Below are positions 1-64,000 of a stretch of 64,000 nucleotides of DNA, in pieces. Both the position numbers and the translations under genes were made by a program. The number at the start of each line of letters is the position of its first letter. The first letter of the stretch is position 1. The notes beneath the pieces are model-generated. The model saw only the letters and a program-made list of their open reading frames with translations. It was not told where the DNA came from and ran no database searches. The stretch comes from an uncultured Anaerolineales bacterium (lineage in GTDB: Bacteria; Planctomycetota; Phycisphaerae; FEN-1346), in the NCBI GenBank assembly GCA_964539385.1, contig CAZIJC010000001.1, forward strand, positions 16,860 to 80,859, read 5' to 3'.

Positions 1-1209
1 GCCGACGAGAGGCACCGCCGGCCAGTCGTCGCCGACCAGCGGGCGGGCGTAGTCGAGGAAGGCGTCGGTCACGTCGCGGCGGTTCGGGGCGATCCAGGCG
101 TCGGGGAACTTTCGCTCGGAGTTCGCCATCTCCTCCAGGGGCACCTTGTCGTACCGGACGCGATAGACGGCGCCGGGTTCGCGCAAAATGGTGGCCATCC
201 ATCCGGTGCCTTCACGAGCGGCGATGAGGGCGGCCTGCCGGCCCACCTTGTACGCCTCGTCCAGGTCCACCGTGGAGGCGTAGATCATGCTGTGCCGCTG
301 GTCGGTGCCGGGGATGTTGCACCGCGGCGCCCCGCGCACCGCCAGGCCCGCCTCGGCCAGGTAGTTGACGATCGTCTGGGCGGCGGTCGTGCCGCTTGAG
401 GAGAACTGGACGTGGCCGAAGGAGTCGCGGCGTGCGCCGAGGTCGCCCACGTCAAAGCCTTCGCTGACGACCACCAGGCACCGGCCGCAACATTTCAGTT
501 CATCGTTGACGGCGTCGGCAAGTTCTTCGAGCGTGACGCCCGCCTCGGCCAGGTAGATGTGCAGCGGAAACCGCCGCTCGGGATCCGCCAGGCGCGCCGC
601 GGCCGGAATGAAACCTATCCGCCGGCCCATCGCCTGCATCACCAGCACCGGGTCGGCCGGGCACGAGCCGGCGTTCTCCTCGTTCGCGCCCTGCACCGCG
701 AGGGCCCAGTACCGTGCGACGCTGCCGTAGCCCGGCGTGTGGTCGATGAGTTGGAACGCCGAGTCGCCGACGTCGTTGTCGATGGTCTTCGGGACGCCCG
801 TGGCCACCAGGTCCAGGCCGCGCTCCTTGGCCAAGCCAGCGATCTTGTTCGCGGTGTCCATCGAGTCGTTGCCGCCCGTGTAGAAGAAGGTGCCGATGTC
901 GTGGGCCTTCAGGACACAGATGACGCGCTCGAAGTCCTCGTCCTGGCCCGCTTTGAGTTTGTAGCGGCAGGTGCCGATGGCGCCGGCGGCGGGCGTGGTG
1001 CGCAGCAGCGCGATCTGGTCGCGCGGCTGGGCCGAGAGGTCCAGGAGTTCCTCCTTCAGGACGCCCTCGATGCCGTGCCATGCGGCGTAAACGGTGCCGA
1101 ACGTTTCGGGCATCTCGAAGCACGTCTCCACGACGCCGCGCACCGAGTTGTTGATGACCGGCGAGGGCCCGCCCGATTGGGCGACGATGACGTTTCGCGG
1201 GTTCGCCAT
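1..1209 (-). CDS. pfp: 6-phosphofructokinase, pyrophosphate-dependent type; partial, C-terminus runs off the window start
   Basis: Reverse-strand ATG at 1207-1209 preceded by a GAAGGAG Shine-Dalgarno (SD) motif. Translation starts MANPRNVIVAQSGGPSPVINN. PFK motifs GGNDS (Asp where ATP-PFKs have Gly) and PKTIDND (Lys at the E. coli G124 position) are the PPi-type signature. The plus-strand tool ORFs 412..1245 and 1258..2508 are antisense artefacts. Confidence 0.7.
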   Translation of the reverse strand, partial: MANPRNVIVAQSGGPSPVINNSVRGVVETCFEMPETFGTVYAAWHGIEGVLKEELLDLSAQPRDQIALLRTTPAAGAIGTCRYKLKAGQDEDFERVICVLKAHDIGTFFYTGGNDSMDTANKIAGLAKERGLDLVATGVPKTIDNDVGDSAFQLIDHTPGYGSVARYWALAVQGANEENAGSCPADPVLVMQAMGRRIGFIPAAARLADPERRFPLHIYLAEAGVTLEELADAVNDELKCCGRCLVVVSEGFDVGDLGARRDSFGHVQFSSSGTTAAQTIVNYLAEAGLAVRGAPRCNIPGTDQRHSMIYASTVDLDEAYKVGRQAALIAAREGTGWMATILREPGAVYRVRYDKVPLEEMANSERKFPDAWIAPNRRDVTDAFLDYARPLVGDDWPAVPLVG

Positions 1210-1215
1210 GCTCGC

Positions 1216-2475
1216 TTACTCCTTCTCCGATTTCAGGCGATATAACGTCTCGCCGGCGTGATCGACAAGCAGAATTCCCTCGTCCTGGCGGCCGATCCAT
1301 TCGGCGGCGCGGATTTCGCGCGGGTCCAGGTAGCCGAGGTTGATCCGCGCGCACCGCTCCTTCGGGATGCCGGTGGCAAGCGTGACTTTGATGCGCGGCT
1401 GCTCGACGCCGCCCGAGTACGTGCCCAGGCCCTTGACGTGCGTCGAGTGGGCCATCACACCGGCGGGCACGTCGGCGAACTTCTCCATCTGCTCGCGGAA
1501 GTAGTCGAGGCAGTGGTAGCCGATCTTATCCAGGATGCGCCCGTGCGTGTAGGAGACCTCGGTGATGTGCGGGGCGTAGATGATGAGTTCGCCGCCGTCG
1601 GCGACGACCGGCTCAAGTTTGTACATCACCTTGCCGGCGGTCCAGAGGTCGTCGTACATTTCGGGTGCGATGCCGAGGACGCGCTTCAGCGGCCGGTCCA
1701 CGTACCGGATGTGGACCTGGGCCGAGAGGTCGGCGGCGGCGCTGAAGGCCTCCTTCGCGTCGCCGATGAACAGGCCCTTGAGGCCCTCGCGCGCCACGAC
1801 CATGTCGAAGTTCGTGACGGGCAGGTCCACCAGTTCGACGGCCCGGTCGATGACCCGCCGCACCACGGTGTCCTTGACGCCGTTGATCTTCCAGTTCGTG
1901 ACCAGCGCGCCCAGCCAGTGGAAGAAGTGGATAATCTCGGGGCCCGCAACGCCGGGGAACAGGTACTTGTGTCCGCCGGAGAAGCCGACCACCTCGTGCG
2001 GGAAGGTGGGCCCGACGATGAAGAGGTGATCGTAGTCGAAGAGCAGCGCGTTCACCTCGACCGGCACGTCGCGGGCGCAGCGGCCCCCCGTCAGGCGGTC
2101 CATCTCGGCCGCCGCCAGCGTGCCGATGACTCTGAGGGCCTCGGGATTGTCCCACTCGTGGTTGAAGATGCGGGCGCCGCCGTACGGGTCGGCCCGTTCT
2201 TCGGGCGTCATCTCCATCAGGCGCAGGACCTTCTCGTCGTCCATCGGCATGTGCGTGCCGAGGGCGATGAGGAAGTCGATCTTCGCGACGCGCCCGAGCA
2301 GCAGGTCGCACAGCGTACGGAACATGAGGCCCACCGGCGCCGTCCGCGTCGAATCGGGAATCAGCGCCAGGACCCGCTTCCCGTCGAGCGGGAGGCCGGC
2401 GAGCGCCTGCTTGCAGAACTCGCGGACTTCCGTATCGGAGAGAACGCCTTCGGTGTGGCCGCGGCCGATGATCAC
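1216..2475 (-). CDS. LarA-like nickel-pincer lactate racemase family protein (DUF2088)
   Basis: Tool ORF 1216..2730, with the likely true start at GTG 2473-2475 (VIIGRGH...) because the upstream part overlaps pdxB. Conserved LarA-family blocks GFSGGHKYLFPG, DSTRTAP and ALGTHMP. TAA stop is 6 nt before the pfp ATG, so the genes are coupled. Confidence 0.6.
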   Translation of the reverse strand: MIIGRGHTEGVLSDTEVREFCKQALAGLPLDGKRVLALIPDSTRTAPVGLMFRTLCDLLLGRVAKIDFLIALGTHMPMDDEKVLRLMEMTPEERADPYGGARIFNHEWDNPEALRVIGTLAAAEMDRLTGGRCARDVPVEVNALLFDYDHLFIVGPTFPHEVVGFSGGHKYLFPGVAGPEIIHFFHWLGALVTNWKINGVKDTVVRRVIDRAVELVDLPVTNFDMVVAREGLKGLFIGDAKEAFSAAADLSAQVHIRYVDRPLKRVLGIAPEMYDDLWTAGKVMYKLEPVVADGGELIIYAPHITEVSYTHGRILDKIGYHCLDYFREQMEKFADVPAGVMAHSTHVKGLGTYSGGVEQPRIKVTLATGIPKERCARINLGYLDPREIRAAEWIGRQDEGILLVDHAGETLYRLKSEKE

Positions 2476-2488
2476 GGCAGGTCCTTTT

Positions 2489-3646
2489 CTATTGCCCGCG
2501 CTCTGTGACGACAGGAAACGCCAGGCCCTCCAGCGCCGCCGCAACGTCCGGGTCCGGCGCGGCCAGTTCGACGGTCGTTTGCGGGAACTCACGGCGGACG
2601 GGGTAGCCCCGGCGGAGCGACGTGAAGTAGTCGCCCCGCTCCCCGGCCGCCCGCGCGAGCATCTTGCGCAGGCGAGCGTCGTCGGCCTCGATATCGTACG
2701 CCGCCGTGATGGCGCCGCCAAGGGCTTCATCGACCGTCAGGCCTGCGGGCAGGGCGACGCGCGGATGGGCGGCCGGCGGCATCAGCGGCGCCGGGTCCCA
2801 CTCGCGCTGGAGGCCGAAATGGCGGCACAGCGCCGCCAGCACCATCCGCGTGCCGTTTACCTTGCCGTCGTAAGAGTACCCGGCGACGTGCGGCGTGGCC
2901 AGGTCCACCTGTTTGAGCAGTTCGGCGTCGATGTTCGGCTCGTTCTCCCACACGTCCAGGACGAGCGGGCCGATGGATCCGGAGCCGATGGCGGCCTTCA
3001 GCGCGCCGGTGTCGGCCACGGCGCCGCGCGACGTGTTGATGAGCGTCACGCCGCGCTTCAGGCCGGCGAGCAGCGGAGCGTCGATCATATGGAACGTGGC
3101 GTCGGGTCCGTCGCGCGTAAGCGGCACGTGCAGCGTCACGACGTCGGCGTCGGCCAGCGCGTCGATGGGCACGTAACACGGGTCGCAGGTCCGCCGCGCC
3201 AGCGGGGGATCGTTGCGAAGGACCGTCATGCCGAGCGCTTCGGCCATCCGGGCCAGGCGCCCGCCGACGTTGCCGACGCCGACGATGCCGAGCACCTGCC
3301 CGGTCATCCGGATGCCTTGCCGTGCCGCCACGACGGCCATCGCCGCCATGACGTATTCCGCCACGCTGCGTGCGTTGGATCCCTGGGCGCTGGCAAACCC
3401 GACGCCGCGCGAGGCAAGGTACTCCAGGTCGACGTGGTCGGTGCCGATCGTCGCGGTGGCGACAAAGCGGACACCGCTGCCGTCGAGCAACGGGGCGTCC
3501 ACGCGTGTGACGCTTCGGACGATCAAGGCGTCGGCGTCGGCGATGGTCTGCGGCGTGATGCGGTCGGCTGGCAAGGCGTGGACCCGGCCCAGGGCGCCGA
3601 AGGCGCCGGCGAGCAGCGGGATGTTCGCGTCGGCGACGATCTTCAC
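2489..3646 (-). CDS. pdxB: Erythronate-4-phosphate dehydrogenase (D-2-hydroxyacid dehydrogenase family with PdxB-type C-terminal domain)
   Basis: 385 aa. N-terminus MKIVADANIPLL is typical of PdxB, with an NAD-binding GIVGVGNVGGRL motif. It is 17 bp downstream of gnd. Confidence 0.6.
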   Translation of the reverse strand: MKIVADANIPLLAGAFGALGRVHALPADRITPQTIADADALIVRSVTRVDAPLLDGSGVRFVATATIGTDHVDLEYLASRGVGFASAQGSNARSVAEYVMAAMAVVAARQGIRMTGQVLGIVGVGNVGGRLARMAEALGMTVLRNDPPLARRTCDPCYVPIDALADADVVTLHVPLTRDGPDATFHMIDAPLLAGLKRGVTLINTSRGAVADTGALKAAIGSGSIGPLVLDVWENEPNIDAELLKQVDLATPHVAGYSYDGKVNGTRMVLAALCRHFGLQREWDPAPLMPPAAHPRVALPAGLTVDEALGGAITAAYDIEADDARLRKMLARAAGERGDYFTSLRRGYPVRREFPQTTVELAAPDPDVAAALEGLAFPVVTERGQ

Positions 3647-3665
3647 GCGCTTGCCCCGGGCCGCG

Positions 3666-5081
3666 TCAGGACGAATCGGTCCAGTGCGTGTGGAAGGCGC
3701 CCTTGCGGTCGGTCCGTTCGTAGGTGTGGGCGCCGAAGTAGTCTCGCTGAGCCTGGGTCAGATTCTGAGGCAGCCGGGCCGTGCGATACGAGTCGATATA
3801 CCCCAGGACGGACGAGAGGCCGAGAACCGGCACGCCGGCCGTCATCGCCTCGGCAATGACTTTCCGCAGGGACCGGGTGCGGGCGTTGATGATTTTCGCC
3901 AACCGCTTGTCCACGAGGAGGTTGGCCAGTTTCGGGTTTCCTTTGTACGCCGACGCTATCGCCTCCAGCAGTTTCGACCGGATGATGCACCCGCCTTTCC
4001 AGATGCGGGCGACCGCGTCGAGCGCCAGGTTGTAGTCGTACTCGTTCGAGGCGGCCCGCAGCAGCGCCATTCCCTGGGCGTAACAGGAGATGACGGCCAC
4101 GTAGAGGGCGTCGCGGGAGGCCCGGATGAACTGCGTCCGGTGCATGGACGCGCGGTGGACGCGCGGGCCCTTGAGAATCTTCGACGCCGCCACACGCTCG
4201 TCCTTGAACGCCGAGAGGATGCGGCCCTCGACGGCCATGTCGATCGTCGGGACGGCGATGCCGAGGTCCAGCGCGCTCTGGCTGGTCCACTTGCCGGTGC
4301 CTTTCTGGCCGGCCTTGTCGAGGATAACATCGACGAGCGGCTTGCCGGTGTCGGGGTCCACGCGTGCGAGGCAGGCCGTTGTAATCTCCACCAGGTAGCC
4401 GCCCAGTTCGGCTTTGTTCCACTTGCCGAAGGTCTGGCTTATCTCGGCGGGCTTCATGCGGAGGACCGCCTGGAGGGTGTCGTAGACCTCGGCGATGCAC
4501 TGCATCATGCCGTACTCGATGCCGTTGTGGACCATCTTGACGTAGTGGCCGGCGCCGCGCGGACCGATGTGGGTGCAGCAGGGCCCGTCGAGCTGGGCGG
4601 CGCATTTCTCCAGGACGTTTCTGACGAGGGCGTAGGCCTTCTTCGACCCGCCCGGCATGATGCACGGGCCGTGCAGGGCGCCTTCCTCGCCGCCCGAGAC
4701 GCCGGTGCCGATGTAGAGGATGCCGTCGGCGGCAAGGTCGTCGAGGCGCCGCTCGGTGTCTTTGAAGAACGAGTTGCCGCCGTCTATCAAAAGGTCGCCC
4801 TTCTGAAGATGCGGACGGAATTGCGCGATCATCGAATCGACGGCCTCGCCGGCCTTGACCATGAGGATGATTCTGCGCGGCCGCTCCAGCACGCTGCACA
4901 GTTCCTCCGGGCTGTAAGCGCCGACGATGTTCCTGCCTGCTGCCTGGTTCTCGATGAACCGCGTAACCTTGGCGACGGTTCGGTTGAAGACAGCGACCGA
5001 GAACCCGTTGCTTTCGATGTTGAGGGCGAGGTTCTCGCCCATGACGGCCAAGCCGACGAGCCCAACCTGTTGTTTCGCCAT
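3666..5081 (-). CDS. gnd: 6-phosphogluconate dehydrogenase, decarboxylating
   Basis: Tool ORF 3666..5207. The internal Met MAKQQVGLVGLAVMGENLALN matches the canonical Gnd N-terminus (NAD(P)-binding GLxVMG). Strong full-length similarity to the Gnd family. Confidence 0.85.
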   Translation of the reverse strand: MAKQQVGLVGLAVMGENLALNIESNGFSVAVFNRTVAKVTRFIENQAAGRNIVGAYSPEELCSVLERPRRIILMVKAGEAVDSMIAQFRPHLQKGDLLIDGGNSFFKDTERRLDDLAADGILYIGTGVSGGEEGALHGPCIMPGGSKKAYALVRNVLEKCAAQLDGPCCTHIGPRGAGHYVKMVHNGIEYGMMQCIAEVYDTLQAVLRMKPAEISQTFGKWNKAELGGYLVEITTACLARVDPDTGKPLVDVILDKAGQKGTGKWTSQSALDLGIAVPTIDMAVEGRILSAFKDERVAASKILKGPRVHRASMHRTQFIRASRDALYVAVISCYAQGMALLRAASNEYDYNLALDAVARIWKGGCIIRSKLLEAIASAYKGNPKLANLLVDKRLAKIINARTRSLRKVIAEAMTAGVPVLGLSSVLGYIDSYRTARLPQNLTQAQRDYFGAHTYERTDRKGAFHTHWTDSS

Positions 5082-5206
5082 CGTTGCAGCCTCCTTCAGC
5101 GTTTCTGTCTCACCCGGCCGGTCACAAGTGTGCCGTCGCGCCGTCCGCAGAGACGGGTATTCTATCAGCCCGGTACCGACTGTCAAGATAACGGCGGCTG
5201 GAGGCA

Positions 5207-5236
5207 ATTGACATCTGCCACCTGCCTCGCGTACGA
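5207..5236 (+). promoter_or_regulatory. Candidate sigma-70 promoter (TTGACA, 18 bp spacer, TACGAT) for the ferredoxin-terpenoid operon
   Basis: TTGACAtctgccacctgcctcgcgTACGAT lies about 200 nt upstream of the GTG at 5442, in the divergent region between gnd and the plus-strand operon. Confidence 0.3.
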
Positions 5237-5383
5237 TACAGTGAGTGACCGGCGGTCCACCGCCGCCCTCTCAGGCGGACGCATCTATTGTCGCAACCAT
5301 CCCGGCGAGATGGTCTGCCTGGACGTGCGGGGCAAGTGGCACGGTCGGCCGAGAAGATGAGCGACACTGCGAGCGGCCCGACG

Positions 5384-5421
5384 CCGTTTCGGGCCTCCCG
5401 AAAACGGGGGTTGATCTTTTT
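5384..5421 (+). other. Leader hairpin followed by a T7 tract (terminator-like or attenuator-like) in the 5' UTR of the terpenoid operon
   Basis: ccgTTTCGGGcctCCCGAAAacgg forms a stem; it is followed 9 nt later by tcttttttt. This is not a canonical intrinsic terminator geometry. Confidence 0.25.
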
Positions 5422-5441
5422 TTCGCGCAAAGGACTTTCAC

Positions 5442-6266
5442 GTGAGTTCGTCGCCTACCATACTTTACTGCAATTGCACGTACGGCGGCGCTGTGCCCCT
5501 CGACGTGCGAGAGGCCGTGTTGGAGGGGCTCGTGGCGTCGGGCGTGCCGTTCGAGCCGGTGGCCGACCTGTGCGAACTGGCCGCACGACGCGACCCGTCG
5601 CTGGAGCGCCTCGCCCGGTGCGACGACCTGCATGTCATCGCGTGCTATCCGCGAGCGGTCAGGTGGCTGTTCGCTTGCGCCGGTGCGCCGCTGGCCGACG
5701 GCGCCGTCATCCACAACATGCGCGAGCAAAGCGCGGACGACATCCTGGCTCATTTAGCCCCCCACACTCATTTAGCCCCCCGTGAAGACACCACTTATTT
5801 AACCCCCCGTGAACACACGGGGGGCAACCCCCAAACAACCCACAAGCCCCCCCAACCGACACCGACTTTCCCCGAGAGGCAGCCCGGCGAGTGGATCGCC
5901 TGGTATCCGGTCATCGACTACGACCGGTGCCGGAACTGCAAACAGTGCCTGGAGTTCTGCCTGTTCGGCGCGTTCGCGCTCGATGATGCCGGCACGGTCC
6001 GCGTCGCGGCGCCCGACCGCTGCAAACTGAACTGCCCGGCGTGCGCGCGGGTGTGCCCGGCGTCGGCCATCATCTTCCCGAAGTTCCGCGAGGGCGGCCC
6101 CATCGCCGGCAACGAGGGCGTGCTGACCGAATCGGCCGAAGAAGGCATAAAGGCCGACATCAAACGCCTCTCGAAAGGTGACGTCATGGACGTGCTCCGC
6201 AAACGCGCCGCTCGCGCCCGCGCCGAGGCCGCCAAAAAGCACTCGACGGAGCAACCCGACCGGTGA
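5442..6266 (+). CDS. 2[4Fe-4S] ferredoxin-domain protein with an N-terminal Cys-containing domain and a His/Pro/Thr-rich linker
   Basis: GTG start. C-terminal [11 protein letters not shown] and [13 protein letters not shown] are classic CxxCxxCxxxC(P) motifs. N-terminal [10 protein letters not shown] weakly resembles MvhD/FlpD-type domains. The linker is encoded by a short nucleotide tandem repeat at about 5750-5800. Its stop overlaps the next gene start (GTGA). Confidence 0.6.
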
Positions 6267-7834
6267 CCGCGTCCCTGAAACCCGCTGTCGTTCTCGTGGC
6301 CGACCGCACGCTCAGCGCGCGGTACAACGTGCTGTTCGAGGGCATCTTCGCCACGATGCAGACCACCCACGTCCCGGAAATCGCGATGCGGCGCCTCATC
6401 GCGCCGCAGACACACGTAGATTCGCACGGCCGTGCCCGCACCGTCCCGATCGGTCTGCGGCGCGTGGAATCGGCGCTGCTGGCCCGGACGCCGCTCACCC
6501 CGCGCGACGTCGTGTGCACCACCCCGGAAGCCCTGCCGCGGCTGCTCGGACCGTGGACGCGCCTCGTGGGCGTCAGTTCTTCCGACCCGCTCGGCCACGG
6601 CATGAGCAACACCACAACCACCCAGTTCTGGAAGGGCAGTCTGTACACCCGCGTCTGGACCGACCGGCTGATGCATAACCTGGCCGACGCCAGGCGCCGC
6701 TACAGGTTCCACATCGTCGGCGGCGGGGCCGGTGCATGGCAGTGGGTCCGGTACCCGCGGGAAGCGGCGCGCCACGGCCTCGATACCATTTTCGAAGGCC
6801 ACTTCGAAGACGACGGACCCGACACGTTCATGCAACTGGTGGGCGGCCAGGCGGCGCCGCCACACGTGGTCGCCTCTTCGTGCGCCACCGACCGCATTGA
6901 GCCCATGTGCGGGGCGTCGCTGCTCGGCGTCGTCGAACTCTCACGTGGATGCGGCAAAGGGTGCAGGTTTTGCGTCATGGCCCGCCAGAAGATGGAACAC
7001 CTGCCGGCCGAGACGATCCTGGCCGACGTCGAGACAAACCTGGCGGCCGGCGTCCGGTCGGTCGTTTCGGGCAGCGAGGATTTCTTCCGTTACGGCGCCC
7101 GGGGCCCGCGGGTTAACTTTGGGCGGCTGCGGTCGCTGCTGGAGCAGATGCGCAGGCTTCGCGGCCCCGGCTTCATGCAGATTAACCACGCGAACGTCTC
7201 GTCGGTCCTCCAGTTGGAGGAGGACGAACTCCGCGAGATCCGACGCCTGCTCGAGTGGGAAAGCAAGACGGATTACCTGTGGGTCAACCTGGGCGTCGAA
7301 AGTGCCAGCGGCCGCCTCGTCCATGCCAACGGCCCCGGCAAGATCGCCCCGTTTGACCCCGACGACTGGGAGGACATGGTTCACCAGACGGCCGACCGTT
7401 TGACCCGGACCGGTTTCTTCCCGGTCTTCAGCATCATTCTGGGACTGCCGGGCGAAACACCCGACGACGTGGACCGCACGCGCCGCCTGGTCGCGCACCT
7501 GGCCACCCGGCGGGTGGCCGTGTTCCCCGTGTTTTACGAGCCCGTAGGCGTCGGAGAACCCGCTGACGGCGAGCCGTTCGGCATCCCGGCGATGACCGAG
7601 CAGCACCTGGACCTGTACACGGCGTGCTACGAGATCAATTTCAAGTGGATTCCGCGGCTGTATTGGGATAATCAGAAGGCGGGAGGCGTCGGCCCGCTGA
7701 AGCGCCTCCTGGTCCAGGTGCTCGGACGGGCCGAGGTCCGCTCGTGGCGCCGCAACTTCGCCCGTGTCCGTCGCCGCATCGCCCAGCGCGATGCCCACGC
7801 CGCTGGGGCGCGAAAAAAGGGCGAGGCCGCTTAG
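6263..7834 (+). CDS. Radical SAM protein with an N-terminal Rossmann-like, B12-binding-like domain
   Basis: 523 aa. Cys triad in [13 protein letters not shown] (C-x3-C-x2-C). N-terminal AVVLVAD...[13 protein letters not shown] resembles cobalamin-binding domains of class B rSAM enzymes. GTG start overlaps the ferredoxin stop, indicating translational coupling. Confidence 0.6.
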
Positions 7835-7840
7835 CCGCGC

Positions 7841-7868
7841 GGTTAGCCGCCGGGCTTGCCCGGCGCGT
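7841..7868. repeat. REP-like GC-rich hairpin (CGCCGGGC-ttg-GCCCGGCG), copy 1
   Basis: ggttagccgccgggcttgcccggcgcg sits immediately after the rSAM stop. An identical 27-mer recurs at 13646-13672. Confidence 0.6.
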
Positions 7869-7908
7869 TACGTGACCCGCCCGTACGGGCGCATTATGAA
7901 GGATACCT

Positions 7909-9564
7909 ATGACCGCACCCCTCGAAACAACCGGCCCCCTTCACCTGCCGGAAGCGGCCAAACCGTCGGCGCCCAACCGCGACCAGGTTCCACAGGCCAA
8001 GGCCGAGCGCCGGCGATTGCGCGCCGCCGTCCGTGAATACGTCGTGACGCACCGGCCCGTGCCGCCGTTCACGATGGACGACCTGGCCCTGCATTCCGGC
8101 CGCGTGCTCGACGCCACCGGCGCCGACGAAAAGCACCGTAAATGGATCTCCGTCCTGATAAGCAACGCCGCCTGGCGTGACTGGGTCGCCGCCGTCCCGT
8201 TCGACCGTCGCCTGCTGCTCCTGCCGAAATGCCTGCGCGACGACCGCGACTGCGAGGGAACGTTCGACGAGTTCGGCCTGCTGTGCGCCGACTGCGGCCG
8301 GTGCCCCATCACCGACCTCAAGAACGAGGCCGAGGCCCTCGGTTACGTCGTTCTGATCGCCGAAGGCACACCCGCCGTCATATCGCTCCTGGAGACCGGC
8401 AGCATCGACGCCGTCGTGGGCGTCAGTTGCATGTCGGCGCTCGAGAGCGTTTACCCCTTGATGGAAGCCGCCGCCATCCCCGGCATAGCCATCCCGCTGC
8501 TGTACGACGGGTGTGTCAACACCGCCGTGGACCTGGACTGGGTGCGCGAGGCCATTCACCTGAACGGTGGCCCGGACCGGCCCCCGCTCGACCTCGACGC
8601 CCTCCGCCGCCAGGTTCAGTCCTGGTTCACCGCCGAGGCGCTCGACGAGGTGCTCGGACCGCCGACCGGCGAGACCCAGCGCCTTGCCCGCGACTGGCTC
8701 GCCCGGTCGGGCAAACGATGGAGGCCGCTGCTGGCCGTCTGCGCTTTCAAAGCACTCCAGGACGCGGCCGACGCACCGCTGCCGGAGGAAATCCACCGCC
8801 TTGCCCTGGCCATTGAGTGTTTTCACAAAGCGTCGCTGATTCACGACGACATCGAAGACGGCGACGACCTGCGCTACGGCCAGTTGACACTCCACAACGA
8901 ATATGGCCTGCCGGTGGCGCTGAACGTGGGTGACTTCCTGGTCGGCGAAGGCTACCGGCTCATCGCCGAGTCGGGCCGGCCGGCCGAAGAGCGGGCCGAG
9001 ATGCTGCTTGCGGCAGCCCACGGCCACCGCGACCTGACGATCGGCCAGGGCTCCGAACTGTGCTGGGCCCGCAAGCCCCTGCCGCTCTCGGTTGATGCCG
9101 TCATCGACATCTTCCGCCGCAAAACCTCCCCTGCCTTCGAGGTGGCGCTGCGCCTGGGCGCCATCGCCGCCGGCGCCCGCGACGAGGTCTGGGACGTCCT
9201 CCACCGTTGCAGCGAGGCACTCGGCATCGCCTACCAGATCGCCGACGACCTGAAGGACCTCAACAGTGACGACGGGCCGAGCGACGTGACCGCAATGCGT
9301 CCGTCGATACTGCTGGCCATCGCCTACGAGCAGGCCGGTGCAGGCGACCGCGAGTTTTTCGAGGCCGTATGGCGGCGGTCCTCCGATGCGCCGGCCGACG
9401 AGATCCGCCGGCGGTTCCGGGCCATGGGTGTCGAGGACGAGGCCCGCCGACTCCTTGAAGACTACGAAGACCAGGCCACACGATGCCTGCGACCGCTGAC
9501 CAGCACCGACCTGAAAAGCCTGCTCCGCCGCGTCGTTTTCAAGATCTTCCGTCGCCGGCCATGA
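7909..9564 (+). CDS. DUF116-domain::polyprenyl diphosphate synthase (trans-isoprenyl diphosphate synthase, trans-IPPS) fusion protein
   Basis: 551 aa, ATG with an AAGGA SD. The N-terminal ~270 aa carries a Cys cluster LLLPKCLRDDRDCEGTFDEFGLLCADCGRCP, consistent with DUF116. The C-terminal half has GKRWRP, the first Asp-rich motif LIHDDIEDGDD and the second Asp-rich motif YQIADDLKD. Small residues (A, S) at -5/-4 of the first motif suggest a product of C20 or longer. Confidence 0.7.
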   Translation: MTAPLETTGPLHLPEAAKPSAPNRDQVPQAKAERRRLRAAVREYVVTHRPVPPFTMDDLALHSGRVLDATGADEKHRKWISVLISNAAWRDWVAAVPFDRRLLLLPKCLRDDRDCEGTFDEFGLLCADCGRCPITDLKNEAEALGYVVLIAEGTPAVISLLETGSIDAVVGVSCMSALESVYPLMEAAAIPGIAIPLLYDGCVNTAVDLDWVREAIHLNGGPDRPPLDLDALRRQVQSWFTAEALDEVLGPPTGETQRLARDWLARSGKRWRPLLAVCAFKALQDAADAPLPEEIHRLALAIECFHKASLIHDDIEDGDDLRYGQLTLHNEYGLPVALNVGDFLVGEGYRLIAESGRPAEERAEMLLAAAHGHRDLTIGQGSELCWARKPLPLSVDAVIDIFRRKTSPAFEVALRLGAIAAGARDEVWDVLHRCSEALGIAYQIADDLKDLNSDDGPSDVTAMRPSILLAIAYEQAGAGDREFFEAVWRRSSDAPADEIRRRFRAMGVEDEARRLLEDYEDQATRCLRPLTSTDLKSLLRRVVFKIFRRRP

Positions 9565-9577
9565 GGAACGTCGCCCC

Positions 9578-10516
9578 GTGAGTCTGAGGCTCGACATGCT
9601 CCGGGCCGCTGCCAGGGCGCGACGCCTGCGTCCCGGCGCCGCCCGGGGCATCGCCCGTTTCCTCCAATCCTGTGCCATGTCCGACGGCGGGTTTGCCGGC
9701 CGCGGCGCTGCCAGCGACCTCTACTACACCGTCTTCGGGATGCAGGGTCTGGCCGCGCTCGGCCAAGCCCTGCCCTCACCCGCCGTCGAGTCCGCCGTCG
9801 AACCCGCCGCGGAAGCGGCGGGTCACGCCCATCCCGCAACGCTTCACTACCTGCGCCAATTCGCTGACGGCGCGTCACTCGACCTCGTGCATCTGGCCTG
9901 CCTGGCACGGTGCTGGGCCTTGCTGGGCGCCGACGAGCCGGCGCCCGACGTGCGGGCGGCCATCCTTAAACGCCTGGAGGCCTTCCGCTCGCCCGACGGC
10001 GGATACCACGCGACGCCGGGCGCCAACCGCGGCTCGGCCTACGCCGCGTTTCTCGCGCTCGGGGCGTACGAGGACTTCCAGACGCCACTGCCCGAGCCGG
10101 CCGCCCTGGTGCGAGGCGTGCGGGCGCTGCGCACCGACGGCGGCGGATACGCCAACACGCCGGGGATGCCACAGGGCTCAAGCCCCGCGACGGCGGCCGC
10201 CGTTGTCGTCCTCAACGAACTAGGCGAGACGGTCGGGCAAGACGTTATCGGCTGGCTTGCCGCCCAGATGCGCCCGGACGGCGGGTGGACCGCGATGCCC
10301 GCGGCGCCGGTCGCCGACTTGCTCTCGACGGCCACCGCCATCCACGCCCTCGCGGTCGCAGGCGCACCATTGGATGAAGGGAGAATCCCCTGTCTTCAAT
10401 TCGTTGAGAACCTCTGGTCCGGCGAAGGCGGCTTTCGCGGCCACGGCTTCGACGACCGACTCGACTGCGAGTACACCTTCTACGGGCTGCTTGCCCTGGG
10501 CCATCTGGCTGGCTGA
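9578..10516 (+). CDS. Prenyltransferase/squalene-oxidase repeat (alpha/alpha-toroid) protein
   Basis: 312 aa, GTG start 14 nt after the upstream stop. It has five xDGG[FWY] repeats (SDGGFAG, PDGGYHA, TDGGGYAN, PDGGWTA, GEGGFRG) typical of the prenyltransferase beta-subunit/terpene cyclase toroid. Its stop is 2 nt before the next ATG. Confidence 0.6.
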   Translation: MSLRLDMLRAAARARRLRPGAARGIARFLQSCAMSDGGFAGRGAASDLYYTVFGMQGLAALGQALPSPAVESAVEPAAEAAGHAHPATLHYLRQFADGASLDLVHLACLARCWALLGADEPAPDVRAAILKRLEAFRSPDGGYHATPGANRGSAYAAFLALGAYEDFQTPLPEPAALVRGVRALRTDGGGYANTPGMPQGSSPATAAAVVVLNELGETVGQDVIGWLAAQMRPDGGWTAMPAAPVADLLSTATAIHALAVAGAPLDEGRIPCLQFVENLWSGEGGFRGHGFDDRLDCEYTFYGLLALGHLAG

Positions 10517-10518
10517 CC

Positions 10519-12339
10519 ATGCCCATCGACCGACGTCGACTCCGCAAGACCCTCCACACCGCCCGGCACCACCTGCTGGCGCTCCGTACCCGCGAGGGCC
10601 ACTGGGAAGGTCAACTGGCCTCCAGCGCCCTTTCAACCGCCACAGCCGTCTGGGCCCTCCACGTCGTGGCCCAGAAAAAGGTACCAGGTCCCTTTTCGGC
10701 GCTCATTCGACGCGGCCTCGACTGGCTGGCAGACCATCAGAACCACGACGGCGGGTGGGGCGACACGCCACGCTCCAAGAGCAACCTGAGCACCACCATG
10801 CTCGCCTGGGCGGCCCTGGCAGCCTCCGGCGGCGCAGGCGCGCACGCGAAGGCCGCCGCCCGCGCCGAAGCGTACCTGGCGCGCGAAGCCGGCGGTCTCG
10901 AACCCCAGCGCCTGGCTCATGCTGCAGACAGATGCTACGGCAACGACCGGACGTTCTCCGCGCCGATCCTCACCATGTGCGCCCTCGCCGGGCGACTCGG
11001 CAACGGGCGCGAGGCGTGGCGGCACGTCAGACCCCTACCCTTTGAACTGGCCGTGTGCCCGCCCACGTGGTGGAAACGGCTGCGCCTGCCGGTCGTCAGT
11101 TACGCCCTGCCGGCGCTGATCGCCGTCGGCCAGGCGCGGTGCCACTTTCGCCCGCCCGTCTGTCCGCTGACGCGACTGGTGCGGCGCCTGGCGCGGCGGC
11201 CGACGCTGAAGCGGCTGCTCTCGCTTCAACCTGAGAGCGGCGGGTTCCTGGAGGCGACGCCGCTGACGAGTTTCGTCACGATGAGTCTGGCTGCCGTCGG
11301 CCAGGTTCACCACGAGGTCGTGGCCCGCGGTGCGGAGTTCCTCACCCGCTCGGCGCGTGACGACGGCTCCTGGCCCATCGACACGAACCTCGCCACCTGG
11401 GTGACCACGCTCGCGACGTGCGCCCTGGCTGCCGCACCCGACTTTACCACGGTGCTCCGGTCTGAGGATCGCCGGCGGATTCTCGACTGGCTCCTCGGCC
11501 AACAGTACCGCCGCGTCCACCCCTACACGCATGCCGCGCCGGGCGGATGGGCGTGGACCGACCTTTCGGGCGGGGTTCCCGACGCAGACGACACGGCCGG
11601 GGCCCTGCTTGCCCTCAGGCACTTGGCGCCCGACGACCCGCGCGCCCGCGAGGCCGCCCGAATCGGCGTCGCGTGGCTCCTCGACCTTCAGAACCGCGAC
11701 GGCGGCATCCCCACCTTTTGCCGCGGATGGGGCAAACTGCCGTTTGACCGCAGCAGCCCCGACCTCACCGCCCACGCCTTGGCCGCATGGACGGCATGGC
11801 GCGACGACCTGCCGCCCGACCTGGCCCGGCGCGTCCGCGCGGCGGCGGACCGGGCGCTCGCCTATCTGAAGGCGCAGCAGTCGCCGCACGGCGCGTGGGT
11901 GCCTCTCTGGTTCGGCAACCAGGACGCTCCGGGCGAAGCGAACCCCGTGTACGGCACGGCCCGTGTCGTGGCGGCCCTCGAGGCGCTCGAGCGAGACGGC
12001 AACGAGGTCGCCGGCCACATGAGGGCACGCGGGATGGCGTACCTGTTGTCGGCCCAGAACGAAGACGGCGGGTGGGGCGGCGCGGCAGGCGCCGCGTCGT
12101 CCATCGAAGAGACGGCCCTGGCGGTTTACGCGCTGGCTCGGGGGGCGGCTCGGGAGCGGACTCGGGCGGCTACCGAGCGAGGGGCGACGTGGCTCATCGA
12201 ACAGACCCGCGAGGGAACGGCCTTCGCGCCGGCGCCCATCGGACTCTATTTCGCCAAACTCTGGTACTTCGAGCGGCTCTATCCGGCGGTCTTCACGGTG
12301 GCGGCGCTGGAGCGCGTACGGGCGGCGGGTGACTCGTGA
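10519..12339 (+). CDS. Squalene-hopene cyclase family class II terpene cyclase
   Basis: 606 aa. DxDDTA catalytic motif (VPDADDTAGALLAL), QW-type repeats, and blocks aligning to SHC (SPDLTAHALAAW, QSPHGAWVPLWFGN, QNEDGGWGG). It is shorter than canonical SHCs of about 630-680 aa. Confidence 0.75.
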   Translation: MPIDRRRLRKTLHTARHHLLALRTREGHWEGQLASSALSTATAVWALHVVAQKKVPGPFSALIRRGLDWLADHQNHDGGWGDTPRSKSNLSTTMLAWAALAASGGAGAHAKAAARAEAYLAREAGGLEPQRLAHAADRCYGNDRTFSAPILTMCALAGRLGNGREAWRHVRPLPFELAVCPPTWWKRLRLPVVSYALPALIAVGQARCHFRPPVCPLTRLVRRLARRPTLKRLLSLQPESGGFLEATPLTSFVTMSLAAVGQVHHEVVARGAEFLTRSARDDGSWPIDTNLATWVTTLATCALAAAPDFTTVLRSEDRRRILDWLLGQQYRRVHPYTHAAPGGWAWTDLSGGVPDADDTAGALLALRHLAPDDPRAREAARIGVAWLLDLQNRDGGIPTFCRGWGKLPFDRSSPDLTAHALAAWTAWRDDLPPDLARRVRAAADRALAYLKAQQSPHGAWVPLWFGNQDAPGEANPVYGTARVVAALEALERDGNEVAGHMRARGMAYLLSAQNEDGGWGGAAGAASSIEETALAVYALARGAARERTRAATERGATWLIEQTREGTAFAPAPIGLYFAKLWYFERLYPAVFTVAALERVRAAGDS

Positions 12340-12427
12340 CACCGCGGCGCGGCCGGCGCCGATAAGCCCTGTCCGAGCGGCCTGCCGTCCTGATATACTT
12401 GTTGAGGCACCTTTGGAGGTTGGCGCC

Positions 12428-13624
12428 ATGAGACGACACGCCGCGCTTACCGCCTGCGTGGTGCTGGTCGTATGGTCGATGGGCTGCGAGCAGCCGGAGC
12501 CGCCCGCACCTGCGCCGGCATACGGCAAGATGTCACCCGACTGGCCGATGTTTCGCGGCGCCCCCGGCATGAGAAGCGTCGCAGAGGGCAATTTGCCCGA
12601 CGCGCTGACTCTGAAGTGGAAGTTCGAGACACAGGACGCCGTCCGCTCATCCGCTGCCATCGTCGGCGGCCGCGCCTTCGTCGGCTCCGACGACGCTCGC
12701 CTGTACGCCATCGATCTGGCCTCCGGCAAGATGGTCTGGGCCTTCAAGACCGACGACACCGTTGAGGCCTCGCCGCTCGTCCTCGACGGCGTCGTGTACG
12801 TCGGCTCATCCGACGGTTTCCTCTACGCCATCGACGCCGCCAGCGGCACGCTGAACTGGAAATACGAGACGGACGACAAGATCCTGGGCGCGGCCAACTG
12901 GACGACCTCGCCCGACGGCGGCCGCAAGTGGATCCTCGTCGGCGGTTACGACACGCGGCTGCACTGCGTCGAGGCTGCCGACGGCAAAGCCGTCTGGACG
13001 CTCGAGACCGCCAACTTCATCAACGGGGCCGCCGCCGTCTCGGCCGGCAGGACCGTCTTCGGCAGTTGCGACGCCCGGATTCACGTCGTCGGCGTCGCCG
13101 ACGGGGTAGAGATGGCGTCGATCGAGGCGGGTGCGTACATCGCCGGCTCGGCCGCCATGGCCGCCGGCCGCGTCTACGTGGGGCACTACGAAGGCGAACT
13201 CCTGTGCGCCGACCTGGCCACGTCCAAAGTCATCTGGCGGTACGGCGATGGCGAGGCCGCATTTTACTCCTCGCCGGCGGTCGGCGAGCGGACGGTTGTC
13301 ATCGGCGCTCGCGATCAGCGTCTCCATGCGGTGGACCGCGCGAGCGGCAAGCGCCTCTGGAGGTTCGCGACACGCGGCGACGTCGACTCCTCGCCCGTCA
13401 TCTGCGGCGACAAGGTCGTGGTCGGCTCGAACGACGGGCGGATCTACTTGGTGCGATTGGCCGACGGCAGGGAGGTCTGGTCGTTCGAGACGGGCAAACC
13501 CGTGTCGGCCTCGCCGGCGGTAGCGGCCGACCGCGTGGTCGTCGGCGGCGAGGACGGCGTCGTTTACTGCTTCGGACCCAAGAGCACCACGAGCACCGTG
13601 CGCCGAACTCTCCGTGGTTTGTAA
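12428..13624 (+). CDS. PQQ-like beta-propeller repeat lipoprotein (BamB-like family)
   Basis: Tool ORF 12329..13624. Internal start MRRHAALTACVVLVVWSMGC has a lipoprotein-type signal and a GGAGG SD 8 nt upstream. Repeated blocks like GSxDGxLYAxDaasGkxxW. Confidence 0.7.
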   Translation: MRRHAALTACVVLVVWSMGCEQPEPPAPAPAYGKMSPDWPMFRGAPGMRSVAEGNLPDALTLKWKFETQDAVRSSAAIVGGRAFVGSDDARLYAIDLASGKMVWAFKTDDTVEASPLVLDGVVYVGSSDGFLYAIDAASGTLNWKYETDDKILGAANWTTSPDGGRKWILVGGYDTRLHCVEAADGKAVWTLETANFINGAAAVSAGRTVFGSCDARIHVVGVADGVEMASIEAGAYIAGSAAMAAGRVYVGHYEGELLCADLATSKVIWRYGDGEAAFYSSPAVGERTVVIGARDQRLHAVDRASGKRLWRFATRGDVDSSPVICGDKVVVGSNDGRIYLVRLADGREVWSFETGKPVSASPAVAADRVVVGGEDGVVYCFGPKSTTSTVRRTLRGL

Positions 13625-13645
13625 GCAAAGCGCCGGCACACGTCT

Positions 13646-13672
13646 GGTTAGCCGCCGGGCTTGCCCGGCGCG
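13646..13672. repeat. REP-like GC-rich hairpin, copy 2 (identical to 7841-7868)
   Basis: ggttagccgccgggcttgcccggcgcg sits immediately after the stop of the PQQ lipoprotein gene. Confidence 0.6.
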
Positions 13673-13690
13673 TCTGCGATGGAGGTGACC

Positions 13691-14395
13691 ATGGCCGACA
13701 CACCGTCGCTGGTCAAACTCGAACACGTGACCAAGACGTACGAGACGCCCGGCGGCGAGCAGTTGACCGTCCTGGACGATGTCTCGCTGACCGTCGCCGG
13801 CGGTGAATCGCTCGCCGTCGTCGGGCCGTCCGGAAGCGGCAAGAGCACGCTCCTGAACATCATCGGGACACTCGACCGCCCGACGAGCGGCCGCGTGCTG
13901 CTCGACGGCCTGGACCTGTCGCACCTGACCGACGACGACCTGGCCGCCATCCGCAGCGGCCGCATCGGGTTCGTCTTTCAGTTGCATCACCTGCTGCCGC
14001 AGTGCACGGCCCTGGAGAACGTTCTGGTGCCCGCGATGGCCGGGGGCGGCGCGGTGAGCCCGCAGAGGGAGCAGCGCGGGCGGCAGTTGCTCCAGCGCGT
14101 GGGCCTCTCGGACCGTATGGCGTACCGGCCGGGACATCTCTCGGGCGGCGAGCGGCAGCGGGTGGCGGTGGCGCGGGCACTCATCAACGAGCCGACGCTG
14201 CTCCTGGCCGACGAACCCACCGGGTCGCTCGACCGGGCGGCGTCGGAGAACCTGGAGGAGTTGCTCGTGGAACTCAACCGCGAGGAAGGCGTCACGCTCA
14301 TCGTCGTCACGCACGCCGCGGCGCTGGCGGCGCACATGGCGCGGGCGATGGAACTTCGCGACGGCCGCCTCGAACGCCTGGAACAGACGGGATGA
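13691..14395 (+). CDS. ABC transporter ATP-binding protein (LolD/MacB family)
   Basis: Walker A motif GPSGSGKST, signature LSGGERQRVAVARAL, Walker B LLLADEPT. Start ATG 13691 has a GGAGGTGA SD. Confidence 0.85.
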   Translation: MADTPSLVKLEHVTKTYETPGGEQLTVLDDVSLTVAGGESLAVVGPSGSGKSTLLNIIGTLDRPTSGRVLLDGLDLSHLTDDDLAAIRSGRIGFVFQLHHLLPQCTALENVLVPAMAGGGAVSPQREQRGRQLLQRVGLSDRMAYRPGHLSGGERQRVAVARALINEPTLLLADEPTGSLDRAASENLEELLVELNREEGVTLIVVTHAAALAAHMARAMELRDGRLERLEQTG

Positions 14396-14399
14396 GTCC

Positions 14400-14472
14400 C
14401 GCGCGGTGGGCAATCCTGCCCACCGCGCGTGCCGTATCGTAAAGGCGCGGCGGGCAGGATTGCCCGCCGCGC
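14400..14472. repeat. Pair of near-identical 12-13 bp-stem palindromic hairpins in opposite orientation (BIME/REP-like) between the ABC ATPase and permease genes
   Basis: Hairpin 1 is cgcgcggtgggca-atcc-tgcccaccgcgcg (14400-14429). Hairpin 2 is gcgcggcgggca-ggat-tgcccgccgcgc (14445-14472). The loops are reverse complements of each other. Confidence 0.6.
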
Positions 14473-14484
14473 GGGGACTGGGTC

Positions 14485-17400
14485 ATGAACCTTCGGACAC
14501 TGGTGGCGCGGAGCCTGCGGTTCCACTGGCGAAGCCACCTGGGCGTCGTCCTGGGCGCCGCGGTGGCCACGACGGTTCTGGTCGGGGCGCTGGTGGTGGG
14601 CGACTCGGTCCGCTGGAGCCTGCGTCGGATGGCGCTGGCGCGGCTGGGCGAGACGGACCGTGCACTGGTTGCGTCGGAGCGGTTCTTCCGCGCCGCCCTT
14701 GCCGCGCAACTTTCTACTGCGGTTCGCGCCCCGGCGGCCGCCGTGTTGCAGGTGCGCGGCATGGCGGCACGCGAGGACGGGGCGGCCCGAGTCGGCGATG
14801 CCCAGGTGCTCGGCGTCGATGGCGGCTTCTGGGCAATGGGCGACCTGCAGCCGCCGCTCGCCGCCGGCGCAAAAGCCGCCGCCGTCATCAATGAGCGCTG
14901 CGCACGGGCGCTTCGCGTCAGGGCGGGCGACCGGATCTTCGTGCGGTTCGCAAAGCCGACCGCGGTCTCGCTCGACGCGCCCCTTTCGGGCGAGTCCGAG
15001 CGGGCGGAGGGGTTCCATCTGCCGGTGGCATTCGTGGCCCCCGACTCAGGAGTCGGCCGCTTCAGCCTCGCCGCCAACCAGGTGCCGCCCTACAACGTCA
15101 TCGTGCCGCTGGCGTGGCTCCAGGACCAACTCGACCTGGCGGGCAAGGCCAACGTCCTGCTGCTGGGCGCGCCGGCGCCCGGCAAGGGTGGATCGAGCGC
15201 GTCCGGCGCATTGGCCGAGAAGTTCCAACTCGCGGATGCCGAACACGAGGTCCGCTCCGTGCCCGGCCGCAACACGGCGGAACTGCGCACCAGCCGCGTC
15301 TTTCTCGACCCGCCTGTGGTGCGGGCGGCGGCTGAGGCCAACCCTGCCGCCGTCGGCGTCCTGACGTATCTGGTGAACGAACTCCGTGTAGGCGACCGGA
15401 CGACGCCGTACTCGATGGTCACGGCCATCGGTCCGCTAAGCGCCGGCGAAGAGTCGGCCAAAGGCGAATCGGTCGCGGGTCTGCTTCCAGGCAACATGGC
15501 CGACAACGAGATCGTCATTAACACGTGGCTGGCCGACGACTTGGGCGCCAAGGTCGGCGACGAACTTACTCTTGTCTACTTCGTGCCTGGGCCCATGCGG
15601 AAGTTGGAGACGCGGTCGAGCACGTTTCGCATCCGCGCGGTCGTGGCCATCGAAGGCGCGGCCGCCGACCGCACGCTAACGCCTGATTTCCCGGACCTTT
15701 CGGACATCGATAACTGCCGCGACTGGAGGCCAGGCTTCGAACCCGACTACGATAAAATCCGGACGAAGGACGAACAGTATTGGGATGACTACCGCGGCAC
15801 ACCGAAGGCGTTTATCACACTGGCAGCAGGGCAGCGGATGTGGAAGAACCGTTTCGGCGACCTGACGGCGGTACGCTTCCCGGGCATGAGCAAGGCCGAT
15901 GCCGAAGGCGCCATCCTGGGCCGCCTCCGGCCGGCGGCGCTCGGTTTCTTCTTCCAGCCGGTCCGCAAGCAGGCCCTTGCGGCAAGCGGCCAGGCCATGG
16001 ACTTCGGCCAACTGTTCCTGGGCCTGAGTTTTTTCCTCATCATCGCAGCGCTGGTGCTGACGGGCCTCTTGTTCGCTCTCGGCGCCGAGCAGCGGGCCGA
16101 AGAAACGGGCGTGCTGATGGCGGTCGGATTCCCGGCAAAGCGGGTGCGGCGGCTCATGCTGGCCGAGGGCGGGACGCTGACGCTCATTGGCGCCGTCGTC
16201 GGGACGGTCGGCGGCGTCGCGTACACGCGGCTGGTTCTCTGGGGTCTGGCCACGGTGTGGCAGAGCGCCGTCGGGGCGTCGGACATCGTGTACCACGGGT
16301 CGAGCACCACGCTGCTGGTGGGCGGCGGGGCGGGCGTCATCGTGGCTCTGCTCGCGATCTGGCTGACGTTGCGGCGGCAGGCTCGGACCCCGGCTCGCGA
16401 ACTCCTGACGGCGGGTGCGGATGCCCAACGGCGGGTCGGCCTGCCGCCGGGTGTGCGGCCGCTGCTGGGCTTGGGGCTGGCCTTGGCGTGCGCCCTCGGG
16501 GCGGCGATCCTGCTCATCGTCATGGGCTCCGCCAAAGGGCGGGCCCAGGCGGGCGTGTTCTTCGGCGCCGGGGCGCTGCTGCTGGTGGCGGGCCTCGCCC
16601 TGTGCCACGCGGCGCTGGCGCGGATGGCCGCATCGAGCGAGCGGCGGCGCCTGTCGCCCGTCGGCTTGGGCCTGCGGAACGCCACGCGGCGACGTGGCCG
16701 GAGCCTGGCAACCATCTCGCTGGTGGCGTTCGGGGCGTTCCTGGTCGTCGCCATCGGCGCGAACCGGCGGCCGCCGGTTGAAGATGCCGGTATCCGGTCG
16801 TCGGGCACGGGCGGCTTCCGGCTTTGGGGCCAGGCCACGCTGCCCGTCCATCACGATCTGCTGAGCAAGGACGGCCGCACACAATATGCCCTGCCGGACG
16901 ATCTGCCCCAGAAGGTGACCGAGATTGTGCCGATGCGGGTACACGAAGGCGACGACGCCTCGTGCCTGAATCTGAACCGCGTCCAGAGGCCGCGCCTGGT
17001 GGGCGTGCAGCCGGAGATGCTCGCGCATCGCAAGTCATTCACGTTTGCCGAGACGCTCGGGCAACTTGAAAAAGGCGAAAACGCATGGATGCTGCTCGCA
17101 AAGCGCGACCAGCCGGACGTCGTGCCGGCCATCGGCGACGCCGCCACCATCCAGTGGTCGCTCGGCAAGCAGGTCGGCGACGAGATGGCCTACACCGACG
17201 GCCGTGGCCGCGAGTTCCGGCTGCGCCTCGTCGGCGCGCTGGCCGGGTCGATCCTTCAGGGGTCGCTCCTCATCTCGGAGGAGGCGTTTCTGGAGCGGTT
17301 CCCATCCGAGAGCGGCTACCGCATGCTTTTGATTGATACGCCGCCTGAAAACACGAAAGAGGTCTCGGGAATCCTCTCGAAACAACTCGCCGACGTGGGG

Positions 17401-17835
17401 CTTGCCATTACGCCGACGGCCGACCGGCTGGCCGAACTGGCCGCCATGCAGAACACGTACCTGGCCATCTTCCAGACGCTCGGCGCACTGGGCCTGTTGC
17501 TGGGGAGCGTCGGCCTGGGGGTCGTCGTTCTGCGGAACGTTCTGGAACGGCGCGGGGAATTGGCGCTGGCGCGGGCGGTGGGCTTTCGGACACGGTCGCT
17601 CGACTGGCTGGTCCTGGCCGAGCACTGGGGCCTTCTGGCCATGGGCCTCGTCTGTGGCGTCGTGGCAGCCCTGGTCGCCGTGGCGCCGGTGATCTGGTCG
17701 GCAGCAGCGGCGGTGCCGTACCTGTCGCTGTCGGCGACGCTGGCGGCGGTGGCCGGAAGCGGCGTGCTGTGGACGTGGCTCGCCACGCGGTTCGCGCTTC
17801 GCGGCCCGCTGCTGGCAGCGTTGCGGAACGAATAG
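14485..17835 (+). CDS. ABC transporter permease with two FtsX-like domains and large extracytoplasmic domains (MacB-type, 1116 aa)
   Basis: N-terminal TM MNLRTLVARSLRFHWRSHLGVVLGAAV. Two four-helix FtsX-like blocks at about residues 500-650 and in the C-terminal 150 residues. It follows the ATPase gene. Confidence 0.7.
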   Translation: MNLRTLVARSLRFHWRSHLGVVLGAAVATTVLVGALVVGDSVRWSLRRMALARLGETDRALVASERFFRAALAAQLSTAVRAPAAAVLQVRGMAAREDGAARVGDAQVLGVDGGFWAMGDLQPPLAAGAKAAAVINERCARALRVRAGDRIFVRFAKPTAVSLDAPLSGESERAEGFHLPVAFVAPDSGVGRFSLAANQVPPYNVIVPLAWLQDQLDLAGKANVLLLGAPAPGKGGSSASGALAEKFQLADAEHEVRSVPGRNTAELRTSRVFLDPPVVRAAAEANPAAVGVLTYLVNELRVGDRTTPYSMVTAIGPLSAGEESAKGESVAGLLPGNMADNEIVINTWLADDLGAKVGDELTLVYFVPGPMRKLETRSSTFRIRAVVAIEGAAADRTLTPDFPDLSDIDNCRDWRPGFEPDYDKIRTKDEQYWDDYRGTPKAFITLAAGQRMWKNRFGDLTAVRFPGMSKADAEGAILGRLRPAALGFFFQPVRKQALAASGQAMDFGQLFLGLSFFLIIAALVLTGLLFALGAEQRAEETGVLMAVGFPAKRVRRLMLAEGGTLTLIGAVVGTVGGVAYTRLVLWGLATVWQSAVGASDIVYHGSSTTLLVGGGAGVIVALLAIWLTLRRQARTPARELLTAGADAQRRVGLPPGVRPLLGLGLALACALGAAILLIVMGSAKGRAQAGVFFGAGALLLVAGLALCHAALARMAASSERRRLSPVGLGLRNATRRRGRSLATISLVAFGAFLVVAIGANRRPPVEDAGIRSSGTGGFRLWGQATLPVHHDLLSKDGRTQYALPDDLPQKVTEIVPMRVHEGDDASCLNLNRVQRPRLVGVQPEMLAHRKSFTFAETLGQLEKGENAWMLLAKRDQPDVVPAIGDAATIQWSLGKQVGDEMAYTDGRGREFRLRLVGALAGSILQGSLLISEEAFLERFPSESGYRMLLIDTPPENTKEVSGILSKQLADVGLAITPTADRLAELAAMQNTYLAIFQTLGALGLLLGSVGLGVVVLRNVLERRGELALARAVGFRTRSLDWLVLAEHWGLLAMGLVCGVVAALVAVAPVIWSAAAAVPYLSLSATLAAVAGSGVLWTWLATRFALRGPLLAALRNE

Positions 17836-17933
17836 CCGGCCGGCGGGTTCAATCTCCCGGGAAAGCCCGCGCACCGCGCCGCACGGGTTGATTTCGCAGG
17901 GGTCCGGGGGTACGATAGTGCGGAAGCGAGACG

Positions 17934-17971
17934 GGGTCAGGCCCTTCCGAGACGGGGGCTGACCCTTTTTT
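17934..17971 (+). terminator. Rho-independent terminator-like hairpin with T6 tract
   Basis: GGGTCAG-(18 nt loop)-CTGACCC followed directly by TTTTTT. It lies about 100 nt after the permease stop and only 13 nt before the next ATG. Confidence 0.45.
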
Positions 17972-17983
17972 GCGGGGAGCCGT

Positions 17984-19420
17984 ATGAAGGCCTTTCTTCT
18001 GAGAGCGATTCCGGTCACCCTGGCGCTTGCGGGCATCCTGTCCGTGACGCTGTGGCTGAGGGCCACGCCGGCGTACGATCTGAAGAGGCGGACCGAGGTG
18101 GCGGGCCGGGGCGGGCTCCGGAAGGTGGAGGTCTCGTTCCCCGGAGACTTCCAGGCCGGCGACGGCCAACCGGCCGACCTGCGCGGTTCCTGGCCGCGCT
18201 TCCGCGGCGCCCGCTATGACGCCGTCAGCACGGAGGCCGTCCGGTTGGCCCGCACGTGGCCGCAGGGCGGGCCCAAGGCGCTGTGGAGCATCCCCGTGGG
18301 CATCGGGTACGCCGGGCCGGCGGTCAACCGCGGCCGCGTGTACCTGCTGGACTACGATGAAACGAAGGAGGCCGACACGCTGCGGTGCCTGTCGCTGGCC
18401 GACGGCGCCGAGATCTGGCGGCGATGGTACCAGATCCCCACCGTCAGCGATCACGGCATCTCGCGGACCGTCCCGGCCGTGACCGACCGGTCTGTGGTGA
18501 CGTTCGGCCCGAACTGCCACGTCATGTGCGTCGATGCCGAGACGGGCGACTTCCGCTGGGGCATCGACCTCGTGAAGGAGTACGGGGCCAGGGTGCCGAA
18601 GTGGTACGCCGGCCAGTGCCCGCTGATCGACGGCGGCCGGGCCATCCTTGCCCCGGCCGGCAAAGACGTCCTGATGATGGCCGTCGAGTGCGAGTCCGAC
18701 GGGGTGGTGGCCTGGAAAACGCCGAACCGTCGCGGCTGGAAGATGACCCATTCCTCGATCATCCCGATGGACTTGGGATCCTGGCGGATGTACATCTATT
18801 GCGCCAGCGGCGGCGTCGTTGGCGTGGCCGCCGAGGACGGGCCGGGCCACAAGGCCGGCGACGTCCTGTGGGAGTGCCCCCAGTGGCAGGTCCGTTTCGC
18901 CAACGCTCCGAGCCCCGTCGTCATCGGCGGCGGGCACGTGCTGCTGTCGGGCGGGTACGGCAGCGGCAGCATGATGATCCGAATCGTCGAGGAAGGCGAA
19001 GGGCTTGCCTGCAAGGTGGTTTGGCGGCTGGAGAAGTCCGGCCAGTTCGGTTCCGAGCAGCAGACGCCGCTGTTCTACAACGGACACATCTTCGGCGTTC
19101 TTCCGAAGGAGGCGCGGCCGCTCGGCGAGCAACTCATCTGCATGGACCTGGAGGGCAAACACCTCTGGACAAGCGGGCGGGCGAACCGGTTCGGTCTCGG
19201 CTCGTACATGATCGCCGATGGGCTGATCTTCGTGATGGATGACGAGGGCCTCTTGACGCTGGCCGAGGCCACGGCCGAAGGTTACAAACCGCTCGCCCGG
19301 GCCAAGGTGCTCGACGGGCACGAGACGTGGGCGCCGCTGGCCATCGCGGGCGGACGGCTCCTCGTTCGAGATCTGAAGAGGCTGCTCTGCCTGGACGTGC
19401 GCAAGGCGGGCCGGGAGTAG
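17984..19420 (+). CDS. PQQ-like beta-propeller repeat protein with N-terminal signal anchor
   Basis: 478 aa. N-terminal hydrophobic segment, then repeated propeller blades (GRVYLLDYD, VTFGPNCHVMCVDAETGDFRW and others). Confidence 0.65.
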   Translation: MKAFLLRAIPVTLALAGILSVTLWLRATPAYDLKRRTEVAGRGGLRKVEVSFPGDFQAGDGQPADLRGSWPRFRGARYDAVSTEAVRLARTWPQGGPKALWSIPVGIGYAGPAVNRGRVYLLDYDETKEADTLRCLSLADGAEIWRRWYQIPTVSDHGISRTVPAVTDRSVVTFGPNCHVMCVDAETGDFRWGIDLVKEYGARVPKWYAGQCPLIDGGRAILAPAGKDVLMMAVECESDGVVAWKTPNRRGWKMTHSSIIPMDLGSWRMYIYCASGGVVGVAAEDGPGHKAGDVLWECPQWQVRFANAPSPVVIGGGHVLLSGGYGSGSMMIRIVEEGEGLACKVVWRLEKSGQFGSEQQTPLFYNGHIFGVLPKEARPLGEQLICMDLEGKHLWTSGRANRFGLGSYMIADGLIFVMDDEGLLTLAEATAEGYKPLARAKVLDGHETWAPLAIAGGRLLVRDLKRLLCLDVRKAGRE

Positions 19421-19425
19421 CGGAC

Positions 19426-20388
19426 ATGGCACAGTGGAAACCGAGCGGCCTGGGGCCGGAGTTCACGTACGACCTGACGGAACTCAAGAAGGTCGATCCG
19501 GCGCTCATCCACTACGAGCAGGCCGCATCCGTGCCGACCGGCATGATGAAGCCGAAAGGCATCGCCGTCGGCGCAGACGGGCACCTGTTCGTCGCAGGCG
19601 ACGGGGGCGTGCGGGTGTTCGACCCCGCGGGCAAAACCGTCTTGCAGTTCGACGCCTCAAGGTTCGGAATTGCTAAAGGGGTGTTCGACGCCGCCGGCAA
19701 ACCCGTCTTGCAGTTCAAGACGGGCGGCGAGCCGCACTGCATCGCCCTCGGCAAGACCGGCACGGTTTACGTCGGGATGAAAGACCACGTCGAAGTGTAC
19801 GACGTATCGCTCAAACGCACGGCCGCATGGAAGGGCCTGGGCGAGAGAGCATACGTGACGAGTGTGGCCGCCGGCGAGGCCGACGTGTTCGTGGCCGACG
19901 CCGGCAACCGGGTGCTGCTGCGGTACGATACGTCGGGGAAGTTGCTGAACCGAATCGGCGAGGAAGATGCCGCGAAACATGCCCCGGGTCTCGTTGTGCC
20001 AAGCCCGTACTTCGACGTGGCCCTCGGGCCGGAAGGGATGCTGTGGCTCACCAACCCCGGTCGGCGGCGCGTGGAGTGCTACACGTACGACGGTGCGTTT
20101 CGCTTCGCGTGGGGGAAGTTCTCGATGAAGATCGAGGGCTTTTGCGGATGCTGCAACCCGACGCACCTGGCCATCGACACCGACGGCAACTTCATCACCA
20201 GCGAGAAAGGACTGCCGCGCGTCAAGGTGCACGACGACGAGGGTAACTTCAAGAGCGTCGTGGCGGCGCCCGCCGACTTCGCCGACGGCACCGTGGGTCT
20301 GGACCTGGCGGTGGACGCGAAAGGGCGAATCCTGGTGCTCGACCCCAAGCGGCGCGAGGTGCGCATCTTTGTGAAAAAGCGATCGTGA
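19426..20388 (+). CDS. NHL/YVTN-type six-bladed beta-propeller repeat protein
   Basis: Tool ORF 19327..20388. Start at MAQWKPSG (ATG 19426) is 5 nt after the upstream stop. There are six repeats of the [VI]A.(D/G).G..[FY]V.D type. It contains the unusual run GFCGCCNP. Confidence 0.55.
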   Translation: MAQWKPSGLGPEFTYDLTELKKVDPALIHYEQAASVPTGMMKPKGIAVGADGHLFVAGDGGVRVFDPAGKTVLQFDASRFGIAKGVFDAAGKPVLQFKTGGEPHCIALGKTGTVYVGMKDHVEVYDVSLKRTAAWKGLGERAYVTSVAAGEADVFVADAGNRVLLRYDTSGKLLNRIGEEDAAKHAPGLVVPSPYFDVALGPEGMLWLTNPGRRRVECYTYDGAFRFAWGKFSMKIEGFCGCCNPTHLAIDTDGNFITSEKGLPRVKVHDDEGNFKSVVAAPADFADGTVGLDLAVDAKGRILVLDPKRREVRIFVKKRS

Positions 20389-20566
20389 ATTTGAGATTTG
20401 AGACTTGAAATTCTCTGAGATCTGAGATGTGAAATCTCAGGATTTGAGATTTGAGACTTGAAATCTTCTGAGATCTGAGATGTGAAGTCTCAGGATTTGA
20501 GATTTGAAATTTCCTGAGATGTGAGATGTGAAATCTCAGGATTTGAGATTTCAGATAGCAGATTTG
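20389..20566. repeat. AT-rich tandem repeat, about 54 bp x 3.5, each unit containing a perfect hairpin CTGAGAT-gtgaa-ATCTCAG
   Basis: Unit ATTTGAGATTTGAGACTTGAAAT(T)CTCTGAGATCTGAGATGTGAA(A/G)TCTCAGG repeats starting immediately after the NHL gene stop. GC is far below the window average. The long minus-strand tool ORF 20249..21559 merely translates this repeat. Confidence 0.8.
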
Positions 20567-20595
20567 CGACGGCAGACGGCTGGAAGGAGTAGCGC

Positions 20596-20859
20596 ATGAC
20601 CAGACACAGGGACCGGTCCGAGCGGCGGCGCGAGTTCCTGCGCAGCCTCGTGCGGTACCCCGTCCTGGGTGCGCTGGGACTCTTGGGAGGCCGCCTGGTG
20701 AACAGGCAGGCCGGCACGGGCCCCATCCGGGCCGGCCGGAAGTGCAGCAACCGCGGCATCTGCCGGGGATGCCTCCGGCTCTCAACGTGCTGCCTGCCGC
20801 AGGCGTTGATGGCCCGCAACGTCCTCGACCGTGATGGGCCAAGGCGTCCCACTTTTTAG
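20596..20859 (+). CDS. Small Tat-signal-like, Cys-rich protein (87 aa), hypothetical
   Basis: Strong GGAAGGAG SD 7 nt before the ATG. SERRREFLRSL matches the twin-arginine motif, followed by a hydrophobic stretch. Cys pattern C-x5-C-x2-C-x6-CC. No recognisable family. Confidence 0.4.
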   Translation: MTRHRDRSERRREFLRSLVRYPVLGALGLLGGRLVNRQAGTGPIRAGRKCSNRGICRGCLRLSTCCLPQALMARNVLDRDGPRRPTF

Positions 20860-20934
20860 CCGCGACCCGCCCGGCAGGCCGATCGCGCACGGCGCCGGGA
20901 TGCCAGGCAGCACCTTTTAGCCGCGACCCGCTTG
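20852..20934. repeat. Two 17-19 bp direct repeats (cttttagccgcgacccgc) flanking an about 45 bp spacer
   Basis: The copies lie at about 20852-20870 and about 20916-20934, in the intergenic region before the Tat ferredoxin gene. The TTAGCCGCG core also occurs in the REP element at 7831-7850. Confidence 0.5.
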
Positions 20935-20977
20935 TCCGCCGAAGCCTTGGCGGAGGCGGAAAGGGGAGCGCGTAACG

Positions 20978-21562
20978 ATGCCGACAGACAACGCCACCGA
21001 CACCACGATCACCCGCCGCAACCTGTTCCGCAAAGGCGGTCTGGCCGCCGGCGCAGCAGTTGTGACCGGGACGGCCGCCGCCCTGGCTGCAAAAGGACGC
21101 TCGGACGGAACGGTCTGGCAGATCGATCCGGAAAAGTGCATCCAGTGCGGCAACTGCGCGACGTACTGCGTGCTGGACCCGAGCGCGGTCAAGTGCGTGC
21201 ACGCGCTCAAACTGTGCGGCTACTGCGACCTGTGCTTCGCCTACTTTTCGCCGGGCTTCGAACCGGAAGCCGGCATCGAGGTGCCCGCCGTCGAGAGCCA
21301 GTTGTGCCCGACCGAGGCCATCAAGCGGCGCTGGATCGAAGGACCACACTACGAGTACACCATCGACGAGGAACTGTGCATCGGGTGCGGCAAGTGCATC
21401 AAGGGATGCAACAATTTCGGCAACGGCTCGCTCTTCCTCCAGGTCATGCACAACCGCTGTGTGAACTGCAACGAGTGCTCCATCGCCGAAGCGTGCCCGT
21501 CGGATGCGTTTCAGCGCGTGCCCGCCGACCACCCCTACCTTCTGAAAGGCGAGGACCACTAA
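20978..21562 (+). CDS. Tat-exported 4Fe-4S ferredoxin-type protein (NapG/MauM-like)
   Basis: TRRNLFRKGGLAAGAAVV is a twin-arginine signal. Four Cys clusters are present (CIQCGNCATYC, CGYCDLC, CIGCGKCIKGC, CVNCNECSIAEACP). Confidence 0.7.
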   Translation: MPTDNATDTTITRRNLFRKGGLAAGAAVVTGTAAALAAKGRSDGTVWQIDPEKCIQCGNCATYCVLDPSAVKCVHALKLCGYCDLCFAYFSPGFEPEAGIEVPAVESQLCPTEAIKRRWIEGPHYEYTIDEELCIGCGKCIKGCNNFGNGSLFLQVMHNRCVNCNECSIAEACPSDAFQRVPADHPYLLKGEDH

Positions 21563-21564
21563 GT

Positions 21565-22899
21565 TTGAGACACTCTGTGCCCATTCTCGTGGCCCTCTTC
21601 CTGATGCCGGCGGCGTCGGCGCTTGGGGCCGAGCGTTTCGCGCTGCCCAAGTTCAAGAGCGGGTACGAGTTGCCGCCGCTTGAAGTCCCGCCGGCGAGTG
21701 CCGATGCGCTCGAGTACCTCGACGTCGCCGCCCTGGCGGCAGCGCTGGCGCTGGCATCGTACCTGGCGCTGCGTGCACGGTCGCGGCGGGCGCTGTGGGT
21801 GCTGATGGCCGCCTCGCTTGTGTACTTCGGTTTCTATCGCGGCGGGTGCATCTGCTCCATCGGCGCCATCCAGAACGTGGCCCTTGCGCTGTTGGACAAC
21901 GGATACGCGATACCGTTTACCGCCGTCGCGTTCTTCGTGATTCCGCTGGCGGTCACGCTTCTCGCCGGCCGAACGTTCTGCGCAGCCGTGTGCCCGCTGG
22001 GGGCGCTCCAGGACATCGTTGCGGTGCGGCCGCTTCGCGTGCCCGCGTGGCTGGACCACGGACTGGGACTCCTGGCCTACGTGTACCTTGGCGCGGCGGT
22101 GCTGTTCGCCGCCACAGGCGCGGCGTTTCTCATCTGCGAGTACGATCCGTTTGTGGCGATCTTCCGCCTGGTTCCTTTCACGCGCCCCAATGCCATGATG
22201 GAAGCGTTCGGCGGCAGCACGGGGATGCTGGTCCTCGGCGCGGGGTTCGTGCTGGTGGGCCTCTTTATCGCGCGGCCGTACTGCCGGTGGCTGTGTCCGT
22301 ATGGGGCGATCCTGCGGCTGCTGTCGCGCGCGTCGAAGTGGCACGTCACGATCACCCCGGACGATTGCGTCCACTGTACGCTGTGCGAAGATGCCTGCCC
22401 CTTCGGCGCGATCGCCAAACCGACGACCGACTTGCCACGCCCCGACCGCCTGATCGACCGCCGCCGCCTCGCACTGCTGCTGATCCTCGTCCCGCTGCTG
22501 CTGGCGGGCGGCGGCTACTTCGGACGGTGGCTCGGCGAACCGTTCTCGCGCGTGCACTTCACGGTGCAGCAGGCCCAGCGCGTCCGCCTCGAGGAGACCG
22601 GCCAAATCACCGGCACCGACGACATCAGCGACGCGTTCTACAAGACGCAGCGGCCGCGAGAGGAACTCTACGCCGAGGCCGACGCCATCCGCGGCCGCTT
22701 CGACATCGGCGGCACCCTCCTGGGGATCTGGGCCGGGCTGGTCGTCGCCGTGAAACTCATCCACCTGTCCGTCTATCGCACGCGGACTGATTACGAGCCC
22801 GACCGCGCCACGTGCCTGTCGTGCGGCCGATGTTTCAAATACTGCCCGGTTGAACGGAAGCGCCTCAAAACACTTAAGGGTGAACCGACAACGCCATGA
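21565..22899 (+). CDS. NapH/MauN-like integral membrane 4Fe-4S polyferredoxin
   Basis: In frame with tool ORF 20932..22899. The probable TTG/GTG start at about 21565-21577 gives the signal/TM stretch VPILVALFLMPAASALG. Motifs FCAAVCPLGALQD and YCRWLCPYGAIL sit in TM-flanked loops, with C-terminal CVHCTLCEDACP and CLSCGRCFKYCP. The stop overlaps the next gene's ATG. Confidence 0.65.
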   Translation: MRHSVPILVALFLMPAASALGAERFALPKFKSGYELPPLEVPPASADALEYLDVAALAAALALASYLALRARSRRALWVLMAASLVYFGFYRGGCICSIGAIQNVALALLDNGYAIPFTAVAFFVIPLAVTLLAGRTFCAAVCPLGALQDIVAVRPLRVPAWLDHGLGLLAYVYLGAAVLFAATGAAFLICEYDPFVAIFRLVPFTRPNAMMEAFGGSTGMLVLGAGFVLVGLFIARPYCRWLCPYGAILRLLSRASKWHVTITPDDCVHCTLCEDACPFGAIAKPTTDLPRPDRLIDRRRLALLLILVPLLLAGGGYFGRWLGEPFSRVHFTVQQAQRVRLEETGQITGTDDISDAFYKTQRPREELYAEADAIRGRFDIGGTLLGIWAGLVVAVKLIHLSVYRTRTDYEPDRATCLSCGRCFKYCPVERKRLKTLKGEPTTP

Positions 22900-24689
22900 C
22901 CGCCGACGCCAACAAACCGACCGACGCCGACAAGACCAACGATGCCCGGCAGGCCCGCCAGGACGAACTGGCCCGGGTCCGATACCAGGCGGCCGTGGGA
23001 ACCGCCATCGTGGCCGGCACGTTCTGCCTGCTGGTCGGCGTGACGCTGGCCGTCGCGCACTTCCAGAGAACGACGGTGGGGCTCGATGAATCCGAGGAAC
23101 TCAATAACCTGAGAAACGCGCTGCTCAAGGTCTCGGACCCCGAGGACCGCAAGGTCATTCGCGAAGACATCCGGCGGCGAGACCTCGAGTTGCGCCAGGA
23201 CTTCTTCGGCCGCCGCGCGTTCGCCAAGACCGGCGGGTACCTGCTCCTGGCCGGCCTGGCCGTCTTCATCGCCGGCGCGGGCCTTGCCGCCGCCTGCCGC
23301 AAACGGCTGCCGTCGCCGCTCCGCGCCGACCAGCGCAAGCCGGCCATCGGCGCCCAGGCGGCACGGTGGGCGGTGACCGTCGTCGCGGTAACGCTCGTCG
23401 CCGGCGGCGTCTTCGTGATCGCCTACTACGGCGGCGCACCGGACGGCGAAGCACTGGACGGCGGCGGTCAGGCGGTTGCCGTCAAGGACCCGCCCGGCCG
23501 CGAAGAGATCCGCAAACACTGGCCGCGTTTCCGCGGGCCGGACGGTTCCGGCCACAGCGCCTACACGAACATCCCCACCACCTGGAACGGCAAGACGGGC
23601 GAGAACATCCTCTGGAAGACGCCCGTGCCGCTGCCCGGCGAGAACTCGCCCGTCGTGTGGGGCGACCGTGTTTTCCTCTCCGGCGCGACGGAACAGCGGC
23701 GCGAGGTCTACTGCTTCAGCGCCGCCGACGGCAAACTCCTCTGGCAGAAACCGGTCTCGACACCCGCCGGGAGCATGACCGAGCCACCCGAAATCCTCGA
23801 AGATACCGGCTTTGCCTGCCCCACCTGTGCGACCGACGGTCGCTTCGTCTGCGCCATCTTCGCCAACGCCGACATCGCATGCTTCGACGTCGATGGCCGA
23901 GAGCGGTGGGTCCGCAACCTCGGCGCGTTCAAGAACACCTACGGCTACGCCTCGTCGCTCCATATCTACCGCAACACCCTCCTCGTGCTCGTGGACCAGG
24001 GCACACCGAGCAAGCCGCTGTCATACCTGCTGGCGCTCGACCTGGTGACGGGCAAGACGGCCTGGCGAACCGACCGGCCCGTCTCGGGTTCCTGGGCGAC
24101 GCCCATCCTCGCCCACACCGCCAAGCGCGAAGAGTTCATCGCCGTCGGCTGCCCGTGGGTCATCGCCTACAACCCCGCCGACGGGAAGGAACTGTGGCGG
24201 GCCAAGGTCCTCGACGGCGACGTGGCCCCCTCGCCCGTCTACCACTCCGGCACGGTTCTTGCGGTCAACACGGGGGCACAGTTAACCGCCATCCCGACGG
24301 GCGGCTCCGGCGACATCACCAAAACCGGCATCGCCTGGACCGCCGAGGACGGGCTGCCGGATATCGTCAGCCCCGTGACCGACGGCAAAGTGGTGCTCCT
24401 GGTGACCACCGACGGCCTCCTGACCTGCTACGCCGCCGCCGACGGCAAACTCCTGTGGGAACATGAGATCGACGCCGTCTTCATGTCGTCGCCCGGCCTG
24501 GTCGGCGATCGTGTCTACCTGATGGACGAGAAGGGCGTGATGCGCATCTTCACCGCCGCCGGCGGCTACAAGGAAGTGGCCAAGGCCGAACTGGGGGAGA
24601 AATCGCACTCCTCCCCCGCCTTTCTCAACGGACGCCTTTACCTGCACGGCAAGAAACACCTGTTCTGCATCGCAAAGAAGACCGACTAG
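22896..24689 (+). CDS. Membrane-anchored PQQ-like beta-propeller repeat protein
   Basis: 597 aa. Three predicted TM helices at the N-terminus, then propeller blades ([27 protein letters not shown] and others). ATG overlaps the upstream stop (ATGA). Confidence 0.65.
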
Positions 24690-24748
24690 CCCCGCCTGGC
24701 AAGGCGGGGTCGAAGCCCCGACCAGCCCCGCCTGGCAAGGCGGGGTCG
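24688..24748. repeat. Tandem pair of identical hairpin repeats (agCCCCGCCtggcaaGGCGGGGtcg) after the propeller gene
   Basis: Two copies at 24688-24712 and 24724-24748, each a 7 bp GC stem with a TGGCAA loop. Confidence 0.6.
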
Positions 24749-24763
24749 CAGTGTGGTTGACCC

Positions 24764-27136
24764 ATGACGCAAACAGACCTTGACCTGGCATTCGTGGATG
24801 AGGCGGTCGAGCGAATCGGTCGCGGCCCGGAGTCCGCCATCCCCATCCTCCAGGCCATCCAGGACCACTACCGCTACCTGCCCGCCGAAGCGCTGCGCCG
24901 CGTCTGCCGTCTGACCGAGATCACCCCCGCCCGGATCGTCGGCGTTGCGACGTTCTACACGCAGTTCCGCCATCGCCCTATGGGCAAACACCTGGTCCGC
25001 GTCTGCATCGGAACCGCCTGCCACGTCAAAGGCGCAGGGGTGATCCACGATGCCTTTCTCAAGCACCTCGGCGTCCCGGATGGCGAGGACACCGACCCGG
25101 ACGGTCTCTTCACGGTCGAGAGGGTCGCCTGCCTCGGCTGCTGCACGCTCGCGCCGGTCGCCCAGATCGGCGACCTCACCTACGGCCACCTGACGCCCGA
25201 GCGCACGGGGCAGGCCATCCACGACTTCCTGGAATCCGAGAAGCGCCGCGCCGACCGCCGGCCCGGCGAGGGCGGCCCGGCGAAACCCGGAGCCGAAGCC
25301 GCCCTGCCGGCGGGAGAGATCCGCATTACCCTGGACACCTGCTGCATAGCGCGCGGCAGCGGCTACGTGTACGAGGCACTCCTGGACGCCGTAGCCGACA
25401 CCGGCGCGCGGGCCGTCGTCAAGGGCGTCGGCTGTACCGGCATGACGTACCTGACGCCTCTGGTCACCGTAACCGAGCCCGGCCGCCCCCCTGCCCTGTA
25501 CGCCAACGTCGCGCCGCAGGACGCCGAGGCGATCGTGCTCCGTCATTTTCGGCCGCACGGACACCTCGCACGGGCCGGCAAGGCCGTCTCGCGGCTGCTT
25601 GACCAGGTTCTGACCGACGAGGCGTGGGAACCTCTCCAGCGCTACGCCGTCGATGTTCGCGATCCGCCGATCTCCGAGTTTCTCGGACCGCAAAAGCATA
25701 TCGCCACCGAGCACTCCGGCCGCGTGCAGCCGACGAACCTCGACGAATACCTCGACCGCGACGGGTTCCAGGCGCTCGAACGGTGCGTCACGGGCCGCTC
25801 GCCCGACGAGGTGATCGAGGAGGTTCGCGTCTCGGGCCTGCGCGGCCGCGGCGGCGCGGGGTACCCCACGAGCCTGAAGTGGCAGGCCGTCCGCCGCGCC
25901 GACGCCGACAAGAAGTACGTCGTCTGCAACGGCGACGAGGGCGACCCCGGCGCGTTCATGGACCGCATGATCCTCGAATCGCATCCGTACCGCGTCCTGG
26001 AGGGCATCGCGATTGCCGCCACGGCGGTCGGCGCCGAGGAAGGCGTGCTCTACATCCGGGCGGAGTATCCGCTGGCTGTCCGCCGCATCAGCGAGGCCAT
26101 CCGCCGCTCGACCGAGCGCGGCTTCCTGGGCGACGATATCCTGGGCACCGGCCGCCGGCTGCACCTGCGGATCATGCAAGGCGCCGGCGCGTTTGTGTGC
26201 GGCGAGGAGACGGCCCTGCTGGAATCGATCATGGGCCGCCGCGGCATGCCGCGACTCAGGCCGCCCTTCCCCGTTGAAAGCGGCCTCTGGGGCTGCCCGA
26301 CGCTCGTCAACAACGTCGAAACGCTTGCCCTGCTGCCGTGGATCATCCGAAACGGTGCGGCGGCCTTCGCCGAACTCGGCACCGACCACAGCAAAGGCAC
26401 GAAGGTTTTCTCGCTGGCCGGCAAGGTCAAGCGCGGCGGCCTGATCGAGGTGCCCATGGGGGTCACCATCCGCGAGATCGTCGAGGAGATCGGCGGCGGC
26501 ATGACGGGAGACCGCAAGTTCAAGGCCGTACAGATAGGCGGCCCTTCGGGCGGATGCCTCCCCGAGCGCCTGGCCGATATCCCGGTTGACTACGAGGCGC
26601 TGACCGAGGTCGGCGCCATGATGGGCTCGGGCGGCCTCGTGGTCCTCGACGACAAGGACTGCATCGTCGATATCGCCCGCTACTTCCTGGCGTTCACGCA
26701 GGACCAGTCGTGCGGCCGGTGCACGCCCTGCCGCGTCGGCACGCGCCGGATGCTCGACGTCCTGGACCGCCTGTGCGAGGGCCAGGGCAGGAAAGGCGAT
26801 ATCGAGGAACTTGAGGAACTGGCCTGGTACATCAAGAAGGCCAGTCTCTGTGGCCTCGGCAGCACGGCGCCCAATCCGGTCCTCACGACGATCGAGTATT
26901 TCCGCGATGAATACGAGGCCCACATCGATGGCCGCTGCCCCGCCGGACGCTGCAAGGCCCTCATCACCTACTCGATTACCGACGACTGCATCGGCTGCAC
27001 GCAGTGCGCCCAGCACTGCCCGTCCGAAGCGATCGCCATGCGCCCATACGAGAAACACGAGATCCAAGAGGACAAATGCGTCCGCTGCGACACCTGCCGC
27101 CAGGTCTGCCCGGTCGATGCCGTGGAAGTGACGTGA
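24764..27136 (+). CDS. NuoE-NuoF fusion flavoprotein (NADH-binding, FMN, Fe-S; HoxF/HndC/FdsB-like) with two C-terminal 4Fe-4S ferredoxin domains
   Basis: 790 aa. N-terminal NuoE-like thioredoxin-fold 2Fe-2S Cys residues (CIGTACH, CLGCC). NuoF motifs GRGGAGYPT, FVCGEETALLESI and SCGRCTPC. The C-terminal CIGCTQCAQHCP and CVRCDTCRQVCP are 4Fe-4S motifs. Confidence 0.8.
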   Translation: MTQTDLDLAFVDEAVERIGRGPESAIPILQAIQDHYRYLPAEALRRVCRLTEITPARIVGVATFYTQFRHRPMGKHLVRVCIGTACHVKGAGVIHDAFLKHLGVPDGEDTDPDGLFTVERVACLGCCTLAPVAQIGDLTYGHLTPERTGQAIHDFLESEKRRADRRPGEGGPAKPGAEAALPAGEIRITLDTCCIARGSGYVYEALLDAVADTGARAVVKGVGCTGMTYLTPLVTVTEPGRPPALYANVAPQDAEAIVLRHFRPHGHLARAGKAVSRLLDQVLTDEAWEPLQRYAVDVRDPPISEFLGPQKHIATEHSGRVQPTNLDEYLDRDGFQALERCVTGRSPDEVIEEVRVSGLRGRGGAGYPTSLKWQAVRRADADKKYVVCNGDEGDPGAFMDRMILESHPYRVLEGIAIAATAVGAEEGVLYIRAEYPLAVRRISEAIRRSTERGFLGDDILGTGRRLHLRIMQGAGAFVCGEETALLESIMGRRGMPRLRPPFPVESGLWGCPTLVNNVETLALLPWIIRNGAAAFAELGTDHSKGTKVFSLAGKVKRGGLIEVPMGVTIREIVEEIGGGMTGDRKFKAVQIGGPSGGCLPERLADIPVDYEALTEVGAMMGSGGLVVLDDKDCIVDIARYFLAFTQDQSCGRCTPCRVGTRRMLDVLDRLCEGQGRKGDIEELEELAWYIKKASLCGLGSTAPNPVLTTIEYFRDEYEAHIDGRCPAGRCKALITYSITDDCIGCTQCAQHCPSEAIAMRPYEKHEIQEDKCVRCDTCRQVCPVDAVEVT

Positions 27137-27149
27137 GGACGGACCATCT

Positions 27150-27693
27150 AACCGCAGAGAACGCAGAGAACGCAGAGCAACGGCAAAGAATCGGGCAACA
27201 GCAAAACCGCCTGATACAAAGGTGTCGGCGATGAACGAGGAACTCAACCGGATAACAGAGGCCATCATCGGCGCAGCAATGGACGTTCATCGCGAACTCG
27301 GTCCGGGGCTGCTTGAGTCCGCTTACGAAGCCTGCCTCGCCTATGAACTGATTCAACGCGGCTTCAAGGTCGAGCGGCAAAAGACGCTTCCCTTGAAATA
27401 CCGAGACGTCACATTGGACTGCGGCTACCGAATCGACCTGTTGGTCGAAGGGCAAGTGGTGGTAGAAGTCAAAGCGGTCGAGCAGTGGAACCCGGTTCAC
27501 CAGGCCCAGGTTCTCTCGTACTTGAAACTGTCCGGATGCAGAGTGGGGCTTATCATCAATTTTAACGTGAGGATGCTCAAGACGGGCATTAAGCGGTTCG
27601 TCCTTGGACTGAAGGAGTAACCACGCGCAGACCGTGTGCTCATGGCTGCACGCTTCTCAATTACCCTCTGCGTTCTCTGCGTTCTCTGCGGTT
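27150..27693. mobile_element. GxxExxY-gene cassette bounded by perfect 28-bp terminal inverted repeats (AACCGCAGAGAACGCAGAGAACGCAGAG), inserted between two flavoprotein subunit genes
   Basis: Left arm 27150-27177, right arm 27666-27693 (reverse complement). Each arm contains (AGAGAACGC)n. The RBS and ATG of the downstream gene lie immediately outside the right arm. Confidence 0.5.
27231..27620 (+). CDS. GxxExxY family protein (PD-(D/E)xK-like)
   Basis: 130 aa. GPGLLESAY matches the GxxExxY signature, and the C-terminal block YRIDLLVEGQVVVEVKAV is present. Confidence 0.7.
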   Translation: MNEELNRITEAIIGAAMDVHRELGPGLLESAYEACLAYELIQRGFKVERQKTLPLKYRDVTLDCGYRIDLLVEGQVVVEVKAVEQWNPVHQAQVLSYLKLSGCRVGLIINFNVRMLKTGIKRFVLGLKE

Positions 27694-27710
27694 AAAAGGA
27701 ATGGTCGATA

Positions 27711-29279
27711 ATGCCGAGACTGGTGATCGACAACCAGGATGTTGAAGTCCCTGAAGGCGCCACCATTCTTGATGCTGCACGCCAACTCGGAATCGAGATC
27801 CCGACGCTGTGCTTCCGCCAAGGCTGCGAGCCGTCAACCTCCTGCATGGTGTGCGTCGTCAAGGTGAAGAACCCCGACCGGTTCGTGGCTTCCTGCGGCG
27901 CGCGGGCCGCCGAGGGGATGATTGTTGAGAGCCGGACGGAAGAGGTCCGCGAGGCCCGGCGAACGGCGCTGGAACTGTTGCTCTCCGACCATCCGGCCGA
28001 TTGTATCGCCCCCTGCCAGACCGTGTGCCCGGCGCAGATGAACATCCCGCGCATGATCCGCCGGATCGCGGCCGGCGACGCCGCAGCAGCAGCCGAAACG
28101 GCCCGAACGGCGCTCGTCCTTCCCGCAACGCTCGGCCGCATCTGCCCTGCCCCATGCGAAAAAGGCTGCCGCCGTGCCCGCCACGACGCCGCCGTCTCCA
28201 TCCGCCTCCTGCACCGCCACGCCGCCGAAACCGACCTTGCGTCGGCCACTCCGTGGCTGCCTGCATGCCAACACGACACGGGCAAGCGCGTCGCCATCGT
28301 CGGCGCCGGGCCGGCGGGGCTGGCCGCCGCATGGCGCCTGCTTCAGGAAGGACACGGCGCGACGCTGTTCGACGATCGCGAAGCGCCCGGCGGCATGCTC
28401 CGCTACGGCGTTGAGGAAGACCTCCTGCCACGCAGCGTCCTCGATGCCGAGATCGCCCTCATCGAGCAACTCGGCGCCGAGTTCCGCGGCAGCACCAGGG
28501 TCGGACGCGATGTCGCCATCGTCGAACTGGCTGGCGATTTCGACGCCGTCCTCGTGGCCTGCGGCCGGATGGTGGAAGGCGACGCCGGGCAACTCGGCCT
28601 CGAAGCGGCCGAGAAGGGCCTCAAGACCACCCGGCAGACCTTCGAGACACCGACGGCCGGCGTGTTCGCCGCAGGCGATGCCCTCCAGCCCCGCCGGATG
28701 GCCGTCCGCGCCGTCGCCGACGGCAAAGCCGCCGCCCGTTCCATCATCCAGTACCTGGCCGGCCGGCCCGTCGTCGCACCGGAAAGGCCGTTTACGACGC
28801 ATCTCGGCCACCCGACCGACGAAGAAATGACACCGATGCTTGCCGCCGCAAGCCTCGACGCCCGCGTCGTTCCTTCCGGCGGCGAGGCCGCAGGCTTTAC
28901 ATCCGACGAGGCCTGCCGCGAAGCGCCGCGGTGCCTTCACTGCGACTGCCGCAAGGCCGACACCTGCCTCCTGCGCAAATGGGCGCTTGCGCTCGGCGCC
29001 AAACCGACCCGCCACAGCGGGACGCGGCGGCCGTTCGAACTCCACGTCTCGCACCCCGACGTCGTGTACGAGCCCGGCAAGTGCATCGCGTGCGGCCTAT
29101 GTATCCAGGTGGCGGCGCGAAGGGGCGAGGCACTCGGTCTGACGTTTATCGGCCGCGGCTTCGCTGTGCGGGTCGGCGTTCCCTTCAACGAAACCATTGC
29201 GGAGGCTCTGAAAGTAGCCGCCGCCGAATGTGTCGCAGCCTGTCCGACGGGGGCCCTGGCCTTCAAGAACCAAGCGTAA
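27711..29279 (+). CDS. 2Fe-2S ferredoxin (NuoG/HydA N-terminal-like) fused to GltD-like FAD/NAD(P)H-binding oxidoreductase, with C-terminal 4Fe-4S
   Basis: MPRLVIDNQDVEVPEGATILDAA is a NuoG-like start with Cys residues. VAIVGAGPAGLAAA is a dinucleotide-binding motif. GVFAAGD is present. C-terminal CIACGLC...CPTG. The AAAAGGA SD sits 10 nt upstream. Confidence 0.7.
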   Translation: MPRLVIDNQDVEVPEGATILDAARQLGIEIPTLCFRQGCEPSTSCMVCVVKVKNPDRFVASCGARAAEGMIVESRTEEVREARRTALELLLSDHPADCIAPCQTVCPAQMNIPRMIRRIAAGDAAAAAETARTALVLPATLGRICPAPCEKGCRRARHDAAVSIRLLHRHAAETDLASATPWLPACQHDTGKRVAIVGAGPAGLAAAWRLLQEGHGATLFDDREAPGGMLRYGVEEDLLPRSVLDAEIALIEQLGAEFRGSTRVGRDVAIVELAGDFDAVLVACGRMVEGDAGQLGLEAAEKGLKTTRQTFETPTAGVFAAGDALQPRRMAVRAVADGKAAARSIIQYLAGRPVVAPERPFTTHLGHPTDEEMTPMLAAASLDARVVPSGGEAAGFTSDEACREAPRCLHCDCRKADTCLLRKWALALGAKPTRHSGTRRPFELHVSHPDVVYEPGKCIACGLCIQVAARRGEALGLTFIGRGFAVRVGVPFNETIAEALKVAAAECVAACPTGALAFKNQA

Positions 29280-29317
29280 GGCGGGGGTCGAACGCCAATC
29301 CGCAATCCGAAATGCTG

Positions 29318-31309
29318 TCAGCACTCGGCGCCGGCGAAGCCGAGGTACTCGTCGAGCCAATCGTCGGCCCGCAAGACACCCTTGCGCTGGGCGAGGCTGA
29401 GGTGCTCGGCCCGCCGCTGGGCGGCGTTGAAGGCGTGGCGCGAGAGGTAACCGCTGACTTCCCGCTCGGTCCGCCCGTAGCGCCGGCGAAGCGACGCCGA
29501 CAGGTGCGGCGCGTGGCGGCGGACGAGTTCGTCTTCCAGGCTGACGACCGCCTGGGCCGAGCCGCGGTCGCCCTGGCGGGCACTTCGGCCGAAGAGTTGC
29601 CGGTCGATGCGCCCGGCCTCGTGACGTTCGGTAGCCAGGACGTGCAGGCCGCCGAGGTCCGCCACGCCGGCGCCCAGTTTGATGTCGGTCCCGCGTCCGG
29701 CCATGTTGGTCGCGACGGTGATCTTTCCGGGCTGGCCGGCGGCGGCAGTCACCTGGGCCTCCTCGCGGTGGCGGACGGCGTTCAGAACCTGATGGTCCAA
29801 GCCGGCGTCGGTCAGAAGGCGGCTCAGGTGCTCGCTCGCGCGGACGCTGCGGGTGCCGACGAGAATAGGCCGGCCGGTCTCGTGAAGGCGCCGAATCTGG
29901 CCGACGATGGCCTTCCACTTGGCGTCCTGGGTCGCGTACACGCGGTCGGGCAGGACCTTGCGGATGCACGGCCGGTTCGTCGGGATGGTGACAACCGGCG
30001 CGTGGTAAATCTGCCAGAACTCGCGCCAGGCCTCGGCGGCGGTGCCGGTCATGCCGCCGAGTTTGCGGTAGAGACGGAAGAACCGCTGAAAACTGACCCT
30101 GGCGTACGTGTCCTTGGGCGGCTGGACCTCGACCTGTTCCTTGGCCGAGACCGCCTGGTGCAGGCCGTCGCGCCATTCGCGGTCGGGCATGAGGCGGCCG
30201 GTAAACTCGTCGACGATGACGACCTTCTCCTCCTCGTCGATGATGTACTGCTTGTCGCGCAGGTAGAACTCGCGAGCGGTCAGGGCCTGGGTGACGAGTT
30301 CCTCGCGGCGTCTCGCCCCGGCCCACACGCCGCCCAGGTCGTCGGCCAGTTCCTCAAGGCGGTCCTTGCCGGCGGGCGTCAAGTCGACTTCGCGGTACCG
30401 CTGGTTCACGCGGAAGTCGCGCGCCGGATCCAACTGGGCCACCAGGTAGGCCGCCTGGCGGAAGGCTTCGACCTGTTCGGGGTTGGGCGCCTCGCCGGAG
30501 ATGATGAGCGGCGTGACGGCCTCGTCGATGAGAATGGAATCGGCCTCGTCGACGATCACGAAGTGCAGCCCGCGTTGAACGAGCCGGTCTGTGCCGCTGC
30601 CGGCGCCTTCGGCGATCTTGGCCATCAGGGCCGACGGCAGCCCCTGGAGCCGGCCCAGCGACAGGCGGTCGCGAAGGAAGTCGGCCGTCACCTCCTTGTT
30701 CGTGCAATAGGTGATGTCGGCCTGATAGGCCTCACGGCGATCGGGCGACTGCATGCCCTGCTCGACGGCAGCCACCCGCAGCCCGCAGAACCGGTAGATC
30801 GAACCCATCCAGTCGGCGTCGCGTGTGGCCAGGTAATCGTTGTGGGTGACGATGTGGCAGCCCTTGCCCCGCCATCCCTCGATGGTGGCGGGCAGCGTCG
30901 CGGCGAGGGTCTTGCCCTCGCCGGTGGCCATCTCGGCGATGCAGCCGGCCTCCAGCGCCAGTGCCCCGGCAACCTGAACGCGGAAGATGCTCATGCCGGT
31001 TTGGCGCCGGGCCACTTCGCGGACCAGGGCAAACGCGTGCTCCAGAACCTCATCCGTGGCGCCGCCGCGCCGGAAGCGATCGCGCATCTCGGCGGCGGCG
31101 TCGCGCAGCCGCCCGGAACCGAGGTCACGGTGCTCCTTTTCGAGGGCCAGCACACGCTCGGCCCGGCGCAGGAACCGCATGCGACGGGGCACGAAGGCCT
31201 TGGCGATGCCGACGGCGGCGTCCCAGGCGGCATCCACGCCCCTGGGCAGCGGCCTGTCGGGCGTACGTTGCGCCAGCGTTCGCCACGTTGTGCTTGGAAT
31301 ACGGACCAC
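29318..31309 (-). CDS. SecA-like preprotein translocase ATPase, short form (663 aa; SecA2-like, lacking the long C-terminal domains)
   Basis: Aligns to the SecA motor domains: MSIFRVQVAGALALEAGCIAEMATGEGKTLAATLPA, VTHNDYLATRD, YQADITYCTNKE, VDEADSILIDEA, ATNMAGRGTDIKLG. GTG start is 1 nt after the upstream gene's stop. Confidence 0.7.
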   Translation of the reverse strand: MVRIPSTTWRTLAQRTPDRPLPRGVDAAWDAAVGIAKAFVPRRMRFLRRAERVLALEKEHRDLGSGRLRDAAAEMRDRFRRGGATDEVLEHAFALVREVARRQTGMSIFRVQVAGALALEAGCIAEMATGEGKTLAATLPATIEGWRGKGCHIVTHNDYLATRDADWMGSIYRFCGLRVAAVEQGMQSPDRREAYQADITYCTNKEVTADFLRDRLSLGRLQGLPSALMAKIAEGAGSGTDRLVQRGLHFVIVDEADSILIDEAVTPLIISGEAPNPEQVEAFRQAAYLVAQLDPARDFRVNQRYREVDLTPAGKDRLEELADDLGGVWAGARRREELVTQALTAREFYLRDKQYIIDEEEKVVIVDEFTGRLMPDREWRDGLHQAVSAKEQVEVQPPKDTYARVSFQRFFRLYRKLGGMTGTAAEAWREFWQIYHAPVVTIPTNRPCIRKVLPDRVYATQDAKWKAIVGQIRRLHETGRPILVGTRSVRASEHLSRLLTDAGLDHQVLNAVRHREEAQVTAAAGQPGKITVATNMAGRGTDIKLGAGVADLGGLHVLATERHEAGRIDRQLFGRSARQGDRGSAQAVVSLEDELVRRHAPHLSASLRRRYGRTEREVSGYLSRHAFNAAQRRAEHLSLAQRKGVLRADDWLDEYLGFAGAEC

Positions 31310-31310
31310 G

Positions 31311-33488
31311 TCAGATCTGGAACCTCCGCTGCAACATCTGAAGCAGGGCGCGTTTCGCCTGCGACAGAAGCGGTTTGGGCGTGGTGTCGAAGCGGATGAC
31401 GACGCGCTGGCCTGCCAGCAGCCGCACGCCGTCGCTCGGGTCGGGAGTCACCTGGATCTCGAAGACGCGTTCGGCCGTCTGCGTGCCCGTGGGGTCGTCG
31501 GGCTTGGTGGCAATCGGTCCGCCGGCGGGGAACGACAGAGCCGGTGACGGCAGCCGGTCCCCGCCGGCCGGAAGGAACTGCTTGATGCGGCCGCCTATCT
31601 GCTTGTCCGGCCGCCCGTCCATGCGGATCTCGACGCGCTGGGCGGCGTCTTCCATCAGGGCGCCCGCAACGTCCTGGCCCGCCACGGCCCGCACGACAAG
31701 CGTGTCCATCGTCGCCACCAGCCCAATGGCCTGGCCGCGGGTCAGGTAGGCGCCCTTGAGGCGATCGATGTTCGGCGACACCCACATGCCGGCGAGGGGT
31801 GAGCGGATCTGGAGGGCGGCCAGTTGCTGGCGAATGCGGTCGAGTTTCTCGTCCACCGCGCCGATCTGTTCCTCGACGATCTGGACGGCTGCCGGCTCCT
31901 GGACGAGCGCCGCCCCGCGGCGGGCGACGAGTTCCCGCCGTTCCGCCAGGAGTTGCTCGTGCCCGGCCGTGAGCATCGGGTTGACCGACCGGGCGAGCAA
32001 CGGCCCGCCGGGCGTCACGTTCCGGCCGGAGGGAAAGAACTCGTCCAGAAACCCGTCGGCGCCGGCGTGGACGATCTGCATCTCGGCGGGTTCGACCACG
32101 GCCTCGACATAGAACGGATCGGGCGCCGGAACGAGGCCGAGCCCCGCCAGAATGAGTGCCGGCACCGCCACCGACGTCGTCACCGCCCAGGCCCGGACGC
32201 GCATCAGTTCGCCGCTTGAGACAAGATAGTAAATGAACTTGCCGATGGGGACCATGACCCACGCGATGACGGCCATGGCGGCCAGGATGACGCCGACGAA
32301 GGGCAGAAACCCCGACACGAACAGCAGAATCGCCACCGAAATAAAGATGCGGTACGCCGTCGAGGCCACGGCGTAGAACAGCAGCCACCCCTTCTCGCCC
32401 CTCGTGTGCGACGGGTCGCGGGGCTGGCGCGCCCGCCAGATGTACCGCTTGACCAGATAGTACAGGTACTCCTTCGACCGCTGCGCCAGGTTTGGTATCT
32501 CCAACACGTCCGAGAAGATGTAGTACCCGTCGTACCGGAGGAGCGGGTTGCCGTTGAACAGGAGCGACGAAACGCTCGCGATAAACATCACGTTATAGCA
32601 GATGGCGTGGATGGCGGCGGTCTCGGACGTCTGCGACCAGACGACCGCCGCCACCGCCGCGATGCCCAGTTCGACGAACATCCCCGAAGCGCCCACGACC
32701 ACGCGGTGCCACGTGCTGCGAAGCGCCCAGGCGCTCGATGCGTCCACGTACGGAAGGGGCGTAAAGACCAGGAACATGATGCCCATGACGTGGACCTCGC
32801 CGCCCGAGCCGCTCCCGCGCCCGAACTTCTTGCACGCAAAGGCGTGGCCGAACTCGTGGAAGACCTTGACCACCACGAAACTGGCGTACAGAAGGGGCAG
32901 GCTTTCGGGATCGAGGATGCTCGAGGCCCGGCTCACGAGGTCGCCCGCCCGACCGGCGATGAAGTAAACGCCCGTTGCCAGAAGCCCGAACCACAGGACC
33001 AGGCCCCACCAACTGAAGACCGCGCCGAAGACGCCCACAAAACGGTCCAGAAACCAGTCGGGGTCAATCAGCGGAACGCGGATGAACAGCAGATTCGTCA
33101 TGTACCCCTGCACTTCGCGGGTAACGCGTTTCTTGTATCGCCGGAACAGGCCCTCGGCATCGGGCGGCATGTCGCCGTGCAGAAGGTTCGATGTGTAGAG
33201 TTGCCCCAGAAGTTGGATGGCCTCGCCCTGGGTGGGTGCGCTGTCGCCCAACTGCTCGTTGCAGACGTTCCAGACCTGGGCGATGTTCCGCCGGCCGTCC
33301 AGCAGCCCCACGAAACGGTACGCCGCCTCGTTCAGGCGGAAAAACTGATTGTTCGACGGGTCCTGGATGACGTGCCACATCTGGCCGCGGTAGTGCTGCC
33401 GGTGCGTCTGCAGGGTGGACCTGAGGCGCGGCCGCAGATTCGACACGCGGTACCACGACTCGCTGAACGTGGGACGATCGACCGGCAT
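31311..33488 (-). CDS. Site-2-protease (peptidase M50, HExxH) domain fused to HlyD-like periplasmic adaptor domain, membrane protein
   Basis: 725 aa. HEFGHAF zinc motif within a multi-TM region. The C-terminal ~300 aa have the coiled-coil and beta-barrel pattern of HlyD/membrane-fusion proteins (RSPLAGMWVSP...LVVRAV). Confidence 0.6.
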   Translation of the reverse strand: MPVDRPTFSESWYRVSNLRPRLRSTLQTHRQHYRGQMWHVIQDPSNNQFFRLNEAAYRFVGLLDGRRNIAQVWNVCNEQLGDSAPTQGEAIQLLGQLYTSNLLHGDMPPDAEGLFRRYKKRVTREVQGYMTNLLFIRVPLIDPDWFLDRFVGVFGAVFSWWGLVLWFGLLATGVYFIAGRAGDLVSRASSILDPESLPLLYASFVVVKVFHEFGHAFACKKFGRGSGSGGEVHVMGIMFLVFTPLPYVDASSAWALRSTWHRVVVGASGMFVELGIAAVAAVVWSQTSETAAIHAICYNVMFIASVSSLLFNGNPLLRYDGYYIFSDVLEIPNLAQRSKEYLYYLVKRYIWRARQPRDPSHTRGEKGWLLFYAVASTAYRIFISVAILLFVSGFLPFVGVILAAMAVIAWVMVPIGKFIYYLVSSGELMRVRAWAVTTSVAVPALILAGLGLVPAPDPFYVEAVVEPAEMQIVHAGADGFLDEFFPSGRNVTPGGPLLARSVNPMLTAGHEQLLAERRELVARRGAALVQEPAAVQIVEEQIGAVDEKLDRIRQQLAALQIRSPLAGMWVSPNIDRLKGAYLTRGQAIGLVATMDTLVVRAVAGQDVAGALMEDAAQRVEIRMDGRPDKQIGGRIKQFLPAGGDRLPSPALSFPAGGPIATKPDDPTGTQTAERVFEIQVTPDPSDGVRLLAGQRVVIRFDTTPKPLLSQAKRALLQMLQRRFQI

Positions 33489-33536
33489 GGGTGTATCCGT
33501 TTGCGAGCCGCGAGCGCCAACGAGCGGGCGCCTTAC

Positions 33537-33584
33537 GGTCGCGGCTCGAAAAGGCTCATTGTCGCGGCTCGAAAAGGCTCATTT
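33537..33584. repeat. Perfect 24-bp tandem direct repeat (GTCGCGGCTCGAAAAGGCTCATT x2) between the two HlyD-like genes
   Basis: On the coding (minus) strand each copy starts with ATG and reads as an 8-codon micro-ORF (MSLFEPRQ*, MSLFEPRP*). The first begins 1 nt after the upstream gene's stop. Confidence 0.7.
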
Positions 33585-35473
33585 CAGATCCACAACTTCA
33601 TCCGCACCCACCGAACGATGGGGCGGGTCCAGATCCAGATGTAGGGGCGGCAGTCGATGCCCACCTTGGCAATCCCCTCAAGGCCAGGACGCATCCGGCC
33701 GTCCAGCCGTTTCAGCCGCACACGCACCTTGAACACGTTCTTCTGCTCGGCCACCTCGGCCACCGGGTTGATCCGCTCGACCACGAACCCGAAATGCACG
33801 TCCGGGAACGACGCCGTCGCCAGTTCCCCTTCCTGGCCCACCTCCAGATCCGAGACGTCCTCTTCGGGCACAGACAGTTCTGCACGCAGCGCCTCGAGCG
33901 GGGCCACCTCAAACAGCGTGTCCCCGGTCTTGACCGGCGCGCCGATCTGTCGCTCCAGGTCGCCCTTCACGACCACGCCGCTGATGGGTGCGATGATCTT
34001 CGCCTGAGAGATTTTGTAATCGATCAGGTTGATGCTTGCGGCCACCTTGTCGGCCTGCGCCTGGGCGATCTGGGACTCGACCGTCTTGTAATCGCGCCTC
34101 GCGGCGGCAGCCTGTTTCAGGTATGTCGCACGTTCGGCCTTGGCGGCGGCCAGTTGCAGGCGCAGGTCCGCCGTCTCGAGCGTCGCCATCACGCTCTTGC
34201 CGCCGACAACCTTTTTGTTCGGCTCCGTGGAAACGGTCTGGAGGTATCCGTCGAACGGGGCGGGCACGACCCGCAGTTCGATCGGCTCCAGGACAAACGG
34301 CGCTTCGATTCGGTAATCGCCCTGGATGAAGATCGTGAACGCCAGGAATCCGCAGATCGCAATGACGGCCAATTTGATCCAGGTGTGTTTCGGCCCCGCC
34401 ACCGCCGCAGCGCCTTTCCGGACGGCCGCCGCCATCCGGGCGCCGAACCAGCGGTCGTTCTCTTCGAGGTTCGCCAGGCGCGGCGTACAGAGGTCGGCCG
34501 CCAGCCGAAGCGACTCCACTTCCTCGACCGTAAACGCCTCCCCGCCCGGTCGCTCGAGCGTCAGGACGGCCGTGACCTCGCCGGCTCGTCTGAGCGGCAG
34601 GCTCAACGCCATCACCGCCCCGTGATGCTTCGCGAGTTCGTCCGCAGCCCGGCTGACGTACGTGGCCTCCGGCGGCGCCGGATACAGGATCTCGACGTCC
34701 TGGTCCAGGCACTCCTCCATCGCGGCTTCGATGTCTTGGACCAGTTTCATTTTGCGGCTGAACTTCTCGGTGTGGCTCATCGCACGCAGGTGCACGTACC
34801 TGCCCTTGAGGAAGCCGACGCTGACCCTCTCGCATTGCCATCGCGCGGCCACCTCGTTGGCGAGTGCCATCGCCATGCCGGCAAACCGTTCCTGGACGTT
34901 GACGGCGGCCAGCGTTTCCATAGCCGCACGCAGGCGCCTCAGGTCCGTCTGCCGGCGCTGAAGGAGCAGGCGCATCTCGTAGAGGCTGAGCAGGCCGACC
35001 GTCAACTCCAGCCGCCCGCGAACGCCGGCCAGAACGGTCGAATCCTGGGCATCGGCGTAAAACGCCGCCACCCCGCGAACCGCACGCTCCCCGCGAAGCG
35101 GCACCAGGATGAGGCTGCGGCGGGCGGGCTGGCCGTACAGGTCGTCCGGGCTGTGCACCGCCTGGACGGTCGTGGCGCCCCCGGCAACGACCGTGCGGCA
35201 GGCCTCGGCGGCCTGGGCCAGCCAGACGGGCGCTGCCGCGCCCTCGGGCAGCGGCGGATAGACCGCCAGGACGTCTGCTCCGCGCTGGCGCCCGGCCCGC
35301 AGGATCGCCCCGCATTCGGCCGGACCGATCTGGCACTGCACCGCGAGGAGGTTGGAGAGGAACTGCTCCGGCGGGCCGTCGAAACGGCTCAGCCGGTCGA
35401 TGACGTCGGCGGTCGTCAAGTGTATGGCGCCGCCGGGCTGCCGGGAAGCCTCCATCTGTGCCATTGCGGGCAC
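33584..35473 (-). CDS. GAF-domain(s) + single TM + HlyD-like membrane fusion/adaptor protein
   Basis: 629 aa. The N-terminal ~330 aa have two GAF-like segments. TM helix WIKLAVIAICGFLAFTIFI. The C-terminus has a beta-strand/coiled-coil/lipoyl-like HlyD pattern (RLQLAAAKAERATYLKQAAAARRDY, IIAPISGVVVKGD). Confidence 0.6.
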   Translation of the reverse strand: MPAMAQMEASRQPGGAIHLTTADVIDRLSRFDGPPEQFLSNLLAVQCQIGPAECGAILRAGRQRGADVLAVYPPLPEGAAAPVWLAQAAEACRTVVAGGATTVQAVHSPDDLYGQPARRSLILVPLRGERAVRGVAAFYADAQDSTVLAGVRGRLELTVGLLSLYEMRLLLQRRQTDLRRLRAAMETLAAVNVQERFAGMAMALANEVAARWQCERVSVGFLKGRYVHLRAMSHTEKFSRKMKLVQDIEAAMEECLDQDVEILYPAPPEATYVSRAADELAKHHGAVMALSLPLRRAGEVTAVLTLERPGGEAFTVEEVESLRLAADLCTPRLANLEENDRWFGARMAAAVRKGAAAVAGPKHTWIKLAVIAICGFLAFTIFIQGDYRIEAPFVLEPIELRVVPAPFDGYLQTVSTEPNKKVVGGKSVMATLETADLRLQLAAAKAERATYLKQAAAARRDYKTVESQIAQAQADKVAASINLIDYKISQAKIIAPISGVVVKGDLERQIGAPVKTGDTLFEVAPLEALRAELSVPEEDVSDLEVGQEGELATASFPDVHFGFVVERINPVAEVAEQKNVFKVRVRLKRLDGRMRPGLEGIAKVGIDCRPYIWIWTRPIVRWVRMKLWI

Positions 35474-35564
35474 CCACGTCAGGGAGACCGGAACAGGGCC
35501 ACGGGAACCGACAACCGTTCGCCGGACGGTCGCGAGCCCGGTCGCCTGATCTGCGATCGTCGCT

Positions 35565-35972
35565 CTACTGCGTGCCGGCCTGGTCGCCGGGCGGAACGCG
35601 GTCCAGCGAAATCTCGCCGAACTGCTCCTCGTGCCGACGAATCATCTGACCCAGCGCCAGCGCCAGCCGCTTCGTCATGCGGTAACTCATGACGATACGC
35701 TCGTTGACCTGAAAGATGAACTCCGGCTTGCCTTGCTGTGCGGCAACGGGGTCGATGAGGTTCAACCCGAAGTAGAGCATAACCTCGTCGGTCGTCGCGT
35801 CGGTGCGGAATGCGTTGGCGTAACTGGTGTTGAGGTTTCGCTCGTCGATCCGCAGGCGGATCTCCTGCTTCTGCCCCTCACCGGCGGGCTGCTCAGCAGC
35901 GGGCTGAGCCTCCGTGGGTTGAGGCTCGGCGGGCGGTTGGCCCTTTGCATCAGGATCGCTCTTGGCTGCCAT
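35565..35972 (-). CDS. DUF3467-like small protein
   Basis: 135 aa with a low-complexity Pro/Glu/Ala N-terminus. The conserved core NTSYANAFRTDATTDEVMLYFGLN...FIFQVNERIVMSYRMTKRL matches my recollection of DUF3467. It is first in the minus-strand operon. Confidence 0.45.
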   Translation of the reverse strand: MAAKSDPDAKGQPPAEPQPTEAQPAAEQPAGEGQKQEIRLRIDERNLNTSYANAFRTDATTDEVMLYFGLNLIDPVAAQQGKPEFIFQVNERIVMSYRMTKRLALALGQMIRRHEEQFGEISLDRVPPGDQAGTQ

Positions 35973-36207
35973 GAATGACTCCTTCCTGGATTGCGATTGT
36001 GGTTTCCAGACGGCTCACGTCCCCGCGACTGACAGGTGCGTTGGCCAAGACGTGAGCCCTGTAAACCACCGTACCCGTCCGCGAGGCTTCCTGCAAGGCA
36101 TTTGTCTCCCGCTGGTTAGGTGAATCGTCAATCGGAGGCCGTTCTCTTTAGCCAACCGCTGGCGCACACACGAAAACCCGTACCCCCCCCGCGACAAACA
36201 TACCAAA

Positions 36208-36236
36208 GGCCGGTCGCCCGCCGAGGGCGACCGGCC
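36208..36236 (-). terminator. Candidate intrinsic terminator for the CARDB-repeat gene (12 bp GC stem GGCCGGTCGCCC/GGGCGACCGGCC, then a T-rich tail on the minus strand)
   Basis: Perfect 12-bp inverted repeat with a GCCGA loop. The minus-strand downstream sequence is TTTGGTATGTTTGT. Confidence 0.35.
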
Positions 36237-36323
36237 GTACCGACATCGGGTAGCACCGTCAGGCCCGCCGTAACGAACCCCACAAGCGTGCCCGGTCTTC
36301 TCGCGGTCCTCCTGCTGCCCCCT

Positions 36324-38855
36324 TTACACAACGACCTCGTTCACGCCTGTCGGCAGGTTCCACGTGCGGCCGACCGTATTATAGGTGATGGTGCCGGTGC
36401 CGACCGACTCGGCGCCGAAGCACAACCGCCGGATCGTCCACACGTCCAACGTGCTATTGTTGATGAAGTAGTTGACGCCTACGCCGCGGACGTACATCAA
36501 GCCCAACGTGGCGTGCGTGCCGGCCGGGATCACCGTAGCCAGCGAAATGGCGGAGTTGTCGATCGCGCCGGCATAGATTGAACGGACATTCGCGTCAAGA
36601 GTCAGACCGGAACCGTTGATCGTGCCGAGCACGGCGACCCTTGCAGCCGAGCCATCGATGTCCCAGGCGGCATTGATCAGGTCGCCACCAACGCGGGCCG
36701 TGCCGAGCGTGTGCCGTCCCGCAATCAGATTCCCGGCCAGGGTCAGGTCCAGGCTGTTGACGTCGCCGGTGGCCCTGAAGTGGTTGATCGAGGGGGTCGT
36801 GATAACGTCGGCGACGCCGCCGCTGTCCGTCCAATCCTGGGCGATCAGCCAGCCGACGGGCGTGCCCGACGTGACAACCAGATCGATCACGCTGCCCAGG
36901 CGCATTGAGAGCGTATCCCTGGCCCCGACCTGCGCGCCGACCTGGACCTCGCCGCCGTTCACGTCGTTGAGCCAGAGTAACCTGAGCGTGCCCGGCACGT
37001 CGATCAGGCTGCCCCCGGCCCCATCGTCCACAAAATCAACGGTGGGGGCATGGATGCGGCCGAGCGAGCCGTCCCAGGCGAGCCCGACGTCGTCGTCCAC
37101 GGTAATGCTTTCGACCTCCGTCGTCACGCCCCGGGCCGTCCTCATGGCGAATGCCGACCGCCTCGTCGTTTCGTACAGGGTCACGTCGAAGCCGTTCACG
37201 CCGTTGGCCACCTCGGCCCAGGACCCCCTCATCACGAAGGTCACGAGGTCGCCGTTGGGGTCCTCGATCTGCATTCTGGAGTTGGGGTGGGCCGCGTCGA
37301 AACTGCCGAACTTCCACACGATGGCGGCCTGGTTGGCGGCCGCATCGGTGTTGTTGGTCTCGTCGGCTTCGGCGATGGTGTCGCCCGAATCCACGACGGC
37401 CAGGACGTTGTAGTTGCCGGCCGGGATGTCCGCCGGCACCTGGCTCACGAGCCAGTAGGTCCTGGCCTGTCCGGCCGTGAGGGAGATGCGGCACGTGCGC
37501 TGGCCGAACAGGTAGTCGCCGCCGTCAATGACGCCGTCTACGGACCCGTACAGTTGGATGGTGGCCAATCCGGACGCCGTTCCGGCGCCGCCGTTGGTAA
37601 CCGCGACGGGAATCCGCCACCTGTCGCCGGGAATCTGCTCGGCGCCCGTGACGAAGGCATCGTCAATCGCGATCGTCAGGTCCGGGCCGACGCCCAGGGT
37701 GCCGACGATCGAGGCATTGTTGGCCTCGGAGTACTCGGTGACGCCGCCGGGCTGATCGGCCACGCCGAACAGCGTGTACCCCTGGCCGCCCGCAGGCGCG
37801 TTGAACGAGATCGTGTCGGTCGTGTCGGCGCCGGCGGCGAGCGTGGTCACGTTGTAGGAGCCGACCTGGGTATCGGCGCCCGCGTCGAAGGTGCCGTCGG
37901 TCGAGGTCCAGAGCGACACCGTCCACGGAGTCACGCCTGGGTCGCCGTCGTCCTCGGCGACCGCGAAACCGGCATTGTTGACCTGCACGGGCACGTCAAC
38001 CTGTTGACCAGCAGCGGCCTGATACACGGTTGCCGCCGCCTCGATCGTCAGGTCCGGCCCGACCGACAGGGTCCCGAGCGACGCCGTGTTGTTGGCGTCG
38101 TCATCCTCGGTGACCTCGGTGTCGGAGTCGGCGTAGCCGAACAGCGTGTACTCGCCGGGCACGGGCGCGGCAAAGGAGATCTGGTTCGCCGTGCTGTCCT
38201 GGCCATCAAGGGTCGTCAGGTTGTAGGAGCCGACCTGCGTATCGCCCGCGTCCCAGATGCCGTCGGTCGAGGTCCACAGCGACACCGTCCACTGGCCCAC
38301 CCCCGGGTCCACGTCCGTGACGGCCTGGGCGAAGCCGGTGTTCTCGACCGTGACGTCAACGTCCACGTTGGCGCCCTCCGCCGCCTCGTACGCGCCGGCC
38401 GCGCCCTGGATCTCCAGGTCGATGCCGACCAGCAGCGTCCCGACGATCGACGTGTTGTTGACCTCGGAGTTTTCGGCAACCTCCTCGTCGGAGTCGGCAA
38501 AGCCGAACAGCGTGTACGTGCCGGCCGCAGGGGCGTTGAAGGTGACCGTGTCGGTGGTGTCGCCCGCGGCAGCAAGGGTCACCACCTCGTAGTTGCCGAC
38601 GTTGGTGTCTTCCCCGGCGTCGAAGACCGCGTCGGCCGAGGTCCAGAGCGACACCGTCCAGAATCCGTCAACGGCTTCCGCGGCGGCATCGCCGATATTG
38701 TTCACCTGAATGTCAACATCGACACCCACGGCACCGCTGAGCGCCTCGTACGTGTCTGCCGCCGCCGTGATCGTCAGGTCTGCCGCCAATAGCAGGCGCG
38801 ACTCCAACGCCTCAAAACCGGGCTTTATGCCGCTTTTGTCGCTGTTTCTGTACAT
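36324..38855 (-). CDS. Secreted repetitive protein with four CARDB-like repeats of about 100 aa and a C-terminal beta-rich domain
   Basis: 843 aa. N-terminus MYRNSDKSGIKPGFEALESRLLLAADL. Internal repeats of the pattern WTVSLWTSTDG..DAGDTQVGSYN.TTL...FNAP..G.YTLFG.AD. No Cys-rich motifs. Confidence 0.6.
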   Translation of the reverse strand: MYRNSDKSGIKPGFEALESRLLLAADLTITAAADTYEALSGAVGVDVDIQVNNIGDAAAEAVDGFWTVSLWTSADAVFDAGEDTNVGNYEVVTLAAAGDTTDTVTFNAPAAGTYTLFGFADSDEEVAENSEVNNTSIVGTLLVGIDLEIQGAAGAYEAAEGANVDVDVTVENTGFAQAVTDVDPGVGQWTVSLWTSTDGIWDAGDTQVGSYNLTTLDGQDSTANQISFAAPVPGEYTLFGYADSDTEVTEDDDANNTASLGTLSVGPDLTIEAAATVYQAAAGQQVDVPVQVNNAGFAVAEDDGDPGVTPWTVSLWTSTDGTFDAGADTQVGSYNVTTLAAGADTTDTISFNAPAGGQGYTLFGVADQPGGVTEYSEANNASIVGTLGVGPDLTIAIDDAFVTGAEQIPGDRWRIPVAVTNGGAGTASGLATIQLYGSVDGVIDGGDYLFGQRTCRISLTAGQARTYWLVSQVPADIPAGNYNVLAVVDSGDTIAEADETNNTDAAANQAAIVWKFGSFDAAHPNSRMQIEDPNGDLVTFVMRGSWAEVANGVNGFDVTLYETTRRSAFAMRTARGVTTEVESITVDDDVGLAWDGSLGRIHAPTVDFVDDGAGGSLIDVPGTLRLLWLNDVNGGEVQVGAQVGARDTLSMRLGSVIDLVVTSGTPVGWLIAQDWTDSGGVADVITTPSINHFRATGDVNSLDLTLAGNLIAGRHTLGTARVGGDLINAAWDIDGSAARVAVLGTINGSGLTLDANVRSIYAGAIDNSAISLATVIPAGTHATLGLMYVRGVGVNYFINNSTLDVWTIRRLCFGAESVGTGTITYNTVGRTWNLPTGVNEVVV

Positions 38856-39123
38856 GGCAGTCTCCTATCCAGCATCAGAGATTATCCCAGCCTAGATTGC
38901 TTTGGGAGCGCTTTTCCTGTTTCGGCAACATCGCGCGCGGCCGGCCACTTTTTTCTTAAAAAAGGGCGAATTATCCTGACGACCTGCGGCCAAGCCTCAA
39001 GCGCCCGAAAACCACGCCTCAAGACACGCCGCCGGCCACTCTTTGCATTAAAAACCTTGGAATCGCTGTTTGCGAGAACGTGGAGTGCCTTCGGGGCTCC
39101 AACTCCGGGTTGCGAAACTGTCC

Positions 39124-39152
39124 TTGACAGGCCCCAGGCCATTCAGTCTAGT
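39124..39152 (+). promoter_or_regulatory. Candidate sigma-70 promoter (TTGACA, 17 bp spacer, TCTAGT) for the TolB/cytochrome gene
   Basis: Perfect -35 and a 4/6 match at -10, about 50 nt upstream of the ATG at 39201. Confidence 0.3.
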
Positions 39153-39200
39153 GAACTTGCCGCTTTGACGTGCCATCGAACCGTGCAGGACGCCGCTGCC

Positions 39201-41669
39201 ATGATGCGCTCAGTCCTCCGTTTTCGTGCCCGCGGCATCCCGGCCCTGGCTGCTGCGGCCCTGATGACGTCCGTGGCGACGACGGCAGCCGTTGGGGAGA
39301 CCTACACCTGGCAAGACGAGAATCAGGCTCAGTTCGCTACCCTGCAGCGTCTCATCACTGAGTTCAAGAAGAACCCGTCGGGCCACCTTGCGGCCCAGAC
39401 GTTCCGGTCCGAAGCGCTGATCCTGGCCTCCGACCGCGACCCGGCCGACGTCGTCCTTCGCCGAACGGCCGCCCTGCTTGCTGCGCTGAAACGCATGGCC
39501 GGCGCCCCGGACCTGGCTGCCGAAGCGGGCACACTCGAGCGTCTCCAGGCCGAAAGCGCCGCCATCAACGTCAAGGAGACACAGGCGCGGCGCGACCTGT
39601 TCGACAAGGCATTGCGTCTGCGCCGCACGATCGCCTTCTCGAACCCGCTGCTGGACTTCGACCGGATCCTCTTCATCAAGCGACACTTCCTGCCCGGCTC
39701 GCACCGCCAGGGCAACCATATGTGTGACCAGTACTACGGCTTTCATGCGATTCGCGGCGGCGGGGTGTTTGTTTTGGAGGACGCCCTCTCGTCCAAGCCG
39801 ACCGCGCGGAACGTCTTGGCCGACTCGCTCTGCGCAAGCGGCCGCTTCAAAGGCAAGCCGCTCCCTCCCGGCGGGTACCTGTCGCCGGAACTCTCTTTCG
39901 ACGCCCGGACCGTCCTGTTCGCCTTCACGGAGGCCGAGCCGTCGCACTACAAGTGGAGCGAGCGGAGCACGTATCACATCTTCAAGGTGAACGTCGACGG
40001 ATCGAATCTCGTGCAACTCACCGACGGTCCTGCCGGCGACTTCGACCCCTGCTGGCTGCCGAACGGGCGGATCGTGTTCATCTCGGAACGCCGCGGCGGC
40101 TACGGCCGGTGCCACGCCCGGCCCGTACCCATCTTCACCCTCCACACGATGGAAAGCGACGGCACCGACATCGTCTGTATCAGCCGCAACGAGTCCAACG
40201 AATGGCATCCCAGCGTGGACGCGAGCGGCATGATCGTCTACACGCGGTGGGACTACGTGGACCGCGGCCACAGCCAGGCCCACCACCCGTGGATCACCAC
40301 GCCCGACGGCCGCGACGCACGCGCCATCCAGGGCAACTTCGGCAAATCGATGCGTGTCCGGCCGTTCATGGAAATGGACATGCGGGCCATCCCGGGGTCG
40401 CACAAGTACATCGCCACGGCGGCGGCCCATCACGGTCAGGCGTACGGGTCGCTCGTCGTGCTCGACCCGTGGATCGAGGACGACGACGCCATGGCGCCGC
40501 TGAAGCGTCTGACGCCCGACGTCTGGTTCCCCGAGGCGGAGCGCGGCGAGACGGTCTACGCCAGCGCCTGGCCGCTCGGCGAGGCGTTCTACCTGTGCGT
40601 CTGCGACTTTAACGCCACCCGCGGGGGCGGGCCGAAGAACAACTTCGGCATCTACCTGCTCGACGCGTGGGGCAACAAGGAACTCCTTTACCGCGACCCG
40701 GCCATCTCGTGCCTGAGCCCCATCCCGCTACGGCCGCGCAGGCGCCCGCCCGTCATTCCGCACGTCACCGCTGAGGGCAGGCCGCAGGTGACCCGGGCGA
40801 CACCCGACACGTCGGGACCGCCCCCATCGGATCCGCCCCGGACGGCTCCCGTCGGCCTGATCAACGTGTACGACGGCTTCAAGCCCTGGCCCGAGGGCAC
40901 CATCATCAAGGCCCTGCGCATCATCCAGGTGCTGCCGAAAGCCACGCCTGTCCACAACGTGCCCCGCATCGGATATGGTTCCGAGAAAGGCGCGCGGGCC
41001 GTCCTCGGCACCGTGCCGGTCGAGGCCGACGGCAGCGCCTATTTCAGCGTGCCGACGGGCAAGGTCGTCTTCTTCCAGGCACTGGACGCGCGCGGCCTGG
41101 CGGTCCAGTCGATGCGCAGTTGCACGTACGTCCATCCGGGCCAGCGGCTGGTGTGCCAGGGCTGCCACGAACCGCGTCACCGCGCGCCGGCGCCGCCGAA
41201 GCGGTTTGCGCTGGCCATGCGCCGGCCACCGTCAGACATTCAGCCGGACGTGGCGGGCTCGAACCCGTTCAGTTTCCCGCGACTCGTTCAGCCCGTGCTC
41301 GAGCGCCACTGCGTGGCGTGCCACGCCAAGGAACCCAAGGCGATGGACCTCGGCAAGGGCGATGCCGGAAAGAACCGCTACGGCTGGTACACCTCCTACG
41401 CCAACCTGAGGACCTACGCGTTCTATTTCGGGAAGTTCGAAGCGACTTACGACGGATGGACCCTGCCGCGGACCACGCCGGGCGAGTTCGGCGCACGGGC
41501 CTCGAAACTCTTCGCGCTTCTTGAGAAGGACCACTACGCAGTCAAACTCTCGAAGGCGGACCTCCATCGCATCACCCTGTGGCTGGACTGCAACTCCGAC
41601 TTCCTCGGCTCCTACGACGACCCCGAAGCCCAGGCGCGCGGCCAGATCGTCCGCCCGACGCTCCAGTAG
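39201..41669 (+). CDS. TolB-like (PD40/WD40-like) beta-propeller protein with C-terminal diheme c-type cytochrome domain
   Basis: Tool ORF 39057..41669. Start at MMRSVLRFRARGIPALAAAALMTSVATTAAVG, a signal peptide. PD40-like blocks (NGRIVFISERRGG, SDGTDIVCIS). Two CxxCH heme-binding motifs (CQGCH, CVACH) in the last about 200 aa. Confidence 0.65.
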   Translation: MMRSVLRFRARGIPALAAAALMTSVATTAAVGETYTWQDENQAQFATLQRLITEFKKNPSGHLAAQTFRSEALILASDRDPADVVLRRTAALLAALKRMAGAPDLAAEAGTLERLQAESAAINVKETQARRDLFDKALRLRRTIAFSNPLLDFDRILFIKRHFLPGSHRQGNHMCDQYYGFHAIRGGGVFVLEDALSSKPTARNVLADSLCASGRFKGKPLPPGGYLSPELSFDARTVLFAFTEAEPSHYKWSERSTYHIFKVNVDGSNLVQLTDGPAGDFDPCWLPNGRIVFISERRGGYGRCHARPVPIFTLHTMESDGTDIVCISRNESNEWHPSVDASGMIVYTRWDYVDRGHSQAHHPWITTPDGRDARAIQGNFGKSMRVRPFMEMDMRAIPGSHKYIATAAAHHGQAYGSLVVLDPWIEDDDAMAPLKRLTPDVWFPEAERGETVYASAWPLGEAFYLCVCDFNATRGGGPKNNFGIYLLDAWGNKELLYRDPAISCLSPIPLRPRRRPPVIPHVTAEGRPQVTRATPDTSGPPPSDPPRTAPVGLINVYDGFKPWPEGTIIKALRIIQVLPKATPVHNVPRIGYGSEKGARAVLGTVPVEADGSAYFSVPTGKVVFFQALDARGLAVQSMRSCTYVHPGQRLVCQGCHEPRHRAPAPPKRFALAMRRPPSDIQPDVAGSNPFSFPRLVQPVLERHCVACHAKEPKAMDLGKGDAGKNRYGWYTSYANLRTYAFYFGKFEATYDGWTLPRTTPGEFGARASKLFALLEKDHYAVKLSKADLHRITLWLDCNSDFLGSYDDPEAQARGQIVRPTLQ

Positions 41670-41963
41670 CCAGCGAAGAACGCAGGAGACGAGCGGGGCT
41701 GGGTAAGTCTCACCCGGTCGGCCTCCGCACCGACCGGGCAAACGCCAAGATGACGCGGCGGCTGCGGAGGCCCGCCGTGCACCAGGTGAGCACAGCCTGC
41801 CTGAACCCGCTTGGGGCGCAAGCGCATCCGGGAACCGGCGCCCGGTTGCCTGGAACGCCGGGCGGTGCCGGCGCGTCTAACTCCGTGAGACGGCGCTTCA
41901 TTTGGGCGACCGAAGGCGCCACACTCAGCCGTATAAGAGGATGGACACGCAGGAGGCAGAGCC

Positions 41964-43454
41964 ATGGCAAGCGATTTCAGGCCCGTTGAGCAGCCGGCGG
42001 TCAAGACCACGATCGTTGGAGGGCGCCCGCCCGGCAGCGGCAAGGCGGTCGGCCCCATCCCGCGCGGCATCGAAGTGCTCATCAAGAAGGCCGCCGTGGA
42101 CCCCGACTTCAGGGCGCTCCTGCTCGCCAAGCGCGATGAAGCGGCCGGCCAGATCGGCCTGACGCTGGACCCGGCCGAGGCGATGATGCTCAAGGCCGCC
42201 CCCACCGCACAACTCGAAGCGATCATCGCTCAGACAAACGTCCACCCCAGCGTGCTGCCAGCGTTCCTCGGCCGTGCGGCCGCCGTCATGCTCGTGGCCC
42301 TCGGCGCCGGAACACTCGGCTGCGAGGACGACGTCGCAACTTTGGACATCGAACCCGACCGGCCGTCGGCCAAGAAGGTCGAGCCGCCCCAGAACATCCC
42401 CGCACCGGAAGGCGTCCGCCCCGACCGGCCCCAGGCAGTTGAACGGTCGCCGGGCATCCGGCCTGATCGGATTCCCACGCCGCAGCCGCCGAAGCCGGCC
42501 GAGCCCCGGATCAAGGCGCCCCAACGCATCGAGCCGACCGACGGCATCCGTCCCACGCGCCCCCCCGAGGCCAAGCCGAAGGCCGAGACGCCGAAGCCTC
42601 CCGCGCCCACGGGCATCCGCCCGGACAGACCGCCGACCGCCAGGCCGCCCGACGCCGCCGAGAACAAGCAGTCTCAGGCGCCCCGATCGACGGCCACAGA
42701 ACCGGTCACCTCGACGCCCGTCTCCGACGAACGGATCACGCGCGGCATCCGGCCCGACCGGCCGCCCACGACCAAGGGCATCCGGCCCGACAAGCCGCAG
42801 ACCAAGCCCAAAGAAGACGCGCCCCCCGAGAAGAAGCCGATCATCAGCCGGACCCTCACGCTCCCGGCCAAGTGGAACGAAAAGGCGGCCTACGACAACC
42901 TCGCCAAGGGCCTGAAGCGCCTGGCCGACAAGCACCTGCCGAAACACAAGTTCATCTACTCGGTGGCCGACTCCGGGCAGCGGTACATCCGCGTCGAATT
43001 CAAACCGAAGGTGCACGACGTACCGACCACAGACCGCAAAACCGGCGAGACGGAAATCCGCCGCAAGACCGGGCCCGAGGCCGATGGCCTCCTGCTGACT
43101 GTCTGGATCGAAAAGCGTCTGATCGAAGCCGACCGGCCCCACGTCCGCGACAACGCCGGCCTCTGGAAGACGAAGGTCGACCAAGTCTTCCTGCGACCGC
43201 GGAAGACGTACCTGAAGTTCAACCTGCATTACGGCCCGAAGACGGACAAGGGGCTGATCGCAACGTTCTCGTCGCCGTCCGGGTGGGTCAACAGCGCATC
43301 GGAAGCAGCCCTGACGACCAAGGTGTATGCGCCGACCGTAGCGGCTGCACCTTCTTCTGCAGGGGGTGCTGCCTGGAAGTTCGAGACCCCCGGCAGGGTG
43401 AACCAGCGGGCCACGTACGCCGGCTCGTTCGGCATATCGCCGGATCGGCCGTAA
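41964..43454 (+). CDS. Pro-rich repeat protein with at least eight G[IV]RP[DT][RK]P heptapeptide repeats, an internal TM/lipobox-like segment and a C-terminal globular domain, hypothetical
   Basis: AGGAGG SD 6 nt before the ATG. Repeats GVRPDRP, GIRPDRI, GIRPTRP, GIRPDRP x3, GIRPDKP, plus a terminal GISPDRP. Hydrophobic AAAVMLVALGAGTLGC lies at about residue 100. Confidence 0.55.
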   Translation: MASDFRPVEQPAVKTTIVGGRPPGSGKAVGPIPRGIEVLIKKAAVDPDFRALLLAKRDEAAGQIGLTLDPAEAMMLKAAPTAQLEAIIAQTNVHPSVLPAFLGRAAAVMLVALGAGTLGCEDDVATLDIEPDRPSAKKVEPPQNIPAPEGVRPDRPQAVERSPGIRPDRIPTPQPPKPAEPRIKAPQRIEPTDGIRPTRPPEAKPKAETPKPPAPTGIRPDRPPTARPPDAAENKQSQAPRSTATEPVTSTPVSDERITRGIRPDRPPTTKGIRPDKPQTKPKEDAPPEKKPIISRTLTLPAKWNEKAAYDNLAKGLKRLADKHLPKHKFIYSVADSGQRYIRVEFKPKVHDVPTTDRKTGETEIRRKTGPEADGLLLTVWIEKRLIEADRPHVRDNAGLWKTKVDQVFLRPRKTYLKFNLHYGPKTDKGLIATFSSPSGWVNSASEAALTTKVYAPTVAAAPSSAGGAAWKFETPGRVNQRATYAGSFGISPDRP

Positions 43455-43502
43455 GTAACAGGAGCGCCCGTCCGCTTCGGTGACACGCAAGGGACGCGTA
43501 AC

Positions 43503-44981
43503 ATGGCCGCCGACATCACGCTCGTCAACCTGAACATGCTCTTCATGCGGTACGGCGAGGAGGTCGAGCGGGAACTGCACGTGCCGCTCGGGCCACTGTA
43601 CCTCACGCGGGCCCTGGAGGATGCCGGGTTCGAGGTCGATTTCCGCGACTACCAGGCCGCCCCCTACGACGACCCGTTCGACTTGGAGAACTTTCTGGAG
43701 TTTCTCTCTCGGCCCGCCCCCATCATCGGTTTCTCGTGCATGGCCAACCTGCTGCCGTTCACGATCCACGCCATGCGGACGGTGAAGCAGCGGTGGCCCG
43801 ACCGCACGCTCGTTCTCGGCGGCGTGGGATCGAAGGCCGTCGAAGAGAAGATCCTGGCGCGGTTCCCGTGGGTCGGCATCATCTCGCGCGGCGAGAGCGA
43901 ACGCACGGGGCCGGAACTGGTGCGCACGCTGCGGGACGGCGGCGACCTGGGCGCTGTCAAGGGCATCTCCTGGCGCGCGGGCGGCACCGTTCATCACAAC
44001 CCGCGGCGCGAACGGATCACGGACCTCGACTCCATCCCCTTCCCGGCGTTCCACAAGGTGGCCCTCTCGGCCTACGCCGGCTACGGCATGATGACGAGCC
44101 GCGGCTGCCCGTATCCGTGTACGTTCTGTTCGGTCGCCCCGGTCTGGAACCACGAGAGTTACTCGCGCTCTGCCGAGAACATCGTCGCCGAAATGGTCCA
44201 TCTGCACCGCGAGGCGGGGGTGGACCTGTTCCTGTTCCAGGACGAGTTCTTCGTCTCGGGCAAGCAGCAGGTGATGGACTTCTGCCGCGAACTCCGCGGG
44301 ACGGGCCTCGCCCTGGAATGGAAGGCCTTCGGCCGCGTCAACCTGGTCGATACCGAGATGATGCAGGCGATGGCCGACGCCGGGTGCCTGGAACTGAGGT
44401 TCGGCATCGAGTCGGGCAGCGACCGCGTGCTCAAGCGGATCAAGAAAGGCTTCACGGCGGCCGAGGCCCTGGACGTGGTGCCGAAGGCCGTCGGAATCTT
44501 CCCCCGGGTCGATACGTTCTTCGTCTGGGGGTTTCCGTTCGAGACGATGGACGATTTCAACCGAAGCCTGTTCCAGATGGTGAGTTTCCGAATGATGGGG
44601 GCGCGGATTCTGCCGAGCCTCCTCTCGCTCCTGCCCCAGACCGAACTCTATAAAGAGTGGGCGCCGAAGGTGGACCTGGAGTTCTGCCCGCACCTGCTGC
44701 CCGAGTTCGTGTTCACGGGGCACGAAATCTGCCGCGGCGGCGACGTGGAGATACCGGACCGTTACCAGGAGTACTTCGATCTGATCCTGGCGAACCCGGA
44801 TATCTTCGCCGGGTTCTTCCACATCGCCCTCGAAGGAAACGTGCTGCCGAAACTGGCGCTGCTGCGGCAGTTCGGTTTCTATCCCGTTCCCGAGGGCGAA
44901 GAGGAGCCGAGCACTGAATCGTGCGGCGCCCACTCGCCCCGCATCGAACCGCAGGAACTCGCCACCAGGACCGAGCGGTAG
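43503..44981 (+). CDS. B12-binding domain radical SAM protein (class B rSAM, putative methyltransferase)
   Basis: 492 aa. N-terminal cobalamin-binding Rossmann domain (ITLVNLN...PLGPLYLTRALEDAGFEVDFRD). Radical SAM cluster motif SRGCPYPCTFCS. Confidence 0.8.
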   Translation: MAADITLVNLNMLFMRYGEEVERELHVPLGPLYLTRALEDAGFEVDFRDYQAAPYDDPFDLENFLEFLSRPAPIIGFSCMANLLPFTIHAMRTVKQRWPDRTLVLGGVGSKAVEEKILARFPWVGIISRGESERTGPELVRTLRDGGDLGAVKGISWRAGGTVHHNPRRERITDLDSIPFPAFHKVALSAYAGYGMMTSRGCPYPCTFCSVAPVWNHESYSRSAENIVAEMVHLHREAGVDLFLFQDEFFVSGKQQVMDFCRELRGTGLALEWKAFGRVNLVDTEMMQAMADAGCLELRFGIESGSDRVLKRIKKGFTAAEALDVVPKAVGIFPRVDTFFVWGFPFETMDDFNRSLFQMVSFRMMGARILPSLLSLLPQTELYKEWAPKVDLEFCPHLLPEFVFTGHEICRGGDVEIPDRYQEYFDLILANPDIFAGFFHIALEGNVLPKLALLRQFGFYPVPEGEEEPSTESCGAHSPRIEPQELATRTER

Positions 44982-45050
44982 AGACGCCGGGTGGCACTGG
45001 CGGCTTGTCCGCCCGTGGGCCGCGCAAGAGAGTGACATGGCGTTGCAGGG

Positions 45051-46178
45051 TTACACGCCGACGGCATCGAGGACGGCGTCGGCGACTTCGTTTTGTTGGG
45101 CCAGCGAGAGTTCCGGATAGATCGGAAGCGCCAGGACCTCACGCGACGCCGCCTCCGACTCGGGCAAGCCGCCTTCCTGGTACCCCAGGTCGGCAAAACA
45201 TGCCTGAAGGTGCAGCGGCACCGGGTAATAGATGGCGTGGCCGATCTTCTTCTCCTTCAGGTGCTCGACCACGCGGTCGCGCATGCCCGCCCCGCCGCCT
45301 GAGTCGGTGATGCGGATGACGTATTGGTTGTATATCATGCGGTTGTGTTGCCGGACGTGCGGCGTCACGATTGTCTCCCGCGCCGCGAACGCTTCGTCGT
45401 AGCGAGCCGCGTTGGCTCGACGCGCCTCGTGCCACTGTTCCAGATACTTCAGTTTGGCCGTAATGACGACCGCCTGGATCGGATCGAGGCGGAAGTTCCC
45501 GCCCACGTACCGGTGATAGTACTTGGGTTTGGAGCCGTGATTGCGCAGGACCGTGCACTGCTCGGCCAGCGTCGCGTCGTTCGTCACGATCATGCCGCCG
45601 TCGCCCACCCCGCCGAGGTTCTTGGAGGGGAAGAACGAAAAACACCCCGCCGTCCCAATCGAGCCGGCCTTGCGTCCCTTGTACGTGGCGCCGATGGCCT
45701 GTGCGGCGTCCTCGACTACCGCCAGACCGCGCGGCCGCGCCACCTCCATAATCGGGTCCATGTCCGCCGCCTGACCGAACAGGTGCACCGGCAGGATCGC
45801 CTTCGTGCGGTCCGTCACCGCCCCCTCCACCAGCAAGGGGTCGATGTTGAACGTCTTCGGATCGATGTCCACGAAGACGGGCCTGGCGCCCGTCCGCACG
45901 ATGCAGCCGGCCGTGGCAAAGAACGAAAACGGCGTCGTGACCACCTCGTCGCCGGCCCCGATGCCCAGGCTCATCAGGGCGTTCAGGATGGCGTCGGTGC
46001 CGCTGGAGGCGCCGATGCCGTACTTGCATTCGGAGTAAGCGGCCACGGCCTTCTCGCACTCGACCACCTTCGGGCCGCCTATGCAGCGCTGCGTTTCCAG
46101 CACCTCATCCACCGCCGCACGCACCTCCTTGCGAATCTCGTCGTACTGCGCCACCAGGTCGAGCAACGGAACCGCCAT
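45051..46178 (-). CDS. DegT/DnrJ/EryC1/StrS family PLP-dependent aminotransferase (sugar aminotransferase)
   Basis: Tool ORF 45051..46193, start at MAVPLLDL. Full-length similarity to ArnB/WecE-type enzymes (GASSGTDAILNALMSLG, FSFFPSKNLG). Confidence 0.8.
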   Translation of the reverse strand: MAVPLLDLVAQYDEIRKEVRAAVDEVLETQRCIGGPKVVECEKAVAAYSECKYGIGASSGTDAILNALMSLGIGAGDEVVTTPFSFFATAGCIVRTGARPVFVDIDPKTFNIDPLLVEGAVTDRTKAILPVHLFGQAADMDPIMEVARPRGLAVVEDAAQAIGATYKGRKAGSIGTAGCFSFFPSKNLGGVGDGGMIVTNDATLAEQCTVLRNHGSKPKYYHRYVGGNFRLDPIQAVVITAKLKYLEQWHEARRANAARYDEAFAARETIVTPHVRQHNRMIYNQYVIRITDSGGGAGMRDRVVEHLKEKKIGHAIYYPVPLHLQACFADLGYQEGGLPESEAASREVLALPIYPELSLAQQNEVADAVLDAVGV

Positions 46179-46270
46179 GGGTTCTCCTTCCATTTACGTG
46201 GGATCAATCGGCATCCACCGGATAAAAGGGGGAGTTCCAACGCGTGCACGCGAAATCCTGCAGAATCCTC

Positions 46271-47170
46271 TCACAGTAAAGCCGGCGCAACTCGCCTCGC
46301 CATCAGCCAGGCATCCAAAACGAAGGCGGCATCCATTGCGATGAACCAGTAGAGCATGCGCTGGATGAATGGCTCGTATTGCTTGGGCTCGCGAACCGGC
46401 CCCGCCGCCGACCAGAGCCCTCCCGGCCACAGGCCGGCCAGAAGGAGGGCGGCGAAAACCCGGGCCACCGGAGCCATGAAGCGCGCCGACTCGGTCGCCA
46501 CACTGAAGGCAATCATCGCGAACCCCCCCACAGCGGCAACCATAAACGCCACCGACCAAGGCCGAGTCGATACCTTGGCGCCCAGCCGGGCGCAAATGCT
46601 ATAGCCGGTTACGCACGCGCCGGCGAAGAACAGGGCGAGCCCATGGCGCACCCACAGCGGCCCGCTCGGAAGCAACAGTTCGATGCCGATGTCCCTGGGC
46701 ACACCCACCACGGCGGTTACGCCGATACCGAAGTTCAGAAATCGGCACAGCCCCATCACCGGCACAGCAACGTAGGCCGGGCCGCGCTTGGCGGCCATGT
46801 TGTACAGGTTGATGGCGGCAAACGTCCCGATGGCCAGCACGAGCGCCCCGTGGCCAACCATCACGGCACAGACGGCCGCCACGGCGCCCGTCAGGATTAG
46901 GAGCACAACGGCGGTGCCGATCCCGAGTTCACCCGTGACAAGCGGGCGTGGCACCTTCAGAAGACGGTCGCGGCGGACATCGACCAGATCGTTCTGGACC
47001 ATGCCAAACAGGTATAACCCCGCCGACGTGCCGCCGAGCAGCGCCGCCAGGTGCCAGTTGAACGGCAGGCCCCGGTAAAGGATAGCCACGGTGTAGCCGG
47101 CGACGACGTCGGCCACGGCGGTCACGAACAGCGGCAGGCGCAGAATTCGATATATACCGCGCACGCTCAT
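46271..47170 (-). CDS. UbiA-family prenyltransferase, integral membrane
   Basis: 299 aa with about 8 TM segments. Asp-rich motif NDLVDVRRDR. Confidence 0.7.
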   Translation of the reverse strand: MSVRGIYRILRLPLFVTAVADVVAGYTVAILYRGLPFNWHLAALLGGTSAGLYLFGMVQNDLVDVRRDRLLKVPRPLVTGELGIGTAVVLLILTGAVAAVCAVMVGHGALVLAIGTFAAINLYNMAAKRGPAYVAVPVMGLCRFLNFGIGVTAVVGVPRDIGIELLLPSGPLWVRHGLALFFAGACVTGYSICARLGAKVSTRPWSVAFMVAAVGGFAMIAFSVATESARFMAPVARVFAALLLAGLWPGGLWSAAGPVREPKQYEPFIQRMLYWFIAMDAAFVLDAWLMARRVAPALL

Positions 47171-47309
47171 CGTGCCGGCAGTCTATACCGAAGCCGCCGC
47201 GCTTTCCAGTGTTTTCACATTTCGCACGTGTTTAGCGTGTCATTCCGAGCGAGCGAAGCGAGTCGAGGAATCTCGCCGTTGGCCTGGAGTTTGCCGCCGC
47301 CGAAGCCGA

Positions 47310-47999
47310 TCAGCCGGCGAGGTGCTCCTTCAGGCCGTCGATTGCTCGCAGTTCATCGAGGCTTCGGATGACATGATCCGGGGGGCATGACGGGTCGGCT
47401 TCCGTCTCGGCGAACTTCGCCCCAGGACGAACGATCCGCACCGTCGTCCAGCCCAACTGCTTCGGCGCCGGGAAGTCCAAGGCGGGGTTATCGCCCACAA
47501 AAAGGGCCGGTCCCTCGAAGCCAATCCGCTGCTGAACCAGGCGAAACGGCGTCAGGCTCGGCTTAATGCCGTCCTGCCCGAGATCGTGCGTGAAGACAAC
47601 TTCGCGGAAGTACCGCGCCAAGCCGACGCAAGCGAGTTTCGCCCGCTGCGTCGGCCCGAAGCCGTCCGTGATGAGTGCAAGCGGAAGGCGGCGGCTCCAG
47701 AACTCCAGCGCGGGCTCGGCGTCCGGGTACGCATCGACTTGAACCGGCCGGCTGCGGTACAGGCCCACCAGTTCGCGGATGACCGCCTGGTCCGGCTCAA
47801 GCCCCGCCCGCTCAAGGACCGTGTCGAAGACCTTCGTCCGCAGGTCCGCCTCGTAGCACGCCACCAGTTCCCACTCGAAGTCGATCCGCGGCCCGTAAAG
47901 GTCCTCCAGCCGGCGGGCAACCGCAGCCAGCCGCGCCACGACAAACTCACGCTCCGGGCAGAGCGTGTCGTCCATGTCAAAGACAAGGCACTCGACCAT
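47310..47999 (-). CDS. HAD-superfamily hydrolase
   Basis: Tool ORF 47310..48188. Internal start MVECLVFDMDDTL gives motif I DxDxT. Motif IV GDNPALD. Confidence 0.6.
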   Translation of the reverse strand: MVECLVFDMDDTLCPEREFVVARLAAVARRLEDLYGPRIDFEWELVACYEADLRTKVFDTVLERAGLEPDQAVIRELVGLYRSRPVQVDAYPDAEPALEFWSRRLPLALITDGFGPTQRAKLACVGLARYFREVVFTHDLGQDGIKPSLTPFRLVQQRIGFEGPALFVGDNPALDFPAPKQLGWTTVRIVRPGAKFAETEADPSCPPDHVIRSLDELRAIDGLKEHLAG

Positions 48000-48027
48000 G
48001 CGCAGTCCCAGACCTCCCCCAAGCGCA

Positions 48028-48975
48028 TCACTCCGGCGGCAGCGGCTCCACGAGCGCCGCCACGTGAGCCGCAACGCTCCGGCCGAGGGCGTCCAGGTCG
48101 TACCCCCCTTCCAGGAGGCTGACGATGCGGCCGCGCGCCGTCTGATCGGCCAACCGTCGGATGCGGCGGGTCGCTTCGGCGTACGCATCCTCCGTAAATC
48201 CCAGACCGGCCAGCGGGTCGTCGCGGTGTGCGTCGAAACCGGCGGAGATGAAGACGAACTCCGGCCCGAAATCCTCGGCCCGGCTCAGACCGTCGTCGAG
48301 GGCGGCCAGGAACTCCCCGTCGCCGTCTCCGTGTGACAGCGGATAGTTCAGCGTCAGTCCCAAGCCGGCCCCCTCCCCCGTTTCGTCGGCCGCCCCCGTC
48401 CCGGGATAGAACGGCCACTGGTGCATCGAGACGTACATCACGCCGCCGTCAGAGTAGAAGATCGCCTGCGTCCCGTTGCCGTGGTGCACGTCCCAGTCGA
48501 TGATGAGGACGCGGGCGATGCCGTGAGCGGCCTGCGCGTACCGCGCTGCGACCGCCACGTTGTTCAGCAAACAGAACCCCATCGCCCGATCGCGGAGCGC
48601 GTGGTGCCCCGGCGGCCGCACGGCACAGAAGGCGCCGGAGACGGCGCCGTCCATCACGGCGTCCACGGCCGCGCACACACCGCCCGCCGCAAGATACGCC
48701 GCCTCTGCCGACGCCGGGCAGGCGTACGTGTCGGCGTCAAACCAGACGGTCCGGCCCGCCTCGGCGGAGCGTCGGACCCGCTCGATGTGCTCAATCGAAT
48801 GGACGCGCGCGAGGTCGGCCTCCTCGGCGGGCCGAACGGGAATCGGCGTCAGGCGGTTCCACAGGCCGGCCTCCGAGAGGGCCTCGCGCACGGCCGACAG
48901 CCGTGCCGCCCGTTCGGGGTGACCCGGGGCGTCGTGCGCAAGGTATCGCTCGTCGTAAACGATGCCGACCATCAT
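48028..48975 (-). CDS. Histone deacetylase-family (AcuC/acetylpolyamine amidohydrolase-like) zinc hydrolase
   Basis: Tool ORF 48028..49155, start at MMVGIVYDERY. Conserved PPGHHA and IDWDVHHGNGTQ blocks. The start overlaps the upstream stop (ATGA). Confidence 0.75.
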   Translation of the reverse strand: MMVGIVYDERYLAHDAPGHPERAARLSAVREALSEAGLWNRLTPIPVRPAEEADLARVHSIEHIERVRRSAEAGRTVWFDADTYACPASAEAAYLAAGGVCAAVDAVMDGAVSGAFCAVRPPGHHALRDRAMGFCLLNNVAVAARYAQAAHGIARVLIIDWDVHHGNGTQAIFYSDGGVMYVSMHQWPFYPGTGAADETGEGAGLGLTLNYPLSHGDGDGEFLAALDDGLSRAEDFGPEFVFISAGFDAHRDDPLAGLGFTEDAYAEATRRIRRLADQTARGRIVSLLEGGYDLDALGRSVAAHVAALVEPLPPE

Positions 48976-49268
48976 GAACTCGGCACCGGCGGCTGAGGCT
49001 GCGACCCGCCGTGCCACTGTTTCAGGTGCTCCAACTCGCGGTGGATCGGCCACTGGCCGAACGCGAGGACGAGCAACATGATGAAGTTCACGAGCGGCAC
49101 GAGCATCAGAAGACCCATCGCGCCCGGGTAACCGGCCTTTGAGAAGATCTTCCACCAGATGATGACCGTCAGAACGAGCATCAGCAGTGCGACCAGCAGC
49201 ACGATGACCAGGCCGATGCCTCCGGCGATCAGTTCCGCAGAGTCGGCGCCACTCGAATGGTATTGCAT
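48972..49268 (-). CDS. Small two-TM membrane protein, hypothetical
   Basis: Start MQYHSSGADSAELIAGGIGLVIVLLVALL. Two hydrophobic helices. Confidence 0.4.
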   Translation of the reverse strand: MQYHSSGADSAELIAGGIGLVIVLLVALLMLVLTVIIWWKIFSKAGYPGAMGLLMLVPLVNFIMLLVLAFGQWPIHRELEHLKQWHGGSQPQPPVPSS

Positions 49269-49364
49269 GCGTTTCTCCTTGTCAACGCCGGACGCAAGCC
49301 CGGGCTCCACCTGCCTATATTAACCGGCCGCACGCGATATTCGAGCAATAAGTCCGCCGCCGCA

Positions 49365-49835
49365 CTACCCTGCCGCGCCGACCTCCGCCAGCACCGTCTC
49401 GATGAGACCGTCGAGCGCGGCTTCGACGGCCGACGTCAGTCCCTCGCCAAGCGCCACCTCGCCGGCTTCGACGCCGAAGACGATGGTCGGCGGCAGGCGG
49501 GTGCCGGTCATCTGGGCCAAGCGGACCGCCGTCACGACCGTCAAGTCGTGGGCCGAGCGCCACTCGGGCGCATCGGCCGCCTTCTCAAGGAGTTCGTCGA
49601 GCGTGAAACGGTGGACCGTGCCGGGCTCGCGGCCGGCCTGAACGGCGTCGATGAGGATGACGCGCTCGGCCGCTTCGAGTTCGGGGATGACGGCCAGCAG
49701 GTCCGTCCCGGCGTCGATGGCGTCCACGTCCTCCGGCAGGCCGCGTCGCTGGAGCACCTCGATCGCCCGCGGTCCGATCCCCTCATCCCGCGCCAGGGGA
49801 TTGCCGACACCGACGATGACGGTTCGCGAGCCCAT
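49365..49835 (-). CDS. Hydrogenase maturation protease (HyaD/HybD/HycI family)
   Basis: Tool ORF 49365..49907. Internal start MGSRTVIVGVGNPLARDEGIGPRAIE aligns with the HybD N-terminus (ILVLGVGNILLTDEAIGVR). Conserved Asp and His metal ligands are present. Confidence 0.65.
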   Translation of the reverse strand: MGSRTVIVGVGNPLARDEGIGPRAIEVLQRRGLPEDVDAIDAGTDLLAVIPELEAAERVILIDAVQAGREPGTVHRFTLDELLEKAADAPEWRSAHDLTVVTAVRLAQMTGTRLPPTIVFGVEAGEVALGEGLTSAVEAALDGLIETVLAEVGAAG

Positions 49836-50125
49836 CGCACCCCGCACGGAAGCCGGGACCTCAAAGGCCGAAGGGCGCCATTCTACGGAGGGCGAATCGC
49901 CTGTCAAGCAACCGGCCTTTGGCGAGGCGGTCCAGCGCCGGCAGGTTCAGGGTTGCGGCGGCCGGAGGCGCCGGGACACCTGGGATTCGGGACGGTTGCG
50001 TCCCCCCTTTCCGCCAAGGCGGGCGTTGGCCAACCGCGCCGGTGCGATCACAGGACGCTTTGCGGCGGCCCTCGTGCTTTCGGCGCCGTTCGGCCTTCCA
50101 AAGGGCCTGTGAGAACGCATAATTG

Positions 50126-50154
50126 TTGCTGAGCAAACCTGCCGCCGCTATAAT
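50126..50154 (+). promoter_or_regulatory. Sigma-70-type promoter (TTGCTG, 17 bp spacer, TATAAT) upstream of the pseudopilin cluster
   Basis: Perfect TATAAT at about 50149-50154 with a TTGCTG -35. It lies about 50 nt upstream of the AAGGAG SD and GTG at 50202. Confidence 0.45.
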
Positions 50155-50201
50155 GCCGATAGGGAAGCGAGAGAACCTTGGCACCAACAAGGAGCAGCGC
50201 C

Positions 50202-51179
50202 GTGACTGGAACAGGTAAAGCCCGGGCGGGGTTCAGCCTGATGGAAATCCTCATGGCCGTCGGAATCCTCGGCGTCGGGATGACCATGGTGGCCTCGGTG
50301 TTCCCCGTGGCGGTGGACCAGAGCCGCCGCAGTCGCGACCTGACCATGGCGGCCCTGAGCGCGCGCAGCGTGGCGGCGGCCTTGCGCGCTCGCCGCCAGG
50401 AAGTGGTCAATGCGCTGCGAGATGCGAATACGGAGAGTGCGTGGGGAACCTTTGAGGATGGCGCTGATGCGAAGACACCCAGGACGGCGCGGTTAGACTC
50501 AGACCAAACGCCGACAGGCTCGCAGGCAGGGCTACTACCGCCACTTCCGCGGGAACTGCGGTCTTACAACCCCAGGGGTTTCCTTTACGACGACAGTGCC
50601 GATGGCGGTGGAACAAAGAGCGCCCGCCAGTACAGCGCCAACCTGGAAGGGATAGACGGCCTGTGGAGCGCCGGCAGTTATGTCCCGGTCGTTTTCGCCA
50701 CACCCATCAGCAACGACCCGAACGATAACGAGACCAACAAGGCGGGCCACGGCCCCTGGCGGATCACCATCATGATTTACAAATCGCGAGGGCAACAGCC
50801 CGACTACCTCAATCAGAATCCGTCGTCCAGTTGGGTCTGGAACCAGAGAAAGGCGAGCGCCAAGAACCCCGGAGGCGCCGGCAGTTACGTCATGGACTGG
50901 CGGTTTTCGGGCGGCTCCCAACAGATGAACAACCGCGGCGAGGCGTACAAGGTGCAGCGGCATGTTCCGCTGACAACGCGGCAGGACGCTGTCGTTCCCG
51001 CCGTCGCATTCAAGAAGGCCCCGGGAGCAAGACCCGGCTTCCCCTTTTTTAATGCATTCGTGGCCGGCGGCGACCAGAGCAAAGGCACGGACTGCTACAG
51101 CCTGACCAACAGCATTCCCTCCGAGTGGGTCAGCCTGCCCGGGGCCATCGCCGCCTATCACACCATATTGGGAGACTGA
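50202..51179 (+). CDS. Pseudopilin / prepilin-type N-terminal cleavage-methylation domain protein
   Basis: GTG start with an AAGGAG SD. N-terminal KARAGFSLMEILMAVGILGVGMTMVASVF is the class III signal (GFxLxE plus a hydrophobic helix). Confidence 0.65.
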   Translation: MTGTGKARAGFSLMEILMAVGILGVGMTMVASVFPVAVDQSRRSRDLTMAALSARSVAAALRARRQEVVNALRDANTESAWGTFEDGADAKTPRTARLDSDQTPTGSQAGLLPPLPRELRSYNPRGFLYDDSADGGGTKSARQYSANLEGIDGLWSAGSYVPVVFATPISNDPNDNETNKAGHGPWRITIMIYKSRGQQPDYLNQNPSSSWVWNQRKASAKNPGGAGSYVMDWRFSGGSQQMNNRGEAYKVQRHVPLTTRQDAVVPAVAFKKAPGARPGFPFFNAFVAGGDQSKGTDCYSLTNSIPSEWVSLPGAIAAYHTILGD

Positions 51180-51181
51180 CC

Positions 51182-52180
51182 GTGAAGCGAGCGCGACCAG
51201 TCAGGCGAGCAGGCCGCCGCACGGCCTTCACACTCGTCGAACTCGTGACCGCAGCGTCTCTGATGACGGTCATCATGCTCGGCGTTGTCCAGGTGTTCGG
51301 CATCGTCATGCAAACGGCCTCCGACGCCGAGGGCATTCACTTCGCCCAGCAGCAACTGCGGGCGCTGCTCAACCGGCTTCACAACGACCTGCGCGGCATG
51401 ACCCGCGAGGGGTATCTGCAGATCAGGCGCGGCAGCACCCAGCCGACGGGCGCCTCCTACACCTTCAACCCGTCTCCGGGCAACCCGATGCCCGCAAGCG
51501 CGTACGCTTGCGATACGCTGGCCTTCGTCACGATCGGCCAATGCGCCAGCGCTTTTCACGGAAACGCCGACGCCAACACCGCCGAGGTCGTCTATACCAA
51601 CAACGTGAAGACCCCTGAGAACCCCCTCCATGTCGACGGCAGGCCGGTAGACGCGCGGCGCGGCATCCTCGCCCGCGGCGAGTGGATCATAGCAGGCAAC
51701 AGCAGTCTCGCCGGTAATGCCACCGATGGGGACGATATCTCGGCGGCGACGTTTCTCTACGACATGTTCAGAAACCAGCAGAACTTCGGCAGCGACGACC
51801 GGATCTCGATGTCCGGCGGGCACGTCGTCGTCCACCCGTGGATCGCCACAGAGAACCTCCCCCCCGATCAATGGCGCACCTTGAAGCGCGTCATGGCCTC
51901 CTGCGTCAGCGAGTTCCACGTCGAGGTCTTCGATCCGAATGCAGACACCACCGGAACGCTCACCGGGTATTTCAACACCCCCGAGAACCAGTACAGGTAC
52001 ACGTGGTCATGGAGACCGAACGCCAACGATACCATCACCACCTGGCCCCGCGCCATTCGCGTCACGGTGGCCGTCCACGATCCGGCCGACACCGACCTGC
52101 CCCAAACAGACCGCACCGGCGCGGTCAAACGTTTCCGCGGCTTTGCCTTGCAGGAGGTCTTCTGGCTGACCGACCCGTAG
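51182..52180 (+). CDS. Pseudopilin / prepilin-type N-terminal cleavage-methylation domain protein
   Basis: GTG start 2 nt after the upstream TGA. N-terminal RRTAFTLVELVTAASLMTVIMLGV. Confidence 0.65.
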   Translation: MKRARPVRRAGRRTAFTLVELVTAASLMTVIMLGVVQVFGIVMQTASDAEGIHFAQQQLRALLNRLHNDLRGMTREGYLQIRRGSTQPTGASYTFNPSPGNPMPASAYACDTLAFVTIGQCASAFHGNADANTAEVVYTNNVKTPENPLHVDGRPVDARRGILARGEWIIAGNSSLAGNATDGDDISAATFLYDMFRNQQNFGSDDRISMSGGHVVVHPWIATENLPPDQWRTLKRVMASCVSEFHVEVFDPNADTTGTLTGYFNTPENQYRYTWSWRPNANDTITTWPRAIRVTVAVHDPADTDLPQTDRTGAVKRFRGFALQEVFWLTDP

Positions 52181-52193
52181 GGCGGGACGGCAA

Positions 52194-52362
52194 GCAAATG
52201 CCTAATGACTAATGACTAATGAATGACCAGACCACAATGGCGAATGACGGCGAAAAGCATCCAACGCCCCGCGTCGCCCCAGGCCATTCGTCATTCGCCA
52301 TTGCCTTTTGATTAGTCATTAGACATTAGTCATTGGGTATCGGGCATTAGGCATTCATGCAG
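52194..52362. repeat. Large AT-rich imperfect palindrome (about 165 bp, arms about 50-60 bp built from TAATGAC heptamers; inner perfect 15-bp inverted repeat CAATGGCGAATGACG), MITE-like
   Basis: Left arm aaatgcctaatgactaatgactaatgaatgacc...caatggcgaatgacg. Right arm cgtcattcgccattg...gattagtcattagacattagtcattgg...gcattaggcatt. It sits between the second pseudopilin gene and the GspK-like gene. Confidence 0.7.
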
Positions 52363-52384
52363 CATGCGCCGGCAAGGAGAACCC

Positions 52385-55342
52385 ATGAGGTCACCTGGTT
52401 CGGTCCTGATCGTCGTGCTTGGCCTGCTCGCCATCCTGGCGGTCGTGGGCCTCACGTTCGTGACGATGAGCAGCATCGACCGCCGCAGCGCCGCCAACTT
52501 CGCCCTCCAGAGCCAGTTCATGCTGGCTGCCGACGGCACCGTCGACTACGTCTGCCACCACCTCATCCAGGACCTCTGGTACTATGACCCCAAGACCGAA
52601 CTCTACCACGACCGCCTTCTGACCAACCAGAACGGCGGGGCCGGCGAGGAAGTGCCACTGGCCCGAAACGAGCCTTTCGATTGCCCGAGGCTCGAGTACG
52701 ACCCCTGGCTGTCGACCACGCCGAACGGCGAGTCGATTCCCGACACAGGCCAGTTCTCCTACGGCAACCAGGGCGGCGCCCACTACGGCCTGACCGCTTG
52801 GGGCCTCGGTACGCCCCAGAATCAGCGCCCCAACAACCTCGGCTGGCCGACCAACCGCCAGGTCCGGCCGTACACCCAAGGCAACGGACACGGCGTCTGG
52901 ATTCCCCATCTGTCGTTCCCGTTCGACGTCGGCCTCATCCGCGTCAGCGTCACCGTCCTGGACCACGGGGCCATGACCAACCTGAATGCCCACGGCAGGA
53001 ACAGCAACAGCGTCCAGGAGTGCGACAGGTACGGGTACCTCGTCAGCGACGTGGACCCGTCGCATTTTGCCTTCAACGTCGAGGCTCTGCTGAACGGCTC
53101 CGGCTACCCGCCCGGCCTGTGGAGCGGGCAAGACAAGCCGTATAACGATCATCTGTACGAGGCCATCGCCGAGAACCCCGGCCGCTACGGCGATAAGCCG
53201 TTCACCCTGGACGAGGAGTTTGAACTGAGGCGCCTTATCGGCACGCATTTCCAGAGCCGCCTGGAGAGATTCGGCGGTGGCAACCTGGATTCCGCACCCG
53301 ACACGGCCAGCGACACGAAAGCCCGGAAGCGCCTCAGCCTGACAACCGTCAGTTGGACCAGCGAGGTGCGACCCGACTACGAGGACCCAACCGGCCAGAT
53401 ACGCGACGTCGTCTCTCCGCTGCCCAGAGAAACGGCGGACGCCGCGCTGCAGACCACAGACTGGTCCCCGCGCAAGATCGACCTGAACCTCGACGAGCCC
53501 GCCGAGATCCGAAAGGCGCTGAGGTACGGCTACGTTTTTGATTTCGATCCGAGCGCTACCGACGACCCCAAGACAAAATTGGTCAATCAACTGGTCGCCA
53601 ACATCGACGCGTTCCGCGACGGCAGCGACGACAAGGACCCCATCACGAGTTGCCCCGGCGCGGATAGCGCAGTCGGGGCGGCCCCACAGCCCGTCTTCAG
53701 CAAGATCGAGGTGCATAGAGAGCCGGAAATCGATGCGAGCGGCGACGCAACGTCCATGAAGTGGACGATCAAAGTCCAGATCATCAGCCCCTGGCCCGGC
53801 AACGTCTATGGCGACATGGGAGGGCTTAGAGTCGAGAACGTTAGCCTGAAGCCCGTTGAGAGACAGGGGAGTACCGAGAACATAGATTTTGACAAGATAT
53901 TCCCCGAGGAAGACACGATGCCCCCGGACCCCACAAGCAAGCCGTGGGTCTATACGGCCGAGTTGACGACCGATAAGGACCCACTGACGGGTAAGTTCGA
54001 ACTCTATACCGCCCACCTGGACAAGATACAACTTGTGGCCGCCGGCGCGGTCCTCGACGAGATCGACGCCTCCGTGCTGAACGACCTTTGCACGGAGGGC
54101 GACATGGGCATGTCGAAGACCGAATCGAAGTGGCGCATGATCCACCGCGAGCAAGAGAAGCGCCCCCCCGAAGCAGGAGGAGCACCGGACCCCAAGGACA
54201 GCATTTGGGTGGTTTACATCGGCGATTGGAAAGACCAGGCAGGGGACATCACCCAGTTCGCTTTCGCCAACAAGCCGCCCGGTGCGATCCCCATCTGGTT
54301 TCTACGCTCCGTCGGCAGCCGACTCCGACCGAACCTGCACGAAAAGGGCCTGCCCCCGTACCCGATGCAGAACGTTGTGCGGCAGGGCGGTACCGGTGCC
54401 AACCATCCGTTCCGGGCCTTCGCCCGCGTCGGCGACCTCAACCAGGTCCTCTGCCCCAGGCTGGAAGACATCCAGGCGGCGCAGGGAGACAACGGCGAAG
54501 AGAGACACTTCTTCTGGCCATGGGTACCGAGGGTCGCCAGGGCCGCCACAAGGATTGCGGAGCAAGGCTCGGACCTTATCCGCGAAGAAAAAAGACTGAA
54601 ATTCGACTGGAACGACCCCACGCTCCCCATGCCCGGCAACTGCAGCCGCATGAACGCCGCAAACGTCCTCTGCGTAGGCGGGCCGTGGCTCGATGAACTC
54701 GACAACGACGGCGACGGCACGATCGATGATGTCAAACCCGACCCGGCGCCTCCCGGGTGGAGCCAGGCTCCCCCCGCCGACAGAGGCATGAGCCCCGATC
54801 AAGCCGTGGGCGACGAGGGTGGCGATGGCCGCTTCGGCGGACCCGAACTCAGGGTCGCCGGAAAGATCAACCTCAACACCGCCACCGACGACACCCTCAG
54901 GGCACTCGCCAAGGGCGTGGATCTGCCCGACGCAGGCATGTCAGAGACGCAATTCGTCAATGCCGTGAGGACCAGACGCGCTGACACCGACCGCGAGCCC
55001 ATGGGCAGCCCGGTTGAGGTATTCAAAAACCACCTCGACGCAGAAAACGGAGTCACCCAGGCTGACGCCACGAGTAAACTCCAGCAACGCGACCTCGTCT
55101 TCACGCGGATATCGAATATCGCCACCCTTCGCAGCGACACGTTCTCCATCTACGGCACGATCGAGTACGGCCTCATCCAGGGCGACAACCCGCCGAACAA
55201 CACGTCGTTCCAGGCGATGCGGCGGCGGCGGTTCTGGGCCCTGGTGGACCGCAGCCCGTGCCTCGCATACTACCCCGGCCTTCGCGGCCGCGACCCGAAG
55301 TTCATCCGCCCGCGCATCCTGAATTTCCAGTGGCTCGACTGA
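52385..55342 (+). CDS. Large GspK-like minor pseudopilin-type protein (986 aa)
   Basis: Tool ORF 52364..55342. Start MRSPGSVLIVVLGLLAILAVVGLTFV has an AAGGAG SD and is a GspK/PilX-like N-terminus. A long extracellular domain follows. Confidence 0.5.
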   Translation: MRSPGSVLIVVLGLLAILAVVGLTFVTMSSIDRRSAANFALQSQFMLAADGTVDYVCHHLIQDLWYYDPKTELYHDRLLTNQNGGAGEEVPLARNEPFDCPRLEYDPWLSTTPNGESIPDTGQFSYGNQGGAHYGLTAWGLGTPQNQRPNNLGWPTNRQVRPYTQGNGHGVWIPHLSFPFDVGLIRVSVTVLDHGAMTNLNAHGRNSNSVQECDRYGYLVSDVDPSHFAFNVEALLNGSGYPPGLWSGQDKPYNDHLYEAIAENPGRYGDKPFTLDEEFELRRLIGTHFQSRLERFGGGNLDSAPDTASDTKARKRLSLTTVSWTSEVRPDYEDPTGQIRDVVSPLPRETADAALQTTDWSPRKIDLNLDEPAEIRKALRYGYVFDFDPSATDDPKTKLVNQLVANIDAFRDGSDDKDPITSCPGADSAVGAAPQPVFSKIEVHREPEIDASGDATSMKWTIKVQIISPWPGNVYGDMGGLRVENVSLKPVERQGSTENIDFDKIFPEEDTMPPDPTSKPWVYTAELTTDKDPLTGKFELYTAHLDKIQLVAAGAVLDEIDASVLNDLCTEGDMGMSKTESKWRMIHREQEKRPPEAGGAPDPKDSIWVVYIGDWKDQAGDITQFAFANKPPGAIPIWFLRSVGSRLRPNLHEKGLPPYPMQNVVRQGGTGANHPFRAFARVGDLNQVLCPRLEDIQAAQGDNGEERHFFWPWVPRVARAATRIAEQGSDLIREEKRLKFDWNDPTLPMPGNCSRMNAANVLCVGGPWLDELDNDGDGTIDDVKPDPAPPGWSQAPPADRGMSPDQAVGDEGGDGRFGGPELRVAGKINLNTATDDTLRALAKGVDLPDAGMSETQFVNAVRTRRADTDREPMGSPVEVFKNHLDAENGVTQADATSKLQQRDLVFTRISNIATLRSDTFSIYGTIEYGLIQGDNPPNNTSFQAMRRRRFWALVDRSPCLAYYPGLRGRDPKFIRPRILNFQWLD

Positions 55343-55353
55343 GCCCTGTTATC

Positions 55354-55383
55354 TTGTCATCCTGAGCGAGTCCTGCCTATAAT
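55354..55383 (+). promoter_or_regulatory. Sigma-70-type promoter (TTGTCA, 18 bp spacer, TATAAT) placing the TSS within about 1-2 nt of the VWA gene ATG (leaderless-type)
   Basis: TATAAT at about 55378-55383, ATG at 55391, and no SD in between. Confidence 0.4.
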
Positions 55384-55390
55384 CACACTC

Positions 55391-57889
55391 ATGGACCTCG
55401 TGCGTCTGGTCAGCCCGTGGGTGCTCGCCGGCCTGCTGCCGCTCTGGGCACTTATCCTGCATGCCGTGCTCGCGTCCGGCCGGCGTCGCGACGGTGCGCC
55501 CGCTCGCGCCGCCCTGGCCTGCCTCGCGGCCGCTCTGCTGGCGGCGGCATTGGCCGGACCATCGGTTCGCGTCTCGCGCGAAGGGGTCTGTCCGGTCGTT
55601 CTCGCTCGCGACGTCTCCCCCAGCATGTCGGCGGCCACCGGCAAGAAGTCCCCCGCCGAGACCCTCGCCCCGTGGACCGCCGCCCTGCCACTCGGACAGG
55701 TCATCCTGCACCCCTTCACGGACGGCGCCGCGACGGATATCGAGCGCGGCATCGAGGCGGCCGCACGAACACTGCCCGACGCACCAGGCATCCTCCTGCT
55801 TTACACCGACGCCCGCCAGACGCACGGCGACGCCGTTGCCGCCGCCACCCGCATGGCCGCCGCGGGTATCCAGGTCCACGCCATCATGCCCGACCTGCGT
55901 CCGCGCGACGTCGCGATTACCTCACTGGCCCCTGTGGGCGAGGCGGTCCCGGGCCGACCCGTCCGCGTTCGGGTCCAACTCGCCTCGACCGTCCGGGCCA
56001 AGGCGCAGGTCGTCCTCGCGCGTCCGGCCGCCGGCGAGCGGCCGGAGCGAACCTGGCGCCGCCGGGTGACGGTCGATCCCGTCGCGGGCGCCGTCCTGCT
56101 CTTTGACGACGCCGCCCTGCCCTCCGGCCTGTACCGCTACGACGCCGAGGTCCGCACGTCCGACGACTGCTGCTCCGAGAACGACCGGGCGGCGTGCGCC
56201 GTGCGAGTCGGCCGCCCACAGGAGATCCTCTACGTCCACGGCCCGGATGAGCCCGCTCCGCTCGCGACCATCCTCGCCAGGAACGCTCCCACCGACGCCC
56301 GGCTGCGGACCGTTCCGGCCGCCTCAGGGGTCACCGTCGCAGGCGCCTCGGTCGTGGTTCTCGACAACGTGTCGGCCTGGACGCTCGGCACGCGAGCCTG
56401 CCACATCCTGGCCCGCCGCGTCACGGACGGCGGGGTGGGCCTGCTCGTCCTGGGCGGCGATGCGGCCTTTGCCGCCGGCGGGTACGCCGAGTCGCCGCTC
56501 GAGGACCTTCTGCCCGTCAGCAGCCGCACGGGCGACCGGCCGCCGCTTGACATGGTCCTCGTCGTGGACGCGAGCGGTTCGATGAACGAGACGGTCGGTG
56601 GCGTCCGCAAACTCGCCCTCGCCAAGCAGGCGGTGCTGGCGCTTCGGCCGGCCCTGGCCGATGCCGACCGCATCGGCATCGTCGCTTTTGCCGGCGAGCC
56701 CCGCGTCGTCTCGCCTCTCGCGCCGGCCGCCAGGTGGGACGACCTGCGGGCACGGCTGGTGGCCATCCAGGCGGGCGGCGGCACGCGAATCACCCCCGCC
56801 GTCGAGGCGGCCGCCGACCTGTTTGCCCCTCCCCAGGAAGGCGACACCCAAGTCCGTCACCTTATGCTGCTGAGCGATGGTCGAAGCGAGGACTTCGACG
56901 CGGCCCGCCTGACCCTCCTTTGCCGCCGGCGCCGCGTGAGCGCCAGCGCCGTCGCGACGGGGGCCGACGCCCAGCGCGATCACCTCGGCCGCCTAGCACG
57001 TGAGACCGGCGGACGTCTCTACGCGGGCGGCGATCTCGGCCGCCTGGCCGAAACGTTTCTCAAGGACATGGCGTTTGCGCGCGGCGAGGGACTGCACAAG
57101 GTCATCCGCGCAACCGTGTGGGGCCGGCCGCAGCCCATCTGGAAAACCACTGCGCCTGCGCTTCCGCCCGTCCCGGCCCACAACGTTACCAGGGCCAAGC
57201 AAGGCGCGGACCTGCACTGGGTCACCGGCCCGCGCGAAGGCGAGACCGACGCTTCGCCGCTGCTCGCCTCCTGGCGGCGCGGCCTTGGGAAGGTGGCGGC
57301 CATGCCGTGGCCCGTCGGGACGGGGGGCGAGGAGTGGTTGAGCGAAGAAGCGGCGCCGTCGCATTTCGCGCGGCTGCTGGCGTGGCTCTCCGCCACGACC
57401 CTGCCGACCGACTGGTCGGCCCGTTTGATTCGCGTCAGCGGCGGGTGGCGGGTCCGGGCCGAGGAACGCACCGAAGCGATCGGCAGATCCTCAGCGCGGT
57501 TCGTCGCAACGCCGCTCGGTGACTCTTCCGGCGACCTGCCGCCACTCGTTCTGCGGCAGATGGCGCCGGGAATCCACGAGGCAGAGGTCGGGGCGGGCGG
57601 CGGCGCGGTCGTTGTCGTTCACCGCCGGGATGACTCCCGCGCAGCGGTTTCCCTGTCGGCGCCGGGCCGTCCGCCACGGGAGTTCGAGCACCTTGGCGTG
57701 GACCGGGCGAAACTGGCGGCCATCGTCAAGGCGGGGGGAGGACGGGTCCACACCTCGCCCGGCTCGCTCATCCAGGCCGTCGAACGAATCCGGGTGAGAG
57801 GCTACAAACCGGTGGGCATCCACTTCGTCTGGGCGGCCGCGGCGGTGGTAGTCCTTCAGGTAATCCTTCGGCTACTTGGGCGCCTGTAG
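55391..57889 (+). CDS. BatA-like membrane protein with von Willebrand factor A domain (832 aa)
   Basis: N-terminal MDLVRLVSPWVLAGLLPLWALILHAVLASGRRR is a BatA-type TM pattern. VWA MIDAS motif LVVDASGSMN. C-terminal TM. Confidence 0.7.
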   Translation: MDLVRLVSPWVLAGLLPLWALILHAVLASGRRRDGAPARAALACLAAALLAAALAGPSVRVSREGVCPVVLARDVSPSMSAATGKKSPAETLAPWTAALPLGQVILHPFTDGAATDIERGIEAAARTLPDAPGILLLYTDARQTHGDAVAAATRMAAAGIQVHAIMPDLRPRDVAITSLAPVGEAVPGRPVRVRVQLASTVRAKAQVVLARPAAGERPERTWRRRVTVDPVAGAVLLFDDAALPSGLYRYDAEVRTSDDCCSENDRAACAVRVGRPQEILYVHGPDEPAPLATILARNAPTDARLRTVPAASGVTVAGASVVVLDNVSAWTLGTRACHILARRVTDGGVGLLVLGGDAAFAAGGYAESPLEDLLPVSSRTGDRPPLDMVLVVDASGSMNETVGGVRKLALAKQAVLALRPALADADRIGIVAFAGEPRVVSPLAPAARWDDLRARLVAIQAGGGTRITPAVEAAADLFAPPQEGDTQVRHLMLLSDGRSEDFDAARLTLLCRRRRVSASAVATGADAQRDHLGRLARETGGRLYAGGDLGRLAETFLKDMAFARGEGLHKVIRATVWGRPQPIWKTTAPALPPVPAHNVTRAKQGADLHWVTGPREGETDASPLLASWRRGLGKVAAMPWPVGTGGEEWLSEEAAPSHFARLLAWLSATTLPTDWSARLIRVSGGWRVRAEERTEAIGRSSARFVATPLGDSSGDLPPLVLRQMAPGIHEAEVGAGGGAVVVVHRRDDSRAAVSLSAPGRPPREFEHLGVDRAKLAAIVKAGGGRVHTSPGSLIQAVERIRVRGYKPVGIHFVWAAAAVVVLQVILRLLGRL

Positions 57890-57898
57890 CGGCCAGCC

Positions 57899-58240
57899 TC
57901 ACAGACAAGACGGCGAGACACTCTTCGAGAGATCGTTCTCGGTGATGACGACGATGACGCTCTTCCAGTCGCCCATATCCGTGATGCGGCGGATGTAGCC
58001 GCGCTGCTTGACCACACGGCTCCGCGGCCCGTTCGGACGCGGGTTCGGAATCTTCATTTCCAGCCACACGTCCAGCCCTTCCGAAACCGCCGCCGGCGGC
58101 GGGCCGACCACCTTCACGCCGCACGGCGTCAGGTCCGCCGACCGCCCCTTGAAAATAACCCTGCCGGTCTTGTCCTTCAGCACGACCGGACAAGTGAATG
58201 ACACCCGCTCGTGCCGGCGCCGATTCTGAACGTGAAGCAT
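57899..58240 (-). CDS. PilZ-domain protein (c-di-GMP-binding-type)
   Basis: Tool ORF 57899..58279, start MLHVQNRRRHERV. RxxxR and D-x-T-x-x-G-like (DLTPCG) motifs. Confidence 0.45.
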   Translation of the reverse strand: MLHVQNRRRHERVSFTCPVVLKDKTGRVIFKGRSADLTPCGVKVVGPPPAAVSEGLDVWLEMKIPNPRPNGPRSRVVKQRGYIRRITDMGDWKSVIVVITENDLSKSVSPSCL

Positions 58241-58408
58241 TGTCACACCCCCTAGAATAGGGCCCGCACCCGGCAGCACACGTCACCGCCGATGCCATCT
58301 TTGCGCAAAGGTCCTATCGGCGCAGGAGAAGCACGTGCTTAAAGGAAATCGGCCTACGCCGCGGCGCATGCGGCGACACCTTGGCAAGAGGCGCCTCCCG
58401 CGCCCGCT

Positions 58409-60271
58409 CTACCGCGCCGCCGCGCCGCGGGCATCGAGATAGATCATGAGGATCGCCTGGTCGGCGGGGCCGATGCCGGCGATACGGCTTGCCTGGCCGA
58501 GCGACCGCGGGCGAACGCGGGCCAGTTTCTCGCGGGCCTCCGTCCGAAGGTGGGGAACCTGCGAGTAATCCATGTCGGGCGGCATCGGCCGGTCCTCCAT
58601 CCGACGGGCCCGCTGCACCTGCGCCTCCTGCCGCACGAGGTACCCGGCGTATTTCGTCTCGATCTCGACCTGACGGGCCGCCTCGTCGGAGATGTCGAGC
58701 AACGCCAGGTCCGGCGCCTCACCCACGAGCGTCTGCCACGTGACCTCCGGCCGCCGCAGCAGACTATCGAGCGTCCGTCCGCCGCGTCGCACGCGCCGCA
58801 GCACCGCCTGGGCCGACGCGATCTGCCGCTCCTTTTCCCGGACCCGCCGCCACGCGGCGTCCGAGACGAGGCCGACCTCTCGACCGACAGGCGCGAGACG
58901 CCGATCGGCGTTGTCGTGGCGCAGCAGCAGCCGATACTCCGCGAGGCTCGTAAACATCCGGTACGGCTCTTCCGTGCCCTTCGTCACGAGGTCATCGACA
59001 AGAACGCCGATGTAAGCCTGGTCGCGTCGCAGGACGACCGGGTCGCGGCCCGCCAGCGCCCGGGCGGCGTTGATGCCGGCCAAAAGACCCTGCCCGGCCG
59101 CCTCTTCGTAGCCGCTCGTGCCGTTGATCTGCCCGGCCAGGTAGAGCCCGGAGACGACCTTCGACTCCAGCGTGGCCTGCGTCTGCGTGGGCGGCACGAA
59201 ATCGTACTCAATCGCATAACCGTACCGGAGGATCTTCGCTCCCTCCATGCCGGGGATACCGTGAACGATTCGGTCCTGAAGGTCCTCAGGCACACTCGTT
59301 GCGATACCGTTGCAGTACACGACGTGGGTGTTGCGTCCCTCGGGCTCCAGGAACACCAGGTGATGGTCCCGGTCGGGGAACCGGACGACCTTGACCTCGA
59401 TGCTCGGGCAGTATCGCGGCCCGGTGGAGGTAATCTGGCCGGAATACAGCGGCGCCCGGCCGAGGTTCGCGAGGATCGCCTCATGTATGGCGGGCGTCGT
59501 CCGCGTCAGCCAGCACGAGACGCCGTCGAACGGCTCGCCGCCCGAGTCGAAGGCGAACCGCACGGGTTCCGGATCGCCGGGCTGCTCAGTCAGAGAGCGA
59601 TAGTCGAGTGTGCGGCCGTCCACGCGCGGCGGCGTGCCGGTCTTGAGGCGGCCGAGGCGGACGCCCAACTGCTGGAGGCTGTCCGAGAGACGCTCGGCCG
59701 CCGGCTCACCAAACCGCCCGCCGGACCACGCCCGGCTGCCCAGATGGAGCATGCCTCGCAGAAACGTGCCGGTCGTCAGGACAACGGCGCGAGCGCGATA
59801 CGCGCGGCCGCTTCCACACCGGATGCCGGCAACCCGGTCGCCGTGTGTCAGGATCCCGGCGGCAGCGTCCTCGATGATCGACAGATTCTGCTGGCGCCCC
59901 AGGACCTCCTGCATGGCGCGGGCGTAACCCCGGCGGTCGCACTGTGCCCGCGGGCTTTGGACGGCAGGCCCCTTGCTGCGGTTCAGCAGGCGGTACTGAA
60001 TGGCGGCGGCGTCGGCTACACGTGCCATTTCGCCGCCGAGGGCGTCGATTTCGCGGACGATCTGGCCCTTCGCCAGCCCGCCGATCGCCGGGTTGCACGA
60101 CATCTCGGCGATGCGGTCTTTGCGGATCGTCACGAGGGCGGTCCGCGCCCCCAGCCGCGCCGCCGCCAGCGCCGACTCGCAGCCGGCGTGTCCGCCTCCC
60201 ACCACCACGATATCGAAGGTCGGCTCTTCCACTGCCCTTGCATCCCTCAGGTGCGTCTCAGGTGGCGGCAT
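58409..60271 (-). CDS. mnmG: tRNA uridine 5-carboxymethylaminomethyl modification enzyme
   Basis: Tool ORF 58409..60298, start [21 protein letters not shown] is the FAD motif. Full-length GidA/MnmG similarity. Confidence 0.85.
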
Positions 60272-60448
60272 TATACACCCGCCAGCCGGTGCAACCAAGC
60301 CGGGCGGCGCGCCACACTTCGCGCGGCGGGTCTGCGGCCCCGGCGAGCCACAGGCTCTCCGGCGTGCCAGAATGGCAGGGCCTCAAGGCCAAAACCGCCC
60401 ATACGGCATACAGAACCCCCTGTCGCCGCCCAGGAACGGCCATGCGTT

Positions 60449-60464
60449 TGGCATCAACTTTGCA
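60449..60464 (+). promoter_or_regulatory. Sigma-54 (-24/-12) promoter-like element TGGCAT-N5-TTGCA upstream of the first Hsp20 gene
   Basis: tggcatcaactttgca matches the consensus TGGCAC-N5-TTGCW in 10/11 positions with exact spacing. It lies about 50 nt upstream of the ATG at 60516. Confidence 0.45.
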
Positions 60465-60515
60465 TTTTTGTAAAGCGCAGGCACAAGGAAGCACGACAAG
60501 GCAAGGAGGACGGAC

Positions 60516-60971
60516 ATGGCTATGAAGGCATGGGTACCAGCAGCGGGACCTTTCGCCCAACTTCAGCGCGAAATGAACCGCGTGTTCGATTCCGTTTTCG
60601 GACGGCACTTCCAGCCGGTAGGCCGCATACGCTCCGGCTATGTGTATCCACCCACGAACGTCCGGGAGACCGACGACACCTACACGGTGCAGTGCGAGGT
60701 CCCCGGTCTGGAAATGGCCGACCTGGAGGTGTACGTAACCGGCGATCAGTTGACCGTTTCGGGCTCGCGCACCAGCAGGTTCCCGGAGGAAGAGGTCACG
60801 CTGCACCGCCGGGAGCGTGACTGCGGCCGGTTCAGCCGGGCGGTCACGCTGCCCGGTCCGGTGGACAGCAGCGGGACGGAGGCAACGCTCGCCGACGGCA
60901 TCCTGACGGTCCGCATCCCGAAAACGGAGGAAGCGAAACCGAAACGCGTCGAGGTCCACGTCGGAGACTGA
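60516..60971 (+). CDS. Hsp20/alpha-crystallin family small heat-shock protein
   Basis: AAGGAGGA SD. The alpha-crystallin domain is present. Confidence 0.8.
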   Translation: MAMKAWVPAAGPFAQLQREMNRVFDSVFGRHFQPVGRIRSGYVYPPTNVRETDDTYTVQCEVPGLEMADLEVYVTGDQLTVSGSRTSRFPEEEVTLHRRERDCGRFSRAVTLPGPVDSSGTEATLADGILTVRIPKTEEAKPKRVEVHVGD

Positions 60972-61003
60972 CGCGGCACACCACAGGCAGGGAGGTACGA
61001 ACC

Positions 61004-61393
61004 ATGACCAAGCCAATTGACGCAACGGTTGAGACGAACCACGATCCGCTCGAGCCGCCGGAGAGTTACTTCGTCCCGGCCACGGACGTGTACGAGACAG
61101 CGGACGAACTGACGCTGGTCGCCGAGATGCCGGGCATCAAGGCGGACGGCCTGTCCGTAACCGTCGAGGACAACGTTCTGGTGATCCGCGGCAAGCCGGG
61201 GGCGAAGAGCGAGGCCGGCGGCGAGGTGCTCCTGAAGGAGTTCACGGGCGGCGAGTTCTACCGGGCCTTTCAACTGCCGGCCGACTACGACACCGAGAAG
61301 ATGGAGGCCGGCCTGCGGCAGGGCGTCCTGACGCTCAGGCTGCCCAGGTCCGAGAGGCTCAAGCCCCGGCGCATCGAGGTCAAGGTGGAATAG
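61004..61393 (+). CDS. Hsp20/alpha-crystallin family small heat-shock protein
   Basis: GGGAGG SD. Alpha-crystallin domain; contains motif VAEMPGIKADGLSV. Confidence 0.8.
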   Translation: MTKPIDATVETNHDPLEPPESYFVPATDVYETADELTLVAEMPGIKADGLSVTVEDNVLVIRGKPGAKSEAGGEVLLKEFTGGEFYRAFQLPADYDTEKMEAGLRQGVLTLRLPRSERLKPRRIEVKVE

Positions 61394-61456
61394 CGCCGGG
61401 GGCGACGCGCCGAACGCACACGCGCACGCATCGTAACCCGGAAGGAGGTGCGAAGA

Positions 61457-61909
61457 ATGGCTATCATTCCATGGAGAGGCCGAACGCTGCCGGTTGCCAC
61501 GCTCGCGTCGCTCCGCGAGGACATGAACGACCTGCTCGCCCGGTTCTGGTCGCACACGAGCGAACCGTTCGGTCTGGCCGACTGGTCGCCCGCGCTGGAC
61601 GTCTCGGAGACCGACGACGCCGTGCTGGTGCATGCCGAGATCCCCGGGATCGATCCCAAGGAACTCAACATCGCCGTCGTCGGCGACACCCTGACGATCC
61701 GCGGCGAGAAGAAAGACGAGACCGAACGGGAAGACCGCAACTTCCACCGCGTGGAGCGACGGTACGGATCCTTTACCCGAAGTCTGAGGCTGCCGACGCC
61801 GGTGGATGCGGAACACGTCACCGCCAGGGCCGCCGCGGGCGTTCTCGAGGTCCGTCTGCCCAAGAAGGAAGCGGCCAAGCCGAAGCGAATTCAGATCAAG
61901 ACCGACTGA
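61457..61909 (+). CDS. Hsp20/alpha-crystallin family small heat-shock protein
   Basis: GGAAGGAGG SD 9 nt before ATG 61457 (the tool's GTG at 61448 has no spacer). Alpha-crystallin domain; contains motif AEIPGIDPKEL. Confidence 0.8.
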   Translation: MAIIPWRGRTLPVATLASLREDMNDLLARFWSHTSEPFGLADWSPALDVSETDDAVLVHAEIPGIDPKELNIAVVGDTLTIRGEKKDETEREDRNFHRVERRYGSFTRSLRLPTPVDAEHVTARAAAGVLEVRLPKKEAAKPKRIQIKTD

Positions 61910-62074
61910 CCGGCGCAGGCAACCGCAGGCGTGGAACCGTTCATGGAGGCGAGGCGGGCGCTTGCGCGCGTGGCCGCTTTGCTGGTTCTTACGTTCGGCG
62001 CGGCTTGTTGCGTGGGGCGTGGGCGGCGGTTATGATAAATGGTGTTCCTGCCGCCTTCGGAAAAGGAGCCTTTC

Positions 62075-62482
62075 ATGCGCCACGCGATTCTGACGCAGAG
62101 CCATCAGGACCTGGGCCACCTGGCCCGGCACATGACCGACATCATGCACCGCGTTCTGCACTCGAGTTTCTCGACGGGGCAGAAGCCCCCGGACTGGGTA
62201 CCGGCGGTCGATATCTGCGAGATGTGCGACCATTGGGAGGTTATCGTCGAACTGGCCGGCGTCCGCAGGGAAGACATCGAGGTTTATACCGAGAACCGTC
62301 ACCTGACGATTACGGGTTGGCGGCACGATCCGACGTCGCCGGAGAAGATCGGCCTGCACCAGATGGAGATCGAGCAGGGCCAGTTCCGCCGACGGATTCT
62401 TCTGCCGGCGGGCGTGGACAACGACGCCATCACCGCGCGATATCGCGACGGCCTGCTGCGAATCCGGATTCCCAAGCGCTGA
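62075..62482 (+). CDS. Hsp20/alpha-crystallin family small heat-shock protein
   Basis: AAAAGGAG SD. Start at MRHAILTQ within tool ORF 62039..62482. Confidence 0.75.
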   Translation: MRHAILTQSHQDLGHLARHMTDIMHRVLHSSFSTGQKPPDWVPAVDICEMCDHWEVIVELAGVRREDIEVYTENRHLTITGWRHDPTSPEKIGLHQMEIEQGQFRRRILLPAGVDNDAITARYRDGLLRIRIPKR

Positions 62483-62515
62483 GGCGCCCGGCCCTGAAGC
62501 CAGGAGGGCGATGCC

Positions 62516-64000
62516 GTGCCCGATAGCATCGAAATCCGCAAGCCTCCCCCCGAAACGGCCATCGCCCGACCGGAGGAATCCGCCGTCATTCCCGAGAACA
62601 TGGCGGTCATGCCGGTCCGCGAGATGGTCCTGTTCCCGGGCATCATCCAGCCGCTCACGGTCGGGCGCACGCGCAGCCTGGCGCTCATCCAGGACGCCGT
62701 GATGGGCGACCGCATCTTCGCCGTCATGACCCAGAAGGACGCGGCGGAAGAAGAACCGACGTTCGACCGTCTGTATCACGTGGGTTGCGCCGTGAGGATT
62801 CTGAAACTGGTGCGGCTGCCGGACGACAATCAGACGGTCATCGTCCAGGCCATCGGCCGCATCCGTGCCGAGGAACTGACGCAGGCGAACCCGTTCTTCC
62901 GCATCGAGGCGACCCCCGTGCCCGACGTCGCGGATGAGAGCACCGAACTGGACGCGCTGGTCATCAGCGCCCGCGAACTTATCAGCCGCATCATCGAACT
63001 CTCGCCGCGCATTCCCGAGCAAGCCATCGCGGTGGTGGCCTCCATCGAGTCACCCGGCCAACTGGCGGACTTCATCGCGGCCAACCTGAGCGTGGACGTC
63101 ACCCAGAAGCAGGCCCTGCTGGCGGAACCGCGCGTCGTCGAGCGTCTGCGAATCGCCCACGACCTGATGCAGCGCGAGATCGAGGTGCTGGAACTGGCCG
63201 ACAAGATCCAGTCCGACGCGCGCGGACGCATCGAGGAAAGCCAACGCGAGTACTACCTGAGAGAGCAACTCAAGTCCATCCAGGATGAACTCGGCCAGAA
63301 AGACGAGAAGACCATCCTGATCGAGCAGTTGCGCAAGGACCTCGACGCCACCGGCATGCCCCGGAAGGTCCGCGACGAGGCCGAGCGGGAATTGAAGCGC
63401 CTGGCGGTCATGCCGATCCACGCGCCGGATTTCAACGTCGTCCGGACGTACCTGGAATACGTGGCCGAGATGCCGTGGGCGAAGAGCACCCACGACCGGC
63501 TCGACCTCACGAAAGCCGAAGAGATCCTCGACCACGACCACTACGGCCTGGCGGAGCCGAAGAAACGGATCCTGGAGTTCCTGGCCGTGCGGAAACTGAA
63601 GGCGAACCTGCGCGGACCGATCCTCTGTTTCGTCGGGCCGCCCGGCGTGGGCAAGACCAGCCTCGGCCGCAGCATCGCCCGGGCCATGGGCCGCAAGTTT
63701 ATCCGCATCAGCCTGGGCGGCATGCGCGACGAGGCGGAAATCCGCGGCCACCGGCGGACCTACGTCGGCGCCCTGCCCGGGCGGATCATCCTGGAACTGA
63801 GAAAGTGCGCCGTCAACAACCCCGTCTTCATGCTCGACGAGGTGGACAAACTCGGCACCGATTGGCGAGGCGACCCCACGTCGGCCCTGCTCGAGGTCCT
63901 GGACCCCGAGCAGAACTTCTCGTTCACCGACCATTACCTCGACGTGCCGTTCGACCTGTCGAAGGTGCTGTTCATCGCGACGGCCAACATTCTGGATCCC
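62516..64000 (+). CDS. lon: ATP-dependent protease La (Lon), N-terminal and AAA+ part; 3' end beyond window
   Basis: GTG start with an AGGAGG SD. Lon N-domain (MPVREMVLFPGIIQPLTVGR). Walker A motif GPPGVGKTSLG at about 63640. The frame stays open to 64000. Minus-strand tool ORFs here are antisense artefacts. Confidence 0.8.
   Translation, partial: MPDSIEIRKPPPETAIARPEESAVIPENMAVMPVREMVLFPGIIQPLTVGRTRSLALIQDAVMGDRIFAVMTQKDAAEEEPTFDRLYHVGCAVRILKLVRLPDDNQTVIVQAIGRIRAEELTQANPFFRIEATPVPDVADESTELDALVISARELISRIIELSPRIPEQAIAVVASIESPGQLADFIAANLSVDVTQKQALLAEPRVVERLRIAHDLMQREIEVLELADKIQSDARGRIEESQREYYLREQLKSIQDELGQKDEKTILIEQLRKDLDATGMPRKVRDEAERELKRLAVMPIHAPDFNVVRTYLEYVAEMPWAKSTHDRLDLTKAEEILDHDHYGLAEPKKRILEFLAVRKLKANLRGPILCFVGPPGVGKTSLGRSIARAMGRKFIRISLGGMRDEAEIRGHRRTYVGALPGRIILELRKCAVNNPVFMLDEVDKLGTDWRGDPTSALLEVLDPEQNFSFTDHYLDVPFDLSKVLFIATANILDP

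Follow-up and report, generated by a model that had tools for sequence, protein, structure and literature searches.

Leader-bearing precursor proteins and their paired B12-binding-domain radical SAM enzyme: a putative two-gene modification system for exported proteins

We describe a unit of two genes, A and B, that recurs across many phyla of uncultured anaerobic bacteria and that we infer, by a modest margin of confidence, to be an undescribed modification system for exported proteins. The analysis establishes the architecture of this unit, a strict pairing of its genes that holds in both directions, a sequence motif present across the precursor family and the class of the enzyme. The unit was studied in a window of 64,000 nucleotides (the whole stretch of DNA that was analysed), whose numbering is used throughout. 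Its features are as follows.

41951..41956, + strand: Shine-Dalgarno sequence AGGAGG, 7 nt 5' of the gene A ATG (sequence inspection)
41964..43454, + strand: gene A, leader-bearing precursor and putative substrate protein, 496 aa (ORF and homologues)
42006..42035, + strand: N-terminal box TTIVGGRPPG, aa 15-24 (conservation)
42066..42224, + strand: NHLP-like helical leader domain, aa 35-87 (HMM and AlphaFold)
42261..42323, + strand: signal-peptide-like hydrophobic segment, aa 100-120, ending in lipobox-like TLGC (sequence inspection)
42324..42842, + strand: disordered Pro-rich region, aa 121-293, with seven motif copies counting a degenerate one (regex and AlphaFold)
42345 (degenerate), 42411, 42453, 42543, 42612, 42744 and 42777, + strand: starts of the motif copies in the Pro-rich region, 21 nt each
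42849..43298, + strand: folded alpha/beta passenger domain, aa 296-445, specific to the gene A orthologue group (AlphaFold pLDDT about 90)
43431..43451, + strand: C-terminal motif copy GISPDRP, aa 490-496, the last residues of the protein (orthologue conservation)
43503..44981, + strand: gene B, B12-binding-domain radical SAM enzyme, 492 aa (ORF and Pfam)
43578..43919, + strand: B12-binding (Rossmann-like) domain, aa 26-139 (PF02310, E 3.6e-12)
44106..44129, + strand: radical SAM cluster motif C202-P-Y-P-C206-T-F-C209 (conservation)
44919..44939, + strand: conserved C-terminal tail S-C-G-A-H-S-P, aa 473-479 (conservation)

The two genes share strand and frame and are separated by 48 nt. An earlier sequence-only reading of the window had given these ORF coordinates, a strong Shine-Dalgarno sequence and the 48-nt spacing, all of which held. 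Full-length orthologues of gene A are 45-78% identical, and 291 homologues have the N-terminal module (N-module) in common. AlphaFold predicts a helical N-domain, a disordered stretch containing the repeats (aa 113-293), a folded region (aa 296-445) and a disordered tail. An antisense ORF of 1037 aa (41925-45038, - strand) was taken to be a high-GC shadow ORF and dismissed because the homology and HMM signal lies entirely in + frames. A promoter and terminator scan of positions 41500-45300 was uninformative, with no promoter-like site.

We assessed the pairing of the two genes starting from either partner. An enzyme-based search yielded 54 genomic loci, four of which were left out for having less than 600 bp of upstream sequence; all 50 of the remainder carry one to six leader genes directly upstream on the same strand. 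A leader-only search yielded 80 metagenomic loci, 30 of which end too early to score, and the radical SAM gene lies downstream in 48 of the 50 with usable downstream sequence and is absent in two. The enzyme loci come from Planctomycetota, Lentisphaerae, Verrucomicrobiae, Coatesbacteria, Thermodesulfobacteriota, Omnitrophota, Armatimonadia and Myxococcales. The individual gene contexts of the paired loci are entirely different, and when a further conserved neighbour was looked for, no other gene family occurred in more than 8 of the 54 loci. The sequence-only reading had suggested that gene A is a repeat-bearing substrate and gene B its cognate radical SAM modifier, and had set co-occurrence across relatives beforehand as a test that could refute this. 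Run in both directions, the pairing held (50/50 and 48/50). The proposal is thus strongly supported by comparative genomics, although modification, chemistry and target residue are unproven.

Up to six paralogous precursors stand in tandem before one enzyme, and such arrays are typical of RiPP precursor cassettes. These arrays, the size of the family and the interchangeability of its passenger domains had all been overlooked previously. Clustered at 50% identity, the N-module family comprises about 800 clusters at E <1e-10 and 1322 at E <1e-3, and there are at least 1462 enzyme sequences. Neither NCBIfam nor Pfam holds a specific model for either partner, and a literature search (motif strings, NHLP with cobalamin radical SAM in these phyla, PF14407/Os1348, and TM-containing RiPP precursors) found no description of the system. 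A 1004-aa substrate-enzyme 'fusion' (locus L064; KPJ71271.1, Planctomycetes bacterium DG_20) was rejected as Rosetta-stone evidence; it is probably an assembly artefact, because a segment of about 45 aa is duplicated and the substrate tail is missing.

The leader has two parts. The TTIVGGRPPG box, which the sequence-only reading had missed, surpasses every motif copy in conservation: orthologues and 10/10 diverse family members all have it unchanged, and at least one carrier is found in 137 of 139 loci. It is nonetheless absent from 97 of 262 leader genes, which retain the NHLP domain, the motif and their array position before the enzyme. The domain that follows is predicted to be helical (aa 34-90, pLDDT about 80), and in gene A it matches NF038399 with E 1e-7 to 8e-9 (32-35.5 bits; curated cut-off 40) and also, under its curated cut-off, Pfam Frankia_peptide. 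NF038399 matches 10/10 diverse N-modules (best E 4.4e-10), and other NHLP-clan models match fewer of the ten (NHase_alpha 6/10, nitrile_alph 3/10, mod_pep_NH_fam 1/10); all of these scores are under the curated cut-offs. Homology of the N-module to the NHLP clan is likely, but it does not belong to the Os1348 family (NF038399). The initial suggestion of a Nif11/NHLP-type leader is therefore backed by HMM matches, if only sub-cut-off ones.

The leader is followed by the hydrophobic segment AFLGRAAAVMLVALGAGTLGC (gene A aa 100-120), in which a lipobox-like T-L-G-C comes after an R-plus-hydrophobic stretch. Its cysteine, invariant in orthologues, is residue 120, beyond a 95-aa domain; in bacterial lipoproteins cut by signal peptidase II, the lipobox [LVI..][ASTVI][GAS]C ends an N-terminal signal peptide and its cysteine is expected within about 35-40 residues of the start. 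In the wider family a cysteine lies 17-21 aa past the phenylalanine in 118 of 174 members and is lipobox-like in 106 of those, and RRxF[LM]G occurs in 60 of the 174. Gene A has no twin arginine, reading L-P-A-F-L-G-R at that site, and so lacks a Tat signal, which would be S/T-R-R-x-F-L-K followed by a weakly hydrophobic h-region. The TM/lipobox-like segment noted earlier is thus present, and we infer what had been missed, namely its resemblance to an internal signal peptide; cleavage, lipidation and envelope location are inferred from sequence alone.

The region beyond this segment carries the G-x-R-P-D-x-P motif. Copies in gene A are GVRPDRP (aa 150), GIRPDRI (164), GIRPTRP (194), GIRPDRP (217 and 261) and GIRPDKP (272), together with the degenerate DIEPDRP (128) and the C-terminal GISPDRP, whose G490, P493, D494, R495 and P496 are invariant across 23 orthologues. 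The claim of at least eight near-identical GIRPDRP repeats was slightly generous: there are eight if counted loosely, and only two are exact. The pattern G[IV][RS]P[DT][RK][PI] has seven matches in gene A, against a mean of 0.0003 and a maximum of 1 in 20,000 protein shuffles. Across aa 121-293 the AlphaFold pLDDT is <50; the motifs thus lie in predicted disorder and would therefore be accessible to an enzyme.

The motif is a feature of the whole family, not a quirk of gene A. In extended form it reads P-x-T-x-G-[IVS]-[RQ]-P-D-x-P-P, and relative to composition GIRPD is enriched about 1564-fold and RPDRP about 404-fold. A strict copy is found in 82 of 115 proteins and a loose one in 95; there is typically one copy 3-10 aa past the signal segment, and 57 of the 115 have a copy no more than 12 aa from the C-terminus. 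Even a loose motif is absent from the other 20, some family members have only degenerate forms (GIRPMP and GIRADAP, for example), and some that carry the box have no motif at all.

What lies between these motif copies is variable. The C-terminal domain of gene A noted in the sequence-only reading was confirmed as a predicted fold (aa 296-445) that is conserved among orthologues and whose place is taken by other domains in the rest of the family. Passengers include TonB_C, ExbD, ACP-like, CarbopepD_reg and HEAT-like domains, or none, in precursors of 150-800 aa, while the N-module and motif persist. A fold search of the gene A model against the PDB gave no significant match for the passenger, and a START/lipocalin-like resemblance (best fold match E 4.6e-3) was left uninterpreted.

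Gene B belongs to the B12-binding-domain (class B-type) radical SAM superfamily, as proposed at the outset. Both Pfam gathering cut-offs are passed (PF02310 B12-binding, 46.6 bits against 32.1; PF04055 Radical_SAM, 61.3 against 29.5), and C202-x3-C206-x2-C209 is invariant in 26 homologues and 12 divergent members. Homologues across phyla are 66-87% identical, and the N-domain has one near-invariant cysteine, C79. The top Foldseek matches in the PDB are OxsB, TsrM, CysS and TokK (probability 1.00, TM about 0.55-0.6); MgmA (9ccb) and AprD4 are further structural neighbours, and MiaB ranks lower. In sequence, the best PDB match is AprD4, and RimO is a weak one. AprD4 works without cobalamin, so the fold is no proof of cobalamin use by gene B, and cobalamin binding and use are inferred. 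Weak NCBIfam similarity to HpnJ, HpnR and a ladderane-lipid B12 radical SAM enzyme (E 1e-15 to 1e-30) is far below cut-off, and membership of the ApyD, TIGR03975, HpnJ/HpnR, BchE or RimO/MiaB families was rejected on the curated cut-offs.

The S-C-G-A-H-S-P tail is invariant in the 26 homologues and present in 72 of 77 full-length enzymes. The few enzymes without it pair with substrates that have degenerate motifs, in just 3-4 loci, and the substrate of one tail-less enzyme retains Asp-containing motif variants. With only 3-4 tail-less enzymes, we regard covariation of the tail with the motif Asp as a lead and not as evidence.

Five known systems come closest to the unit. In proteusins of the polytheonamide type, B12-dependent radical SAM C-methyltransferases (for example PoyB/PoyC) act on precursors with an NHLP/Nif11 leader. 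They share with A/B an adjacent B12-domain radical SAM gene and, as far as the sub-cut-off HMM matches go, a nitrile-hydratase-like leader on the precursor; several sites are modified per polypeptide, as is proposed for A/B. However, gene B does not meet the cut-off of the proteusin model TIGR03975 (105.4 bits against 281.85), and proteusin cores are short, whereas A/B precursors of 150-800 aa have a signal-like segment and folded passengers. Unlike proteusin/NHLP systems, A/B loci comprise two genes only, without a conserved epimerase, C39 peptidase-ABC exporter or dedicated protease, and the leader is followed by the hydrophobic signal-like segment, not by a Gly-Gly-type cleavage site. The top-scoring curated family for gene B is ApyD (NF050148; E 1.4e-52, with the alignment covering B12 domain and radical SAM core), the B12 radical SAM enzyme of aminopyruvatide biosynthesis, which C-methylates a peptide residue to give beta-methyltyrosine (PMC11117315). 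Gene B nevertheless falls short of this family (179 bits, cut-off 750; profile positions 20-393 of 645 aligned), has no counterpart of the RRE that ApyD contains (PMC11117315), and is paired with an entirely different substrate motif (G-x-R-P-D-x-P, as against G-Y-L-Y-D).

The precursors of bufferins and other MNIO-modified RiPPs have Sec signal peptides, and about 16% of Buf2 have lipoprotein signals; some are protein-sized, receive their modification in the cytoplasm and only then leave via Sec (PMC12452194). They share the logic proposed for A/B, in that a signal peptide replaces a dedicated leader protease, but they depend on an MNIO of a different superfamily with a partner protein and are modified at Cys motifs. 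In bufferins the signal peptide stands at the N-terminus; in A/B the signal segment comes only after about 95 aa of NHLP-type leader. MgmA (a glutamine C-methylase) and Mmp10 (an arginine C-methylase) are cobalamin-type radical SAM enzymes with a full-length protein substrate, methyl-coenzyme M reductase. In contrast to A/B, however, these are archaeal and leaderless, have one target site each, on a folded enzyme, and are not strictly paired with adjacent genes for a variable substrate family. Gene B matches TIGR04014 weakly (82 bits against 360). RimO uses radical SAM chemistry to methylthiolate the beta-carbon of Asp88 of ribosomal protein S12, where Asp is followed by x-Pro in an exposed loop; by analogy, this is a possible lead for Asp as the target residue. 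Gene B is nevertheless far from MiaB/RimO (33-43 bits, cut-offs 355-357), with alignment confined to the radical SAM core; its N-domain matches the B12-binding family, and neither the three-Cys auxiliary cluster domain nor the TRAM domain of RimO was detected. TMcin is unrelated to A/B.

We favour, though not by much, a reading in which A and B form a self-contained module for leader-guided motif modification followed by export. That A is the substrate of B and that the motif is the target are inferred, as are the chemistry, the order of events and cleavage. The precursor would consist of a cytoplasmic leader (box and NHLP-like domain), an internal signal-like segment with a lipobox-like cysteine, and an exported passenger region with motif copies at its ends and scattered within it. 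Gene B enzyme would dock on the leader in the cytoplasm, and 5'-deoxyadenosyl radical chemistry would alter a residue in the disordered motifs, most likely the Asp or a flanking Pro or Arg. The most likely chemistry is C-methylation, as this is the reaction of ApyD, the characterised enzyme closest to gene B. The modified protein may then leave via Sec, or via Tat in some members, and signal peptidase II or I would cut off leader and signal segment, so that no dedicated protease or transporter would be needed. The end product would be a lipid-anchored or periplasmic envelope protein. In favour of this mechanism are the matches of 10/10 N-modules to the clan that supplies proteusin leaders, the methylation of a full-length protein by the fold neighbour MgmA, the precedent of bufferins for Sec-signal-bearing precursors (PMC12452194) and the signal-peptide features found throughout the family.

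Several observations speak against it. There is no biochemical evidence for any modification. The NHLP matches reach 35.5 bits against a cut-off of 40, and 20 of 115 members are motif-less. B12-domain radical SAM enzymes also catalyse cross-links (PMC12257519), ring contractions and dehydrations, some without using cobalamin, and because this chemistry is so diverse methylation is a guess. Modification before Sec export would require the signal peptide to be held back, which is undemonstrated; the lipobox is in an unusual place, about 120 aa from the N-terminus; and some members have ACP-like passengers, which are normally cytoplasmic. Finally, the best-conserved element, the TTIVGGRPPG box, stays cytoplasmic and could be the real target.

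This last point leads to the rival explanation that survives best. It is possible that A and B are a substrate-enzyme pair but that the N-terminal box (TTIVGGRPPGSGK) is modified, controlling export, cleavage or stability, with the G-x-R-P-D-x-P copies serving as unmodified structural or binding motifs of envelope-spanning linkers. For this speak the invariance of the box in orthologues and diverse members, its near-universal presence among loci, the G-x-R-P that it has in common with the motif, its position as the sole conserved element certain to share a compartment with the enzyme, and the existence of box-bearing members without the motif. However, the boxless leader genes keep NHLP domain, motif and array place, a leader recognition sequence would likewise be strongly conserved, and the tracking of the motif with the family across unrelated passengers is left unexplained.

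A second alternative, which we think unlikely, is that the motif is acted on without methylation, through a C-C or C-heteroatom cross-link (inside one motif or joining the first and last copies), epimerisation or rearrangement, with the invariant Cys/His tail of the enzyme taking part in catalysis. The B12 radical SAM enzyme PbsB forms C-C cross-links in a RiPP (PMC12257519), most of the enzymes have the tail and those lacking it pair with degenerate motifs, and motif copies typically bracket the passenger. Against this, the aromatic and Cys residues that known radical SAM cross-links use are absent from the motif, ApyD as the nearest characterised enzyme is a methyltransferase, and the tail-motif correlation rests on very few loci. 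A last reading, very unlikely in our view, has gene A merely anchor the enzyme at the membrane or recruit it there, with a lipid or an envelope glycan as the substrate. For it one can cite hopanoid methylases and ladderane and tetraether lipid enzymes, which belong to the same class, the membrane segment of gene A, the unusual envelopes of the lineages concerned and the weak similarity to HpnJ, HpnR and the ladderane-lipid enzyme. An adaptor role, however, leaves the paralogue arrays, swappable passengers, NHLP homology and enriched motif unexplained, no lipid-biosynthesis gene is among the conserved neighbours in the 54 loci, and the top-scoring curated relative modifies peptides.

Leader-guided modification of the motif can be extended to a bolder reading, which the evidence as it stands does not quite favour. 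Here, a widespread, unrecognised envelope-protein modification system of uncultured anaerobes (the Planctomycetota-Verrucomicrobiota-Lentisphaerae group, Coatesbacteria, Desulfobacterota, Omnitrophota and others) would rely on a single B12-domain radical SAM enzyme to alter the side chain of Asp, Pro or Arg within a portable motif in a new way, guided by an NHLP-type leader ahead of a signal peptide, and general signal peptidase would act as the leader protease. RiPP logic would then reach a whole class of exported full-length proteins whose domains are interchangeable.

Should the pairing reflect a real modification, it would define a new, minimal and very widespread two-gene substrate-enzyme family. 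The repertoire of B12-type radical SAM enzymes would gain a new reaction or target motif, and NHLP leaders would act on protein-sized substrates that bear signal peptides. The system is small and modular, consisting of a leader, a seven-residue motif and one enzyme, and is thus a potential tool for tag-directed protein modification. For the poorly understood, mostly uncultured anaerobes that carry it, it would mean that their envelopes hold an unknown chemical feature.

The sequence-only reading had placed a repetitive proline-rich protein directly ahead of a cobalamin-binding radical SAM (rSAM) enzyme, and both open reading frames were confirmed. The first, gene A, encodes the putative substrate and has AGGAGG 7 nt ahead of its ATG, as read from the sequence; the second, gene B, encodes the enzyme. 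These genes and their immediate neighbours are as follows.

39057-41669, + strand: preceding gene, unrelated; 870-aa protein with HZS_alpha (hydrazine-synthase-alpha middle domain) and PD40 beta-propeller matches
41964-43454, + strand: gene A, ORF of 496 aa
43503-44981, + strand: gene B, ORF of 492 aa, starting 48 nt past gene A in the same frame
45051-46193, strand opposite to gene B: next gene, convergent; DegT-type aminotransferase

The architecture of gene A is established. Its first ~120 residues, which we call the leader or N-module, comprise the box TTIVGGRPPG, a helical domain and a hydrophobic segment. Residues 35-87 match the NHLP clan (NF038399, E = 1e-7, or 8e-9 with the N-module alone), and additionally Pfam Frankia_peptide and, weakly, nitrile hydratase alpha, with every one of these matches below its curated cut-off. 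Residues 100-120 (AFLGRAAAVMLVALGAGTLGC), which follow a ~95-aa domain, resemble a signal peptide in having n-, h- and c-like regions and a lipobox-like Cys, an inference from sequence alone. The motif G-x-R-P-D-x-P is present as GVRPDRP, GIRPDRI, GIRPTRP, GIRPDRP (twice), GIRPDKP and a terminal GISPDRP, together with a degenerate DIEPDRP; the pattern G[IV][RS]P[DT][RK][PI] is observed 7 times against 0.0003 expected (20,000 shuffles). The repeats are short peptide motifs within differing linkers and do not form a DNA tandem repeat, and neither the motif nor the N-terminal module was found in the 64-kb window outside gene A. AlphaFold, run on gene A with an input of 23 orthologues, predicts helices at residues 34-90 and disorder at 113-293, which is the motif region. 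It further places a confidently modelled alpha/beta domain at 296-445, for which a PDB fold search gave no significant neighbour, and then a disordered tail that closes with the last motif.

Gene B belongs to the B12-binding radical SAM class: both its B12-binding and its Radical_SAM match exceed the Pfam cut-offs, and it contains C202-x3-C206-x2-C209. No NCBIfam model attains its own cut-off against it: the best match is ApyD (179 bits vs a cut-off of 750), ahead of BchE, HpnJ and the proteusin-type C-methyltransferase TIGR03975 (105 vs 282). The nearest sequences with solved structures are AprD4, CysS, MgmA, TokK and OxsB, and a Foldseek search with the predicted AlphaFold model (pLDDT 73, pTM 0.77) returned this same set plus TsrM, at TM ~0.55-0.6 and 16-19% identity. 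The family is strongly conserved, with 66-87% identity across phyla and an invariant C-terminal S-C-G-A-H-S-P in its alignment. A few rSAM enzymes without this tail (at loci L041, L055, L104 and L140) are all paired with substrates bearing HEAT-like 'LIxQLDSDxFxxRDAA' repeats, TQPASQPA linkers and degenerate motifs.

A search for homologues of gene A recovered 291 proteins, ~35 of them full-length orthologues and the remainder similar over the first ~120 residues only. The shared N-module has the consensus EQxAV[RK]TTIVGGRPPGxGKxxGxIPRGIEVLVKKAAVDPxF...LDPAEAxML...QLExII..T.V.P..R.AFLGxAAAVMLxALG, and the regions beyond it (passengers) are unrelated, consisting of TonB_C or AgmX/PglI, ExbD, ACP-like, CarbopepD_reg-like or HEAT-like repeat sequences, or of Pro-rich linkers alone. 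Run exhaustively with the 125-aa N-module as query, phmmer matched the representatives of 1322 clusters (50% identity) at E <= 1e-3 and of 799 at E <= 1e-10; the module is N-terminal in all 150 matches inspected. Among these 150, some members (P0037, P0268, P0289, P0314 and P0342) carry two tandem N-modules ahead of the hydrophobic segment.

As the sequence-only reading had called for, we examined the association between leader genes (those carrying the N-module) and the enzyme; this was done from both directions, and the pairing held both ways. In five contexts of increasingly distant homologues, a B12/rSAM gene of 491-493 aa lies just downstream in every case, with other neighbours unrelated. 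A scan from the enzyme, limited to a single genome for each species, yielded 54 loci, all from MAGs. These come from Planctomycetota (Phycisphaerae, Pirellulales, Thermoguttaceae and Brocadiia) and from Lentisphaerae/Victivallales, Verrucomicrobiae, Coatesbacteria, Thermodesulfobacteriota/Desulfomonile, Omnitrophota, Armatimonadia and Myxococcales. An N-module HMM detected one to six leader genes directly upstream on the same strand in 50 of the 54, and in the remaining 4 the enzyme is <600 bp from a contig end. Conversely, among 80 metagenomic loci retrieved with the N-module only, the enzyme is downstream in 48, while 30 stop <600 bp past the last leader gene. Just two lack the enzyme despite room for it: L120 (leader gene at 661-1968, no rSAM within 9 kb downstream) and L138 (177-1046, no rSAM downstream and a convergent gene within 655 bp). 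Both leader genes might be orphan paralogues that an enzyme acts on in trans. When the remaining ORFs of the 54 genomic loci were clustered all against all, no further family occurred in >8 loci; therefore, the conserved unit consists of the leader gene or genes and the enzyme only.

The number of leader genes per enzyme varies, with six consecutive copies ahead of the enzyme on a Coatesbacteria chromosome and four in a Planctomycetes MAG. Tandem arrays of 4-6 paralogous leader genes before one rSAM gene (L006, 6847-10853, Coatesbacteria CP070755.1; L007, 202-3709; L124, 7254-10980) mix TTIVGGRPPG-bearing and box-less members, with passengers of very unequal length (45-300 aa). Small proteins beside some rSAM genes, downstream at L017 (11875-12863), L026 (4250-5613) and L058 (8944-9555) and upstream at L047 (8208-9035), combine a weakly NHLP-like N-domain with a hydrophobic helix and a 'QYR.EYG.Y' domain resembling pilins; these proteins have no G-x-R-P-D-x-P and are possibly a second substrate class. 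An annotated substrate-rSAM fusion (L064, 1788-4826; Planctomycetes bacterium DG_20, KPJ71271.1, 1004 aa) is probably an assembly artefact and no natural fusion, because its junction has a duplicated ~45-aa segment and lacks the substrate C-terminal tail.

Within the window, the preceding 870-aa protein also contains C-terminal CxxCH-type sequences (CQGCH and CVACH). Proteins mixing such features are common in Planctomycetota, and this one is not kept beside the leader-rSAM module at other loci. A 1037-aa antisense ORF across both genes (41925-45038, - strand) was rejected as a high-GC shadow ORF without independent support. Further away, an 843-aa protein (36324-38855, - strand) with a LEPR-XLL N-terminal signal-type domain and four CARDB repeats is, from these domain matches, a large surface or secreted repeat protein with no relation to genes A and B. 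Two neighbouring genes at 50178-52180 (+ strand) with prepilin-type N-termini (FSLMEILMAVGILGV..., FTLVELVTAASLMTV...) may mark a gene cluster of the pseudopilin or type IV pilin-like kind.

The motif characterises the whole family and not gene A alone. In the post-leader regions of 115 distinct proteins, unbiased k-mer counts showed enrichment over the composition expectation of ~1564-fold for GIRPD and ~404-fold for RPDRP, with the logo P-x-[TSP]-[TRK]-G-[IVS]-[RQ]-P-D-[R/x]-P-[P] and Asp in 84% of G..P..P instances. Strict G..PD.P is found in 82 of the 115 and a loose version in 95; motif-less members mostly hold degenerate forms (GIRPMP, GARIDRP, GIRADAP, GSRPI). The first copy mostly lies 3-10 residues past the hydrophobic segment, and 57 of the 115 proteins have a copy <=12 residues from the C-terminus. 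The terminal G-x-x-P-D-R-P is invariant within the gene A orthologue group.

Of 262 leader genes, 165 carry the N-terminal box, as [TI][IVL]VG[GAS][RQK]P, and 137 of 139 loci have at least one carrier, both exceptions being truncated contigs. The box shares G-x-R-P with the motif; its function is unexplained, and it could be a recognition sequence, a pseudo-substrate or a true modification site. Anchoring on the F-L-G element was possible for 174 members; of these, 118 have a Cys 17-21 residues past the anchor, with a lipobox-like context in 106 of the 118. In Cys-less members the hydrophobic segment often closes with an AxA-like sequence. RRxF[LM]G, similar to the twin-arginine consensus, is found in 60 of the 174 and is absent from gene A. 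Judged from the sequences alone, the segment looks like an internal signal peptide.

The best-supported reading is leader-guided radical SAM modification of protein substrates, which we consider slightly more likely to hold than to fail; substrate relation, target, chemistry and processing are all inferred. In this model, the enzyme would dock on the NHLP-type leader in the cytoplasm and modify the disordered G-x-R-P-D-x-P motifs; the protein would then be exported, and leader and signal segment would be removed together by signal peptidase. Such removal would explain the absence of a dedicated protease or transporter. That gene A is a substrate of gene B is a strong inference. For the sequence-only proposal of a substrate with its cognate rSAM, the support is at gene-association level. 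The inference is weaker for the motif as target, for the chemistry and for the processing. The sole grounds for favouring C-methylation are that ApyD, the nearest characterised relative, produces beta-methyltyrosine (PMC11117315) and that the B12-rSAMs of proteusin pathways are C-methyltransferases. B12-rSAMs can form C-C cross-links too, PbsB being one example (PMC12257519), and the chemistry remains open.

The system resembles proteusin-type systems in combining an NHLP leader with a B12-rSAM, and bufferins in its use of a signal peptide; precursors of MNIO-modified bufferins with Sec or lipoprotein signal peptides are documented, some of them protein-sized (PMC12452194). It does not qualify as a member of ApyD, TIGR03975 or the Os1348 NHLP family, its scores lying below their curated cut-offs, and it lacks the peptidase-transporter that NHLP systems have. 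The literature, searched for the motif, the box and this combination of features, yielded no description. The gene associations support a widespread and uncharacterised variant of radical SAM modification that depends on a leader, in which the modification itself is inferred and which is easily tested by experiment.

Follow-up and report, generated by a model that had tools for sequence, protein, structure and literature searches.

In the window analyzed here (the whole 64-kb stretch of DNA), a 159-bp quasi-palindrome occupies the spacer between a pseudopilin-like gene and a gene specifying a PilX_N-domain protein of 985 amino acids (Table 1). A second gene with a Pfam N_methyl match neighbors the pseudopilin-like gene, and a VWA protein gene comes next after the PilX_N gene. 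Homologues of the PilX_N protein are named from Phycisphaerae/Planctomycetota MAGs, some of them as GspK, and the host is assigned to the Phycisphaerae. The prepilin-type N-terminus encoded upstream and the PilX_N domain encoded downstream thus bear out the original prediction on this point, which had placed the palindrome between a pseudopilin gene and a GspK-like gene. The upstream reading frame ends with a TAG stop codon, and the Shine-Dalgarno sequence of the PilX_N gene, AAGGAG, is kept in all orthologs, including those in which the spacer is empty. A scan of positions 51900-52700 found no promoter-like site in the spacer and no terminator-like site with a U-tract on the + strand; an intrinsic terminator was rejected, as this region holds no + strand GC-rich stem followed by a U-tract. 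Rfam models run at their gathering thresholds over the whole window returned no match, rRNA included.

Table 1. Features of the spacer, of its operon and of other repeat elements in the 64-kb window
Feature	Position	Strand	Description
Gene with Pfam N_methyl match	50178-51179		Neighbor of the pseudopilin-like gene
Pseudopilin-like gene	51182-52180	+	Prepilin-type N-terminus RRTAFTLVELV; from translation and gene calls on the identical contig L121
Stop codon of pseudopilin-like gene	52178-52180		TAG
Quasi-palindrome	52197-52355		159 bp
Left outer arm	52197-52222	+	AATGCCT AATGACT AATGACT AATGA; tandem heptamers, 31% GC
Left inner arm	52223-52249	+	Less regular; includes the perfect 15-nt repeat CAATGGCGAATGACG at 52235-52249
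Core/loop	52250-52288		39 nt, 67% GC (host-like)
Right 15-nt inner repeat	52289-52303	+	CGTCATTCGCCATTG, exact reverse complement of CAATGGCGAATGACG
Stretch shared with the L135/L138 cassette	52299-52334	-	36 nt; reverse complement is AATGACTAATGTCTAATGACTAATCAAAAGGCAATG, identical to the 5' arm of the cassette; contains CAAAAGGCAATG
Right outer arm	52304-52355	+	CCTTTTGAT, then AGTCATT / AGACATT / GGGTATC / GGGCATT / AGGCATT units
Right array	52309-52355		AGTCATT-type units
Shine-Dalgarno of PilX_N gene	52373-52378	+	AAGGAG; outside the long hairpin
PilX_N-domain (GspK-like) gene	52385-55342	+	985 aa; domain match, some homologues named GspK
GxxExxY cassette	27151-27690	+	(CGCAGAGAA)x3 and inverted (CTCTGCGTT)x3, 9-nt units
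GxxExxY cassette gene	27231-27620		129 aa; GxxExxY / PDDEXK_3, E 5e-47 and 1e-44
27-nt repeat	5765-5818		x2, 88% identity
REP-like twin palindromes	14391-14475		GC-rich; GCGCGGCGGG...CCCGCCGCGC
ATTTGAG heptamer element	20389-20556		AT-rich (21-33% GC); 3.3 copies of a 53-nt unit
23-nt direct repeat	33538-33583		Perfect, x2; GTCGCGGCTCGAAAAGGCTCATT
Tandem repeat, period 366 nt	37756-38660		2.4 copies, 70% identity; inside the - strand ORF 36324-38855

The element had been predicted as an AT-rich palindrome of 165 bp, built from heptamers, with long imperfect arms and a perfect inner 15-bp inverted repeat around a 45-bp GC-rich core. Heptamers, imperfect arms and the inner repeat are present as described; the length is corrected to 159 bp, the stretch between the 15-bp repeats measures 39 nt, and the arms are AT-rich (31-38% GC in the heptamer parts versus 67% for the window), the GC content of the core being merely that of the genome average (67%). 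Tandem Repeats Finder (TRF) reports a period of 7 on both sides, with 3.7 copies on the left and 6.4 on the right, and the longest arm pair identified by a repeat finder spans 52 nt with 81% complementarity, besides several pairs of outer arms. The 13-mer TAATGACTAATGA, with up to 2 mismatches allowed, occurs six times in the 64-kb window, always within the palindrome, where 0.06 occurrences would be expected.

Neither of two marks of a transposed element that the original prediction had proposed to look for turned up. Outside the palindrome, the 64-kb window holds no further copy of the heptamer arm or of the 15-mer, and about 20 kb of added contig brings in none, so that a near-identical multicopy family is absent from the approximately 85 kb of source genome covered. 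The AATGACT-type element is present once in the window, where two elements with other repeat units lie elsewhere. Target-site duplications are likewise absent: the palindrome lacks flanking direct repeats both in the window, which reads GGCAAGCAA before and CATGCAGCA after it, and in the element-bearing orthologous loci L126, L127 and L131 (CGGAAA and CATGCAGC in L126 and L131).

The prediction of a large stem-loop, for which an RNA fold had been proposed as a check, was upheld. The RNA of positions 52185-52370 folds with -77 kcal/mol, compared with -48.5 +/- 4.1 for shuffled sequences (z = -7.0), and the palindrome folded as DNA also stands out (z = -6.4). All element-bearing orthologs fold into long hairpins, with minimum free energies of -76 to -86 kcal/mol and z scores of -4 to -10, versus z of about +1 and no long hairpin in the empty spacers. 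In every filled spacer the upstream stop codon and the downstream Shine-Dalgarno sequence are left unpaired. RNAalifold, applied to the four elements, yielded 47 pairs with a single double (compensatory) change, from G-C to A-U; covariation among these four sequences therefore lends weak support to an RNA structure.

Comparison with loci encoding PilX_N protein orthologs (79, 77, 65, 61, 54 and 45% identity) uncovered filled, flipped, decayed and empty versions of the spacer. The element is found in four lineages, namely the window, L126, L127 and L131. In L126 and L131 it is oriented as in the window and has additional heptamer copies and a core that has diverged; the left array counts about 5.5 copies in these two loci, versus about 3.7 in L127 and the window. 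In L127, the inner arms and the core are the reverse complement of those of the window: once they are turned back, 80 of 91 inner columns are identical to the window, compared with only 72 of 91 for L126. Since the core is locus-specific, the flip occurred in place and not through a second insertion. A degenerate, GC-enriched element persists in L132/L133, and L129/L130 and L134 have none, with spacers of 60 nt in L129 and 58 nt in L134. The empty site of L129 reads CCGTAGTCATTCACGC, a single heptamer-like unit that overlaps the stop codon, with TCATTC directly after the stop. In a neighbor-joining protein tree, L129 is nested among the element-bearing lineages and L134 is the outgroup. The state of L129 is thus more simply explained as a deletion, and one gain followed by loss in L129 would be the simplest history suggested by the tree.

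Between orthologs the element is 72-90% identical, versus 94-99% for the adjoining coding ends. The pseudopilin and PilX_N genes themselves (window approximately 50985-53885 compared with L126, L127 and L131) are mosaics of segments with 95-99% and segments with 45-65% nucleotide identity, the former notably at the N-terminal ends, which suggests recombination or diversifying selection on exposed parts. Flanking identity is therefore a poor clock, and the high similarity of the elements of L126 and L131 cannot be taken as evidence of transfer between the two, the flanking genes being mosaics. In the source population the element is identical in five assemblies, thus giving no sign of rapid phase-variable flipping.

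Clues to the provenance of the arms came from a metagenome scan with the exact 24-mer CATTGCCTTTTNATTAGTCATTAG, which is conserved in the arm. In the scanned collection, to which the source metagenome evidently does not belong, four stretches matched, representing three other distinct loci, all in other organisms and none orthologous; by our estimate, which assumes a collection of about 10^12 bases, some 0.03 matches would be expected by chance. At one of these loci (L135/L138), the arm AATGACTAATGTCTAATGACTAATCAAAAGGCAATG and its inverted partner bracket a 136-aa ORF for a TIGR02436 four-helix-bundle protein (E 7e-19), the homologues of which carry PF05635, the 23S rRNA intervening-sequence (IVS) protein family. 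The host of this cassette is a Planctomycetota bacterium, in which it separates the genes for V-ATPase A and B. The reverse complement of the shared stretch in the window (Table 1) is identical to the L135 arm over 36 of 36 positions and over 43 of 45 in a longer stretch, and both L135 arms match the palindrome about equally well. The similarity includes CAAAAGGCAATG, a non-repeat motif common to the palindrome arm and the L135 arms that lies about 10 nt upstream of the small-gene ATG in the cassettes. The variant signature AATGACTAATGTCTAATGACT was seen only in GC-rich planctomycete-type loci and is absent from about 100 cyanobacterial loci with the same heptamer; the variant unit AGACATT is likewise restricted to planctomycete-type loci. 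L137 contributes a gene-less palindrome with the CAAAAGGCAATG motif. Within 10 kb, this 69% GC, probably planctomycete sequence holds three heptamer palindromes (among them those at 625-728 and 2280-2447), with GTCCAAG, GGTTCAA and AGTCATT as units. No similarity was detected between the core of the palindrome in the window and the interiors of the gene-carrying cassettes.

On contigs encoding close homologues of the L135 protein, gene-carrying inserts of this build are met in several operons. L145/L147 have the order V-ATPase A-[4HB]-B-[4HB]-D (4HB, four-helix-bundle gene), with inserts at 2459-3018 and 4315-4785 of L145, the second of which is bounded by (AGAATGC)n / (GCATTCT)n. A conjugation operon (TrbL-PrgI-TraC; L139, 1440-2960) harbors a PDDEXK_3 cassette with (ATGCGAA)n / (TTCGCAT)n arms and a four-helix-bundle cassette with CTAATTA-type arms. 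CTAATTA and AATGACT units accompany a further four-helix-bundle cassette upstream of a sugar transferase gene, and gene calls alone reveal a four-helix-bundle gene inserted between those for a Rieske protein and cytochrome b. The window has a cassette of its own, wedged between + strand genes that end at 27136 and start at 27711, which shares the architecture of the palindrome but bears a GxxExxY gene. In all six distinct cassettes with readable DNA (that of L135, the second of L145, both the PDDEXK_3 and the four-helix-bundle cassette of the AT-rich L139, that of the likewise AT-rich L148, and the GxxExxY cassette of the window), the small gene is co-directional with the operon genes between which it lies and is flanked by inverted tandem arrays of 7-9-nt units. 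In several of them its ATG falls inside an AATGACT unit (M-T-N...). No transposase was seen adjoining any cassette examined. The four-helix-bundle family is very large, with 7982 matches at E <= 1e-15 among 8000 candidates scored, many of them on short contigs (1-2 kb).

Heptamer arrays as such are more widespread. Among the matches listed in a scan for three successive AATGNCT units in one genome per species, most came from filamentous cyanobacteria, and others from Planctomycetota, Armatimonadota, Bacteroidota and further groups; again among the matches listed, Microcoleus, Nostoc and Tychonema have the unit in abundance, frequently arranged in inverted pairs with a short gap. Several non-cyanobacterial matches (e.g., L011 and L041) are similarly built palindromes in operon spacers, that of L041, a Pirellulaceae MAG, probably lying between two succinyl-CoA synthetase genes. 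A script identified 78 cases in the heptamer loci in which two tandem arrays face each other in inverted orientation, many with gaps of 0-200 nt. An obligatory link between heptamer arrays and four-helix-bundle or GxxExxY genes was dismissed, as tblastn with both proteins found none of these genes in about 1 Mb of mostly cyanobacterial heptamer loci; the arrays are therefore a broader phenomenon and can exist without cassettes. In cyanobacteria and one Bacteroidia MAG, inverted arrays of the same heptamer with long gaps also flank complete ordinary genes, i.e., truA, rplI, rplV, psbV, trmD and an ABC permease gene (L005, L010, L022, L032, L046, L085, L100, L114 and L115); in the transcript, pairing of such arrays could enclose a whole cistron.

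Among known systems, the closest kind is the 23S rRNA IVS with an S23p ORF, as in Coxiella burnetii, Leptospira, Brucella and relatives of Xanthomonas. The IVS of C. burnetii, described as selfish, is a stem-loop of 428 nt that contains an S23p (four-helix-bundle) ORF and has terminal inverted repeats forming a 28-bp stem; tandem heptameric repeats (GACAGAT) in strain-variable number precede the ORF, the first of them being the site of RNase III cleavage (PMC4990558). The IVSs of Salmonella and Leptospira are likewise cut by RNase III, and the origin of IVSs is treated there as unsettled (PMC4990558). The palindrome resembles these elements in being a stem-loop insertion in a transcribed spacer, with a long stem, variable-copy heptamers in the stem ends and arms homologous to those that flank a TIGR02436 / PF05635 gene. 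It differs from them in its location, which is an mRNA intercistronic spacer and not helix 25 or 45 of 23S rRNA, in having a 39-nt core without an ORF and in that both arms are long heptamer arrays; excision by RNase III extends to it only by analogy. PF05635 genes located between cmr3 and cmr2 have been interpreted as CRISPR-associated (PMC3936711).

Other repeat families offer partial parallels. The STRR heptamer repeats of filamentous cyanobacteria were reportedly described by Mazel et al. in 1990, and Elhai et al. are said to have found, in 2008, small mobile repeats inside cyanobacterial heptamer arrays. A catalogue of heptamer direct repeats covers Beggiatoaceae, cyanobacteria and Bacteroidetes and puts forward no mechanism (PMC4679880). 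The palindrome shares intergenic tandem 7-nt units with STRR and the Beggiatoaceae TAACTGA repeats; unlike it, these occur in AT-richer genomes, chiefly as direct arrays and unaccompanied by a cassette gene, and the planctomycete elements are set apart from the cyanobacterial loci by AATGACTAATGTCTAATGACT and CAAAAGGCAATG. REP, BIME and REPIN elements are also imperfect palindromes in transcribed operon spacers that fold in the mRNA. REPs are 20-40 nt long, GC-rich, high-copy and tied to RAYT transposases (PMC3733652, PMC3116915). Unlike REP/BIME elements with their 20-40-nt size, GTAG/CGTC tag and high copy number, the palindrome is 159 bp long and AT-rich, has heptamer arms and is present once in the window. 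With MITEs it has in common the small size, non-coding nature, AT-richness, inverted ends, intergenic position, patchy occurrence and apparent shortening from a larger element, and it departs from them in having tandem repeats as ends and no target-site duplication or transposase parent, nor was a multicopy family detected in the approximately 85 kb covered. ERIC elements are imperfect palindromes in transcribed intergenic spacers of operons as well, and in these as in the REP-type elements the fold in the mRNA can affect processing or stability. Hairpin-associated small inversions are known as stem-loop 'flip-flop' in chloroplasts; the L127 segment between the inverted arms is similarly reversed with its flanks unmoved, an analogy of mechanism only and not of family. 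Searches of the openly accessible literature found no paper on operon-spacer cassettes with tandem-repeat arms or on gene-less derivatives of them, an absence that carries little weight.

On balance, we lean towards reading the palindrome as a non-coding miniature member of the family of IVS-type palindromic cassettes, residing in an mRNA spacer. Full-length members of this family carry a gene for a four-helix-bundle protein (S23p / 23S rRNA intervening-sequence protein) or for a GxxExxY PD-(D/E)XK protein, enclosed on both sides by tandem arrays of 7-9-nt units in inverted orientation, and occupy transcribed spacers, classically in 23S rRNA helices and here between the cistrons of operons. 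The palindrome would have kept both arms, i.e., the AATGACT heptamers and CAAAAGGCAATG, with the 39-nt core replacing the gene; its descent from a gene-carrying cassette is suggested by the arms alone, through the retained CAAAAGGCAATG motif. It may have entered the pseudopilin-PilX_N spacer in an ancestor of a Phycisphaerae clade, after which heptamer copy number drifted, presumably by slippage, the inner part was flipped in place in one lineage, probably through recombination or template switching between the inverted arms, and the element decayed in another lineage and was probably deleted, between short repeats, in that of L129.

In the operon transcript, the arms are predicted to pair over about 75 bp as an imperfect hairpin, with stop codon and Shine-Dalgarno sequence remaining free. 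By analogy with rRNA IVSs, RNase III would most likely cut this stem, which would make the insertion tolerable and would separate the messages of the two genes, whose relative expression would change mildly at most. We infer that the palindrome is near-neutral for the host and is probably of minor consequence for the pseudopilin operon. Its affiliation with IVS-type cassettes draws on terminal inverted repeats that pair as a stem, on heptamers in variable copy number and on arms homologous to those of gene-carrying members; the 39-nt core holds no PF05635/TIGR02436 or PF13366/TIGR04256 ORF in the loop. Because the ORF is missing, though loci with homologous arms (L135 and L145) carry the gene, we file the palindrome as an ORF-less derivative and not as a full member. 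Several findings speak against an IVS-type element. The core, besides lacking an ORF, matches nothing in the cassettes, the window contains a single AATGACT-type copy, and arrays of the same unit abound in cyanobacteria with no four-helix-bundle or GxxExxY gene nearby. The exact 24-mer occurs at only three other distinct loci, so that either spread is rare or arms diverge fast, and no mobility enzyme was identified. That four lineages have kept the element at one site could reflect a host function instead.

Such a function is at the center of the main rival explanation, in which the palindrome is a regulatory or stabilizing stem-loop of the host, favored by selection because, lying between the cistrons of the mRNA, it adjusts the amounts of minor pseudopilins relative to the PilX_N/VWA proteins by providing a processing site, a 3' stabilizer of the upstream pseudopilin message or a brake on read-through. 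Occupation of the same spacer in four lineages would suit this proposal, as would a hairpin kept despite copy-number change and inversion, a stop codon and Shine-Dalgarno sequence that are always free and the one compensatory exchange of a G-C for an A-U pair. Empty and flipped alleles, the foreign nature of the arms and the near absence of covariation nevertheless weaken it, and we judge it unlikely. Two relatives dispense with the element in the same operon, their spacers measuring 58-60 nt, and where present it is less conserved than the adjoining coding ends. Its loop tolerates reverse-complementing, its arms are common to cassettes in unrelated operons, and it comes with neither a terminator-like U-tract nor a promoter. 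The double change affects 1 of 47 pairs, and homogenization of the arms through template switching would also yield 'compensatory' changes. An operator array had been put forward in the original prediction and finds no backing here, also when taken more broadly as heptamers serving as iterated sites for a DNA- or RNA-binding regulator. In its favor are the iterated 7-nt motif and its symmetric arrangement, and binding of a posttranscriptional regulator has been proposed for the TAACTGA heptamers of Beggiatoaceae (PMC4679880). Against it stand the position inside an operon with no promoter-like site, the free variation of copy number and orientation, the use of unrelated units across this class of elements (e.g., ATTTGAG, CGCAGAGAA, AGAATGC and ATGCGAA) and the occurrence of identical heptamers in varied spacers of many phyla, which together make a binding array highly improbable.

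Two further explanations concern how the palindrome arose. It might have grown on the spot as a non-mobile structure, slippage expanding an AGTCATT unit beside the stop codon and fold-back or template switching copying the array in inverted orientation, in which case its similarity to other loci would be convergent. In favor of this, the empty site of L129 has one heptamer-like unit on the stop codon, orthologs differ in copy number, and several phyla commonly have heptamer arrays and short-gap inverted pairs, built from a variety of units. Convergence is, however, hard to reconcile with the 36 identical bases shared by the window and L135, which include the non-repeat CAAAAGGCAATG and a 24-mer estimated to recur by chance only about 0.03 times, or with the restriction of the shared variant AGACATT to planctomycete-type loci; the nested position of L129 within element-bearing lineages also makes its empty site more simply a deletion, and we hold local growth to be improbable. 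A classical MITE, i.e., a deletion derivative of an insertion sequence that is moved in trans by a transposase recognizing its terminal inverted repeats, is more improbable still. This label, under which the element had first been predicted, retains some merit in the size of about 160 bp, the terminal inverted symmetry, the AT-rich and foreign composition, the intergenic position, the presence or absence among relatives and the cassette-homologous arms. Against it, no flanking direct repeat is found in the window, L126, L127 or L131, the termini are tandem arrays and not unique terminal inverted repeats, and the gene that relatives hold between such arms is for a four-helix-bundle protein and not for a parental transposase; within the window and its contig, one copy was counted.

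Together with the GxxExxY cassette of the window, the palindrome points to a general, poorly described class of insulated intercistronic inserts. Tentatively, and with reservations, we extend this to a widespread and essentially undescribed class of selfish cassettes in Planctomycetota and several other phyla, possibly candidate phyla included, in which four-helix-bundle (Avd/S23p-like) or GxxExxY nuclease genes between inverted 7-9-nt arrays are wedged into housekeeping operons (V-ATPase, Rieske/cytochrome b, conjugation, pseudopilins). Such cassettes might be harmless because their arms, once paired in the mRNA, would be excised or cleaved, as a protein-operon counterpart of rRNA IVSs, and might leave behind gene-less hairpins that can flip. 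If so, many 'accessory' PF05635 or PDDEXK_3 genes in CRISPR and other operons would be passengers, and tandem-repeat arms would be a functional hallmark of the cassette class; small cassette genes should accordingly not be taken for functional partners of host operons. Should the IVS-type interpretation hold, it would join three subjects so far considered apart, i.e., rRNA IVSs with their S23p ORFs, the very large four-helix-bundle and GxxExxY gene families scattered over operons, and intergenic short-tandem-repeat palindromes, and would offer a testable model of a selfish insert that is insulated at the RNA level, with filled, flipped and empty alleles at one locus. What the palindrome would add to the rRNA IVS kind is a variant that is gene-less and located in a protein operon.

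The window contains further repeats of diverse make-up (Table 1). The ATTTGAG heptamer element fills the spacer from a gene end at 20388 to an ATG at 20597, has the hairpin CTGAGATgtgaAATCTCAG in each unit and folds as RNA with z = -4.7. Units related to the GC-rich REP-like twin palindromes are found in the PilX_N-VWA spacer of relatives (L129, 12893-13173; L132, 7293-7603; L133, 3038-3222). L132 and L133 encode an identical PilX_N protein, yet their PilX_N-VWA spacers differ by 126 nt; the REP-like units therefore turn over quickly. Besides two short repeats of 23 and 27 nt, a tandem repeat with a period of 366 nt lies inside an ORF, where it is probably a repeated protein domain.
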